This document shows positions 1 through 60,000 of a stretch of 60,000 bases of DNA, piece after piece. The position numbers and the translations under genes are program-made. The stretch lies in the NCBI RefSeq assembly GCF_963921235.1, contig NC_086097.1, positions 133,674,001 to 133,734,000 on the forward strand, in the 5' to 3' direction. Below the pieces are notes generated by a model, which worked only from the letters and a program-made list of their open reading frames with translations, had not been told where the DNA came from and did not search any database. Source of the stretch: Mobula hypostoma (Eukaryota). The stretch's first letter is position 1. Each line of letters opens with the position of its first letter.

Positions 1-126
1 CTGTTGATTAAGTGTTGTCAGCAAGTACCTAACTGAGCAGCTGAGATTGGGAATCAGTTGGAGATGTCCTATCTGAGATTGCTTGATCTTTGATCAAAGA
101 TGAATTTCTGTTCAGTGATCAAAATT

Positions 127-800
127 ATACAAGAAAGTAGGCCAAAAAAAGTATATAAAGTCCCCTTGTAGTGCCAAGAGTGTCAGAGTGAGTTGGTGAC
201 TATGGCTGTACAGGTCAGTCATTGAAACTGGTGCTGTGGACTTCAGGCTTCTATCCTTCCTGCCCAGTAGTACCTGTGAGAAGATGGCAAGGCCCAGGTG
301 GTGGGCATCTTAGAGGACAGATGTTGCCTTGTTGAGGCAGTGCTTCCTGTAGATACTACCTGAGGTGGGGCGAGATGTGCCTTTGACTGAGACTATTACT
401 CTCTGCAGTTTCTTGCATTTCTGCACATTTGAAATACTCCACCTGACCATGATGTGGCCAGTCAGGATACATTTTAACAGTACAACTGGAGAACTTTGTT
501 AGAATGTTCAGTGACAAGTTGAAGCTCTTTAATCTTCTGAGAAAGTAAAGGTGCTGATGCTGATTCCTCGTGGTTGTATTTATGTGCTGGGATCATGGCA
601 GGTCATCCTGTATGTTGATGCCAGGAATTTAAAGCTGTTGACTCTTCCCACCACTGATCCCCCAATGTAGACTGGCACATGTTGGCCTTCCTTCCCCTTC
701 TGGAAGTCAACAATCAGCTAGTTGGTTTTCCTGAAGTTGAGTGAGAGGTCGTGGCAGTGGCTTCACTCTATGGATGTCTTATCTCACACTTGGAGTCTCA
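127..800 (-). mobile_element. Decayed Rex1/Babar-type LINE 3' fragment
   Basis: Similar by eye to other Rex-type 3' ends in the window (14365-14970, 10478-11110), e.g. cttcaggcttctatccttcctgcc and aatttaaagctgttgactc (rc encodes RVNSFKFL). No intact ORF. Confidence 0.6.
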
Positions 801-1249
801 GCACTCTCCCAAAACTTTACCCAGTTTGCAGCTTGATTTCACTGTGCACCACTTCAACAAAAAAAAAACTAGTGAACACATAAAAAAAACACACCCACAT
901 CAAATGGGTTACCTTATTCCCATTCTAGAAACAGAAATGCTGGTATTTGAAATAATTTGGTAGCGTAATATGTTCAACACTGCTTTTGATTCTGTTGGCT
1001 TTGTCAAATCACACCAGGTGGCGTTGGAGCATAATCTCAACCTTGTTTCAGACTGTTGTGCACTTGACAGCCAAACTTAACTACACACCAGCCACATCGG
1101 CACTGAGGCTATGAGAACAGGTCAGAGGTTTGGTATCCTGAGACAAGTGTGTGAGATTTTTGCTGGCACCACCAGTCCATCCCAGCGTTAGCAATGCCAA
1201 ATCAGAAGCATGCTGGAACATCCTCCCCTTTCCTTGATCACCCTGAATG

Positions 1250-1595
1250 TTCATTCCCTCGAACAGTGTCCAGTGACAATTCATCCAGCCTATTCCATCC
1301 ACACCCCTCCTCCGTCAGACATTCACCCTCACCCTCTCTCACCAAGCGCAGTAGGCACAGGGGCACTTTGTTTCTACAAACATCCCCCCCCCCATCCTTA
1401 CCTAGACAGACTCAAGCTTCCTATTATCTTTCTCCCCTCCTCAGTCCTCCGATTCCTCTGACCCCGCTCTTACAGGTAATCTCCCCTCTCCACTTTCAGT
1501 CCTGACGCAGGGTTTTGATCCAAAATGTCAACAATTTCTTTCCCCCAACAGATTGATGCTCAACCCCTTAAGTCCTTAATGCAGTTCATTTGTTG
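1250..1595 (+). mobile_element. Penelope-like element 3' remnant with degenerate hammerhead
   Basis: Pyrimidine-rich tract followed by cagtcctgacgcagggttttgatccaaaatgtcaac (from ~1497), the same layout as the 3' end of 47040-47632. Confidence 0.55.
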
Positions 1596-1964
1596 AATCT
1601 CCACAGGTTCCTGTCCTTGTCTCACACCATCCTGATTGGGAAATTAGTCACCATTTCTTCATCGTCACCAAGTGCAATTGTTATTCTCTGATCTTTCCAA
1701 CAGCAATTTTAAGTCTGTTAATCTTTGTCAAGACATTTTCAACCAGCTAGTATCATGCTCCTAGCTCTTGGTTACATATCAGCTGAGATTGGGGATCAGC
1801 TGGAGAACTTGATCTGAGGTTGCTTAATTTTTGATCAAAGATGAATTTCTGTTTAGTGAACAAAATTATACAAGAAAGAACACAAGTAGAACAAAAAAAA
1901 GAGTCCAGCACTTTCTTTTAGATGAAGCATTAACATTCCTTCTCTAGTCATAGTCACCATTTTA

Positions 1965-2120
1965 ACGAAGATTGAGGGAGGTTAGCTTTGGAGTCTTATC
2001 AATTTTATTCCTCAGGAAAATATCACCAAAACCGAAGTCTATCATGATCTAATTATTCTTTACGGGAACTTTCTTCGCAGAAATTGGCTGCCGTGTTCCA
2101 AAGTAACAGAGGTTACAGAG
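1965..2120 (+). mobile_element. Deu-domain SINE fragment (AmnSINE1/SacSINE1-like)
   Basis: Contains aatatcaccaaaac...gcagaaattggctgccgtgttcc, matching the Deu core also seen at 3395-3695. Confidence 0.5.
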
Positions 2121-3394
2121 CAGGACACCACAAGTTGTGGAAGGCCCAAAAAGAAGGCAAATCTTCTTTCCAGTGAGAAATGACTTATCAATAAGTTTCA
2201 GATGCAGTGTTAATCTATTGGGAGTAGGTTTCCAGGATTGTTTGTGAAGACTGTTGTTCACCTATCTCCAAACCTGAAGGCCTGAATTTTGACGCCTCAG
2301 GAGTCAAATAAGGGAAGGAATATTTTTGAAATGTTGTGCTGAAGTTGATGCATTAAAAGGACATCTTTTGTTTCAGCCTGGGCCCTGTATGTGCCCACTG
2401 GCAGAGGTTGTGCTGATAAACTCTGGCATTAATAATCTAAAGAACTCTGAGGAGCAGCCTCACACACTGGACAAATTAATCACGTTGCCTGCGATCTTCT
2501 CTCAACCTTTCCTTTCCTCAGAGAGCACTTGGAGAAGCAGAGTTTGCACACAGAATGGAGGGTGCATTTACATAAATGTAGCATGTGTTTCACCTAAACC
2601 CAGTCACCTCAGAGCACACGAGCTCCCACCCAAGTAGGGATTACACTGCTTCACATACTTTTCATTGCGGCTTCCTGACATTCCCTTCCCAACATCCCGA
2701 CCCATCTTAAGCACCTCATGTTAAAGGAAACCCTGCCTGTAATTGACAGTCATGTGATAAATCTTCCGGTGTCTATAATACTAATTATTTTCTGTAGTTA
2801 AAAAACGCCACATGTGCCTTAAGCAAATGTCATTGTTTCTCAGGGTATAAAGTAACCTTTTACATATTTATCAGATGTCATTGTCAAAGTTCATATTGGA
2901 CATGTAAATGAATTCATTTGCCAGCAGCACTATGAAAATGAAGCACAGATAACATCCATTTTAACATGCATCAGCATTCACACAAAGATCAGCCTTGTTC
3001 AGTGATACAGCTATTAGAGGTTTCTCTGACTCATAATCACCAGCCATGTTTGTTCAACTATACTAAACTTGCTAGTGTCATATTTGCCTTTATAATTGCT
3101 TCTTTGTTAAAAAAAATATTTGTTTCCTCTCAGTTCTGAAGAGAATGCGAATGTTTATTGCATCCCACCACTCCCCGCCACCCCCCCTCCCCTGGCCTAT
3201 ATACTTTCTCTTCCTTCTTTCTCAAACTGAAACCTAACACCACAGCGTTCACTGATCAAAATACTCCTTTGAGAATTAACTTCTAATTTCTTTTGTAGTT
3301 CAATTATGTTTACTTTTTTTCCAAAAAAATGTCTACCCTTGTGATTTGAAATAATTACTAAGTTGAAATCTAGTGCTGAACAAAATGATTACTG

Positions 3395-3695
3395 CTTTGT
3401 CAGAGGTGCTGACTATCACAAGTGATGTTAAGTGGAGGTGGATGTAAAACCTCCTGCAGTTACTAATTCGAAGAAGAGCAAAGGGGTTCTCCCTGGCGAA
3501 CAGAGAATTATTTATTCTTTACCAGCATCTAAAAGCAGATTATCTGCCAACTTGCATGATCCGCTATGTGGAAACTTGCTGTATGTAAATTTGCTGCCAA
3601 GTTTCTAGCATTGCAGCAGTTTCTCTGCTTCAAAAGAACAATTCTATTGGCTGTAACTGGGATGCCTGAGGTTAAGAAAGGTGCAAGAGAAATTT
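3395..3695 (+). mobile_element. Deu-domain SINE (AmnSINE1/SacSINE1-like)
   Basis: Motifs in the expected order: gtcagaggtgctg, ggtggatgtaaaa, gaagaagagcaaaggggttctccc, cagattatctg, aaatttgctgcc, cttcaaaag, attggctgtaa, gggatgcctgaggttaagaaaggtgc. This matches the DeuSINE consensus as I recall it. Confidence 0.7.
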
Positions 3696-4129
3696 TAATT
3701 AAATCCATTATTTTCAGTTAAAGTGTGTATTCCCTCCAGTCTTGACTCCTTCCTTTTAACTAAAGTTGTAATTAAACCTGTCTCTGGTTAACAGCTTCCA
3801 AAGAACTAGAAAAATATGTTTATCAGTGAAGTAATGAAACTACAGGGAAAATCTCATCAAAATGGCATAAAATAAAGACGACTCCACTTTAAAAATTGCG
3901 ATCTTTTTTTGTAAAGAAGCAGTAAAGGCTTTATTGAACTTTCTGTTGTTTTACAGTATGTCCTAATATGTGACCTAAAAATTCACTTTTCCAAGAAAGT
4001 TGGTCTGCAGTTATTAATTGACAAGGCACCCACGAAGCTCACACGGTGATTGTGTTGCAGTTCAGTACAAGGCACCAGACTTCAATGGAATTAAACAGGC
4101 CACAGCTGGAGCATTGTGTACACATCTGA

Positions 4130-4610
4130 TCACCACACTATGGGGAGGACCCGCGGAAGAGATTCATCTGAATATTGCCTGGGGTGGAACATTTCAGTTA
4201 TAAGCAGAGTTTGGATAGGCTGGGTTTCTTTTCCTTTGGGATCTGATTTGAGGTGTGCAAAATTATGTAGGATAGACACTCTATAAATAGCAGGATTTTC
4301 TCCCCATTGCAGAAGTGTCAAAAATTAAGGGACATGCGACTAAGGGAGGAGAGGTTTGGGAGAGATCTGCAACAGAAGTTGATTGGGATTTGGAGTGCAC
4401 TGGATGAGTGGTTGGTGGGAGTTTGCACTGTCACAACATTTAATAAGTATCTAGACAAACACTTGAATTACCAAGGCATAGAGCAAGAGTTCCTAAACCT
4501 TTCTAATGCCATGGACCAATACCATTAAGCAAGGGGTCTGTGGACTCAGGTTGGGAGCACCTAGCATAGAGGGTTAAAGATCATATGCTGGTAAATGGGA
4601 TTAATGTCGA
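4130..4610 (+). mobile_element. Old CR1 LINE 3' fragment, interrupted by a hAT MITE
   Basis: Degenerate CR1 ORF2 C-terminus (FNKYLDKHLNYQGIE). Confidence 0.6.
4484..4563. mobile_element. 80-bp hAT-type MITE
   Basis: Perfect 8-bp TSD gcatagag at 4476-4483 and 4564-4571. Imperfect TIRs caagagttcctaaacc / ggttgggagcaccta, close to CAGGGGTTCCCAACC. Confidence 0.75.
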
Positions 4611-4744
4611 TGATAATTGATCTACAGTTACTATCTACTCTAATCCCAGTGTACTCTTTTATTAGGCTCATATTTTGTCCTTCCAGGAATTACTGCAGAT
4701 TCTGATGAATTCACTTCAGAATGCAATACCAAGAAATTGGTTAC

Positions 4745-5960
4745 AAAGTGCCAGAGTTATAAAGCACAACATCTGTGCCTACCTAGACTTACCCTGTTTG
4801 GCCCACACCCCTCTAAACATTTCTTATCAATGTACCTGTCCAGATATACTTTTAATGTTGTAATTGCATTCACCTCTACGGTTTCCTCGCGCTCTTCTGG
4901 GTGGAGAAGATTGTTCATCGCATCCCCTTTAAATCTTTCCCCGCTCATCTTAAACCTGTGCCCTCTGTTTCAGACTCCCCTACCCTGGGAAAAAGACTGA
5001 CTGTTCACTTTCGGTATGCCCCTCGTGATTTTATAAACCTTTATGAAGTTACCCCTCAGTCTCTTGTGCTCCAGGGAAGACAGTCCCGGTCTATCCAGTC
5101 TCTCCTTCTAACTCAAGCCCTCTAGTCCTGGTAGCATTCTCGTGAAACTCCTCTGCATCCTTTCCAGTTTAATGAAATCCTTCTAGTTGGGCAGCTAGAA
5201 CTCTTAGATGAATCAGAGAGTCACAGCACAGAAACAGGCTCTTCAGCCCATCTAGTCAATGATGAACTATTAATCTGCCAAGTGTCATCGACCTGCACCC
5301 ACACCATAGCCCTCCATACCCCTCCCATCCAGGTACCCTTCTAAATTACTCTTAGATGTTGAAAGTGAACTCAGATCCTCCATTTCCACTGGAAGCTTGT
5401 TCCACACTCTCATCACCCTCCTGTGTTTCCCGTAAACATTTCATATTTCACCTTTCACCCTTAACCTGCTTGCATTTACCCTCATAATTTTGTATACAGT
5501 ACCTCTATTTAATCTCCATTCATTCTCCTACATTCCAGGGAACAGATTCCTAAACTATTCAACCTCTCCCTATAATTCAGGTCCTCAAGTCCTTGCAACA
5601 TCCTTGTAAATTTTCCCTGTACTCTTTCAATCTTATTGACATCTTTCCTCTAAGTTGGTGACCAAGACTGCACACAATTCTTCAAATTAGGCTTCACCAA
5701 TGCCTTATACAACTTCAACATAACATGCCAATTCCTGTATTTAATACTTTGATTTGTGAAGGCAATGTGCCAGAAGCTTTCTTTATGACCTTATCTACCT
5801 GTGACACAGTTAAGCACATTATCACCCAGATCATTGATATAGATAACAAACAGCAATAGACCCAGCGCCAATCCCTGCGGCTCTCCACTAGTCACAGGCC
5901 TCCAGTCAGAGAGGGAGCCATCTACTTCTACTCTCTGGCTTCTCCCATGAAGCCAGTGTC
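4745..5960 (-). mobile_element. Two adjacent decayed CR1 3' fragments (~4745-5185, ~5215-5960)
   Basis: Minus-strand remnants of the CR1 ORF2 C-terminus (LKVYLDRYIDKKCLEGCGPN) and a GVPQG-region remnant near 5870-5900. Confidence 0.7.
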
Positions 5961-6669
5961 TATTACTAGAATATGTGGTGATTGTCCATCATTTCTGACA
6001 ATGACAGGAAACTTGTGCAGGAGAGTTCTTAAAGTAGAAAAGCCGTTCCACTGAAGTCCAGATCCAGTGGTCCGGATAAATAAACAAAAAAACAGGTCAC
6101 AAATTTGATTAGCATAACTGAGAAAATAGTATTGTTTGTTGAGAAGGTGTACTATCCACAGGGAAATTTCTGATCTAGTAGTTTTGCATTTTTAGGTATT
6201 TACTGGTTATCCGTATATTTATTGCTTCAGCTGATGTCACTGCGCTCTGGAACTTATAAAGCATGGCAACATTGGATGTAGGAGCAAGAGCTGGCTTTCT
6301 AATCATCTGAGCCTGATCCACCATTCACCAAAATCATGCTTAAGGACATACTTCCGGGTGTAAAGAAGCCCCATATATTTCAACAAGTTCCAGGCTTCCT
6401 TGTAAACTCACCCTGCACTAAACGGAGTGACACAGAACAGTGAATTCTAACTTTTTGTTCATAGTTTCTCCTGAATTCCTTATTGAATTTATTAGTGGCT
6501 ATCATATATTCATGAGTCCTGGTTCTGTCCGTGCCCTTGAGTGGAAGTGTCTGTTCTGCAGCTATCTTCTCAAACCTTTTCATATTCATAAAGTGCCATC
6601 AGGTCCCACTTCAGTGTTCATTTTTCTAAAGAAATGAGCTTGTCATTCCTGATGGTTAGATCAGGGTGA

Positions 6670-6856
6670 GATGGTGGTGCAGTGGTTTAATTACTAAACT
6701 AATACCCAAAAACGTGAGTTCAAATCCCACTGGAGAAGACGTAAAAAATACATTCAGTTCATGATGTATAATTTAATTTTTAAAATAGCCTAGGAAGTAA
6801 AGGTGATCACAAAACATTTGTTGTAAAATAAAACCCATCTGGTTTATTAATGTCCT
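6670..6856 (+). mobile_element. tRNA-derived SINE, old
   Basis: Box A-like tggtgcagtgg, box B-like gagttcaaatccc, body aaaacccatctggtttattaatgtcc. A related copy lies on the - strand at ~26085-26281. Confidence 0.55.
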
Positions 6857-6874
6857 ATCTTCTTCCTACATGGA

Positions 6875-7625
6875 TTCATAGAGTTACCCAGCATGGAAAC
6901 AGGCTCTTCATCCCAACTTGTCAAAGCCAAACAAGCTGCCTGTCTATACTAGTCCGATCTGCCTGCATGGACCCATATCTCTCTGATCCTTCACCTTTGA
7001 CCCTTGTCCTGTGTCTCTCTATTCATTTCTTATCCATGTACCCATCTAAAGGCCTTTTGAATGCTAAAATTGCACTTTCTCTGGTCGTTCACACCATATG
7101 CACATCACCATCTATCTGGAAACACTTGCCTCTCATATCCCCTTTGAATCTTTCCCCTCTTACCCTAAAACTATGTCCTCTGGTTTTAGACTACTGGACC
7201 CTGAGAAAAAGACAGTGACTATATACCCTGTCTATGTCTTTTGGAGTTTTTAAATATCTGTAAGATCACACCTTAGCCTCCTTCTCTCCAGAGGAAACAA
7301 GCCCAGCCTTTCTGGTCTTCCCTTTTAACTCAAACCATCCAGACAGACAACATTGTGAATCTTTGCTGCACTTCTCTGTCTTCATCACACCCTTGCAATA
7401 GCAGGGCCAACGGAACTGCATACAGTACTCCATGTGCAGCTTAATCAGCCTCACCTCCTATACTCAAAACCTCAGCCGATGAAAGCAAACATACCATTTG
7501 CCTCCTTCACCACTATATCTACCTGTGTTGCCATTTCCAGAGAACTGTGTGCTTCTGCCTCAAAATCTTGCAGTTTATTAACATTACCCAAGGCCAGCCA
7601 TGCACTGTGTATGCCCTGGCCTGTC
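6875..7625 (-). mobile_element. Decayed CR1 3' fragment
   Basis: Minus-strand remnant LHMEYCMQFRWPCYCK, equivalent to the CR1 motif PHLEYCVQFWSP. Confidence 0.7.
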
Positions 7626-8149
7626 TACAGTCCTTGTATAGTTTGGCCTTCTATAAATATAGACCCAGCAGCATCCAATTACTGTCTGCATTATTTCAGG
7701 AAGCCGCTCAGCACAAGGAAATTAGAAATAGGAAAAAAGCTGGATGCTCCAGAAAAATTAATAAATCAAAAAAAATTCTCAAGTTCAAGTGTTATTTTAG
7801 GGAATTTTGCTGTGCATTTTCTTTGGCTGTGAATTCTTTCGATAATATGGAGATCAGAACTTTGCACAGGTCAGCAGGTGTGATCCAATCAAGATCCTGT
7901 ACAAATTTACTGTAACTTGTCAGTAAAGTTAATTACAGCAGACTATAACATATAGTGCAACACACACAAAATGCTGGAGAACTCAGTTGGTCAGGCAGCA
8001 TCTATGGAAATAAATAAACAGTTGACGTTTTGGGCCATGATCCATCTTCATGACATACAATACTGTTATTGACAGAAATATGAGGCGTTCGTATGAGAAT
8101 GGAAGAGCAGACTGAGGAGCAGCTTAAATAAAATCTTTATAATGTTATC

Positions 8150-8418
8150 TTTACATTGCATTAATCCCATTTCTATTCTCCATACATTCTCCTCCACTTC
8201 CCCCCCCCCCCCAACTCCCAGGTTCTAATACGCACCTACACAGCAGGAGTAATTTACAGCAGCCAATTAACCAATCAACCCTCGCGCCTTTGGGATGTGG
8301 GAGAAAACTGGAGCACCTGGAAAAAGTCACATGATCACAGGGAGGACCTGAGGTGGGACTGAACCTAGGTGTCTGGTGCTGTAAGGTAGTAGCTCTGCCA
8401 GCAGCACCCTCTGCCTTC
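8150..8418 (-). mobile_element. HE1-like V-SINE
   Basis: V-domain in reverse (aatttacagcagccaattaacc, tttgggatgtgggagaaaactggagcacctggaaaaag) with a tRNA-like head. Related copies at ~8865-9045 (-), ~26985-27220 (+), ~29225-29520 (+), ~48415-48680 (+), ~48825-49010 (+). Confidence 0.7.
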
Positions 8419-9074
8419 CTGCACAATTGGAACTGATGCATTGGAGGGAAGACTGGACAAGATGAAGGCAAGACAGATAGATGAAGAGAAGCAAGTGGAG
8501 GCAGGGAAGCAGAATAGACACTCGTATGAGCTAGATGGACTGTGGGTTCTGTCTCTAAGACATCCATTGTAAAGTATCATAGGGGAATGATTTTCTAATA
8601 CTCTAATTTTCATTTCTATGTGTGAATCATGATGTCTCACAAGCATTTTGTTCACTGCACAACTGTACCTGGTGCTCAGACAATTAGAGAAATTTTTTTG
8701 ATTGTCAGGAATCCATATTGACAGGAAAACTAATTGTAACACCCATATTTCCCTGTGAACATCGAGAGAGGCTATTTAACCCATCAGGGTCTATGCCAAC
8801 TCTTTGAGTGATTTCCCTATAACTCACGTCTCTCTCAAAGCCCTCTGATTCTCTTAACCAGGCACCGATGCTAGGAATAATTCACAATCACCAGTTATAT
8901 TAACAGCAAGCACACCTTTTGAATGCAAATAAACCATTGCACTTTGGAGAAACACACATAGTCAGAGGGAGAACATGTGGACTCTGTGCAGACAGCACCC
9001 AAAGCCAGGTTCGATCTGGGTGAGACAGCAGTGCCACATGTTGTGCAAATATAGAACATTCACAAACTGTGTTT

Positions 9075-9405
9075 GATAGAGCTGCACAGCACAGAAAAAG
9101 GCCCTCAGACCAACAAGTCCATACTGACCAAGATTCCCATCTAAGCTGGTCCCATTTGCCCACAATTATCCCATATCCTTCTAAACCTTTCCTATCCAAG
9201 TACCTTTTAAATACTGTATTGTTAATGTGCCTGTCTCAACCGCTTCCTCCAAAAGCTCACTTCATAGACTGACCATTCTCTGGGTGAAAGTGTTGCCCCT
9301 CAGGTCCCAGTTAGATCTCGCCCCTCGTACCTTCAACCTATGACATCTAGTTCTCGATTCCCAGCCCTGGGAAAAAGACTGTGCGCATTCACCTTATCTG
9401 TGATT
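9075..9405 (-). mobile_element. CR1 3' fragment
   Basis: Remnants DKVNAHSLFPRAG and MDRKGLEGYG. Confidence 0.7.
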
Positions 9406-10477
9406 GTAAATAGTTGTTTTGGGGTACGTCTGGAGTTAGGATACAGGTCAGTTGTTGATAAGTGGGGCAGCCTCAAAAGGCTGAGCAGTTTAATCCCATC
9501 CCCCCCGCCAACCACCCCCTTATCTTGGTTATAATTATAAGACAGAAGTGACAGCACAGAATATATAATACTTTGGTCAAAGAGTAAAGATCCATCCAAA
9601 TTCATTAGCATTAGCTATTTATGCTTTGGATGTTTTAATATTCAGCGAGTGCTGTTCTTAGTTAGAGACGGTCATTAGGAATCATGTCTGATAGTTAAGC
9701 CTGCAGTGGAATCATCTTGTGAAGAAGGCATCAGTCTATGATAGAAGGCAGTCACATAAGTAAGTACATCATGATAAGTGTGAATGCTACACGGGAAAGC
9801 CAGAGTGATGAAAAGTGACAGAGACCAAATGCAAGTATTGGGCACTCTGGCTCAAATGTTTATAATTAATGTTGTCACTGATTGCTTTCTTCGGCATAAA
9901 TGTTCAAATTAAAAAGGGCAGTGGCTCCAGGCAGCTATTAGCACACTCTCTGACTCTAAGTGTTGTATTAAATTACCACTTTTTGGCCACAAGCTAACCA
10001 TCTTAGTAACTGGTATCTTTTGTGATAGTGAAGTTAAATTGCATAATAGCTTTAAAAATGAGACTTTTATTCACAGTTAGTAACATAACTTGCTTACTAC
10101 AGCTTTAAAAGGCTTTATAGGAGTTCCACAATGGAATTAGAAAGGATGTAAAGGAGAGAAAGAGACCAGTTCAGCCGACCAGTAGATGCAAATATTATGC
10201 TTCAGTGAAGCCATGTTCAATCTCACTTCATTTCAGACTGTCACTATACCTTCCTCCATCTCACTCAAAGACATCCAAGTCATTCACTTCATCTGTTCCT
10301 CGCAGTAGGAAGCTCCATGTTCTAGTGAAGGGGTCTTTGACCTGAAAAATTAAGTCTCTCTCCATGCAGATGCTGTCGACTTGCTGAGTATTTCCAGTGT
10401 TTACTGATTTCATTACTGATTTGAAGCAGCAGCAGATGTACGAGTTTCGGACCATATCCTGACTATAGACATTAATA

Positions 10478-11110
10478 TTGGTTTATTATTGTCCTATGCA
10501 CCAAGATATAGAGTTTCCACGCCATTCCAGACATAGCATTCCACACATACATAAGAACATAGAGGGAATAAAAAGGAAAACAGAATACAAAATGCAGTAT
10601 TACATTTACAGAGACCGTGCAGTGCAGGTAGACAAATAAAGTGTAAGGGTTACGATTTGGTATCTGGGAAAGACTTTAGCATAAGAGAGGCCTGTTCAAG
10701 AGTCTGATAGAAGTAGGATAGAAGTTGTCCTTGAGCCTGGTGGTACATCATCTCAAGCCCGGTCGGAGTGAGGAGAAGAGTGAATGACCAGGATGAAAGG
10801 AATCCTTGATTATGTTAGCTGCTTTCCTAAATCAGCAGAAGGTGTAGACGAAGTCAGTGGAGGGGAGGCTGGATTTCATGATGGACTGGGCTGCGTTCAT
10901 AACTTTCTGCAGTTTCTTGCGGGCTTAGCAGAGCAGCTACTGTATCAAACTGTAATGCATCTAGGTAGGATGTTTTCTATTGCTCATCTGTAAAAATTAT
11001 TCAGCGTCATCAATGGCATGCTGATTCCTTAACTTTCTGATGATGCAGAGGCTTTGTTGTGCTTTCTTGGCTGTAGTATCAGGGTGACTGTGCTGGACAA
11101 ATTGTTGGTG
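10478..11110 (-). mobile_element. Rex1/Babar-type LINE 3' fragment
   Basis: Begins with ttggtttattattgtc (rc of the polyA-signal tail); body similar to 24985-25712 and 54670-55205. Confidence 0.65.
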
Positions 11111-11512
11111 GGATTTGGTTCTGCAGAGGTCCTCCTAAAATACTTACCTCTTAAAATTGTCATAAGCATTTTCTAAAATAAATTAATTGCATGGGGTCAC
11201 ATTGATTTTAAGCAAAGTTGTAAATCCAATCCTATGAACTATGGTCTCTTTCCTGATCGGAGAGAAAAATGAGTGACTCATAGAGAAGAGTTTTACACTG
11301 AACCGTGATTTGATCAAACAGGATGGGACATTTGGTAATTAAATGGGAAATTGCTTGCCCCGTGCAGGATCAGTCGGGTGAACATTTAATCCTGCATAAT
11401 TTTCCTAACCCAAGCACCCAACCTAAAGAGACTTCAGTCACAGGCATGTCTCTGACTGTGTAAATTCAGAACAGTATTTATCCCATGCTTATCACAGAAT
11501 TAGACAGCACGT

Positions 11513-11670
11513 GTGGGCACGTGACCAAATGGTTAAGGCATTGAACTAGCGATCTGAATGTTGTGAGTTTGAGCCCCCAGCCGAGGCAGCGTGTTGTGTC
11601 CTTGATCAAGGCACTCAATCACACGGTGCTCTGCGATGGCACTGGTGCCAAGCTGTATCGGCCCTTGCAT
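11513..11670 (+). mobile_element. tRNA-derived SINE head
   Basis: gtgaccaaatggttaagg (box A), gtgagtttgagccc (box B), then gtgtccttgatcaaggcactcaatc. Followed by a Rex-type 3' tail (~11685-12000). Confidence 0.65.
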
Positions 11671-12351
11671 AATCAAAGACTCCACCCACCCAGACCCCAT
11701 CAGGCAGAAGATATAAAAGCCTGAAAGCACATATCACCAGGCTCAAGGCTAGCTCCCAACCCACTATTGTCAGACTCTTGTACGATAAGATGGACTCTTG
11801 ACCTCACAATCTACCTCATTGTTTGCACTTTATTTTTCACGTGCACTGTAGTTTTTTGGTAGCTTTTATACGATCTTTTTTATTGCTTACCTTATTCTAC
11901 TTCAATGCACCATATAAGTATTTGAACTGTATAAGCAATATGCATGACAAGCTTTCCATTGTATCTTGATACACATGACAATAATAAACCAATGCTATAA
12001 CCAATATATCCAAAACAATGTAGGTCATAGAGGTCATAGTACTGGTCCTTGCAGTAGTTACTGACACAGACTTCTAATCAGGAACGTTTCCTCCCCTTCC
12101 ACCCTCTGCCTCTTTTCATCAATTAATTTTGGATCCAAATAGCCAGCTCACCTTATATCCCATGTGCCTTAATCATCTGAACCAGCCTACCATATGGGAT
12201 ATTGTCAAACACCTTGCTAAAATCCATATAGACAACATTTTAATTGCCTGTTTTTATTTAGGCACTGGAAGTGATAATGATAAGAAGAAAATTGCAGGGG
12301 GATGTTACAATCAGACAAGTATGACAAATATTGAGTAATAGTAGACAGTCA

Positions 12352-14045
12352 ACATAGAATAGTTAGCAGAGGACAGGCCCTTCAGCCCACAATGTTGTGC
12401 TAAACCAGCTAAAAAGCAAATCCAAAACACCCAAACACTAATCCTTCCTACCTACACAATATCTATATCCCTCCATCTTCCCTGCATTTGTGTGCCTATC
12501 TAAACATCTCTTAAAAACCTCCAATGTATTTGCCTTTACCACCATATCAGACTGCGGATTCCAGGCATTCACCTCTATCAGATGTCCCCTCAGCCTCTAC
12601 CACTGCAGAGAAAACAACCCAAGATTACCCAGCCTCTCATGATAGCACATAACCTCTAAACCAGGCAGCATCCTGGTAAACCTCTTCTGCACCCTCTCCA
12701 AAGCCTCAACATCCTTCCTACAGTGGGGCCACCAGAAGTGTGTGTAATACACCAGATGTGGCCTAACTAGAGTTTTGTGAAGTTTCAAAATAACCTCTTG
12801 ACTTTTGAACTCAATGCCTTGATTAATAAAAGTAAGCATTCCTTAAGTCTTCTTCACCACCCCATGAACCTTTGAAGTCACTTTCACAGAGCTATGAACC
12901 TAGTCTCCAAGATCTCAATGCTTGGTAACACTGTTAAGGATCTTGCACTTAGCAGTGTTCTGTCTCCTTGCGTTTGCCCTACTAAGGTGCAACACCCCAC
13001 ATTTATCTAGGTTAAATCTATCTGCTATTTCTCTGCCCATATTTGCAACTGAACTATGTCACACTATATTATTTACTAGTTTCTACACTATCCACAATTA
13101 CACCAATCTTGGAGTCATCCAGAAACCCACCCACCTATATTTTCAACCAAGTCATTAAATACATCACAAACAGCAGCGGTCCCAGTACAGATCCCTGTGG
13201 AACACCATTATTTACAGACCTCCAGCTCAAATAAGTCCTTTCAACCACTACTCTCTGTCTTCTATTCCCAAGCCAGTTGTGAATCCAAACAGCCAATTCA
13301 CCATGGACCCCATGCAACTTAATCTTCTGGATAAGCCTCCAATGAGGGACTTTGTCAAATGCCTTCAAATCCATGTAGACAACATCTACTACTCTACCTT
13401 AATCAGTCTCTCTTATCACCCTGTCAAAAAACTCAATCAAGTTGATAAGTGCCACACAAAGCCATGCTAGTTCTCCCTAATTAGGCCATGGGTTTCCAAA
13501 TACTCATATACTCTATCCCTCTGAATTTTCTCCGGCAACTTTCCTACAATTGACTAGTCTATAGTTCCCAGGATGTTCCCTTGTTCCTTTCTTAAATAGA
13601 GGTACAATATTGGCCACTCACCAGTCCTCTGGGACCTCGCCTGTGCCTAGAGAGGACATGAGGTCAAGGCCCCAGCAATCTTGTCTCTTGCCTCCTTCAA
13701 TAACCTGTGGTAAATCCCATCAGGCCCTGAGAATTGTCCACTTTATTATTCATTAGGATGTCCAATACTTCCTCCTCCTTGACCTCTAAATGCCCTAACA
13801 TATTGATACACTCAGCACTGATCTCCTGGTCCTCCATATCTTTTCCTTGGCAAATACTGAAGCAAAGTATTCATTAAGTACCTCACTCACATTCTCTGCA
13901 TCCAAGCAAGTGTAACCAACTTTATCCATGAGCAGTCCTACCCTCTGCCTAGTTATCCTCTTGCTCTTAATGTATGTATATAATGACTTGGAATTCAGCT
14001 TAATCCTACTTGCCAAGGACTTTTCATGGCAGTGAGCTCTCTCCA
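12352..14045 (-). mobile_element. CR1 LINE fragment (RT region), frameshifted
   Basis: ORF remnants DLKAFDKVPH, GVPQGSVLGP and LVRPHLVYYTHFW; the 3' tail lies at ~12352. Confidence 0.9.
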
Positions 14046-14364
14046 TGAATCTATAGTGATATCTTAAACAGTTATATGGAAATGGCAAGTATACTGAAAA
14101 ATTGCTTTACATCGGCAAGTGTAGTCAAGAAGGAGAATAGCATGAGGACATTCCAAGGAAAGTTATATTAAACTTGAAACCGTGTTCGTTATCCTGTGTA
14201 TGATCTTGACGAAAACCTTCAAATCCAAGTGTACTGCGTATATCAAGTCCCACTCTTCTATTACATTGGATACATCCACAATGAACCCTGATACATCAAA
14301 AAAAAACATTGTTTCCCTTTTCCAAAGTAATGGGATCTATTGATAAATTGAGTACCAGTCTGAA

Positions 14365-14970
14365 AGTCAAGTTCAAGTTTATTTTCATACATACGAGTAC
14401 ATGTACGCACAGGTGCAATGAAAACCTTGCAATAATATTATGAGCACATAGCATTATATAAGCAGCATTCATAAGAAAAAATAAATTTATCGTTATTTTT
14501 TAATTACAAGAAAGAACACAATTAGGACAAAAAAAAAATCTATTTTAATGCAAAGTGATCAAAAAGGTCCTAGTGTTTTATACTGTGGTGATTAGAGTTA
14601 CGCTGGTTGGTTCAGAAACTGAATAGTTGAAGGGAAGTAGTTGTGGGGAAGGAGGGAAGAAACTGCTGGTGTTGGACTTCAGGCCTCCGTACTTCCTGTC
14701 TGATGATACTTGCAAGAAGATGGCGTGGTCTGGATGGCTGGGATTTTAGATGATGGATATTGCCCTCTTGAGACAATACCTTCTATAGATACTACCAAGG
14801 GACGTGACTGAGATGTGTTGTGTAGAGTCTGCTACTCTCTGTAGCTTCTTACATTCCTGCACATTTGAATTGCCATATCTGATCATAATAATTAGTCAGT
14901 ACACCTCTAGAAGTTTGTTAGTGTTTGGTAACAAGCTGAACTTGCAGGACCTCTTCAGAAAGTAATGACA
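14365..14970 (-). mobile_element. Rex1/Babar-type LINE 3' fragment
   Basis: Tail aagtcaagttcaagtttatt; similar to 127-800 and to the reverse complement of 59170-59652. Confidence 0.6.
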
Positions 14971-16087
14971 TTGGAGGCTTTAACTGTATTTCTAAATACC
15001 ACTTGCTTCCTCATCTCTGCAGCTTTTTTGCCATCTTTACAAGGACCCTTGTATCACTTTATACAAACAAGCTATCATGAACAGATTTTAAAAATTAAAA
15101 AAAACTGTATCAAAACCAAGTTTCCTTGGGGCCTTAAGTAAATAACTTGTAGCAGCTGCAAGGACTGTGCATCTCTAAACAATTTGTATCAAATAATCTT
15201 TTACTATCATCAACATGAATGAAGATATTGTAAAATCACCATGATCTTCACATTTCGGTGATTAGACATGTTACCCTTTTCTGAAGGCTAGCTAATAAAT
15301 ATATTGGATTCATGACAATTATTTAACATATATTCCGCAAATATTTGGAGTTAAGGCTAGTAAAAATATCCATCTGTCGTGGATGCATAGCTATAACGTT
15401 TTACCATGTTCCCAATAGGAAAAAAATCTGCTTGCATATAGGCGATTCTGTATGAGAACAGAAAGAAAAGGGATTGTCCTTCAAAGCGTACACTGTTTAT
15501 TAGGGACAGTTGCTGGATCGGAGTAGTATTTCTTCTACAAATGAAAGGCCTATCCATCCTCCAAGGAATTATATATCTCAAGGTTAGAAGACTAACAAAA
15601 GTGTAGCTGAATTTTCTTTAAGGCACAATGAGACCATTCAGAAGCAGTGTTGAGAAGAACAGTTAAGTTGCTCACTGACACCAAAAGACAACCTGATAGG
15701 AAATGCTGGAGAAACTTGGGTTACTCAGCCTTCAAAGAAGGTTCAGTCAATACAATGGAACCTCACCAAAGATGAATTTAGCATGGCAAGCAGGATGAAA
15801 GGAGAAGCAGATCTAGCATGATACTGTTGAGCTAAAGTGGGATACTTGGCCAGAAAAGCTAAAAACAGCAAATAGTAAACATCTCCTGTCAGGAAGCTAT
15901 CTTTGCACAAAGAATGATTAACACGTGGATCAGACACGGTTCAGGGTCCTGGAGTCTGCGAGAATAAATGAGCTGAGTTGCTTTCCTCTACTTACATGTT
16001 AGGTCAGGCAACACCCATAAAGAGAAATAGAATTAATATTTCAGGTCAATGACCTTTCATAAATCTGTTTCTGTTTATGATTGTGTT

Positions 16088-16202
16088 TCTCCCTCTCCCC
16101 TCCCCCCTCACCTCCCCTTTCCCCCTTTCCTTCCCCAATCCCCTTTTCCCCCCTCCTCTCTCTCTCCCCCCATTCCCCCTCTCTTCTGTCCCAATCCCCC
16201 AC
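16088..16202. repeat. Polypyrimidine/polypurine low-complexity tract
   Basis: About 115 bp of almost pure C/T with C-runs, preceding a CR1 3' end at ~16225-16405. Confidence 0.85.
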
Positions 16203-17929
16203 TTTCTGATGGGCAGCCCAGGTCATTGATTATATTTCAAGTGAAGGTTGATAGGTTTTGATTAGTAAGGACGTCAATGGTTACAAAGAGAAGGCAGGAG
16301 AATGGGGTGGAGAGGGATAATAAATCAGCTATTATCAAATGACAGAGTGAACTCAATGGGCCAAATAGCCTATTTCTGCTCCAATGTCTTATGCTCTTAT
16401 GGTTCAACCAATACTTCTAAATTATGATTATTACTGATGACAAAAATTATGATAAAAGTGTTAATAAGATCCTGTGGCTGGAGCTTTGAGTCCAGTTTTG
16501 GATGTTGAGGCTTGGAAAGATATCATGGATTTGAGGCAGGGACTTATCAGAGTGGTAGCAGACATGAAGGAGTAAGGGGAAGCTGGGATTGACCAGAGGA
16601 GACTAAGAGGATGTTTACTGATAAAAATTAGAAGAATATTTGTTGGGATGGATGAGAGGAAACATTTATAGTGGTGGGAGTTGGGGGTGCAGTTTAACCA
16701 GAACACACAGAGTTAAGGAAATAACAAAGAAAAAGAGCCAGAGGGGAAATTAAGAGGTGTTATTATGCAATGATCTTCCGTGGTTTGGAATGCCCTCCTC
16801 TGGGGGTAATGGTAGTAGGTTCAGTAGTAACCTGCAAAAGGAAATCAGGTAAAGAACATGTGGAGGCACAAGAGACTATGGATGGTGGAACCTGGAGCAG
16901 GACACACAAAGCTGAAGGAACTAAATGGGTCAGGCAGTGTCGCTGGTAGGAAATGGACAGTCAATGTTTTGGTTTGAGATTCCTTACATGGACTGAAAGT
17001 TTTTTTATCTGAAAAGTTGATCTGAAAATCGTGCAATGGCATAAGTTTGAAGAGTTTCCATATTTTTCCTATGCAGGCTTGGTGTTTTGGGGGAAAATGT
17101 CTTGAATGGCTGTTGATTGATAGGAGCCATTTTGTGACCATTCCTATCTCAAGCACTGTTATTGTGAAGAGTTGTGCACCCAGCTGGTTTAATCAGCCCT
17201 CGATGCATTCACAACACACTTCAAAGCTAGAGCAGAGAATGACACACAGTATAAATTACAAACCAAATTCTCTGCTTATTACTTTATTAGTTAGTTGTTG
17301 ACTGATTTATAAAGGTTTGTGCACTTGCTCTACATCCTGCTGTGCTTTATATTAGTCTTGCCTTCATGTACTTTCTCCAGAGGTCTGTCTTTCCACACTG
17401 TATCAACGCCAGACTTTTATGTTGTGTCATTTCTTTAGAACTCCTCAATGAAACTGATCTGTGAGTCCTTTCATTTCCGAATCTCTGTCTCCCATTTCAC
17501 AAAGAATAGGTCACGGTTTCTGTGGGAGATCAGCTGTCTTTCATTGACTGCAGAATCCACTGTGATTACAGCATTAATTTTATCTGTCTTTTGGCCCCTT
17601 TGTGGCTCATATCCTGCCTGCCGCTTAGATTTGTGGGCTAACAGAGCACAGAAGGATGCCACTCATTTCATCATTCTGTTACTATACCTTCTTGGTGTCA
17701 TCCATCAGAACTATATGGGGTGCTTGAATTGATGGGCAGTCATATAGGGGACTCTGACAGTTTTCCATGTTTTCCCATATTAAAGCATCTAAACATACTC
17801 AATTTGCTTCTTCAGTTGAGCTAGCATACAAAAGCAAAATCACTGTGCAAAACTCTTTGCATTGTTAATGTCATTTGGTAAATATATTCAGTTGGGTTAA
17901 CACTTTTTAAAGCATACTGCTATTGCCAC

Positions 17930-18330
17930 TCATTACAATGGCTTTCTCACCAGATTCAGCCCCTCCATGTCCAGTAGTGGAAAAACCCTCATCTGTGGCT
18001 CCTTCCACTGAGCCTTTACACAGATTGCATCAAGCTCCAGTGCATTCCTTAGCATGTATTCCTGGAACCTGGAATGTGCCAGTCAGCAGCATTCCCACAC
18101 GAACATCTCGCTGGGCTGGAAGACCAACAAGATTCAGGCCTTTCACTTAGTTGATGACTTCCCAGCAGCACTTGAGGTCTGCCTCAGTGTGTGTCCCTGG
18201 GAACAGTCCATAGATCAGAGAGTCCTCTGTTAAACAGCCGCTTGAGATGAACATGATAATGACCCTCAAATCCTTCTTAGCAAATCCACAGTTTGCAAAG
18301 AGGTGAGCGACCATTGCCTTCATAATGCAG
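17930..18330 (-). mobile_element. Tx1/L1-clade LINE C-terminal remnant
   Basis: Minus strand reads HLFANCGFAKK...LIYGLFPGTHTE..CCWEVIN*...ECC*LAHSRFQEYMLRNAL, resembling the post-RT zinc-binding region of Tx1-like ORF2, with stops. Confidence 0.6.
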
Positions 18331-18889
18331 CCTTTCCAGAAACTAACCCTATGATGGGTTTTTTTTTGGAGGGGGAGGATGGAAACACTGGGTGAGTCAC
18401 CGTAATCAAGACTGCCCTTCAAGGGCCAGAGTCCTTTTGCAAAAGAAGTCCACTGTCTTTAATGTCTATCCCTTTGTAAGCAGAGAGTCAGGAGTGGATC
18501 ATTTCACTTTTCACACTTAATCCACTATTCAGGAGATAATGTCTGATCTTTATTCTTACTGACGTTTTACTGCACCAATCCATATCCCATGTTTTGTTTT
18601 ACATTCTACAATATATTTAATGTCTAAGCATTAGGTAAACAAATCCAAAGATTTCTTAAGCTCTAGATGGAGAAATTTCAGCTCATCTTTGTCCTGATTT
18701 TCTGACCCCTTAATATGAAATGGCATCCCCTGTTTCTAGATTTTCCATCAGAGTGGTATCAGGGCGATTGTGTTGTGATTGACTTTGAATTGCCCTCTAC
18801 AATGGCAACGTAGCTCACTGTTGCAAATTAGAGATGCCAAATAACTGCTAGAATTGATACTTATAGCCACTGATACTGATTGGCAGGAG

Positions 18890-19955
18890 GCAAAAAGTGA
18901 AAATAAAGGGAGCCTTTTCTGGCTGGCTTCTGGTGACTCGTGATGTTCCACAAGGGTCTGTGTTGGGACCGATACTAATTCTTCTTACGTTTTATGTCAG
19001 TGATTTGGATGATGGAATTGATGGCTTTGTTGCAAAGTTTGCAGATGATATGAAGATAGTTGGAGGAGCAGGTAGTTTTGAGGAAGTAGAGACGCTACAG
19101 AAGGACTTAGACAGATTAGGAAAATGGGCAAAGAAGTAGCAGATGGAATAGGGTGTCGGGAAATGTATGGTCATGCATTTTGGTAGAAGAAATTAAAGGG
19201 TTGACTATTTTCTAAATGGAGAGAAAATACAAAAAAACTGAGGCTCAAAGGGACTTGGGAGTCCTTGTGCAGGATTCCCTAAAGTTTTCTTTATAGATTG
19301 AATCTGTGGTAAGGAAGGCAAATGTGATGTTACCATTTATTTCAGGAGAACTAAACTATAAAAGCAAGGATGTAATGTTGAGACTTTATAAGGTGCTGGT
19401 GAAGCCTTACTTGGAGCATTGTGAGAAGTTTTAGGTCCCTTATCCTAGAAAGGATGTGCCTACACTGGAGAGGGTTCAAAGGGGGCTCTCAGAAATGAAT
19501 CCAGGATTGAACAGCTTGCCACATGAAGAGTGTTTGATGGCTTTGGGTCTGTATTCACTGAAATTCAGATAATGAAGGGTGACCTAATTGAAGCCTATTG
19601 AATGGTGAAAGGTCTTGATAGGGTGGATGGGGACAGGGAGTTTCCTGTGCTAGGAAGGTTTAAGACCTGAGGGCACAGCCCCAGAAAAGAGGGGTGTCCT
19701 TTTGTATGGAGATGATGAAGAATTTCTTTGACCAGAGAATGAATCTGTGGAATTCTTTGCCATAAGCAGCTATGGTGGCCAAGTTTTTAACTTAAGGCAG
19801 AGGTTGATAAATTCATGATTGGTCAGGATATGAAGGGATATGGGGGTAAGACAGGGGACTGGGGCTGAGAGGAAAATTGGATCAGCCATGATGAAATGAC
19901 AGAGCAAACTCGATGGGCCATATGGCCTAATTCTGCTCCTATATCTTATAGTCTT
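18890..19955 (+). mobile_element. 5'-truncated CR1 LINE, decayed
   Basis: DVPQGSVLGP and KFADD motifs; 3' UTR gatcagccatgat...tggcctaattctgctcctatatctta. Confidence 0.9.
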
Positions 19956-19959
19956 AATT

Positions 19960-20979
19960 GTGGGTGAGGGAATTATAATGCTATTAGGCAGGAACTAGGG
20001 ACCATAAATTAGGAACAGATGTACTCCAGGAAATGCACAACAGAAATATAGAGTGTTTTTTAGGGAACTCTTCTGGAATTTCTGGATAGGTTTGTTCCAT
20101 TGAGGCAGGGAAAGGATGGTCAGGTGAAGGAACCATGATTGACAAGAGATGTGGATCATCTAGTCAACCGGCAGAAAGAAGCTTTCTTTAGATTTAACAA
20201 GCAAAGATCAGACAGGGCTGTAGAGAGTTACAAGGTAGCCAAGAAGGTGCTGAAGAATAGACTTACGAGAACTAGGAGGGGCATGAGAAGGCCTTGGTGA
20301 GTAGGATTAAGAAAGCTCCGAAGTGTTCTACATTATGCAAAGAGCAGAAGGGTGGCCATATTGGGGGTAGGACAGATCGGGGATCGTAGAGGAAATGTAC
20401 CTGGGATCCAAGGAGGAATAGGATGTCCTTATTAAATACTTTGTTTCAATATTCACCAGTGAGAGGAACATTGCCTTTTGTGAAGGCACTGTTAAACAGG
20501 ATGATATTCTTGAACATGGTCATGTTAAGAAAGAGAATATGATAGAGCTTTCAAAAAACATTAGGATAGATTAGTCCGGGCCCAAGCGAGTTATACCCCA
20601 GATTATGATGGGAAGTAAGAGAAGAGATCGCTGTTCCTTTGGTGATGATCTTTGAATCCTCACTAGTCACAGAGTTGTACTCCATGATTCAAGCATGGCA
20701 AATGTTGCTCCTTTCTTCAAGAAAGAGAGTAAGGATAACCCTGGGAATTATAGACCATTGAGTATTAATTCAGTGGTGGGAAAGTTATTGGAGAGTTTTC
20801 TTAGAGATAGGAATTATGGGTATTTGGAAAGGCATAGTCTGATTGGGGATAGTCAGCATGGCTTTGTGAGTGGCAGGTCATGCCTTGAGAGCCCGACTGA
20901 ACACCTTGAGAATGTGGGAAAGTATATTGATGAAGGTGGAGCAGGGGATATGGTGTATCTGGATTTTAATAAGGTGTTT
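19960..20979 (+). mobile_element. CR1 copy A, left part (continues at 23260)
   Basis: ANVAPFFKK, GNYRPLS, SQHGF and YLDFNKVF; broken in the middle of the DFxKAFDKVPH motif. Confidence 0.85.
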
Positions 20980-22213
20980 CTTGTACAAAGGCTGTTGAAA
21001 ATCTAGTCAAGAAGAAAAGAAAAGCTTACGAAAGGTTCAAAAAAACTAGGTAATGATAGAGATCAAGAAAATTATAAGGCTAGCAGGAAGGAGTTTAAGA
21101 ATGAAATCAGGAGAGCCAGAAGGGGCCATGAGAAGGCCTTGGTGGACAGGATTAAGGAAAACTCCAAGGCATTCTACAAGTATGTGAAGAGCAAGAGAAT
21201 AAGATGTGAGAGAATAGGACCAATCAAGTGTGACAGTGGAAAAGTGTGTATTGAACCGGAGGAGATAGCGGAGGTATTAATACTTTGCTTCAGTATTCAC
21301 TATGGAAAAGGACCTTGGTGATTGTAGGGATGACTTACAGCAGACTGAAAAGCTTGAGCATATAGACATTAAGGAAGAGGATATGCTGGAGCTTTTGGAA
21401 AGCATCAAGTTGGATAAGTCACCGGGACCAGATGAGATATATCCCAGGCTATTGTGGGAGGTGAGGGAGGAGATTGCTGAGCCTCTGGCAATGATCTTTG
21501 CATCATTATTGGGGATGGGAGAGATTCCGGAGGAATGGAGGGTTGCAGATGTTGTTCCCTTATTCAAGAAAAGGAGTAGAGATAGCCCAGGAAACTATAG
21601 ATCAGTGCATCTTACTTCAGTCGTTGGTAAGTTGATGGAGAAGATCCTGAAAGGCAGGATTTATGAACATTTGAAGAGGTATAATATGATTAGGAATAGT
21701 GATCTGGCTTTGTCAAAGGCGGGTCATGCCTTACGAGGCTGATTGATTTTTTTAAGGATGTAACTAAACACGTTAATGAAGGTAGAGCAGTAGATGTAGT
21801 GTATATGGATTTCAGCAAGGCATTTAATAAGGTACCCCATGCAAGACTTATTGAGAAAGTAAGGAGGCATGGGATCCAAGGGGACCTTGCTTTGAGGATT
21901 CAGAACTGGCTTGTCCGCAGAAGGCAAAGAGTGGTTGTAGATGGGTCATATTCTGCATGAAGGTTGGTGACCAGTGGTGTGCTTCAAGGATCTGTTCTGG
22001 GACCTCTGCTCTTCGCAATTTTTATAAGATGACCTGGATAAGGAAGTGAAGGGATGGGTTAGTAAATTTGCTGATGACACAAAGGTTAAGGGTGTTGTGG
22101 ACAGTGTGGAGGACTGTCAAAGGTTACAGTGGGACATCGATAGGATGCAAACAACACACATAAAAGTTGCTGGTGAACGCAGCAGGCCAGGCAGCATCTC
22201 CAGGAAGAGGTAC

Positions 22214-22249
22214 AGTCGACGTTTCGGGCCGAGACCCTTCGTCAGGACT
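22214..22249 (-). ncRNA. Minimal type-I hammerhead ribozyme motif
   Basis: rc = agtc CTGACGA a gggt-ctcg-gccc GAAA c GTC gact: complete core, stem I agtc/gact, stem II, palindromic loopless stem III (ACGT). Confidence 0.75.
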
Positions 22250-22294
22250 AACTGAAAGAAGAGATAGTAAGAGTTACTAGCTCTTCTTTCAGTT

Positions 22295-22330
22295 AGTCCT
22301 GATGAAGGGTCTCGGCCCGAAACGTCGACC
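22295..22330 (+). ncRNA. Minimal type-I hammerhead ribozyme motif
   Basis: agtc CTGATGA a gggt-ctcg-gccc GAAA c GTC gacc; stem I is reduced to 3 bp. Confidence 0.7.
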
Positions 22331-23259
22331 GTACCTCTTCTTAGAGATGCTGCCTGTCCCGCTGCGTTCACGAGCAACTTTTATGTGTGTGGCTTGAAAT
22401 TCCAGCATCTGCAGATTTCCTCGTTATAGGATACAGAACTGGGTTGAGAAGTGGCGGATGGAGTTCACCCAGATAAATGTGAGGTGGTTCATTTTGGTAG
22501 GTCAAATAAGATGACAAATTGTAGTATTAATGATAAGACTCTTGGCAGTGTGGAGGATCAGAGGGATCTTGAGGTCCATGTCCACAGGACACTCAGAGCT
22601 GGTTCACAGGTTGACTGTGTGGTTAAGAAGGCATACAGTGCATTGACCTTCATCAACCTTGGGATTAAGTTCAAGAGCCGAGAGATAATGTTACAGCTGT
22701 ATAGAACCCTGGTCAGACCCCACGGGGAGTACTGTGCTCATTTCTGGTCACCTCACTACAGGAAGGATGTGGAAACCATAGAAAGGGTGCAGAGAAGATT
22801 TACAAGGATGTTGCCTGGATTAGGGAGCATGCCTTACGAGAATAGGTTGAGTGAACTTGGTCTTTTATTGTTGGAGTGATGGAGGATGAGAGGTGACCTG
22901 ATGGAGGTGTATAAGACGATGAGAGGCATTGATCGTGTGGATAGTCAGAGACTTTCTCCCAGAGCTGAAATAGCTAACATGAGAGGGCATAGTTTTAAGG
23001 TGCTTGGAAGCAGGTACAGAAGGGATGTCAGGGGTATGTTTTTTACAAAGAGAGTGGTGAGTGCGTGGAATGGGCTGCTGGCGACTGTGGTGGAGGCGGA
23101 TACAATAGGGTCTTTTAAGAGGCTCCTGGATAGGTACATGGAGCTTAGAAAAATTGAGGGCTGTGGGTAACCCTGGGTAATTTCTAAAGTAAGTACATGC
23201 TTGGCACAGCATTGTGGGCCGAAGGGCCTGTATTGCGCTGTAGAATTTCTATGTTTCTA

Positions 23260-24408
23260 TGTTTGGTAAGGGTCCGCATGGTAGGCTCATTCCAAAAGTC
23301 TAGAGCCATGGGATTAATGGAAACTTGACTGTGTGGATTTAGGTTCAGAATTGGGTTGCCTACAGAGGGCAGAGGATGGTTGTAGATGAAGAGTATTCTG
23401 CCTGGAGGCCAGTGACCAGTGGTGTTCTGTAGGGATCTGTTCTGGCACCTCTGCTCTTTGTGATTTTCATAAATCACTTGGATGAGGAGGTGGAATGGTG
23501 GGATAGTAAGTTTGCAGGTGACACAAAGATTGGTAGTGTTGTGGAATATGTGGAGGTTTGTTGTAGGTTGCAACAGGACATTCACGGGATGCAGGGTTGG
23601 GCTGAGAAGTGGCAGATGGAGCTCAATCCAGAAAAGTGTGAAGTGATCCATTTTGGAATGTTGAATTTGAGGGCAGAAACAGGGATAATGGCGGGATTCT
23701 TGGCAGTGTGGAGGGACAGAGGGCTCTTGGGGTCCACATCCATAGATCCCTCAGAGTTGCCGTGCAAGTTGATAGGTCTGTTAGGAAGATTTATGGTGTG
23801 CTGGACTTCACTAGTCAGGGGATTGAGTTCAAGATATGCCAGGTAATGTTACAGTTCTATAAAATCCTGTGTAGAACACACTTAGATCTTTGTGTTCATT
23901 TCTTGTTGTCTCAGAATAGAAAGGATGTGGAAGCTTTAGAGAGGGTGCAGAGGAGATTTAACTGTATGCTGTCTGGACTGGAGGACATGTCCTATGAAGA
24001 TAGGTTGAGTGAGCTCGCGGTTTTCTCTTTGGAGCAAAGGAGGATGAGAGGTGACTTGATAGAGATGTATAGGGTTATAAGAAGCATAGATAAAGTGGAT
24101 AACCAGAGACTTTTTTCCCAGGGCAGAAATGGCTAATACAAAGGGGTACAATTTTAAGGTGGTTGGGTGAAAGTATTAAGGTAAGTTCTTTACTTAGAGA
24201 ATGGTGGGTGTGTGGAACACCCTGCCAGGGGTGGTAGTAGAGGCAGGTATATTAGAGGCATTTAAAAAACTCTTAGATATGCACATGAATGATAGAAAAA
24301 TTGAAGGTTATGTCAGAGGTAAGGGTTGAATTGATCTAACAGTAGGTTAATATATCTGGCTCAACATCGCTGGCCAAAGGGCCTGTACTGTGCAGTAATG
24401 TTCTGTGA
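23260..24408 (+). mobile_element. CR1 copy A, right part
   Basis: Resumes as tttggtaagggtccgcatggtaggctcatt (F-GKGPHGRLI), continuing the motif broken at 20979; KFAGDT; 3' end at ~24408. Confidence 0.85.
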
Positions 24409-24984
24409 AACTGTGACCACACTGGACGTCATATGCTTGAGATTCTGAGTTTCTGCTCTGCCAGAAAGCTCACCATTGAGTTCAGTGGAGCAGCGGGAAG
24501 TCCCAGTCTCTTCACACGTGGCCCCTCAGTATTACCCCAGAAATGTGTACAAACATAGCAAGGGCCATTCAAGTTCGATTGGAACAGCAGATTAGTTATT
24601 TCTTGTCTTTATTTTACTGAAAATGAATTATTTAATAAATTTATAGCCCGTAAAGTTGTTCAAGAGAACTTATTGCGTTTTTCATTATTTTATCTTGTAA
24701 TGATTTAAATCCATTTGAATAATTATAAATATTTATGATCATCTAAACCAGCTCAAAGGCTTTTAATACCAATGATCTGCTAAAAGGCCATTGGGAGATC
24801 CATCAGACTTCATCTCCGAAGGCCTAGTTGTTGCTCTCAGATTGCTGCATCTTGTAGAATGTCCGTGGCAGCCAGGCCTTGAAATTGACCCATCCCTTTG
24901 CATAGGTAACATATCTATTCTTTATTTTTAGATTTTAACACAAATTAATGGGCTACATGTCTTCTCACCATCTACTTTTAGTAG

Positions 24985-25712
24985 TTTGTTTATCATTGTC
25001 AGAGATGCCTAGGTAGAGTGAAACACTTTGCTTTGCATGCTATTCATTCAGATCATTTCATCGCATCGCTACTGCAAGGTAATACAAATAAATTCTGCAT
25101 TTTGTTAAAACCAATAACAAAATACAGAATGAAGCATTACTGTTACAAAGAAATTACAGAGCAGGCAGAAAGTAAGGGTATGATGAGGTAGAATGTAAGG
25201 TCAAGAATCCATTTTGTCAAGCAAGGGGACCATTCAATAGGATTTTAACAGTGGAATAAAAGCTGTTCTTGAGCTTGGTGGTATGCGCTTTCAGGCGTTT
25301 GTATCCCTGAAGAAGAGAGAATGTCTGCTTTACCGAAACAGAAGGAAATGTGGGCAGAGTCCATTGAGAGGAGGCTGGTTTTCATGAGGTACAGAGTTAT
25401 GTCCACAGCTGTCTGTCTGCAGTTGCTATATCAAGCCGTGATGCATCCGGATAGGAGGTTTTCAGTGGCTCATCCATAAAAATTAATGAGGGTCAATGGG
25501 GACATTCTGAATTTCCTTTGCCTCCTTAGAGGTGCTAGTGTGCTTTCTTGGCCATGGTATCACATGTTTGGACCAGGACAATCTTTTGGTGATGTTTACT
25601 CCTAGAACCCTTAAGCTGTCAAACACCTCCACTTCAGCACCATGGACATAAACAGAAGTGTGTGCACCGTCCATTTCTAAAATTAATGACCAGCTGTTTT
25701 GTTTTAATGACA
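24985..25712 (-). mobile_element. Rex1/Babar-type LINE 3' fragment
   Basis: Remnant VHGAEVEVFDSLRVLGVNITKRLSWSKH. Confidence 0.7.
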
Positions 25713-28147
25713 ATCTTTGAACTTTTTTCCCTTTGAAATAGTATATTGCTAGTTGCTAAAGGCATAAAAACACTAAGAAATAAAATAAGGCACAAGTTAT
25801 GTGGCTGTAAGCATCCTCTGACTTTTATCCATTTTCCTCTTAATCCTTGATTGATGTACATCAGTAATCTGTCTCAACCAATATGTGTTTAGTGATAAAC
25901 CTCCACAGCTCTCTGAGTTAGAGAATTCCAAAGATTCTCCCATGAGAACAGAAATTCCTTTTCATCTCTGACTTACTTAGATGGCCCCTGATGCTGAAAT
26001 TCTAGATTTGCCCTAGAGTTTCCTACAGTTTATTAATTTGTCTCTAGGCACAAAAAAGACAGCAGATTGACATTCCTATTACTTGTTTGTTTATAACACA
26101 ACAATCTGCTTGTTTCATGATTACCATTAATGAACTAAGTTTCTTAATTCCAGATGTATTTAATTGACTGTATTTGAATCACCTGTGGTGAGAATTGAAC
26201 TTGGGTCACCAGATCACTGTCCCGGGCTAGGTGGATAATTAGTAACCACTATGGGTCACTTAACCACTATGCCATCATACCCTTTGGAAAGCATCATCTG
26301 TTATTCAGTAGTGACCTCTTACCAAGAAGCACTAAGTTATCAAAGGCAAGAAGGTTAACAAAATTAACCATGACATGAAATAAAAACACACGGTTTTGAG
26401 CATAAGTAGAATGCAGGTAGACGTGATAAATCAAGTCAAATTTATTGTCATGAAAGAGTAAAGTAAAGGTAGAATGAAAAATGTGCTTGCAGCAGCCTCA
26501 TAGACACTCAAGATGATTGCAACAGTTGGCATAGATTTGGTGGGATGAATGATCTATTTCTATGCTGTACAGCATTGTGACTGTGATAAGCAGAGATACG
26601 CACACAACCATTTAAAGCCACTCCGTCGTTCAATAAAGTAATGACTGTTCATTGGCTATTTTCTTCTCCAATCCCCTTTTCTTTTCAATTACTGTCCAAA
26701 AATCTATCACAGCTTGGCAATGGTACAGCAGATGACAGTCCTAGAGCCTCAGGTTTAATTCTCACCTCGGGTTCTCTCTGTCTGGAGCTTGCATGTTCTG
26801 AACTCATGATCTCCCAATCTACCTCCTCCTGTTTACCTGCACTGCACTTTTTCTGTAACTTTGACACTGTCCTCTGCATTCTGCTTCCTTTGATGCCACC
26901 TTGATATTCCTGCATATGGAATAACCTGTTTAGTTGACACACAAGCAACAGCTTTTCACTTTATTTCAGTGCATGTGACAGTCATACTCTGTGGCCCTGT
27001 GGGTTTCACCCAGATGCTTTGGTTTCCTCCCACACCCTAAAGGGGTTTTGGTAGGTTAATTAGCTACTGTAAATTGCTTCTGAGTGTGGATTCATGACAA
27101 AATGAATCAAAAGGGAGTTGATGGACCTATAAGAGAGAATAAGTTGCAGAGCCACAGGGAAACACACAGAGAACGGAGCTGATGAGATTGTTCTTGTATG
27201 AGGTAGTATGGACTCAAAGGACTATAAAACACTTTGCTTTGTAAATGAGTACATTATTCATTGGCTACTGTGAAGGGAGATCCAAAGATTTACAGTACTC
27301 TGCATGAAGAAAGTGCTCACGTCTTGGCCAAAATCTTGCACTCTTCAGTCAAAGGAAGCAGCCTCTCTATATCAACTCTTGCCAATCCCTCTCAGAATTG
27401 TATTACATTTCAATGAGGTCACTTCTTAATCTTGTGAACTCCAGTTTGTGCAGACCAAGGAATTGCTGTTGGTCAAACTGTTGGATAAAAGCCAGTAAAC
27501 TTCTCAGCATTTTCAGCAGAGTTTGCATTGTAGTGGTTTAGCAGACTGTTTAAGTGGGTTATCACTTCAGAGCTGTAAAACTTTAGATCATCACATAGAA
27601 ATATCCCACAACATGGTTCCAAAGCACAAATGTATACAAATATACAGGGATATATTTTACTTTTCCTGAAATGTTAACTTCTGTAACACACTCTATAATA
27701 CAGTGCATTATTAAAATTATAAATAAAAACAGAAAGTGCTCGGGATACTCAGCAGGTCACAGAGAGAAATGCAGAGTAAACATTTCAGGTTGATGACCTC
27801 TCATCAGTTTTTTTGTTTTCGATTATTAAAGTCATTATTTTAAGGCATAAGTTAGGAAATGTCTAGTGCAGTATAACCAAAGTCACAGTATTTGCCAAAT
27901 AAACTGAAGTATTTTAACATTGCCGTAATTTCTTTTCAGTTCAGAAATCCTTTGGCAGAGTTTAAGTTATTGTAGGCAAGTATCTATCTGGAGAATGTCA
28001 GTGTATAGAGCTTGTAAATTGTAATTAATTATACTCATTTCTTTTTCCCACAAAGAAATGGGTGGAGTAGTTTGCTGGTCTGTCATCTAGAGACCAGGAT
28101 ATTTTTAAAAAGTGTATTCATATTTGGGAAGTGAGCTTTGCTAGGAA

Positions 28148-28612
28148 GCAACACACACAAAATGCTAGGGGATCTCAACAAGACAAGCAGCATCTATGGA
28201 AATGAATAAACAGTCAACTTTTTGAGCCAAAACCCTTCTTCAAGACTGTGAAGGAAAGAGGAAGTCGCCAGAATGAAAAGGTGCAGGGAGGGAAAAGAGG
28301 CTACCTGGAAGATGATAGGTGAAGCCAGGTGGGTGGGAAAGGTAAAGGACTGCAGAAAAGGGAATCTGCTAGGAGAGGAGAGTAGACCGTAAGAGAAAGG
28401 GAAGGAGGAGGAGACCCAGATGGAAGTGATGAACAGGTGAGAATAGGTAAAAGGCCAGAGTAGGGAATAAAAGGAAAGGGGAAGGGGTGGGAAATTTTTT
28501 TATCGGAGAGTGAAATCAATATTCGTGCCATCAATTTGGAGGCTACCCAGACGGTCTATAAGGTGTTGCTCCTCCACCCTGAGTGTGGCCTCATCTTGGC
28601 ACAAGAGGCACA
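28148..28612 (-). mobile_element. Penelope-like element 3' end
   Basis: rc encodes LLCQDEATLRVEEQHLI.RLGSLQ.DGTNIDF (GIY-YIG C-terminus), then a purine/pyrimidine tract and the pLTR-type end with a degenerate hammerhead. Confidence 0.75.
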
Positions 28613-28639
28613 TGTTGCAATGGGAATGGATTTAGGAAG

Positions 28640-29050
28640 GTCCATTTATTGCCCTTCCCTAATCGCTCTTGAGAAGGTGTTGGTGAGCTGCCTTCCTTCA
28701 TCATTGTAGCCCTTCTGGAGTGAAGCAGTCAGACTCAGGGGAGGGAGTTTCCTGATTTAGATCCACCATCAATGAAGGAGAAACGATATATTTCTCAGGA
28801 TCGCATTGACTTGGATGGAACTGGCGAGAGCTGGTGTTCCGATGCACCTGCTGTCCTTGACCATCATGGTAGAAATCAAGGTGGAAGGAGATTCGAGGAT
28901 TTGAGTGTCCTAGGCAAATAACTGCAGTGCATCTTGTAGATAGCTCACAATACAGCCACTGTGGGTTGGTGGTGGAGGCAAGGTTGGTGGATGTGTTGCC
29001 GGTTGGCTGGACACTGTCGAGCATCTTGATTGTTGTTGGAGCATCACTCT
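28640..29050 (-). mobile_element. Old CR1/L2-group LINE 3' remnant from a different subfamily
   Basis: catttattgcccttccctaatcgctcttgagaaggtg...gagggagtttcc; recognised as a repeat by pattern only. Confidence 0.45.
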
Positions 29051-29814
29051 ACCAGTCAAGTGGAAACTGACTTATGCCTTTCTTTAGGAGTTAGGAGAGA
29101 TGAGAGCTGACTCAGATATATGAGAATAAAACCCCACCAAAGCTGCTGAAGAGATGTAAGTTTAAGGGAATAAGCACATGTGGAATGGAGACTTGGTCTC
29201 AGTAATGGTGGCCTTAGAGAGCCATACACAGGCGCACCTTTAAGAGCTGTTGCCTCACAACTCCAGTGACCCAGGTTTGATTGAGAACCCCAGTACTGTC
29301 TGCTTGTTCTTTCTATGACAGAATGGGCCTGCCCCAGTCGCTCCTGTTTCCTCTCACACCCTGAAGGCACGATCGGCTAATTGGTTACAGTAAATTGTCC
29401 CTAGTGCGCAGATGGGTGGTAGAATCTAGGGGCAGTAGATGAGACAGTGGGAATGGGTTTGTTAGGAATGTAAGTTTAATGGTTAGCAAAGCCTCGGTGA
29501 TGCCTGTTTCTACACTGTATGCTTCCATAAAGCTACGGAACTGTTGTAGCAAATACTTATCCAACTCCAAGTCAAGCTTATTGTCATTTAACTCTGCATA
29601 TGTATACTGTCAATGTTTCTCCACACTAGGGTGGAAAGCACAGTATTGTACACAGCATACATATAACACACAATAACTTAGGAAAGTAAGAATTAAGTCA
29701 ACAAATGAATTACACATAGGTCAACAAAGTAAAGTGAATAAATTAAATATTGCAGGGTACAGTACAAATTAGCCGGTGGCACTTCAAATGTCCTTCAGCG
29801 AAAGGAATCTTCCA

Positions 29815-30670
29815 AGCACGAGAAAATTTACAGATGCTGGAAATCCAAATCAAAACACAAAATGCAGGAGGAAATTAGTAGGTTGGGCAGCATCTATGGA
29901 AAAGCATAAACAGTTGATGTTTCACGCCGGGACCCTTCATCAGGACCGGAAAGGAAGGAGGACAAAATCAGATAAGAAAGTGGGGGGAGGGGAGGAGCAA
30001 GTACAAGATGGGAAGTGATTGGTGATCGTATGGATAATCAGAGTCTTTTTCCCAGGGCTGAAATGGCTAACATGAGAGGGCACAGATTTAAGGTGCTTTG
30101 AAGTAGGTACAGTGGAGATGTCAGGGGTAAGTTTTCTATGCAGAGAGTGGTGAGTGCATGGAATGGGCTGCCAGCGACGGTGGTGGAGGCGGATACGATA
30201 GGGTCTTCTAAGAGACTCCTGGATAGGCACATGGAGCTTAGAAGAATAGAGGGCTTGGGTAACCCTAGGTAATTTCTAAAGTAAGTACATGTTCGGCACA
30301 GCATTGTGGGCCGAAGGGCCTGTATTGTGCTGTAGTTTTTCTATGTTTCTATGTTAAACCCGGAGGGGGGGAAGGGGTGAAGTAAAGAGCTGGGAAGTTG
30401 ACTGGTAAAAGAGATAAAGGGCTGGAGAAGGGGGAATCTGATAGGAGAGGACAGAAGACCATGGAGGAAGCGAAAGTGGGAGGAGCACCAGAGGGAGGTA
30501 ATGGGAAGGTAAGAAAAGAAGGTGTGAAAGAGAAACAAGAACGGGGAATGGTGAAGGAGAGGAGGGGGGAATTACCAGAAGTTTGAAAAATTGATGTTCA
30601 TGCCATCAGCTTGGTGGCTACCCAGACAGAATATAAGATGTTGCTCCTCCAACATGAGTGTCAGTACATG
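29815..30670 (-). mobile_element. Penelope-like element 3' end, interrupted by a CR1 3' fragment
   Basis: GIY-YIG tail at 30590-30665, same family as 28148-28612; hammerhead-like rc ggtcctgatgaagggtcccggcgtgaaacatcaac near 29913-29947. Confidence 0.75.
30023..30355 (+). mobile_element. CR1 3' end, same subfamily as copy B
   Basis: Closely matches 22930-23262 and ends in ttctatgtttctatgtt. Confidence 0.9.
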
Positions 30671-31971
30671 GCGTCCTCTGCTGTCACCATACCCCAATCT
30701 TGTTTCCCTTTCACACCTTTTCCATGGGAATCTTCCACTCCTTCAGTGTTTATGTGACTCCTGTCAATGTGATCGACTCTCATTACTTATTTATTTCAGG
30801 AGCAGTGAGGAATGGACAACAAATTTTGGCTTTGCCAGTGAGGTTGTCATCCTATCATTGAATGACAAAATAAAATAGATTCCGTGTTTCCCCCTGCAAA
30901 ATGTCAAAAGGTCAAAAAAAAGCCCTGTAGTTGCCCCAATTTTCAAAAAAAGTAAAATGCTGCAAATACTCAACAGGAATGTGGAGAGAGATTTCATCAG
31001 AACAAATGACGAAAGGCAATTGCCATTCCCATGGACCTGTTGAGCATTTCTGGTAATTCTGTTTTTATTATTGAAAAGGAGTTCTGATTTGAATAGGAAA
31101 TCATGACATTTCAGCGGATTACCAGCAAGGTTACAAATGGCCAATAAGGTTGCCTCATGATCTTCAGTAGTTTCAGTCTACCTCCCTTGCCCTCGGTACA
31201 TCAGACTTCCACTCATCCACCCACCTCTCCATCTCAAACACCATTGCCCAGTGACCTCACAAATTCTCTGTCTCAAAACACCATTCCCAAGTGACCACAC
31301 AAATTTGTTAGAAAGTTCTGTCAGCAAGATCCGTGGGAGTTGAGCAAGTACCTGGAACTTTCAGCTGCCTTCATAATTGACTGACGTAGGGTTAAAAAGA
31401 AAACTGATATGTTGTTGCAGGTTTTGAGTTGTTCTGCAATCTTGCAGTTCAATAATTGCTCACCTGCTCTGTGTTGTCAGTTCCAATCATCTTGGTGTGG
31501 GCAGGAAACTAAAAGCGTCAGATCCTTCTTCTGGAGAGGAACCCTTATCATTGTGTTACTTACCTTTAGTTCAGGACCCAATTTGGTATCTGTCGAAGTA
31601 TACTAAGCTAATGGCCTTTCATTGATGGCCAATGCTGCAATGTCACATGGGTCACAGGTGATATAATGGGCGTCATGATCACATCAGAGCCAAAAGTTGA
31701 AGTAATAGACTGGAACTTGGTAAAGGGCCTTTTAAATGGAATATTAAACTGCTATTCAAGTGCAAATCAAGGCACCGCACAATTGGAGAGAATGTATATG
31801 AGCACAGGAAAATAGGAGCAGGAGTAGGCCACTTGAACTGTCAGCATGATCATTGGCTGACTTAGCCCTGGGTTCAGCTCCTGCTTTGTGCCAGATCTCC
31901 ATAGCCCTCAAATCACAATCTTTCAAAAGTTTATCAACCTTCTCTGAAAGTGGAGGTTCTGTCCGGGTTAC

Positions 31972-32209
31972 ACAAGAAACTGCAGATGCTGGAATCCAGA
32001 GCAACAATCATCTGGAGGAACTCAATAGGTCGAGCAAAGCCAATGCAGGAGGAAAGGAAGTGTTGATGCTTCAGATCTAAACCGTGCATCAGGACCCTGC
32101 ATCTGCAGTTCTGATGCAGGGCGTCGCCCCAAAATGTCAGCAGTTCCTTTCCTCACACAGGTGCTGCACTTCCTGCTGAATTCTACCAGCAGTTTGGTTG
32201 TTGCTCCTC
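31972..32209. mobile_element. Older Penelope-derived foldback insertion
   Basis: Perfect 10-bp TSD tccgggttac at 31962-31971 and 32210-32219; degenerate inverted arms around tgcatcagga...ttctgatgca. Confidence 0.7.
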
Positions 32210-32777
32210 TCCGGGTTACGAACACCTGACTTACATACGGATTATAGATACAGACACACATCTGGGAGAATGGGTGGGGAAGATTTACTGTCTGTTGCAG
32301 AGCTGCAGGCATTTTCTGCCATGTGGGAATCAATTGACAGCTGAGTTAAATGCCCTGGTTTAACTGCACGTTGTCCTTGTTTGCCCAGGGTTTTTATTTA
32401 AATATATTTCCAGGCAGCTGCATTTCCAACTTGTGATTTGTTCCAGCTATAACAGTTCTCAGGAACTGTACCTGCATTTCGAATGAATAACCTCCACAAC
32501 TGTCTGAGAAATCTGGAGGTTCACCACCCTCTGTGAGATGAAATTTCTATGTACCTCGGTTTTAAGTGAGGTATATCCTGAATTCAAGACTGCTCCATTT
32601 GTGAAAAGATATTGACATCTACCCTGTCAAGCTCCCGTACAATTTTATATGTTTCCCTAAGATCACTGACATTCATCCACTCTCCGGAGAATACAGGCCC
32701 AATCTGTTTAGCCTCTCCTAAAACTCTCATCCCAGAACGAGTGAGGTAAATCTCCTTTAGACAACCTCCAACACTAC

Positions 32778-33317
32778 TACACACAGTGGCCATTTTAGTA
32801 GGTGCCTCCTGTTCCTGTTAAAGAGTTCGCTGAGTGTATGTTTGTGGTTTTCTACTGCTGTTGCCCGTCCACTTCAAGGTTTGATGTGTTACGCATTCGG
32901 AGGTGCTTTTCTGTGAACCACCGTTGCAGTGCGTGGGTATTTGAGTTTCTGTCAGGGAGATCCAGTCTGGCCCTTCTCCTCTGACCTCTCTCATTAACAA
33001 GGCACTTTTGCCCACAGCACTGTTGCTCACTGGATGCTTTTTTTTTTGTTTTTTGCACCATTCTCTGTACACTCTAGGGACCGTCGATATTCAAACCCCC
33101 CCATCTGTCACCAGCAATCATTCCACTGCCAAGGTCACTTAGATCACACTTCTTCTCCGTCCTGTTGTTTGGTTTGAGCAATAACTGAACCTCTTGACAA
33201 TGTCTGCATGGGTTTACGTATTGAATTGTTGCTACATAATTGGCTGATTAGATACTTACATTAATTATTTAATTAGCAGGTGTACACAAGTGCCTGATAA
33301 AGTGTCCGCTGAGTGCA
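32778..33317 (-). mobile_element. Non-autonomous Tc1/mariner element
   Basis: Imperfect TIRs tacacacagtggccattttagtaggtgc / gtgcctgataaagtgtccgctgagtgca. Frameshifted Tc1 DNA-binding-domain remnant (CGQKCLVNERGQRR; TQI....QKSTSECVTHQTLKW). Confidence 0.75.
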
Positions 33318-34136
33318 AGTGAAAAAGCAGTCTTACATGCCACCTAGACAGAGTATTCCATACAGAAGTATATCAAGGTATTATAAAAGAAAAACAGAGT
33401 TCAGAATACCATTACAGAGAAAGTGCAGTGCGGGTAGACAAATAAAGTGCAAATGCCAAAAGAGGTAGAATGATCTTTATCATACAAAAGGTTCATTCAA
33501 GTGAGATTGACCCATGGTGTATTATACATTACTAGTCTACTTACCCAAGAAAACACAGACTTGACAGACAACGAATGCAGTAAACGTTTGCCAGACTTAT
33601 TCCTGAAGCGGAGGAATTGTCTGCTAGGTGACATTGAGTCAATTAAGCCTCAATTCACCAGAAATGTTTCCCCTGGCTAGGGGCATGTGGGAGGGGAAAG
33701 AAGGGCGCCTTGCACAGGGGTTGTAGACCCTTTGGATTCCACGTAAATCATTTAGGAATGAAATAAGGAGACTTTCTTCACTCAAGAGCATTATAAGTGC
33801 TCTACCACAGGAGATATTGAATATATTTATGAGGGAAATAAGATTTCTGAAGTGGGGAGGAAGTGGGAATATGGTCCTGTGATAAATAATCAGCCCAGAT
33901 AGTATTGAATAGCAGAACAACCTTAAAGGGCAAAGTAGCCTCTATCTGCTCCTACATTCGATGTAGAACTCTGATAATGCATGATGCAATTGTTCAGAAA
34001 GACTGATGGTTCAGACTCTGGGTCATCTGGATCACCAGTGCTCTCCTTAAACTTACTCGAGCCCCACTTCCCGCAATCCCCTTAAACTCATCAGGGACTC
34101 TATTTCATGTACTTCTTTTAAAATAATCAGAGCCCA

Positions 34137-34288
34137 TTAAAATAACCAGAACCAGAGTCCTGATGAAGGGTCTCGGCCCGAAACGTCGACTGTACCTCTT
34201 CCAATAGATGCTGCCTGGCCTGCTGCGTTCCACCAGCATTTTGTGTGTGTTGCTTGAATTTCCAGCATCTGCAGATTTCCTCATGTTT
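34137..34288 (+). mobile_element. Short Penelope-derived insertion carrying a hammerhead
   Basis: Perfect 10-bp TSD tcagagccca at 34127-34136 and 34289-34298; body very similar to 22295-22424. Confidence 0.85.
34156..34191 (+). ncRNA. Minimal type-I hammerhead ribozyme motif
   Basis: agtc CTGATGA a gggt-ctcg-gccc GAAA c GTC gact; all core nucleotides and stem I intact. Confidence 0.75.
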
Positions 34289-35679
34289 TCAGAGCCCACT
34301 CTATCCCTTTTCCCACATTTCCTTTAAATTCACTGAGGGATTACCCTTGTGCTGTTTTTGGCTCTATCTTCATACTCCTTTTAAACTTGGCTGGTTCTTT
34401 GGGAAATTTATTTTACCATATAACATCAAGAAAGTTAATTTGAAGTGTGTTCAGGTATTAATAGGAGTAACATCCAACTGTTCAGAAAATCTTCCAGTCC
34501 GCCACCATTCAAAATCCTAATAGTGTCAGATTATCAGATTTCAAGTGTCCAAGTTAAGGTCAGATATTCTACACAACTATCCCACAAACAAAAGTTAAGT
34601 GCATAGAAACCCTTTCAAAAGTAGTAGTTGAATTAGTCTTAAAATATTTGGAGAAAATGTCCCCTGTGGGGTTTTAAGTTCCAAGATGCTGGAAGTCCAA
34701 GACCTTGGGCTAAATTGAACTTTATGATATATTGCTCCACCTGGAATTGTATATGTGTTTCTAGTGAATGATTTAGCTGCATAAAGAAATGTAAAAACAC
34801 ATTTTCTGATTTACTGCAGGAAATTTGATGTTAACAATGGGGAACTTTCACTTAACTCCACTCGATAAGATAATCCTTCTGTTGAACACATGATTCAGCC
34901 AATGGAAAAACTGCCTTTTGTTTTAGGAAATCAAATGAACCCCCTGTTCTTTCTAATATTTATTATTTCATTGGCTTTAACTCATTTTCTTTTTAATTTA
35001 AAGCAATGACATGACTCCAGAGTGCTCAGTTCTTGCTGTGCTATATTTTCTTGTTTGGATCCAAATGCAATTTAGGAATTTGAAATTCGGGGCTGTAAAG
35101 ATGGATGGACAACCATTTTGTTTGTAACGTGCACACAGCCTCAATTAGAACCGGCCAGATTCAATTCTGAATTTACTCCTGTTAACTCTACACTCTAATA
35201 GAAAATCCATTTTAATTTTGTTACAAAAATGATTGCACCTATGGATGGCCTATTTTTAGCTCCTGCCACGACAGAAATGTTTAAACTGCAGTCGAATACT
35301 AACGGTTGCATTTTATCAATCTCAAAGCTCCGCTGGGTCCTTGGGTTAGAGGCAGAAGAGAAGCAATTTGGGATGTCTGTGACATTGTCCTGAACCCCAG
35401 AGGGAGGGAGAGAGAGGGGAACACTTTGTGAAGATGAAATATATGCCTACCCTTGATGTTCGAAGATTCTGTTTCAGTGGACCCATGTTCCATTACCTCA
35501 GCAGACTTCTGAAATGAGTACAATACTAACCCAAGGCTTTTTGTGAAAGTAACTCCTCAAGGAAACATCTTCTTCTTGGGATCAAGGATGGACTTGCTGT
35601 CATCCCAATTCTATAGGTTCTTAGTTGACTGATGACACCAATGCGGCAACCTCAGATGAGGCAGTAGAAGGGCGATTGG

Positions 35680-36037
35680 TAATTAGGTTATTACTACCAC
35701 ATGTACCAAGATACAGGAAAAAACTTTTGCTTATGTGCCACCCAGATAGATCATTCCAAAGATGTAGCACAAAGGATAATAGAATGCAGAATATAGTGTC
35801 ATATTTACAGTGCTGGTTGATAAATGAAGTGCAAGGGCCATGACAGGGTAGACTGAAAGATCAAGAGCTTATCTTTATTGTGGAGTCTGATAACAGCAAG
35901 GATAGAAGCTGTGCTTGAGCTTGGCTCTTGGGCTTTTGTACTTTCTGCCCAATAGCAGAGAGGAGAAGAGAGAATGACTGGGATGAGAAGGGTCCTTGAC
36001 TATGTTGGCTGCTTACTGAAAGCAGCAGGAAGTATAG
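35680..36037 (-). mobile_element. Rex1/Babar-type 3' fragment, host of the full-length CR1 (continues at 40385-40450)
   Basis: ...gggtccttgactatgttggctgc...gaagtatag | cagagtaaatgg...catgatagactgg is collinear with uninterrupted copies at 10790-10890 and 55005-55100. Confidence 0.7.
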
Positions 36038-36131
36038 AAACATAGAAACATAGAAAATAGGTGCAGGAGTAGGCCATTCGGCCCTTCGAGCCTGCACCGC
36101 CATTTATTATGATCATGGCTGATCATCCAAC
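36035..36131 (-). other. CR1 3' UTR stem-loop and 8-nt microsatellite tail
   Basis: 8-bp stem ggtgcagg/cctgcacc (36060-36067 with 36091-36098) enclosing ggcc-gaat-ggcc; tail tagaaaca repeats at 36035-36057. Confidence 0.8.
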
Positions 36132-39100
36132 TCAGAACCCAGCCTTCCCTCCATACCCCGTGACCCCTGTAGCCACAAGGGCCATATCTAACTTCCTTTT
36201 AAACATAGCTAATGAACTGGCCTCAACAGTTTGCTGTGGCAGAGAATTCCACAGATTCACCACTCTCTGTGTGAAGAAGTTTTTCCTAATCTCGGTCCTA
36301 AAAGGCTTCCCCTCTATCCTCAAACTGTGACCCCTCGTTCTAGACCTCCCCAACATCGGGAACAATCTTCCCGCATCTAGCCTGTCCAATCCCTTTAGGA
36401 TCTTATACGTTTCAATCAGATCCCCCCTCAATCTTCTAAATTCCAACGAGTACAAGCCCAGTTCATCCAGTCTTTCTTCATATGAAAGACCTGCCATCCC
36501 AGGAATCAATCTGGTGAACCTTCTTTGTACTCCCTCTATGGCAAGGATGTCTTTCCTCAGATTAGGGGACCAAAACTGCACACAATACTCCAGGTGTGGT
36601 CTCACCAAGGCCTTGTACAACTGCAGTAGTACCTCCCTGCTCCTGTACTCGAATCCTCTCGCTATAAATGCCAGCATACCGTTCGCCTTTTTCACCGCCT
36701 GCTGTACCTGCATGCCCACTTTCAATGACTGGTGTATAATGACACCCAGGTCTCGTTGCACCTCCCCTTTTCCTAATCGGCCACCATTCAGATAATAATC
36801 TGTTTTCCTATTTTTGCCACCAAAGTGGATAACTTCACATTTATCCACATTAAATTGCATCTGCCATGAGTTTGCCCACTCACCCAACCTATCCAAGTCA
36901 CCCTGCATCCTCTTAGCATCCTCCTCACTGCTAACACTGCCGCCCAGCTTCGTGTCATCCGCAAACTTGGAGATGCTGCATTTAATTCCCTCATCCAAGT
37001 CATTAATATATATTGTAAACAACTGGGGTCCCAGCACTGAGCCTTGCGGTACCCCACTAGTCACCGCCTGCCATTCTGAAAAGGTCCCGTTTATTCCCAC
37101 TCTTTGCTTCCTGTCTGCTAACCAATTCTCCACCCACACCAATACCTTACCCCCAATACCATGTGCTTTAAGTTTGCACACTAATCTCCTGTGTGGGACC
37201 TTGTCAAAAGCCTTTTGAAAATCCAAATATACCACATCCACTGATTCTCCCCTATCCACTCTACTAGTTACATCCTCAAAAAATTCTATGAGATTCGTCA
37301 GACATGATTTTCCTTTCACAAATCCATGCTGACTTTGTCCGATCATTTCACCGCTTTCCAAATGTGCTGTTATCACATCCTTGATAACTGACTCCAGCAG
37401 TTTCCCCACCACCGACGTTAGGCTAACCGGCCTATAATTCCCCGGTTTCTCTCTCCCTCCTTTTTTAAAAAGTGGGGTTACATTAGCCACCCTCCAATCC
37501 TCAGGAACTAGTCCAGAATCTAACGAGTTTTGAAAAATTATCACTAATGCATCCACTATTTCTTGGGCCACTTCCTTAAGCACTCTGGGATGCAGACCAT
37601 CTGGCCCTGGGGATTTATCTGCCTTCAATCCCTTCAATTTACCTAACACCACTTCCCTACTAACATGTATTTCGCTCAGTTCCTCCATCTCACTGGACCC
37701 TCTGTCCCTTACTATTTCTGGAAGATTATTTATGTCCTCCTTAGTGAAGACAGAACCAAAGTAATTATTCAATTGGTCTGCCATGTCCTTGCTCCCCATA
37801 ATCAATTCACCTGTTTCTGTTTGCAGGGGACCTACATTTGTCTTTATCAGTCTTTTCCTTTTTACATATCTATAAAAGCTTTTACAGTCCGTTTTTATGT
37901 TCTCTGCCAGTTTTCTCTCATAATCTTTTTTCCCCTTCCTAATTAAGCCCTTTGTCCTCCTCTGCTGAACTCTGAATTTCTCCCAGTCCTCAGGTGAGCC
38001 ACTTTCTCTGGCTAATTTGTATGCTACTTCTTTGGAATTGATACTATCCCTAATTTCTCTTGTCAGCCACGGGTGCACTACCTTCCTTGATTTATTCTTT
38101 TGCCAAACTGGGATGAACAATTGTTGTAGTTCATCCATGCAACCTTTAAATGCCTGCCATTGCATATCCACCGTCAATCCTTGAAGTGTCATTTGCCAGT
38201 CTATCTTAGCTAATTCATGTCTCATACCTTCAAAGTTACCCCTCTTTAAGTTCAGAACCTTTGTTTCTGAATTAACTACGTCACTCTCCATGTTAATGAA
38301 GAATTCCACCATATTATGGTCACTCTTACCCAAGGGGCCTCTCACGACAAGATCGCTAATTAACCCTTCCTCATTGCTCAAAACCCAGTCCAGAATAGCC
38401 TGCTCTCTAGTCGGTTCCTCGACATGTTGGTTCAAAAAACCATCCCGCATACATTCCAAGAAATCCTCTTCCTCAGCACCTTTACCAATTTGGTTCACCC
38501 AGTCTACATGTAGATTGAAGTCACCCATTATAACTGCTGTTCCTTTATTGCACACATTTCTAATTTCTTGTTTAATACCATCTCCGACCTCACTACTACT
38601 GTTAGGTGGCCTGTACACAACTCCCAGCAGCGTCTTCTGCCCCTTAGTGTTACGCAGCTCTACCCATATCGATTCCACATCTTCCCGGCTTATGTCCTTC
38701 CTTTCTATTGCGTTAATCTCTTTTTTAACCAGCAACGCCACCCCACCTCCCCTTCCTTCATGTCTATCCCTCCTGAATATTGAATATCCCTGAACGTTGA
38801 GCTCCCATCCCTGGTCACCCTGGAGCCATGTCTCTGTGATCCCAACTATATCATAATCATTAATAACAATCTGCACTTTCAATTCATCCACCTTATTACG
38901 AATGCTCCTTGCATTGACACATAAAGCCTTCAGGCGCTCTTTTACAACTCTCTTAGCCCTTTTTAATGCTTGCCCTGGATTTGTCGGCCTGCCACTTTTA
39001 CTTTTCCCCTTTGTACTTTTTGCTTCTACGCTCACTTTACACCCCTCTGTCTCTCTGCACTGGTTCCCATCCCTCTGTTGTGAACTAACCTCCTCACACC

Positions 39101-39152
39101 TAGCCGCTTTAATTTGATTCCCACCCCCCAACCATTCTAGTTTAAAGTCACC
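36132..39152 (-). CDS. CR1 ORF2: APE endonuclease plus reverse transcriptase (frame open from 39152, no N-terminal ATG)
   Basis: APE motifs VNARSI, ITETW, YRPP, MGDFN, SDH. RT motifs PGPDG, NYRPVSLTS, QHGF, DFQKAFD, GVPQGSVLGP, FADD. No stops over about 1000 codons. Confidence 0.95.
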   Translation of the reverse strand, partial: GDFKLEWLGGGNQIKAARCEEVSSQQRDGNQCRETEGCKVSVEAKSTKGKSKSGRPTNPGQALKRAKRVVKERLKALCVNARSIRNKVDELKVQIVINDYDIVGITETWLQGDQGWELNVQGYSIFRRDRHEGRGGGVALLVKKEINAIERKDISREDVESIWVELRNTKGQKTLLGVVYRPPNSSSEVGDGIKQEIRNVCNKGTAVIMGDFNLHVDWVNQIGKGAEEEDFLECMRDGFLNQHVEEPTREQAILDWVLSNEEGLISDLVVRGPLGKSDHNMVEFFINMESDVVNSETKVLNLKRGNFEGMRHELAKIDWQMTLQGLTVDMQWQAFKGCMDELQQLFIPVWQKNKSRKVVHPWLTREIRDSINSKEVAYKLARESGSPEDWEKFRVQQRRTKGLIRKGKKDYERKLAENIKTDCKSFYRYVKRKRLIKTNVGPLQTETGELIMGSKDMADQLNNYFGSVFTKEDINNLPEIVRDRGSSEMEELSEIHVSREVVLGKLKGLKADKSPGPDGLHPRVLKEVAQEIVDALVIIFQNSLDSGLVPEDWRVANVTPLFKKGGREKPGNYRPVSLTSVVGKLLESVIKDVITAHLESGEMIGQSQHGFVKGKSCLTNLIEFFEDVTSRVDRGESVDVVYLDFQKAFDKVPHRRLVCKLKAHGIGGKVLVWVENWLADRKQRVGINGTFSEWQAVTSGVPQGSVLGPQLFTIYINDLDEGIKCSISKFADDTKLGGSVSSEEDAKRMQGDLDRLGEWANSWQMQFNVDKCEVIHFGGKNRKTDYYLNGGRLGKGEVQRDLGVIIHQSLKVGMQVQQAVKKANGMLAFIARGFEYRSREVLLQLYKALVRPHLEYCVQFWSPNLRKDILAIEGVQRRFTRLIPGMAGLSYEERLDELGLYSLEFRRLRGDLIETYKILKGLDRLDAGRLFPMLGRSRTRGHSLRIEGKPFRTEIRKNFFTQRVVNLWNSLPQQTVEASSLAMFKRKLDMALVATGVTGYGGKAGF

Positions 39153-40072
39153 TCAGTAGCCCCCGCTAATCTCCCTGCCAGGATATTGGTCCCCCTAGGA
39201 TTTAAGTGTAACCCGTCCTTTTTGTACAGGTCACACCTACGCCAAAAGAGGTCCCAATGATCCAAAAACTTGAATCCCTGCCCCCTGCTCCAATCCCTCA
39301 GCCACGCATTTATCCTCCACCTCATCGCATTCCTACTCTCACTGTCGCGTGGCACAGGCAGTAATCCCGAGATTACTACCTTTGCGGTCCTTTTTCTCAA
39401 CTCCCTTCCTAGCTCCCTATATTCTTCTTTCAGGACCTCATCCCTTTTCCTACCTATGTCATTGGTACCTATATGTACCAGGACCTCTGGCTCTTCACCC
39501 TCCCACTTCAGGATATCTTGGACACGATCAGAAATATCCCGGACCCTGGCACCAGGGAGGCAAACTACCATCCGAGTCTCTGGACTGCGTCCACAGAATC
39601 GCCTATCTGACCCCCTTACTATCGAGTCCCCTATCACAACTGCCCTCCTCTTCCTTGCCCTACCCTTCTGAGCTACAGGGCCAGACTCTGTGCCGGAGGC
39701 AGGGCCACTGTCGCTTCCCCCGGGTAAGCTGTCCCCCCCAACAGTACTCAAACAGGAGTACCTGTTGTTAAGGGGCACAGCCGCCGGGGTACTCCTCATC
39801 ACCTGCCTTTTCCCCTTCCCTCTCCTAACCGTGACCCACTTGTCTGCCTCCCGTGGCCCCGGCGTGACCACCTGCCTTCCACTCCTCTCTATCACCTCCT
39901 CGCTCTCCCTGACCAGACGAAGGTCATCGAGCTGCAGCTCCAGTTCCGTAACGCGGTCCCTTAGGAGCTGCATCTCGATGCACTTGGCGCAGATGTAGAC
40001 GTCCGGGAGGCTTGGAGACTCCAGGGCCTCCCACATCCGACACCGAGAACAGCAAACTGCCCTCACAGTCAT
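39137..40072 (-). CDS. CR1 ORF1: zinc finger, leucine zipper and SGNH esterase, 311 aa
   Basis: ATG at 40072; C-X2-C-X16-C-X2-C; heptad LRDRVTELELQLDDL; SGNH blocks GDS, PGA, GTND and DGLH. Confidence 0.93.
   Translation of the reverse strand: MTVRAVCCSRCRMWEALESPSLPDVYICAKCIEMQLLRDRVTELELQLDDLRLVRESEEVIERSGRQVVTPGPREADKWVTVRRGKGKRQVMRSTPAAVPLNNRYSCLSTVGGDSLPGGSDSGPASGTESGPVAQKGRARKRRAVVIGDSIVRGSDRRFCGRSPETRMVVCLPGARVRDISDRVQDILKWEGEEPEVLVHIGTNDIGRKRDEVLKEEYRELGRELRKRTAKVVISGLLPVPRDSESRNAMRWRINAWLRDWSRGQGFKFLDHWDLFWRRCDLYKKDGLHLNPRGTNILAGRLAGATEVTLN
39140..39146 (-). other. Candidate -1 ribosomal frameshift slippery site T TTA AAC
   Basis: Minus strand reads acT TTA AAC TAG in the ORF1 frame; the -1 frame (TTT AAA CTA GAA TGG TTG...) is ORF2. 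Confidence 0.65.
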
Positions 40073-40384
40073 AATGCCCCTCTCCTCAAATAGCAACAGA
40101 AAATGAATGTCAAACCTTCCTCGCCTCGCCCGCTTCCGCCTAAGCCCGTTGAGCCGAAGCCCTTAAGTCTTCACTCTGTTCCCGGCTCACTCCGCCGCCC
40201 GCAAACTACGCTGCCCGCTCTATGAGGCTTTGTTCCTTTTAAATCTGCCGCGCTGCACTGCTCGACGTCACACGCCTGCGCAGTCCCGCCTCTCAGAAAG
40301 CCGTTGGAGAAAAAAAAATAACGAAAATTTCAAAAATCTCTTTCTCGGCACTCCCACTCAGACTCTCAGACTCCTTCTTCGAAT
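40073..40384 (-). promoter_or_regulatory. CR1 5' UTR and putative internal Pol II promoter
   Basis: CpG-dense in a CpG-poor background. Minus strand carries gaggcgggac (GC box), tgcgcaggcg (NRF1-like), tgacgtcg (CRE-like) and atttaaaa (TATA-like), in that order. Confidence 0.6.
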
Positions 40385-41484
40385 CAGAGTAAATGGAAGA
40401 GAGAGTGCTTTTCATGATAGACTGGTTTGTGCTCGCTAGTCTGCAACTCATGGTCTTTAGCAGGGGCAAGCAGGCGGGTCGTTTGTGAGGTGGTGTATTC
40501 CTTCTGCCATATACACAGAGCTGCGTGAACCTAAAATTCTCAACACCATCCCACTGCGTGGTCATGGGTTAAAGATTCATAAGAGTCATGATACAAAAGA
40601 TACAAAAGCTGGAGAACACAAACCAGTACAGCTTTTAGCTCACTGTTATAAAACTATTGAATGGGCTTCTTATACTGAATGTTAAAGATGAATTCTTGAT
40701 GGCCACTACACCTCAGTGTGGCTCTTGCACTTTAATTGTTTACCTGCTCTACACTTTCTGTAGAACCATATCAGTATATTTTGAATTCCTTTTTTTCCGT
40801 ACCATGTCGATATGAAACAATTTGTCTGGACGGCACAAAAATATAATTTTTCACTTTATCTCAGTACATGTGATAATAATAGACCAGTTATCAAAATATA
40901 AGGGAGTGCGTGCAAACCGAATAGCCCCACTGAATATCCATTGCTTGCTATAGCTATGAAAGGAGAGCCAGGATGCAGAATCACACCTGGGACAATTTGC
41001 AAAGGTATTCCCTGCCATCCATTGCGATGTTCATCTATTGCTGTGGCTCTCGCTGAATGCAAAGGAAATCAAACTGTCAGTTTTCTGCAAAAAAAAAGTT
41101 GGCAACTGAATTTCAAGATGATTAAGTGAGGGGCAGTACATTATAGTTGGATGAAGAAAGAGCCTATGCCTTGTTTGGTAAATATTAAATCCCCAGAGAT
41201 TCTGGTGCACTCTGAAATTACGTAGGTGTCACATTTTGTAATGACAAGTCAAGGTGGGACATTTATATTGACTGGAAGGGCCAGGGTACCGTAGTAAAAC
41301 AAAACCTTGGACTACTGATGGGTAGTTCCTTTAAACTGGACTCACAGGTAGATGGGATGATGAAGGTGGCTTTTGGAATGCTGACCTTCATTAGTGTGAA
41401 TATAGAAGACGGGAGGTTATATTGCTGTTATACAAGATGTGCTCAACGTCAGTTACACTGTTATAGGAAGGATGTGATCAAAAG

Positions 41485-42815
41485 GGTGACAATCATACCA
41501 GTGCCAAGAAGAGTGAGGTGAGCAGCCTCAATGACTATTGCCCAGTGACACTCACCTCTACTGTAATGAAGTGCTTTGAGAGGTTGGTCAGGCTAGAATC
41601 AACTCCTGTTGCAATTTGCATTTCCGTACAGTAAGTCTACAGCAGATGCAATCTCACTGGCTCTCCACTCGGCCTTGGATCACATGGACAATAGTAATAC
41701 CTATGTCAGGTTGCAGTTTATTGATTACAGCTCAGTGTTCAACATAATCATACCCTCAGTTCTAATCTACAAACTCCAAACCCCAGGCCTCTGTACCTCC
41801 ATCTGTGACTGGATCCTTGACTTCCCCAGGGGGAGAACACAATCTGTGCAGATTGGAAATAACATCTCCTTGTGACAATCAACACTGGTGCACCTCAAGG
41901 ATGCATGCTTAGCCCACTGCTCTACTTTCTCTACATCTATGATTGTGTGGCTAGGCACAGTTAAAATGCCATCTATAAATTTGCTGATGACTATTGTCGG
42001 CAGAATTTCCTTTGGTGATGAGGTGTACAGGACCAGAATACTGTGGATCAGCTGGTTGAGTGCTGTCACAGCAACAACCTTGCACTCATGGTCAGTAAGA
42101 CCAAGGAATTGACTGTGGACTTCAGGAAGGGAAGTCGAGGAAACATGCACCAGTCCTCATCGAAGTGGAAAGGGTGAGCAGTTTCACGTTCCTGGGAGTC
42201 AACATCTCTGAGGATCTATCCTGGGCCCAACATATTGATTCAATTACAAATAAGGCACAACATTGGCTATATTTCATTCCGAATTTGTGGAGAATTGGTA
42301 TGTCACCAAAGACACGCGCAGATTTCTAACGATGTACCATGGAGAGCTTTCCAACTAGTTGCCTCATCATCTGGTATGAATGGGTTACTGCACCGGATCG
42401 GACAAACCTGCGGAAACCGTAAAGCCAGTCAGCTCTATCAAGGGCACTGGCTTTCCCAGCATCCATCAAAAGACGATGCCTCAAGAAGGTGGCATCCATC
42501 ATAAAGGACCCCCATCACCCAGGACATGCTGTCTTATTGTTAGTTGCTACCATGAAGGAGGAACTACAGGAGCCTGAAGACACACCACACTCAATGTTTC
42601 AGAAACAGCTTCTTCCCCCCGCCCCCCCCACCATCAGATTGCTGAATGAACAATGAACCCATGAAAAATAACTCAGTAATTTTTCCACTTTTTGAATTAT
42701 TTATTTCATTTTACTTCTTATTGTAATTTATAGTATTTTTTAATTTTGCATTGCAAGGTACTGCTACTGCAAAACAATAAACTTCATTACATATTCCAGT
42801 GATATTAAACCTGAT
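41485..42815 (+). mobile_element. Rex1/Babar LINE RT fragment, frameshifted
   Basis: TIIPVPR and QFAF...STADAISLALHSALDHMDNSNTYVRLQFIDYSSVFNIIIP; 3' tail aaacctgattct. Confidence 0.85.
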
Positions 42816-43564
42816 TCTCCTGGCTCTGAGTGCTTGGAAATGGGATAAGCTTGAATGTTCATCTTGATCAGCACAAAGGACTTTTTCCATACTATAGAAC
42901 TCTATAATTTCATATTTTAGGCCACCTTTGGCCCACCTTGTACGAATGTTAGTTAGTATCCCATTCTGTATTGCCTGCTCCACCTCTTCCGAGGTGGGGT
43001 TTGGGAGCTCAACTACAGACACAGTTGGTGGCCAGAACTGGGAGGAAAATGTTCTGGTTCAGGGGTGAAAGGAACAGATTTTTACCTGCCTGTCTTCCCC
43101 TTCTGACTAGGATAGTCAGGAGAAGAGGGATTTCCCTGCGTTCTTGTTACAGCAGTTAACAAGAGCACTGATTTTGCCCTGTAGGACTAGGTGGGGGAGT
43201 TTGAGACACTCACACTCTTTTTGTAGATAAGCTAGGGATGGGGTTCAATAAAGAGGGAGATGAGAGACACTGGAAGTTATCTGTGGAGAGGTTGGTGGTT
43301 TGAGGAGTTCAGAAACACAGGCTTTTTTCATGGGGCTGTATAGAGGAAACATTTGAGGGTGTGGCATGATCTGAGGTTATCATCGAGTCATAAAAGCTTC
43401 CAGTTGAAATAGTCCTCACAGCACATTTCATCCTTGCTGACTATCTACGAAAATACAATTTTCTTGTAGATTTTCCATGTCATTCCTTTCCTATCCAGGT
43501 ACCTGTCTGAATGCCTTATAAATGTTCTAATAGTATCTTTCTCCCCCAACTCCACTGGCAGCTT

Positions 43565-44432
43565 ATTGCTTTCACCCTGACACAGTGGTGTCAAGAAAAC
43601 AACCTCTCTCTCAATGTCGCAAAAACGAAGGAGCAGGTTGTGGTCTACAGGAGGAACAGAGACAGGCTAGCCCCTATTGACATCAATGGATCTGGGGTTG
43701 AGAGGGTGACCAGCTTTAAGTTCCTCGGCATAAGCATCACCGAGGATTTCACGTGGTCTGTACATACTGGCTGTGTGGTGAAAAAGGCACAAAAGTGCCT
43801 CTTTCACCTCAGACGGTTGAAGAAGTTTTGTATGGGCCCCCAAATTCTAAGAACTTTCTATAGGGGCACAACTGAGAGCATCCTGACTGGCTGCATCACT
43901 GCCTGGTATGGGAACTGTACTTCCCTCAATCGCAGGCCTCTGCAGAGAGTGGTGTGGACAGCCCAGCGCATCTGTAAATGTGAACTTCCCACTATTCAGG
44001 ATATTTACGTAGACTGGTGTGTAAAAAGGGCCCAGAGGATCACTGAGGACCCAAATCACCCCAACCACAAACTGTTCCAGCTGCTACCATCTGGAAAACG
44101 GTACCACGGCATAAAAGCCAGGACCAACAGGCTCTGGGACAGCTTCTTCCACCAGACCACCAGACTGATTAACTCATGCTGACACAACTGTATTTCTATG
44201 TTATATTGACTATCCTGTTGTACATACTATTTATTATAAATTACTATAAATTGCACATTTCAAAGTTGCTGGTGAATGTTCACCAGCAACTTTGATGTGT
44301 GTTGCTTGAATTTCCAGCATCTGCAGAATTCCTGTTGTTTGCATAAATTGCACATTGCACATTTAGACAGAGATGTAACGTAAAGATTTTTACTCCTCAT
44401 GTATATGAAGGATTTAAGAAATAAAGTCATTT
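43565..44432 (+). mobile_element. Relatively young Rex1/Babar LINE 3' fragment (about 200 open codons, stop at 44182)
   Basis: WCQENNLSLNVAKTKE...SFKFLG...LRRLKKF...ESILTGCITAWYGNC; 3' end aaataaagtc. Confidence 0.85.
44260..44342 (+). mobile_element. 83-bp Penelope-derived foldback insertion
   Basis: 14-bp TSD ataaattgcacatt at 44246-44259 and 44343-44356; perfect 17-bp hairpin tcaaagttgctggtgaa-tg-ttcaccagcaactttga. Confidence 0.85.
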
Positions 44433-45834
44433 CAAGTTCCAGATATTCACCACCCTCTGTATGAAAGACATATCCCTCAGATCTCCTTTTAGGATCAGGA
44501 CATCCGAGAGTGATAAGCAACGTTCCTTTTATTTTTTTTTTACAGCTGCGCAGACCAATCAATGTTCTGAGCAGGAAAATTTTCACAACCTGAAAACTGT
44601 AAGGCACTTTAATATTAACATTATGTAAAAGAAAGTTCCAGCTGGGCAGCAATAAGGGCTATGTGCATGGGAGCCTTTCAGTAACTGCGCTACTGCGCAC
44701 CCACGCAGCTTGGGGGAACAGTGGAGATAAGTCACAGAATTCCACAGAACAGAAACAGGCACTTTGGTTAAACTGGACCACGTTGACCAACATGGTTCCA
44801 TTTCCCAACGTTTGGCCCATATCCTTCTAAACCTTTAACCCTATCCAATGCCTCCTGGAATGGAGAGTTTTGGGAATGGTGAAGGGTAGATTTGTGGAGC
44901 CATGGATACTAGGCACCACCATGCCGTCCTAGAGTGTCCATTGTCAGTTTATGTCAATATGGTCAACTTTCTCCAACTGTTCCCCAAAAGGTGTGCTTTT
45001 GACCATGACATTACTGGAAATGATGTCATCCCTTTCAAGGTGAACACTGGAATCACTTTCAGGTTGCAAAAACCAGTCTGTTGGAAGAACTCAGTGGTTT
45101 GAGCAGCATTTATGGGAGGAAAGAAATGGTTGATATTTCAAGTTGAAAACCTGGACTTGATGTGGTTGTCAGTGTATTTCCAATGTCATACTAGCACTCG
45201 CGACAAAAACTCTGAATGCTTTGCATTTGCTGTTTTGGTGTTGAGATTTTCAGGGCAGTCAAAGATGCAATCACTAATGATAAACCAATAGATACTGAGT
45301 ATGTATAGGGGACTAGGAATGCCTTGGATGGGAATTTAATATGAAAATTGGAAGGGGAATAAACAAACAAAGGGAGTCAGTTTCTTGGTATGCTGAGATA
45401 AAATTTTGAAGGGATTTGCTGGTTTTGGGTGGGAATGTTAACTGTAAACTCATGCACACATATTGCTGTTCATTAAAACAGAGACATTTGCTTTGGTTTC
45501 CACATCACATGTGATAATAATAAACTAATTATCAATATCAATTTATACCTTTCCCTATGCTTTGCCAAGCAATATGAAACTAATATACATAACATCCTTT
45601 AACTGAACACAACAGCGTAACAATATTACATTACTCCTTGGTTCATTGTAAAGTAATTTACTAAATGCTTAGCTTTTGTATTTTTCTGTTTCCCTTGCTT
45701 GTTAAGTCTCTATCCCCGTGTATCACTTGGTTACATAGTATCATCTACAAAAGTGGTTTGTATTTGTGCAATTGATAATGATTAAATAATAACTATATTG
45801 ATTATCAACCTGAATCACTTCTTCTGTCCTGCAG

Positions 45835-46061
45835 ATGGGAGACCCTTCCAGTGTCAAATCTGTCCTTTCAGTGCTTCCCAGAAGGAGAATCTGAAAATGC
45901 ATGTTGAATATGTTCATGGTGTACCATTCGACAATAACTTGCATCCAGAACACCGCTTCAAGGTATCGCAGGGTGAAAATGGTCTCTACAAGTCACTGGA
46001 GGTGCAGTTTGAACCCTCATCACTTGATCATCATCTTCCTGAAGCAACTATCCTGAAATGA
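45835..46061 (+). CDS. Terminal coding exon of a C2H2 zinc-finger gene (ZNF536/ZNF217/ZNF219/ZNF516-like family)
   Basis: Acceptor cttcttctgtcctgcAG (45833-45834), phase 1. Encodes GRPFQCQICPFSASQKENLKMHVEYVHGVPFDN..., stop TGA at 46059-46061. Resembles the RPFQCRYCPYSASQKGNLKTHV..VH..PFDN last exon of ZNF536 as I recall it; the paralogue cannot be resolved. Confidence 0.8.
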
Positions 46062-47039
46062 GACCTTCTGCAAAATCTACCCGTTTTGGGGTTATCAGGA
46101 TTTCTCCATCCCCACGGAGCAGAAAGTGATGGAGGTCTTTTGGTGATGGAGTGGGGAATGTGGCAAATACCCTTGTGGATTTGAACTAGGCCTTAAAGAG
46201 GCGTGGGACAAGTATTTTTGGCATAAAAATCAGACAAGTGCTGACTGGTTCATCTAGAGAGAATCAGCTGTTCTCTGCAGATAGTTACAGATCAGTGTTG
46301 CTATTGGATGAAAAGTCAGCCAGCTGTTTGGAAAGCATTTTTATTGACTATTTACACTGGCAGTGTTTAAATCTTCACTGGATCGTATCCTTGTTTTTAC
46401 CACCCACATGCTTAAGAGAGTCAGCTATGGATTTGAGCCACCAGACTGTTACCAGCAAAATACACTAAATTGGGCAATCAAATTCTCCCTGATCACACCA
46501 TTGAAAATGATTATTCAACATAGAAGTCCAATGTTTATCAAAGAAGCAGTCATACTTCTTTTAATTTAATGAATGGATTTGGCAAAACAAATTCCTGTTG
46601 ACAATTAAAAGGCAAGTCATGTCAACAGGAAAGCTATGTGATATCCCCAGTAGAAGAGGTACTATATTTTAACAAGGTACATGTGTATATTGTTTTTAAT
46701 AACAGCATATTAAACAAGAGAATTGCCCTTTTCTCCTCTGTCTACACTTCACTTTGGGCTATTTTTGGAATAAATGAATACTTCAGCAGAAATCGATGCC
46801 ACCGTTGGAACAACAAAGGTTTTCCAACAAGTAAAACTATCTGAAGTTTATATAATTTACAGAAAAAATCGCAGTAAACTGGTCAGTTAATAACAGCAGT
46901 GACACATGCATTCCTTCATTGTTCAGGACTACAAAACAAGGTTAATCTACTTTGTTTGGTTTTATATTACTAAATTGTGATTTCCAACAACTCTGCATGC
47001 TTGGGATTGTTGTTAATTTACATTCTACAGCTTTGTCAA

Positions 47040-47632
47040 ACACTTCCGCTCCAACTGCAAAAAGCAGGATTTCCCAGTGGCCAACCATTTTCTTTCCTAC
47101 CCACATTCTTGTTATGACATATCAGGCCATGGCCTCCTCTTCTGCCACGATGAGGCCACTCTCAGGTTGAAGGAGCAACACCTCATATTCTGTCTAGGTA
47201 GCCTCCAACCTGATGGCATGAGCTTTGATTTCTCCAACCTTCCATAATTTTTCTTCCGCTCCCCTTGTCTTCAATTCCCCACTCTGGCCTCTTTACCTCT
47301 TCTCCACACCTGCCTATCACCTCTCCCTGGTGCTGCTCTTATTTCCTTTTTTTTCCATGGTTCACTCTCCTCTCCCACAAGCTTCCTTCTCCTCCAGCCC
47401 TTTACCTTTTCCACCTATTGCCCCCCCCCAGCTACTTACTTCATACCTCCTCCCCCACCCACCTGGCTTCGTCTATCACCTTCTAGATTGTCCTCCTTTC
47501 CACCCCCCACCTTTACCAGGTGTGAGGAAGGGTCTCCGCCTGAAAAGTCGATTCATTTCCTTAGATACTGTCTGACCTGATGAGTTTCTCCAGCATTGTG
47601 TGTGTTGCTCAGGATTTCCAGCGTCTTGTGTT
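47040..47632 (+). mobile_element. Penelope-like element 3' end
   Basis: PVANHF...GLLFCHDEATLRLKEQHLIFCLGSLQPDGM (GIY-YIG C-terminus), pyrimidine tract, degenerate hammerhead at ~47518-47553. Confidence 0.8.
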
Positions 47633-47764
47633 TAAGATTAAGAATCACTGGGCCTTCAGCAAACAGAAAGATAGATGACTCGTGAGCCATTTTGGATAAG
47701 GCAAAATTCCAGCTGCAGAAAAGATTAACTGGGTCAAACTCTGCCCTTTACCTGTGGACATGAT

Positions 47765-48410
47765 TCAAACAGTGTGGGGAAGTGCATAGTCATGTTCTTT
47801 GATAGAAGGAATAAAAGTGTAGACCATTTTCTAAACCAGAGAGCAAATTCAGAACCCAGTAGTGCAAAGGGGCTCGGGAGTCCTGGTGCAGAATTCACTC
47901 AAGGGTAACTTGCAGATTGAGTTGGCGGTAAGGAAGGCAAATGCAATGTTTGCAATCTTATTCAGGAGACTAGAATATAAAGGTGACGATGTAGTGTTTT
48001 AGAAGGCATTGGTCAGCACATATTGGAAATACTGTGAGCAGTTTTAAGTATATCTAAGAAAGGGTGTACTGGCAATAGGGAGAGCTCAGAAGCCTTATGA
48101 GAATGATCCCAGGAAAGAACAGGTTAACTCGTGAGGAGCCTCTAATGGCTCTGGGCCCGGATTCACTAGAGTTTAGAAGAATGAAGGAGTATCTCATTGA
48201 ACCTAATGAATATTCAAAGGTCAAGATAGAGCGGATGTGGAAAAGATGTATCCACTAGTAAGAGAGTCTCGGACTAGAGGATACACCTCATAATACATGC
48301 CTTTAGAAGCAGGAGAATAGGGTTGGTTGAGGGAAAATAAATCACTCATGATTGAATGGTTGAGCATACTTAATGGATCAAAAAGCCTAATTTTGCTCCT
48401 ATGTCATGGT
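47765..48410 (+). mobile_element. Decayed CR1 3' fragment
   Basis: Collinear with 19150-19950. Confidence 0.75.
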
Positions 48411-51400
48411 CTTTTGAACTTAATTCTGAGGTCAGGTGCTGTCTATGTGGAGCTTGCATGCTCTCCCTCACATTACAAAGATATTTGGGTTAATGGGTTA
48501 ATTGGTCTATATAAATTTTTCCTCCTTTGTGGGTGAAAGGTAGAATCTTGGGGGGGTGTGATTGATGGGAATGAGGGGATGAAAGAATAGGATAGGATGA
48601 AATGAATATTAAAATGTATGCTTGATGGCCAGCACAGGGTCATTGGGCTGAAAGGCCTGTCTCCAAGCTGTGTCACCAAGGCTCTATAACCTCAGAAGTT
48701 GCACATCTTACAATTTCTCTGGTACGTCAAAATGGAAGCCGCTATAATCTCTGGATAGATTGTGCGGCAGCTCCAGAAAGACAAACAGTTAGGATAGAAA
48801 TTAGTTCTGTACAGTAACCCATGCACTTTGAAAGTCATCTCCGGGGACTCCTGCTGCTGTAAGGAGTTTGTCTGTTCTCCCGTGACCACGTGGGTTTCCT
48901 CTGTGTTCCCCGGTTTCCTCCTACATGTGTGTTAATAGGCTAACTGGTCACATGGGTGTAACTGGACAGCATAGGATCATTGGGGCAGAAAGGCCTGTTA
49001 CTGTGATGCCTCTCTAGGTAAATACCTCAAAATAAAATAAAATTAATAAAAGATCTTAATAACCAATAGCATTAATAGATTTTGGGGAGAAACCAGGTAA
49101 ATGGATTCATCAATTATATCAACGAATTGCAGAAGAGACTGGAGGCTTCCTTGTATTGTGTTGTTCCTAAAAGATTTTTGCCCATGTGCGCATTGCCTTA
49201 ACATCCTCTGAAGACTTTCTGAAGCCGTTACCCCTATGCTGAGTTGCAACGCCCAGAATTCTCCATCACAGCGTTGCTGAGACCCAACTTAACAGCTGCA
49301 GTCCGAATTTGGTCCAAACACTTTACACGACAGTTGGGAAATGGATCCTTGACTTTAAACTTGTAACAAAACAAACCTTAAGCTGCTGTCATTTTCTAAC
49401 AGGAGTGGTTAACACGTTATTTGTACAAAATATAAACATAATTTACCAGGAAGAATCATTGTGCTAGGCAGCTTTCAAACCCAGCCATGTATGATCCCGA
49501 AAGAACTGTTCATTGAACCAAATATGAGGTTGTAGACAAATCTGTTGTAGCTTCAGTTGGGGATAGTGGACAAAAAGGTGGGGGTAGGCTTTGCCGTTAT
49601 AGAATAAACAATAGATGCAAGAAGAGTTTGGAAAGGTGAGAGGGAAGATTACAGTAGATTAATTTAGTGTCATATATACCAGGGTGCAATGAAATTCCTT
49701 GTTCACATGAAGCTCACAGAGTTAACAGTATGTGTGGTAACAATAAACACAATGATGAACGCAAAACGGTACAGTGGTGCAAAGTTTGTGGTGCCATTAA
49801 GTAATGCAAAAAGAAATGCTAAAGAGATAATAACTGAAAGAGGTAGAGATTAAGAATCCAAGAACATGGCAACACAGTAGAAAAGAGATGTGAAAGAGGT
49901 GATTGGTTCAGAAATCTGGCAGCAGTAAGGAAAAAAACTGATCTTCAGTCTGATCATCTAGGCTTTCAAGCTCCTGCATCTTCTCCCACAGAAAAGATTT
50001 CACTGGCTAGGAAAGGAATATTAATGTTAGCAGCTAATATTCTGCTCTCCAAAGACACACGTTGGAATGTAACCCAGATCAGGCTTGGTAATTTTTAAGG
50101 TATCTCAGCTGGTGACATGCAACAGACATTAGACCCCTGATATGCATTGGCCTGAAACTGTTTCTGATCCACTTACCTCCCATTAAAACTATTCTTTCCT
50201 TTAATGGGTTGCTCAGCACAAATCTTCCCAAAGATGGTGCAATGAAAGGGGAACTTAATTAATGTTGTTAAAACCTTGAAAGGTTTTGATGGGGTGGATG
50301 CAGATGGCATGTTTCCTCTTGGGATCCATTTTCCCTCCATTTCTTTCAGTTTTTTCACTAAGATATTGGAGAAGAGCTGATTACTTGAGTCGATGAACAA
50401 GGCTACCTTATTTATAAAAAAGCTTACACAGAGCAAGGCAACATTTTTTGGCTCTTTGCCTGCTGTGGCTTCTCCATGGAGGCAGATCTCTCCAGGTAGA
50501 TTCTCCCGATGTAGCCTCTGGGAGAACCCACAGTGAGAGCCATCAGTTGCACACTACAATTCTTAAATCATACCCAAACAATAATGGGTTATCAATTCCA
50601 AGAAAGAGGCATCATTAAAAAGTGAACAGTGTTTTTTGATGGAAAATGGCAGAGAACAGCTGGAATGTGGAGGTTACCGATAATATAGGAAGTGGTCAAG
50701 GTCTTTAAGGACAAGTGCTATAAATATATGAGGGAGAAAGGAAAACAAAAAGGGTGAAACTCTGGTGATGTGGAGACAAGCATGGGACATAATGTAAGCA
50801 TAGAGCAGCTGAATCCATCTACTGGCTTATTTCTGAAGTCTACTTCTCTGACTGGGTTACTGAGAGATGTTGGCTTTTGGATGAGCAAACACACTAGCAC
50901 CCTGACCTCTTCCTCACTTGGATATAAAGTATTCCCAAATTTTGAAATTTTTCCTTGAGCCGTGGGCAATATTTACGTTATTTTATTACAAAAATGAATA
51001 GTAACTTCGATTGTTATAAGCCTATGTAATATTTGTGCAGAATGTCCTGTGTTGCTCACTGGGGCACTGTATTCTGTCAATAAATCTCTCATTCTGTCTC
51101 CCAGCAAGGCAAGGATTGTACTCTGAAAATAAACACAGACCAGCACATATATAATTGGGAAACTGAGTTCTGTGAACAAGGACAAAAAAAAATCATTTTT
51201 CAATTCAACTCATTTCAAAGCAAGTTGTCTGATCATGAGCACGTTAATGTTTTCAGGCCTTGCTATAAGCAGATTGGTTCCCATGCTTCCTAAAAACAGG
51301 TTATAAACTGCTTCTGTTGTCACTAGTTCCCCAGTCTTGCTTTCTGCATTCGTACCACTGGAATTCCTGGTTTAGCTGCATCGCCTTCGATGAAATTGTC

Positions 51401-51705
51401 CTTGCTGACAATGAGATTTTAAAAAGTGATTTCTTTTTCATTCATACTTTTCTTGTCAAAGCACAGTGCTTTGTAAAATGGGTTCTTTTATTCTTGTTAT
51501 TTATTAAAATAAGTGGATCAGTGTCCAATGCCAGCTCTGCCTGCCTTCATGAACTTTCCTTCAACACAGATTCAAACCAAATATTTTATTATATTTTAGA
51601 ATTTCTTGTGGAATTTTTTGAACAATAAAACATTGTCTATAGCATTTGTGAAATGAATTAATATAGGCGTTATGGTATTATTATTTTCTATTTATGGACA
51701 CCACA

Positions 51706-52020
51706 ACATAGAACATACACAGCACAGTATAGACCCTTCTGCCCACGAAGTGCCGAACCTTTAACCTGCTACAAGATAAACCTAACCCAAACCTCCCATA
51801 TAGATCTTTTTTTTAAATCAGCCATGTACCTGTCTAAGAGTCTAAATGTCTCTAATGTATCTGCCTCCACAAACTCACACTGTAAAAACTTAACTCTGAT
51901 ATCTTCCCTATACTTTCCTCCAATCACCTTGAAATTATGCCCTTTATATTAACTGTTTCCGCCCAGGGAAAAGATCTGTGGCTGTCCACTTCATCCATGC
52001 CTCCTATCATCTTGTACATC
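51706..52020 (-). mobile_element. CR1 3' fragment
   Basis: Tail aacatagaacatacacagcacag followed by C-terminal ORF2 remnants. Confidence 0.7.
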
Positions 52021-53282
52021 TAAAAGCTCCATTAAATTGCTTTTCATTGCTGTTGGGAACATCAAGGTCTATTTTTTTTTACAAAATTTACCAAACATTT
52101 TAGGGAAAATCTTTCCAACTTCCAACTTTACTTTTCCCTTTCAATGAACAGAAAGATTTGTTTTTTTATAGCACCTCTCAGGGCACAGGGCATCCCAAAA
52201 TGCTCATATCTATTAGGTTTGGAGGCAGTGTTGTCCAGAAGGTTCTTCATAAGCCAATAACAAGATGCAAACCTTAGTTATAGACGAGTTTTTAAATGTT
52301 CATCAAAAATATTGTCAGTTTGTACCAGCAAGCAAGTGAAATGAAGTAAGTGTGCAGTTGTTCTTGTGCTCTCCTCCTATCTAGCAAAATGGTCTAAGCT
52401 GGTAAAATAAGGAAGGGTCTTCTATGGAAAAATACAGTCTTTAAAAGTACTCATTAAATCACACTGCCACAGCAGACAAATAAACTACAGAAGCACAGAG
52501 CCAAATATACTATGTTACTGAAAGATTACTGACAAAGAGGTGATGAGATAAACATAAGCAAATGTAAAGAAAGCTAAAACCAACAAGAAAAAATTAGCAA
52601 GTTAAACCCTAATCCAACACAGCCGATGAAGTACTATGTTTGTCATAAGAAAGGCTGTGACCAATTTCTGTGTAGTAAACTTCTTTGGTCAGGACAGAGG
52701 GATAATTACTGCCTGGGAAAACATGCGTTACCATCTTCAGAAGATCAGGAGTCAGGGAATGGGATTAAAAGATCAGCAGCTGTTGAAACAAAAAGAAAGT
52801 TGTTTGAAAGCAGGAAGAAACAACTTCCAAAACCAACATTTCCGAACAAATATTTGAAGAGAAATTTTTAAATTGTCTCCGTCTAATGCTTGAGAAATCT
52901 TCATTGTATGACAAGTCATTGATTTGTTTCTCTCATGGCTAGAGGAGGAAAATAAACCTGCAATGAAAATTTGAGTAGTGATTTTCATACAGCACATTCT
53001 GCTATTACAGAAAAACCAACATTGTATAAACATGACAGCAACATTGTATAAACTGGTTCTGAATTTCTAACCTTTCTAGCACCTTAAAGTAATGCCCTGC
53101 TTGAATTTGTGTTTAGCTAAATGCATTTTAAGCTTTGTGTAAAAGAATCCTAAAGACTTCATTCTCCCGCACAGTGCATGCTTGCTTCTCAGAATGTTGT
53201 TCAGTGTGTTATACTGTGAATCAGGAGGTTATGGATTCAGGTGGCACTACAGAGACTTAATAATGTAGGCCAAGTGGTTTCC

Positions 53283-54593
53283 ATTAGACAGAGGCAGCAT
53301 GGATTCAGAAAGGGCAGGTCCTGTTTGACAAACTTACTGGAGTTCTTTGAGGACATAATGAGTGCAGTGGATAGAGGGGAACAGGTGGATGTCGTATACT
53401 TTGATTTCCAGAAGGTGTTCGATAAGGTGCTGCACAAAAGACTTATCAATAAGATACGGATGCATGGAGTCGGAGGAAGTGTATTGGCATGGATAGTGGA
53501 TTGGTTAACCGATAGAAGGCAGAGAGTTGGTATAAACGGGTGTTTCTCCAGTTGGCAGTCTGTGGTGAGTGGGGTGCCTAGGGGTCAGTGCTGGGCCCGC
53601 AGCTGTTTACCATTTACATTGATGATTTGGAAGAGGGGACTGAGTGTAGCGTAGCAAAATTTGCTGATGACACTCAGTGGAAAAGCAAACCATACAGAGA
53701 ATGCGGAGAGTCTGCGGAGGGATATAGATAGGTTAAGTGAGTGGGCCAAGGTCTGGCAGATGGAATACAATGTTGGTAAATGCAAGATCATCCACTTTGG
53801 AAGGAATAATAGAAGAGCAGATTATTAGTTAAATGGTGAAAGATTACAGCATGCTGTTGCGCAGAGGGACTTGGGAGTGTTTGTGCATGAATTTCAAAAA
53901 GTTGGCTTGCAGGTGCAACAGGTTATTAAGAAAGCAAACAGAATGTTGGCCTTCATTACTAGAGGGAGTGAAATCAAGGGCAGGGAGGTCATGCTGCAAC
54001 TATACAGGGCACTGGTGAGACCGCACCTGGAGTACTGTGTGCAGTTCTGGTCTTCATACTTGAGGAAGGATATTCTGGCTTTGGAGGCAGAGCAGAGGAA
54101 GTTCACCAGATTGATTACAGAGATGAAGGGGTTAACCTATGAGGAGAGATTGAGTCGCCTGGGACTACACTCTCTGGAAATCAGAAGAATGAGAGGGGAT
54201 CTTAGAGAAACATACAAAATTTTGAAAGGGATAGATAAGATAGAAGTAGGAAAGTTGTTTCCATTGGTAGGTGAGATGAGAACTAGGGGACATAGCCTCA
54301 AGATTCAGGGGAGAAGATTTAGGATGGCGATGAGGAGAAACTGTTTTTCCCAGAGAGTGGTGAATCTGTGGAATTCTCTGCCCAGGGAAGCAGTTGAGGC
54401 TTCTTCACTAAATATATTTAAGATACAGTTAGATAGATTTTTACATAGTAGGGGAATTAAGGGTTATGGGGGAAAGGCAGGAAGATGGAGCTGAGTTTAC
54501 AGACAGATCAGCCATGATCTTATTGAATGGCAGGGCAGGCTCGATGGGCCGGATGGCCTACTCCTGCTCCTATTTCTTATGTTCTTATGTTCT
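53283..54593 (+). mobile_element. 5'-truncated CR1 LINE with a few frameshifts
   Basis: QHGF, DFQKVFDKV, KFADD and LVRPHLEYCVQFW; stop at 54494; 3' stem-loop and ttcttatgttcttatgttc tail. Confidence 0.92.
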
Positions 54594-54669
54594 AAATTTC
54601 CCAGTGCAGTCAGTGTTGTGCTGGCAAATGCCTGTCTATTGGATAAGGTGTTAAACTAAGACAGCCTTG

Positions 54670-55205
54670 GCATTGGTTTATTTTGCCACATGCTCCAAGG
54701 AAGAGTGAAAATCCCTCACTTGCGTGTCATCCAGAGAGGTCATTTTATACATTAGTACAAAAGCTTGTAAAAAGAAAACAGAATACAGAGTATAGTGTGG
54801 CAGGTACAAGGAAAGTACAGTACAGGTAAACAAATATGGTGCAAGGGTTATGACAAGGTAAGTTGGGAGATCAAAAGTTTATCTTCAGCATACAAAAATT
54901 CTGCTCAGCTGTCTGATAACAGCAGTCCTTGAGTCAGGTGGTGCATACTTTCCATTTTTTTTTATCTTCTGCCGGATGGGAGAGGAGGGATAACCAGGGT
55001 GTTTGGGATCCTTGATTATGTTGGCGGTGTTCCTGAGGCAATGAGAAGTGTAGAGAGAGTCAGTGAAGGGACAACTGATTTTTGTGATAGACTGGGCTGC
55101 GTTCACAACTCTGACTGATTTCTTGTAGTCTTAGGCAGAGTAGTTGCCATACTAAATAAAGATGCATCCGGACAGGAGCGTTTGTATGCTCCATCTCTGA
55201 AGATT
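54670..55205 (-). mobile_element. Rex1/Babar-type LINE 3' fragment
   Basis: Collinear with 10478-11110; remnant HCLRNTANIIKDPKHPG. Confidence 0.7.
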
Positions 55206-56025
55206 GGTGAGATTGTCTCAGTTGTGTGGATAGAGATCTATTGTGATACAATTATTAATAATAAAATGTTCCAAAGATGCTGACCGCTAGTTATCTCTCA
55301 ACTAACTGCATTAAAAATAGACGGTCTGATCATCATCACAGTTTCACAAGTTGGCCGAGGTGTTTCTGACATTGTACATGCTCACTCCAGCAATGGGGTT
55401 GATATAGGTTCTGGAGTGCGACCTGTAAGGTTGACAGAACAATTGTGAGCAGCGATGCCTCCACGTAGCTTTCTGGTTTGGTGATGCTGATTGAGGGGCA
55501 ATGTCAGCTGACTCAACTGAAGCGCTAACTAGTTGCTCCTTTTTCCACCAACCCCAGCTTGCTGGAGTAAACCCAGGTTAGTCCAGGATAATGGCATCAA
55601 TCCCACCTGCAAACTAATGATCAGAGATATACACTCATAAGCAGAAAGGAAATATGACAACATTCTGGTCTGGAATCATTTCCTTAAGGCATGGCAGCTG
55701 AAGATTAAGTTACAGTTTCAAGGTAATAAACTAGATGGTCTGCAACTCAAGAGCAGGAAATGAAGGAGGTCTGGGTCTTTTGCAGAGCAACTCAGTCACA
55801 TTTCGAGGAGGCTATTTGACCTAGCAAATAAGATGGACCAAATAGCCTCATTCAATAATACCTGGTTCCACAATCAAGACATTCACAATTATTTATTAAG
55901 GAAGAGACATCAACCATGTTCAATAAATCCAGGAACTTTGCTCTTTCTGCTCATGAATGAGATTATGCCCAAGGACGCCACCTCTGCTATACATTTTTAA
56001 GACATGCTAAGGAGTTTTATTCACC

Positions 56026-56655
56026 AGATTTAGATTAGGTTATGAGGACACGCAGTCCTCTTTTATTGTCATTTAGTAATGCATGCATTAAGAAATGATA
56101 CAATTTGTTCCTCCAGAATGATATCACAGAAACACAAGACAAACCAAGACTAAAAAAAACTGACAGAAACCTCATAATTATAACATATAGTTACAACAGT
56201 GCAAAGCAATACCGTAATTTGATGAAGAACAGACCATGGGCATGGTAAAAAAAAAAAAGTCTCAAAGTCTTTCGAAAGTCCCATCATCTCACGCAGACGG
56301 TTGAAGGGAGAAACTCTCCCTGCCATGAGCTTCCAGCACCGCAAATTTGCCGATGCAGCATCCTAGAAGCACCCGAACACAGTCTGACTCTTGAGTCCGT
56401 CCGAAAACTTCGAGCCTCCGACCAGCCTTCCAACACCAAGCACCGAGCACTGAGCACCATCTCTGCCGAGCACTTCAACCCCAGCCCCAGCAACAGGCAA
56501 TAGGCAAAGCCGAGGATTTGGGGCCTTCCCCTCCAGAGATTCTCAATCGCACAGTAGCAGCGGCAGTGAAGCAGGCATTTCAGAAGTTTCTCCAGATGTT
56601 CCTCCGTGCTTCTCATGTCCGTCTCCGTAAGATCAGGATTATGCATGGCCCCTGA
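56026..56655 (-). mobile_element. Unclassified non-coding retroposon-like element
   Basis: CpG-retaining body. Minus-strand 3' end has AATAAA, a gaggac/gtcctc hairpin (56044-56060) and a short (aatct)-like tail. Confidence 0.5.
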
Positions 56656-56704
56656 TTTGATGCAGTTTACAACAACTCTAGAGCTGTGTTAATGCAACCT
56701 ATGT

Positions 56705-57100
56705 GGGTTGTTTTCTCCGGACTGGCAGAGGCTGAGGGAAGACATCAGTTTCAAAATTATGAGAGACAAAGATAGAGTGGATAGCCAGTATCCTTTAACA
56801 AGGCTGAACTATCGAATACTAGAGGGCATGCACTTAAGGTGAAAAGGGGCAAGTTCAAAGGAAATGTGCAAGGCAAATTGATTTTACATCGAGTGTAGTG
56901 GGTGCCTGGAATGTGCTGCCAGGATGTTGGTAGATACTGATAGTACAGGGGAATTTAAAGGGCTTCTAGATAGGCACACGGATGTGAAGAGAGTGTAGGG
57001 ATTGGGACCATATGTAGGGTAGAAGGCATTGGTTTAATTAGTTATTCGTTAGCTGCAGCACAACATTGTGGGCCAAAGGGCCAGTTCCTGATTCCTAAAG
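56705..57100 (+). mobile_element. Decayed CR1 3' fragment
   Basis: Collinear with 58240-58670. Confidence 0.7.
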
Positions 57101-57639
57101 TCTAAGATTAGGTTTAAGCAAGGAAGGGCTGAGTTCTCACCAGGCTCTACACTGAATGAGAAAGAAATCCAGATCTAAAAGTTCTACATGAAATCAACTC
57201 TTAACTGAACCAACTTCCTGGACTCTATAATGGGTCTTCTCCATCAAACAGATGGCAGTAATTAAAGGAAGGGTATTTATTCTGAACATGCTTTATTTAC
57301 ACCCAAATAGAGCAGAACAAGGAGTTGATTCCTTCTTCCCAACTTACATTTATAACCCAGGACATCCTCCATTAAACAAATGTCAGAAGCAATTAGACTT
57401 GTTAAAAATAATGATCTCATGACTAGCTCCACACTGGGAAAGGCAGTAAAATGATTGATATTAGGTCCAAGTCTTTGTTGTTCTTCACTTCAGAGGATGG
57501 GTTATTCTGACTGTTGGATTTATAATTAATTGCTTTTTTGGAGCTAGTTTACACTCACTTCAATGTGTGGCTCATTTAGTAGCTTTCCAAACAAAGAGTT
57601 TCAGGTTGAAGAACCAGAGGGGATGATTCTGGACAGATG

Positions 57640-57825
57640 ATTCAATGCAGTATTGAGGGATTACTACACAGCTAGAATTTTGGATAAAGTATTAAAGTAA
57701 GGCCCTGTAGAGGAGGATGGAAGTCTTCCTTGTGCCCTGGCCAAAATTTACCCCTCAACCAATATCACAAACAGAATACCCAGGAGTTATTTGAGGGACT
57801 GCTATGCATAAATCACCCGCAGTAC
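57640..57825 (+). mobile_element. Deu-domain SINE fragment
   Basis: tgcagtattgaggga...ccctggccaaaatttacccctcaaccaatatcac. Confidence 0.55.
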
Positions 57826-58019
57826 TTATTGTGCCTATACTTGTATTGAGCCTTTATTTATGAACTTATTTTTCACTTTAACGAAGAACATGTCATACCT
57901 ACCTATAGAAACATACTATACCAAATATATCTATGATGCATCTTGCCCTATCATTTTTGATCTACAAAATTTTGCTTAATAAAATGATTTCCAGAAATGT
58001 ATCCCTAAACTAAATACAG

Positions 58020-58670
58020 ACTGGCTTGCTTTTATTAGTCGAGGTATTGGGCTCAAAGGTCAGGAGGTTATGTTGCAACTTTATAAAACTCTGGTTAGGC
58101 CACATCTGTAGTACTATGCACAGTTCTGGTTGCCCCACTATAAGAAGGATGTTGAGACTTTGGAGACGGTGCAGAAGAGGTTTACCATGATGCTGCCTGA
58201 TTTAGAGGGCATGTGCTATCGTGAGAGGCTGGATAAACTTGGGGTTTTTTTTCTCTCTGGAGTGTCGGGCACTGAGGGGAGATGTGATAGGGGTGTACAA
58301 GATTATGAGAGGTATAGGTAGAGTGGAAAGAAAGCATCTGTTTCCCAGGGTGAAATGTCTAATACCAGAGGATACACACACACTGAAGGTGAGAGGGGGT
58401 AGGTTCAAAGAGGATGTGAGGGTTAAGATTTTTACTCAGAGAGTCATGGACGCCTAGAATGCACTGCCTGGCGTAGTGGTAGAGGCAAATACATTAGAGG
58501 CTTTTAAGAGACATTTGGATAGGCACATGGGTGTAAGGAAGATGGAGGAATGAGGACATGATGTAGATAGGAGGGATTAGTGTTTGGGTGTTTTTCATTT
58601 GCTTTTTAGCTGGTTTGGCACAACGCTGTAGGCCAAATGGCCTGTTCCTGTGCTGTACTCCTCTAATGTA
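58020..58670 (+). mobile_element. CR1 3' fragment
   Basis: PHYKKDVETLETVQKRFT and LRGDVIGVYKIMRG; same subfamily as 12352-12840. Confidence 0.85.
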
Positions 58671-59169
58671 CTCAGTGACAGGATGTACCACACTGCCACA
58701 GGATCACAAAAACAAAAAAAATAGGAACAGAGGCTATTCAGGCATTCAATCCCTCCTATGATTTTGATAAAATTATGGCTACATCAATTTTCCTCATCTA
58801 CTTTCTCACTATAGACTTCGTTCCCTTACTGATTTAAAATTCCAGCGTTGAATATATTCAAGAATTTTATCTCCAATTTTTTTGAACAAAGAATTCCCAA
58901 AGACTCTCAATACTGTGAGAGAAAATATTTTTCCTCATCTCCATTTTAAAAGGGCACCCCTTCATTCTAAGACTATATCCTCAGGCCCTAGAATCTCCCA
59001 TGTCACGCCAAAATTTAAGCGATGAGACCTTTTGAGATTTGCAGATATTTAAATGAGATTATCTCGTTTTTCTAAATTTCATAAGGAAAATGTTGGTGTG
59101 TTTATTTTCTGAGGAGGTTAAGGGAGTTTTAATCCTCTCATCAAACACTACCCAGCTTCTACAGATGTA

Positions 59170-60000
59170 CTGGCAAAAGTATCTTGACTAGTTGCATCAT
59201 GATCTGGTGCAGCAAATCGAATGTACAGTAATACAGGAGGCTGCAGATACAGTACATCCCCACCATCAGTAGGAATGCAACATCCAAAGATTGTTACCAT
59301 CTCAATCATGCCATCTTTTTGAAGCTACCATCAAGCAGGAGGTACAGAAGCATGGAGTCCCATACTACCAGGTTCAAAACTGGCTACTTCCCTTCAACCA
59401 TTTTGTTTCTTGAATCAGCCCGCACAACCTGAATCACTAGAATTCAGCAACGCTATGACCTTTGCGTTAAAACGGGCTGTTTTCTTTGTTCTAATTTTGC
59501 CCTTTCTTGTAAGAAAAAACGTGTATAAACTTATGTTCTTGTGGATGTTGGTTAGATGATGCAATGTGCCTGTGCTACTGATGCAAGTAAATTTGGCATT
59601 GCACCCATGAATACATACTTGTATATAACACTGTAAATTTAAACTTTGACTCATGCATACATGTTCAACCTTTTCTCATAAACCAATCTCTCCATATTCA
59701 ATGTCAGAGTATCAGAATTAGTTATATTATCACTGACTTATATGAGATTTGTTGCTTTGTGTCAGCAGTACAGTGCAAAGATGAAAATTACCATAAATTA
59801 TAAAAGTAAATAAGCAAATAAGGAATAATGAGGTAGTGCTCATAGATCATTCCAAAATCCAATCTTGGAAGGGAAAGAGCTATTTCTGAACCATTGAACA
59901 TGGTCATAAGGTTCCAGTACTGTTTCTCTGAGGATTGTAACAAGAAAAGGGCATGTCCCAGATGGGGAGGACCCATTGTAATGGAGGCTTTTTCTTGAAG
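59170..60000. mobile_element. Two Rex1/Babar-type 3' fragments (~59170-59652 +, ~59705-60000 -)
   Basis: Similar to the other Rex-type tails in the window. Confidence 0.55.

Follow-up and report, generated by a model that had tools for sequence, protein, structure and literature searches.

Penelope-like elements that encode an endonuclease (EN+) leave insertions of a characteristic form, with an inverted 5'-truncated copy, a tail of 30–40 bp, target-site duplications of 8–10 bp and palindromic junctions, as described in the accessible portions of PMC8557442 and PMC3846280. Minimal hammerhead ribozymes (min-HHRs) have been reported in the pseudo-LTRs (pLTRs) of metazoan Penelope-like elements; as monomers they did not cleave and as dimers they cleaved at a low level, and the material available from the same study (PMC4209133) includes pairs of motifs lying 100–700 bp apart on opposite strands and a second, opposite-strand motif at the 5' end of an element. 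The in vitro reaction of PAc, a Poseidon element from Anolis, involves nicking and extension of both target strands, and two reverse transcription (RT) start sites bound the tail; the hammerhead of PAc is protein assisted and is dispensable for insertion in vitro (PMC11167929). Non-LTR retrozymes have been found in one chondrichthyan, according to the part of the preprint that could be consulted (bioRxiv 10.64898/2026.07.22.740005). The inverted arm, the tail, the duplication and opposite-strand pairs of hammerheads are all already in print. A search of the open literature found no paper linking Penelope-like elements and hammerhead ribozymes to elasmobranchs, although the family described here may be catalogued in subscription papers or repeat databases, and the searched supplement of PMC4209133 contained no shark or skate names.

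We analyzed a palindrome at about 22 kb (22k) of a 60-kb window (the whole stretch of DNA studied, 60,000 nt). We conclude, with a probability of about 0.88, that it is a defunct insertion, head to head and truncated at the 5' side, of the 3' end (pLTR) of an endonuclease-bearing Penelope-like element, probably of Neptune type, in a genome that is probably that of a ray. Its features are listed in Table 1.

Table 1. Features of the 22k insertion, its host element and a sibling copy connecting the family with its parent
Feature	Position	Strand	Basis or remarks
Host: decayed LINE RT-coding region, broken just after the FADD motif	21281..22876	+	Each side is 55% identical to the APE+RT ORF (36132-39152)
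Target-site duplication, left copy (LINE RT sequence)	22140..22149	+	9/10 match to 22427-22436; the site occurs a single time in an uninterrupted LINE copy near 23587
Left arm: inverted, 5'-truncated copy of the element 3' end, without tail; last 3 letters are the 'spacer'	22150..22273	-	Inverted-repeat alignment; upstream family letters from loose contig ends
Left-arm minimal type I hammerhead motif	22214..22249	-	C3 at 22245, predicted cut after 22218, 4-bp stem I; 12/12 core letters; fits the min-HHR consensus of PMC4209133 Fig. S3 (as far as accessible)
Right arm: sense copy of that 3' end, truncated at its 5' side; begins 25 nt upstream of hammerhead C3	22274..22394	+	
Right-arm minimal type I hammerhead motif	22296..22329	+	C3 at 22299, predicted cut after 22326, 3-bp stem I; 12/12 core letters
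One-sided 32-nt tail, the element's longer 3' end	22395..22426	+	In copies at 29.9k, 32k, 34k, 44k and 47k; missing at 8k and 28k; family end near 22424
Target-site duplication, right copy	22427..22436	+	
Sibling copy connecting the family with its parent; contains the C-terminal frame of GIY-YIG, a 3' region rich in pyrimidines, a decayed hammerhead and the tail	47032..47633	+	

The arms (22154–22270 and 22274–22390) are complementary at 109 of 117 positions, and a repeat finder extended them to 123 nt at 92% identity. RNA of 22140–22440 was predicted to fold at -220.5 kcal/mol (z = -25.9; none of 100 shuffles was equally good), with a longest unbroken run of 49 pairs in the 123-bp stem. The first-pass annotation, made from the sequence without database searches, had described two 117-bp arms around a 3-nt spacer. 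The arms stand, but the spacer does not: its letters, GAG, are the reverse complement of the three family letters immediately upstream of the start of the right arm (loose-end consensus, agreement 0.63–0.76), which makes them the final 3 nt of a longer left arm and leaves no inserted letters at the join. The join also lacks microhomology. Similarly, the 10-bp duplication that had been thought to bound the 237-bp palindrome is genuine (9 of 10 letters alike), but it bounds a 277-bp insert (22150–22426) that includes a 32-nt tail, present on the right side only and without a pairing partner. An inverted 5'-truncated copy, a one-sided tail and a short duplication, which are features of EN+ Penelope-like insertions, are therefore all present at this locus.

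The proposal that the unit interrupts a LINE was correct. The flanks align to residues 717–756 and 770–903, stretches that follow one another in an intact endonuclease+RT ORF at 36132–39152 of the window, and when the insert is removed one LINE RT frame is restored. We take the host LINE to be a CR1. The intact ORF belongs to a nearly complete LINE (36132–40162, minus strand), in which a 1006-aa frame with endonuclease and RT domains comes after a 341-aa frame that contains a GDS motif and is presumably an SGNH esterase ORF1.

An nhmmer search of the window with a profile built from nine of its segments identified a family of 15 matches at 13 loci. The copies at 28k, 29.9k and 47k extend far enough upstream, past a pyrimidine-rich stretch, to include the C terminus of a GIY-YIG endonuclease, which the 22k stump does not reach; the young subfamily of the 22k copy is 71–77% identical to these older, endonuclease-linked copies, and this is its only tie to that frame. 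Judged by the GIY-YIG frame of the sibling copies, the family has its place among the endonuclease-bearing Penelope-like elements, in agreement with the annotated Penelope-like pLTR origin and inverted 5' end, and the anatomy of the insertion matches that in print. We found 86 protein relatives of the frame at E ≤ 0.001. A Pfam scan of 19 of these detected GIY-YIG at E ≤ 0.01 in 10, with two above the curated cut-off; three were fused gene models with matches to host proteins only, and four gave no match. The 70-aa endonuclease fragment alone had no Pfam match, a word-indexed search with it recovered one relative, and exact-pattern scans of viral, metagenome (two patterns) and prokaryote collections recovered no loci. 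No RT of the family was found in the 60-kb window; among the relatives, RT-like motifs are visible by eye in P0008, which lacks a Pfam match, and P0032 has RVT_1 and a weak GIY-YIG match. The close relatives P0004, P0008 and P0028 carry a CX2-5CxxC linker before GIY-YIG, and the window fragments begin downstream of it. This cysteine linker is given for both Neptune and Nematis in the accessible text of PMC8557442; on the strength of the linker in these relatives, the family is probably of Neptune type. The gene models P0012, P0024, P0028 and P0034 join the endonuclease fragment to host proteins (7tm_1, RecQ5/SRI, DUF4518 and NYAP); these fusions are probably annotation artefacts of an abundant repeat.

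A clear adjoining inverted arm was detected at 3 of the 13 loci, namely 22k, 32k and 44k (scores of 206, 58 and 38, versus shuffle maxima of 33, 30 and 33); the 16.0k locus was borderline (28 versus a shuffle maximum of 26), and nine loci had none. Each of the three palindromes has its own 10–14 bp duplication and a 2–3 nt offset between the arms at the join. Relative to hammerhead C3, their turns lie at -25/-28 (22k), about -7 (32k, by eye) and about +68 (44k). The position of the turn determines the hammerhead content of the product: the 22k insert has two because its turn fell upstream of the motif, and the 44k palindrome, which turns downstream of it, has none. The 3' ends of family copies form two classes separated by about 30–40 nt, with the inverted arms starting near the inner position; tail-less single copies (8k and 28k) end where the inverted arm of 22k starts.

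Individual copies have further features. The 44k palindrome (44245–44357, plus strand) is a miniature with 22-nt arms and a 14-bp duplication, one end of which has about five letters in common with the element at the inner start site; its turn lies in the loop of a small family hairpin. It is situated in the 3' region of a 223-aa frame (43511–44182, plus strand) that resembles the C-terminal part of the RT of another LINE type. The 32k palindrome (31962–32219, minus strand) is old: its two hammerheads have decayed to 10/12 core letters each, and its duplication is 10–12 bp long. A copy of about 920 bp at 29805–30740 (minus strand) is enclosed in an 11-bp duplication and has a LINE 3' end nested in it; its own 5' end is an inverted piece of its 3' region (30674–30719 versus 30519–30563). 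A young single copy at 34125–34300 (plus strand), with an intact motif and a 12-bp duplication, is truncated at the start of stem I and preceded by 17 letters of unknown origin.

We infer that the palindrome was made at insertion and then decays, whichever of two routes produced it. By analogy with PAc, the element protein would nick both target strands 10 nt apart, and each nicked 3' end would prime reverse transcription on element RNA. Initiation at the outer start site would yield the right arm and its tail, and initiation about 32 nt further in would yield the left arm without a tail; both cDNAs would stop 25–28 nt upstream of the hammerhead and be joined end to end without microhomology, and gap filling would create the target-site duplication. 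The two 3'-end classes of the family correspond to the two RT start sites and the tail of PAc (PMC11167929). We lean slightly toward this two-primer origin of the second arm. The alternative involves the same element and the same dead product, with a second arm made by fold-back: the cDNA or antisense template would prime its own synthesis at the turn, and the endonuclease would resolve the intermediate at the tail. The near-equal length of the arms requires either that one RNA was copied twice to its end or that fold-back occurred; it is unexpected from two independently truncated cDNAs and, unless one RNA was copied to its 5' end, fits fold-back at least as well. The near-symmetric turns with 2–3 nt between the arms in all three palindromes also favor fold-back, as do the subfamily letters, which are the same in both arms of 22k. 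As far as the available text goes, self-priming was inferred from palindromic junctions in PMC3846280, and the tail was ascribed to endonuclease-mediated resolution in PMC8557442. However, the inverted arm starts at the end point of the tail-less copies, a point that serves PAc as an RT start site in vitro; both nicked strands are extended in the PAc reaction (PMC11167929); and the 22k join has no stem that could prime synthesis. We therefore consider fold-back a tenable explanation but distinctly less probable than priming from both nicks.

Both arms of the 22k palindrome contain all 12 hammerhead core letters. Each consists of CUGANGA, an additional A following A9, a GGGU/GCCC stem II closed by a 4-nt loop, GAAA, CG, UC and a loopless ACGU at helix III, which bears out the annotation of a full core with an extra A and a palindromic, loopless ACGT stem III in each arm. 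The description of the motif as a minimal, dimer-type hammerhead also held up, in that it fits the min-HHR consensus in the accessible part of PMC4209133. Stem I has 3 bp in the plus-strand arm and 4 bp in the minus-strand arm; the fourth pair is missing from the right arm through a private T-to-C change at 22330. C17 lies at 22326 (plus) and 22218 (minus), exactly at the positions claimed for cleavage, although the cut itself is a prediction. The suggested covariance-model check did not recover the motif: an Rfam scan returned six matches up to E 10, none of them to a hammerhead model, which is unsurprising because the motif has no helix III loop. We rejected identity as a miRNA precursor (MIR6136, mir-961, MIR6024 or mir-515), since these scores were below gathering and reflect only the long hairpin. 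A splice-acceptor-like pyrimidine tract followed by CAG (22279–22295, plus strand) ends four letters before stem I, and in this copy an ATG inside the hammerhead core opens 31 codons. In Drosophila virilis Penelope an intron ends at helix I, according to the accessible part of PMC4209133.

Across copies, the core is better conserved than its flanks, as the annotation of a ribozyme implied. In six older arms compared with the young one, 62 of 72 core positions and 93 of 131 non-core positions were kept (Fisher P = 0.016, with rows that are not independent and non-core positions that are CpG-rich). Against this, C11.1, which lies within a CpG, reads T in 28–50% of contig depth. Position N7 is mixed. 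The better-kept core of the older copies fits selection in the source elements. The intact motif in the 22k copy needs no selection and is expected by chance in a young copy, and the mismatches between its arms did not significantly avoid the ribozyme (P = 0.41 for 12 core positions; P = 0.09 for 29 core and stem positions).

Parts of the stretch were present in 20 of 24 listed sequencing runs, as assembled contigs only. The compared runs contain at most 0.57 of the words and no contig spans the locus, and they may come from related species. On 22250–22700, each DNA run had about 49,000–50,000 contigs, LINE part included. In two DNA runs, summed contig depth, which is not a copy number and comes from assemblers that handle palindromes badly, was 1.3–21.7 million over the arm and tail versus 428 and 852 across the center, a difference of about 10,000-fold. 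The 22k junction is not the norm of the family, and the palindrome is not amplified as a unit; the nonzero depth at the center indicates that a few other copies may turn nearby. Loose contig ends showed that the family continues upstream as ordinary sense sequence. At least two strand-change joints (22310/22347 and 22329/22421) occurred among the 15 of 54 contig joints listed, too few to map turning points. Majority letters identified at least five of the eight arm mismatches as private right-arm changes, with no compensatory pair among the eight. The imbalance between the right and left arms (5–6 versus 2 private changes, the two left-arm changes being inferred) was not significant (P = 0.29–0.45), and the arm differences at 22k gave no sign of two different templates.

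As the first-pass annotation stated, a transcript of either strand would contain one ribozyme together with its own antisense. The annotation's further proposal, that such a transcript partitions between a hairpin and a cleavage-competent dimer, was not upheld. Whichever strand is transcribed, the head-to-head geometry places the antisense arm ahead of the ribozyme, and in predicted folds of the nascent chain the ribozyme positions pair with that arm at a mean probability of 0.96–0.99. Using nearest-neighbor estimates that lack tertiary contacts and protein, we found that forcing stems I and II to form costs 64.7 (plus) and 65.9 (minus) kcal/mol within the full unit, compared with 4–10 in a lone arm, and that pairing of ACGU in a dimer contributes -1.7 to -3.1 kcal/mol. 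A gap of about 65 versus 2–3 kcal/mol is too large for partition. In these models, read-through RNA would fold into one ~120-bp hairpin that keeps both motifs off. The motif was probably selected in the parent element, where it probably acts with protein help or as a dimer; at 22k it is a passenger. Nothing in the sequence, given the private right-arm changes, the lack of a compensatory pair and the nonsignificant placement of mismatches, suggests that the palindrome is selected or regulated.

A by-product compatible with a dead insertion would be hairpin RNA from read-through palindromes that is edited or diced and helps to silence the family. The length of the stem and of its unbroken run would suit such a role, Penelope small RNAs occur in rotifers (PMC3846280, in the part available), and the family is abundant in two runs that we guess to be RNA (X15 and X17). 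In those same runs, however, depth across the center was 14 and 0, versus about 570,000–590,000 at the motif; A>G places numbered 13–14 in DNA and guessed-RNA runs alike, in contigs, which cannot show editing; and no host transcript was identified. We regard this by-product as unlikely. A broader and equally speculative scheme would apply if, genome-wide, arms had two fixed RT sites as starting points and ended at variable places no more than 2–3 nt apart: a protein dimer would copy one RNA from both nicks to its 5' end and join the cDNAs. Because the antisense arm would always come first, insertions that turn upstream of the hammerhead would then be a built-in source of hairpin RNA against their own family, a self-limiting by-product of integration.

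It is very improbable that the 277-bp palindrome is itself the mobile unit of a MITE-like or retrozyme-like nonautonomous family. Such a unit would be short, duplication-bounded and noncoding and would possess the 3' start sites of its parent, as the insert does, and the depth of 428–852 at the center leaves room for a few similar joins; but the three palindromes in the window have three different centers, contig depth, with the caveats given above, drops about 10,000-fold between arms and center, and retrozymes form head-to-tail tandems, unlike this single head-to-head unit. Least credible of all is a regulated switch that divides the transcript between hairpins with silent ribozymes and ribozyme dimers able to cleave, since the two intact motifs and the low-level cleavage in vitro of min-HHR dimers and trimers (PMC4209133, accessible part) are outweighed by the energy penalty, by the prior synthesis of the antisense arm, by the chance expectation of intact cores in a young copy and by the behavior of PAc, whose motif requires the element protein and at whose cut site no RNA-seq reads ended (PMC11167929).

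As a single locus, the head-to-head insertion at 22k is one decaying copy of a known insertion pattern and carries little weight alone. With 13 loci and three palindromes in 60 kb, however, turning points and arm differences collected genome-wide could decide between two-primer synthesis and fold-back in Penelope integration, a question that the cited papers, where accessible, call unresolved. Penelope stumps of this kind can also mislead, as they give strong hairpin z-scores and sub-threshold matches to miRNA models.

The closest described counterparts of the 22k insertion are Pen2a_Av of Adineta vaga (PMC3846280) and the scheme in Fig. 2 of PMC8557442. In the portions of both that were available, an inverted 5'-truncated copy adjoins the 5' end, and there is a one-sided tail, an 8–10 bp duplication and a palindrome at the junction, as at 22k; the tail is 31 long in the Pen2a_Av-type insertion and 32 at 22k. 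Unlike in Pen2a_Av, the 22k arms are so short that no coding sequence remains, and the host is a vertebrate. The 22k motifs fit the >80% consensus given in the accessible part of PMC4209133 (U-rich lead, short helix I, CUGANGA plus one extra nucleotide, G10.1-C11.1, GAAA, palindromic 15.2-16.2 and UH), and the row for Acropora Neptune has an identical layout, but the 22k motifs are about 50 nt apart, in contrast to the wider spacing of the pairs in that study. The hammerhead of PAc lies near the start of the pLTR-ORF (PMC11167929), and at 22k an ATG also lies in the core; PAc is of the Poseidon rather than the Neptune type, and head-to-head joining of cDNAs is outside the scope of that work. 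Non-LTR retrozymes, as presented in the accessible part of the preprint (bioRxiv 10.64898/2026.07.22.740005), resemble the 22k insert in being short and noncoding, in carrying a type I hammerhead and in deriving from the pLTRs of Penelope-like elements, but they are head-to-tail tandems with ribozymes on the same strand, whereas the 22k insert is a single unit with its two ribozyme motifs head to head.

Follow-up and report, generated by a model that had tools for sequence, protein, structure and literature searches.

The second open reading frame (ORF2) of a CR1-type LINE in the genome of Mobula hypostoma is probably expressed by programmed −1 ribosomal frameshifting, which would yield a 1313-aa ORF1-linker-APE-RT fusion protein. 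A one-letter slip of the ribosome is the likely source of ORF2 because a slippery heptamer at the end of ORF1 and a set of downstream Gs are conserved and ORF2 of this element has no usable start codon. Frameshifting had been proposed in a preliminary description of this DNA. The heptamer, its phase and a run of six Gs proved to be conserved and support the proposal, whereas related families with an in-frame ATG near the ORF1 stop count against it. How ORF2 of LINEs is translated is an open question, studied mostly in L1 and SART1, where the model is reinitiation. No report of CR1 frameshifting was found among titles and the beginnings of abstracts, for the larger searches among the highest-ranked entries; CR1 descriptions from the 1990s and Repbase notes may mention the overlap or propose a shift.

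The element and its ORF1/ORF2 junction

The window, i.e. the 60,000-nt stretch analyzed, carries on its minus strand a full-length CR1-type LINE copy (36033..40386), assigned by sister-copy comparison to a very young high-copy family. The sister copies were 99.6–99.95% identical; position 40386 was the 5' end in 9 of 30 and the remaining 21 were 5'-truncated. In a 401-nt comparison, 35 of the 40 copies scored came out as exact. The 3' UTR (36033..36131), delimited from the sequence, relatives and sister copies, terminates in TTTCTATG repeats, and the relatives end in TTCTATGA. ORF1 (39137..40072, 311 aa, C-terminus EVTLN*) contains Cys motifs, a coiled-coil-like stretch and an SGNH/GDSL esterase. 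It matched Lipase_GDSL_2 in Pfam (E 2.9e-16) and, as the top PDB match, 4c1b 'ORF1-encoded protein' (E 8.6e-46). The ORF2 frame (36132..39152) matched PF03372, PF14529 and PF00078 (APE endonuclease, RT), with the Exo_endo_phos match spanning residues 93–279. Octamer-type 3' repeats and frequent 5' truncation are hallmarks of CR1, a dominant LINE in birds, reptiles and cartilaginous fish. By its APE and RT domains in ORF2, SGNH esterase in ORF1, 3' repeats and 5' truncation, the element is a CR1-type LINE; an esterase-bearing ORF1 is described for this group in a passage of PMC3708506.

ORF1 (minus strand, 40072–39137) ends in GTG ACT TTA AAC TAG, as originally described, and the heptamer T TTA AAC (39140..39146) lies in the correct phase. 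It is the predicted −1 shift site, U UUA AAC, which is the coronavirus slippery site, and is followed immediately by the ORF1 stop (39137..39139). The heptamer of Rous sarcoma virus is likewise directly followed by a stop. The junction presents an in-phase X_XXY_YYZ motif, and from there on the downstream ORF stays open at −1. This frame opens at 39152 behind a TGA, overlaps ORF1 by 16 nt and ends at 36132 after 1006 codons. The first ATG in this frame (38528) falls inside the Exo_endo_phos match, at codon 209 counted from stop to stop and codon 202 counted from TTG 39131; in the window family, no ATG precedes the APE motifs. Between the heptamer and the APE Asn (38915), the −1 frame encodes a polar variable linker (38916..39140) and contains no stop, compared with six and eight in the other two frames. 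The predicted fusion of 311 + 1002 residues agrees with the approximately 1313 aa first proposed.

An out-of-frame ATG with an 8-codon ORF (MVGGWESN*, 39109..39135) provides no ORF2 start in the G6 form. The preliminary description had pointed out that five Gs instead of six would bring this ATG into frame. The run of six is real, being of length 6 in 95 of the first 100 matches listed. Genome-wide, a 5-nt run occurred in only 67 copies versus 4,204 junction matches, the two search patterns differing by two flanking letters. Twenty of the 67 were examined: they were 87–98% identical to the window copy, 20–106 substitutions apart, spanned chimeric and parental subfamilies, and in ten the frame was closed ahead of the APE motif. 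Both a five-G error and a separate stop-start lineage with five Gs were therefore rejected, given the low number of five-letter copies and their scatter over subfamilies, which fits sporadic homopolymer slips rather than one lineage. Contigs of four runs, only guessed to be RNA, contained no G-run indel above the 10% cut-off.

Compared with family E (L138, L142, L145), the window element was 71–72% identical in the esterase part and 91–93% in ORF2. The identity shift and the alignment place within 39066..39080 a recombination point (about 39078–39080) and a relic G box from the ORF2 donor, and in six ORF1-donor-type copies the match ended at 39078–39083. On these comparisons, the window family is chimeric and has retained the −1 phase, but not the stop-start ATG (TAATG), of its ORF2 parent; its group still has about 4,200 junction copies. 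A 54-nt gain and a subsequent 27-nt loss in the chimeric family both left the frame intact.

Conservation of the heptamer

Nineteen representatives, seven from the window's genome and 12 sauropsid-like, were compared, for which intact copies were chosen. Of 35 metagenome loci, 23 were left out, in 21 of which the ORF1 end was missing or not placeable; the other two were L041, which reads TTTTAAAA, and L061, which has the heptamer followed by AAG instead of a stop. In L032 and L056, whose ORF1 frame is broken by indels, placement relied on the motif. TTTAAAC was exact in all 19 representatives, followed by TAG (10), TAA (6), TGA (2) or TGC (1), and is conserved across families and classes. In the 17 in-register rows, the codon preceding TTA AAC took seven forms, every one ending in T, and the heptamer Leu and Asn were TTA and AAC without exception. 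Two near-invariant Gly residues and the Leu of His-Leu just 5' used three to four codons apiece. In these ORFs, TTA accounts for just 12% of Leu codons, and their own codon usage predicts a T-ending codon followed by TTA and AAC at about 1.1% of x-Leu-Asn ends (null rate 0.011 per family), compared with 19 of 19 seen. The median pairwise identity of the 83 nt 5' of the heptamer was 0.46.

The APE Asn was located in 12 representatives, in each of them in the −1 frame, stop-free from the heptamer and at a distance of 40–111 codons; no ATG preceded it in four. Among decayed copies, the APE motif was at −1 in 14/20 for family D, 10/20 for family C and 3/20 for family B, four further copies of the latter carrying it in another frame. 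The reported absence of an ORF2 ATG holds for the window family but not for all relatives: seven representatives (family E, as TAATG, L031, L032, L034, L037, L052, and L062) have an in-frame ATG no more than five codons from the heptamer. Such ATGs are commoner than chance suggests, though part of them may be inherited. Contig searches for junction DNA from other animals returned one short fragment.

At the protein level, LN formed the C-terminus in 73 of 77 ORF1 homologs ending 20–32 aa past DGxH; the named homologs include those of rays, sharks, coelacanth, frogs, turtles, squamates, and a hummingbird. In a de-duplicated set of 110 ends, LN was preceded 17 times by a residue with only pyrimidine-ending codons and once by a residue with only purine-ending codons (background 0.15 vs. 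0.16), and GN was preceded by Q in 9 of 11, as U UUA AAC and G GGA AAC, respectively, require. The pattern before LN changes 13 times on the tree. The C-terminal residue was other than N in 24 of the 110. ORF1 of distant families ends in QGN, SKN or FF, the GN, KN and FF ends lying mostly within one distant clade; judged from protein, these ends would fit other X XXY YYZ heptamers. FKL was read across the junction in the natural frame-broken proteins P0036, P0057, P0121, and P0271, one distant family included. A weak search for longer proteins, as natural single-ORF fusions, gave five, none a full ORF1-ORF2.

The G box and the proposed mechanism

The candidate stimulator is a G box, GGGGG-NN-GGG (39120..39129), beginning after a 10-nt spacer. 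Among the 17 representatives long enough to score, G occupied +11 to +15 as well as +19 in all, and +18 and +20 in 15. The G-rich tract first noted 6 nt downstream exists in the window copy, whereas the conserved GGGGG starts only behind the 10-nt spacer. No conserved local hairpin was found by pseudoknot-free folding, 31 of 32 folds having an MFE z-score of −1.9 to +1.3, and neither this folding nor the long-range scan revealed a canonical frameshift structure at 5–9 nt downstream. A two-tier G-quadruplex was predicted in only 5 of 16 sequences. No long-range partner of the G box was common to all ten elements scanned. A C-rich site in ORF1 about 650 nt upstream, overlapping Pro/Leu codons, ranked among the top five pairing partners in six of the ten, and a 3' UTR site did so in the window element and family E only. 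The junctions share (17/17) the layout of protein-stimulated frameshifting, in which a box that is conserved and unstructured follows some 10 nt after the heptamer. Given frameshifting, the chance that a protein binding the unstructured G box is the stimulator is nearly even. With slow stop decoding as an aid, this is preferred to either a two-tier G-quadruplex or a long-range helix that escaped detection; the stimulator is the least certain step of the proposal.

In the proposed mechanism, the majority of ribosomes would terminate at the ORF1 stop and release ORF1p. In a minority, tRNA-Leu and tRNA-Asn would re-pair in tandem from UUA AAC to UUU AAA, perhaps stimulated by a protein on the G box and slow decoding of the adjoining stop, and translation would continue on CUA GAA UGG. 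The outcome would be a high ratio of ORF1p to fusion, comparable to gag/gag-pol.

Tentatively, and with rather less confidence, the scheme may extend to jawed-vertebrate CR1 elements with an esterase ORF1 and to a distant sister clade, which would make a gag-pol-like RT fusion by an ancient, structure-free −1 shift with a factor-bound G box. If so, a regulatable animal shift signal free of structure would have been kept since the shark-bird divergence, either mirroring the C-rich signal of arteriviruses or being a natural G-quadruplex stimulator. The CR1 signal spans about 30 nt. Were a conserved G box to act as its stimulator without RNA structure, this would add a new type to the frameshift signals of eukaryotes. 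Should frameshifting be true, the CR1 enzyme would be fused to ORF1, and the particle, cis preference and SINE mobilization would be seen differently; annotated ORF2 starts of CR1 would be wrong, and CR1 would be a possible target of host factors acting against frameshifting, e.g., Shiftless.

Alternative explanations and known systems

Termination-reinitiation as in L1 and SART1, by which ribosomes would restart at −1 from an ATG or a non-AUG codon (TTG 39131 in the window) and the conserved letters would be a reinitiation signal, appears unlikely. It draws on the ATG at codon 4–5 in seven of 19 representatives, two being TAATG overlaps, and, for families D and F, on a TTG as fifth codon. SART1 uses UAAUG, as stated in PMC3708506, and a passage of PMC1965478 gives the L1 ORF2 ATG as replaceable by any sense codon; since L1 ORF2 works without it, a missing ATG is compatible with reinitiation. 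Left unexplained are the in-phase X XXY YYZ kept at synonymous sites and the apparent swaps to other slippery heptamers. The start position also varies (ATG, TTG, TGG, TCG, GAC, GAA, AGT), and in the window family no in-frame AUG lies at or overlaps the ORF1 stop, while the sole nearby ATG, being out of frame, would draw reinitiating ribosomes away. Reinitiation may operate beside frameshifting in ATG-bearing lineages.

A separate ORF2 RNA, spliced or internally started, with the junction motif as a splicing or promoter signal, is very improbable. TTTAAACTAG has an AG end in 10 of 19 representatives, and this reading gains support because G tracts act as splicing enhancers; eight representatives have AA or GA instead, and GT-AG ends were absent from the 15 joints displayed out of 55 in a weak search of contigs from runs only presumed to be RNA. 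Even with an internal start, 4 of 12 representatives would have no ATG ahead of the APE motifs. Hardly any probability attaches to the idea that LN* is constrained as protein sequence in the last esterase helix, its codons being simply inherited. The L and N columns are near-invariant in the ORF1 alignment and the families share ancestry; against this, other invariant residues diverged at synonymous sites where the Leu kept the rare TTA, distant families have Gly or Lys for Leu, and the G box beyond ORF1 is fixed at third positions too. This explanation is already largely refuted.

Frameshifting can be compared with several known systems. The −1 site consensus in viruses and LTR retrotransposons is given as X_XXY_YYZ in parts of PMC3542737 and PMC5009743. 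As at such canonical sites, the CR1 heptamer is in phase and ends a structural ORF with the enzyme ORF at −1; unlike them, it has no stem-loop or pseudoknot at 5–9 nt detected by pseudoknot-free folding. CR1, unlike viruses and LTR retrotransposons, is a non-LTR retrotransposon without a protease, and the fusion would therefore probably remain uncut. In the PRRSV nsp2 shift, as summarized in PMC7618472, CCCANCUCC lies 10 nt downstream and is bound by nsp1beta/PCBP. CR1 similarly has a short unstructured box behind a 10-nt spacer and no RNA structure; its box is G-rich rather than C-rich, a −1 product alone is expected, and its binding partner is hypothetical. The resemblance, drawn by analogy, is in anatomy only. 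ORF2 of Dictyostelium TRE5-A and TRE3-A needs a −1 frameshift, according to a figure legend in a review (PMC5911963), whose passages on these elements describe no animal-wide conserved shift signal. They are APE-type LINEs with a −1 shift for ORF2 like the one predicted for CR1; unlike CR1, they belong to a different clade and their ORF1 is unrelated. For mammalian L1 and silkworm SART1, portions of PMC3708506, PMC3592465 and PMC1965478 describe reinitiation or IRES-like initiation yielding free ORF2p. CR1 shares with both a bicistronic LINE RNA with low ORF2 output, and with SART1 the TAATG of some families, whereas its ORF2 overlaps ORF1 via a slippery heptamer and begins with a long variable linker.

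The element in the window and the length of its G run

A full-length CR1 LINE was delimited on the minus strand, from 40386 to about 36033, by its sequence and by comparison of copies. ORF1 (311 aa) encodes an SGNH esterase and ORF2 carries APE and RT domains; the nearest named homologs of ORF1 are ray proteins. When the sequence was re-checked, the landmarks of the preliminary description were recovered: the heptamer T TTA AAC at 39146-39140, the ORF1 stop TAG at 39139-39137, the -1 frame of ORF2 open from 39152, its first ATG at 38528 within the APE match, and an out-of-frame ATG at 39135. The length of the predicted ORF1-ORF2 fusion, recomputed, is likewise 1313 aa. Many older, 5'-truncated CR1-like RT fragments lie on both strands of the window (4091-7591, 12111-14028, 18876-24311, 30024-30260, 32489-32756, 47771-48287, 53283-54482, and 57992-59094), none with an ORF1 match.

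A run of five rather than six G had been named as a case that would speak against the proposal. In a similarity search, 35 of 40 scored genome copies were exact by score across 401 nt; the junction was identical in every one of the 30 that were fetched. Because such a search is biased toward look-alikes, a pattern count was added, which gave 4,204 matches with 4-8 free letters across the G run (control, 0). The six-letter run is no error: it was present in 95 of the first 100 matches listed (five letters in 3, seven in 2), versus 67 five-letter copies in total in the genome. The 20 of these that were fetched are spread across subfamilies, and half are closed ahead of the APE motif. As the run is six letters in nearly all copies listed, the family that is replicating lacks an ATG in the ORF2 frame close to the ORF1 stop.

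Conservation of the heptamer, its phase and the G box

The cis signal at the ORF1-ORF2 junction is real and deeply conserved. Other CR1 families of the genome were gathered with three divergent ORF1 queries, and sauropsid-like loci were taken from metagenome contigs (among the 12 used, the best named homolog comes from a hummingbird in 8 cases and from a snake in 4). The exact heptamer with stop was found in 19/20 copies of family D, 15/20 of family C, and 10/20 of the old family B, and TTTAAAC in 13 of 14 metagenome loci spanning the junction. The heptamer, first described from the window copy, was exact in all 19 representatives across families, with the stop next in 18, although these are related families and not 19 independent trials. 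The codon ahead of TTA always ends in T (GCT, GGT, ACT, CGT, GAT, TGT, or TCT). Leu is invariably TTA, although these ORFs use TTA for 12% of their Leu, and Asn invariably AAC (37% expected). Near-invariant residues 20-25 codons upstream serve as an internal control: Gly and Leu there are each written with three or four codons, which shows that enough time has passed for synonymous change.

In all 12 representatives where the APE Asn could be located, it is read in the -1 frame, 40 to 111 codons beyond the heptamer, and the stretch between them is free of stops. Among decayed copies, the APE motif was at -1 in 14/20 (family D), 10/20 (family C), and only 3/20 (family B, with another frame in 4/20); phase is often broken in such copies. 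FKL is read through the junction in frame-broken database proteins, one from a distant clade. Length-unstable G homopolymers, just before the heptamer in family D (copies L112, L116, L107, L108) and within the G box in family B (L082-L084), break ORF1 or ORF2 phase.

Counted from the heptamer, G occupies +11 to +15 in 17/17 scoreable representatives and +18 to +20 in 15-17 of 17, whereas the sequence varies at +4 to +10 and at +16 and +17. In the ORF2 frame, three of the G-box positions fall on the third base of a codon; what is constrained is therefore the nucleotide sequence.

At the protein level, 73/77 homologs ending 20-32 residues past DGxH terminate in LN. Distant families, found by profile search of 50% cluster representatives, end in QGN, SGN, AGN, SKN, EN, SN, or FFR/FFH. 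A codon XXA encodes only Leu, Gly, Lys, or Pro; Leu, Gly, or Lys precedes Asn in 79 of 86 de-duplicated Asn-ending proteins. The residue ahead of LN has pyrimidine-ending-only codons 17 times and purine-ending-only codons once (13 changes on the tree), and that ahead of GN is Gln in 9/11; these are the residues demanded by U UUA AAC and G GGA AAC, respectively (Fisher p = 2e-6, overstated as GN ends fall mostly within one clade). From the protein sequences, we infer swaps to other slippery heptamers in distant families. One distant group (proteins P0185, P0196, P0203, P0219, P0245, P0254, P0256) has an esterase ending in KN, after which the ORF runs on for 2-14 codons; the site could be A AAA AAC that lacks an adjoining stop, and GFLG in P0217 is compatible with U UUU UUA.

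A Pseudomonas aeruginosa database entry (P0022) is CR1 ORF1, and a 506-nt Providencia contig (L066) holds a CR1-like fragment; both look like contaminating host DNA. Public ray gene models (P0121-P0124, P0026, P0064) join CR1 ORF1 pieces to host genes such as hydroxyacid oxidase 2 and ribosomal protein S24, probably as annotation artefacts.

Start of ORF2 in the recombinant family

The mechanism that best accounts for the junction, and a quite probable one, is -1 programmed frameshifting that yields an ORF1-ORF2 fusion. Against it, 7/19 representatives have an in-frame ATG at most 5 codons away, and in those lineages reinitiation may act alone or alongside frameshifting. Also against it, any sense codon is stated to be able to replace the L1 ORF2 ATG (passage in PMC1965478). 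No ATG precedes the APE Asn in 4/12 representatives. The window family is a natural experiment. Its identity to family E is 71-72% in the esterase and 91-93% in ORF2, and ORF1-donor-type copies cease matching near 39078-39080, beside a relic G box on the minus strand (39077-39066) left from recombination. By sequence comparison, the family is a recombinant in which ORF1 plus junction of one CR1 family meet ORF2 of another within the G-box region. A TAATG stop-start is present in family E; the chimeric family has lost it and has nonetheless spread widely. The -1 phase survived both the gain of 54 nt at the join and a later deletion of 27 nt. Both parent types are present in the genome (copies L138, L142, L145; L151-L153, L158-L160). 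The 27-nt in-frame linker deletion (window 38955-38962, compared with copies L140 and L144) marks the youngest subfamily, whose sisters are 95-96% identical. Against a fusion, a review passage argues that LINE ORF1 functions must stay separate from ORF2p (PMC3708506); under frameshifting, free ORF1p would still be made, and in excess.

Comparison with known frameshift systems

Heptamer and phase agree with canonical -1 sites. RNA folding gave no conserved hairpin by the junction, a scan of elements gave no conserved long-range pairing partner of the G box, and a two-tier quadruplex was predicted in 5/16 sequences; as no conserved local structure was found, the site is not classed as canonical structure-stimulated. 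Canonical stimulators are stated to begin 5-9 nt downstream (passage in PMC3542737). A 2016 review reports that quadruplexes promote shifting in synthetic constructs, with no natural use then known (passage in PMC5009743). In PRRSV, a C-rich motif 10 nt downstream is described as bound by nsp1beta and PCBP (passage in PMC7618472), and the CR1 G box also lies 10 nt beyond its heptamer. By analogy, given this spacing and with no conserved structure found, the stimulator may be a G-tract-binding factor on the G box, aided by the adjoining stop.

No report of CR1 frameshifting was found in a literature search, beyond whose reach older CR1 papers and Repbase may hold an earlier proposal, and CR1 is absent from the portion of the 2016 review covered (300,000 of 449,034 characters). 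The proposal is open to direct test. The CR1 junction would work like the gag-pol -1 frameshift, and such shifting is not unheard of among non-LTR elements: TRE5-A and TRE3-A are stated to require a -1 shift (figure legend, PMC5911963), and HeT-A gag a shift (passage in PMC5009743).
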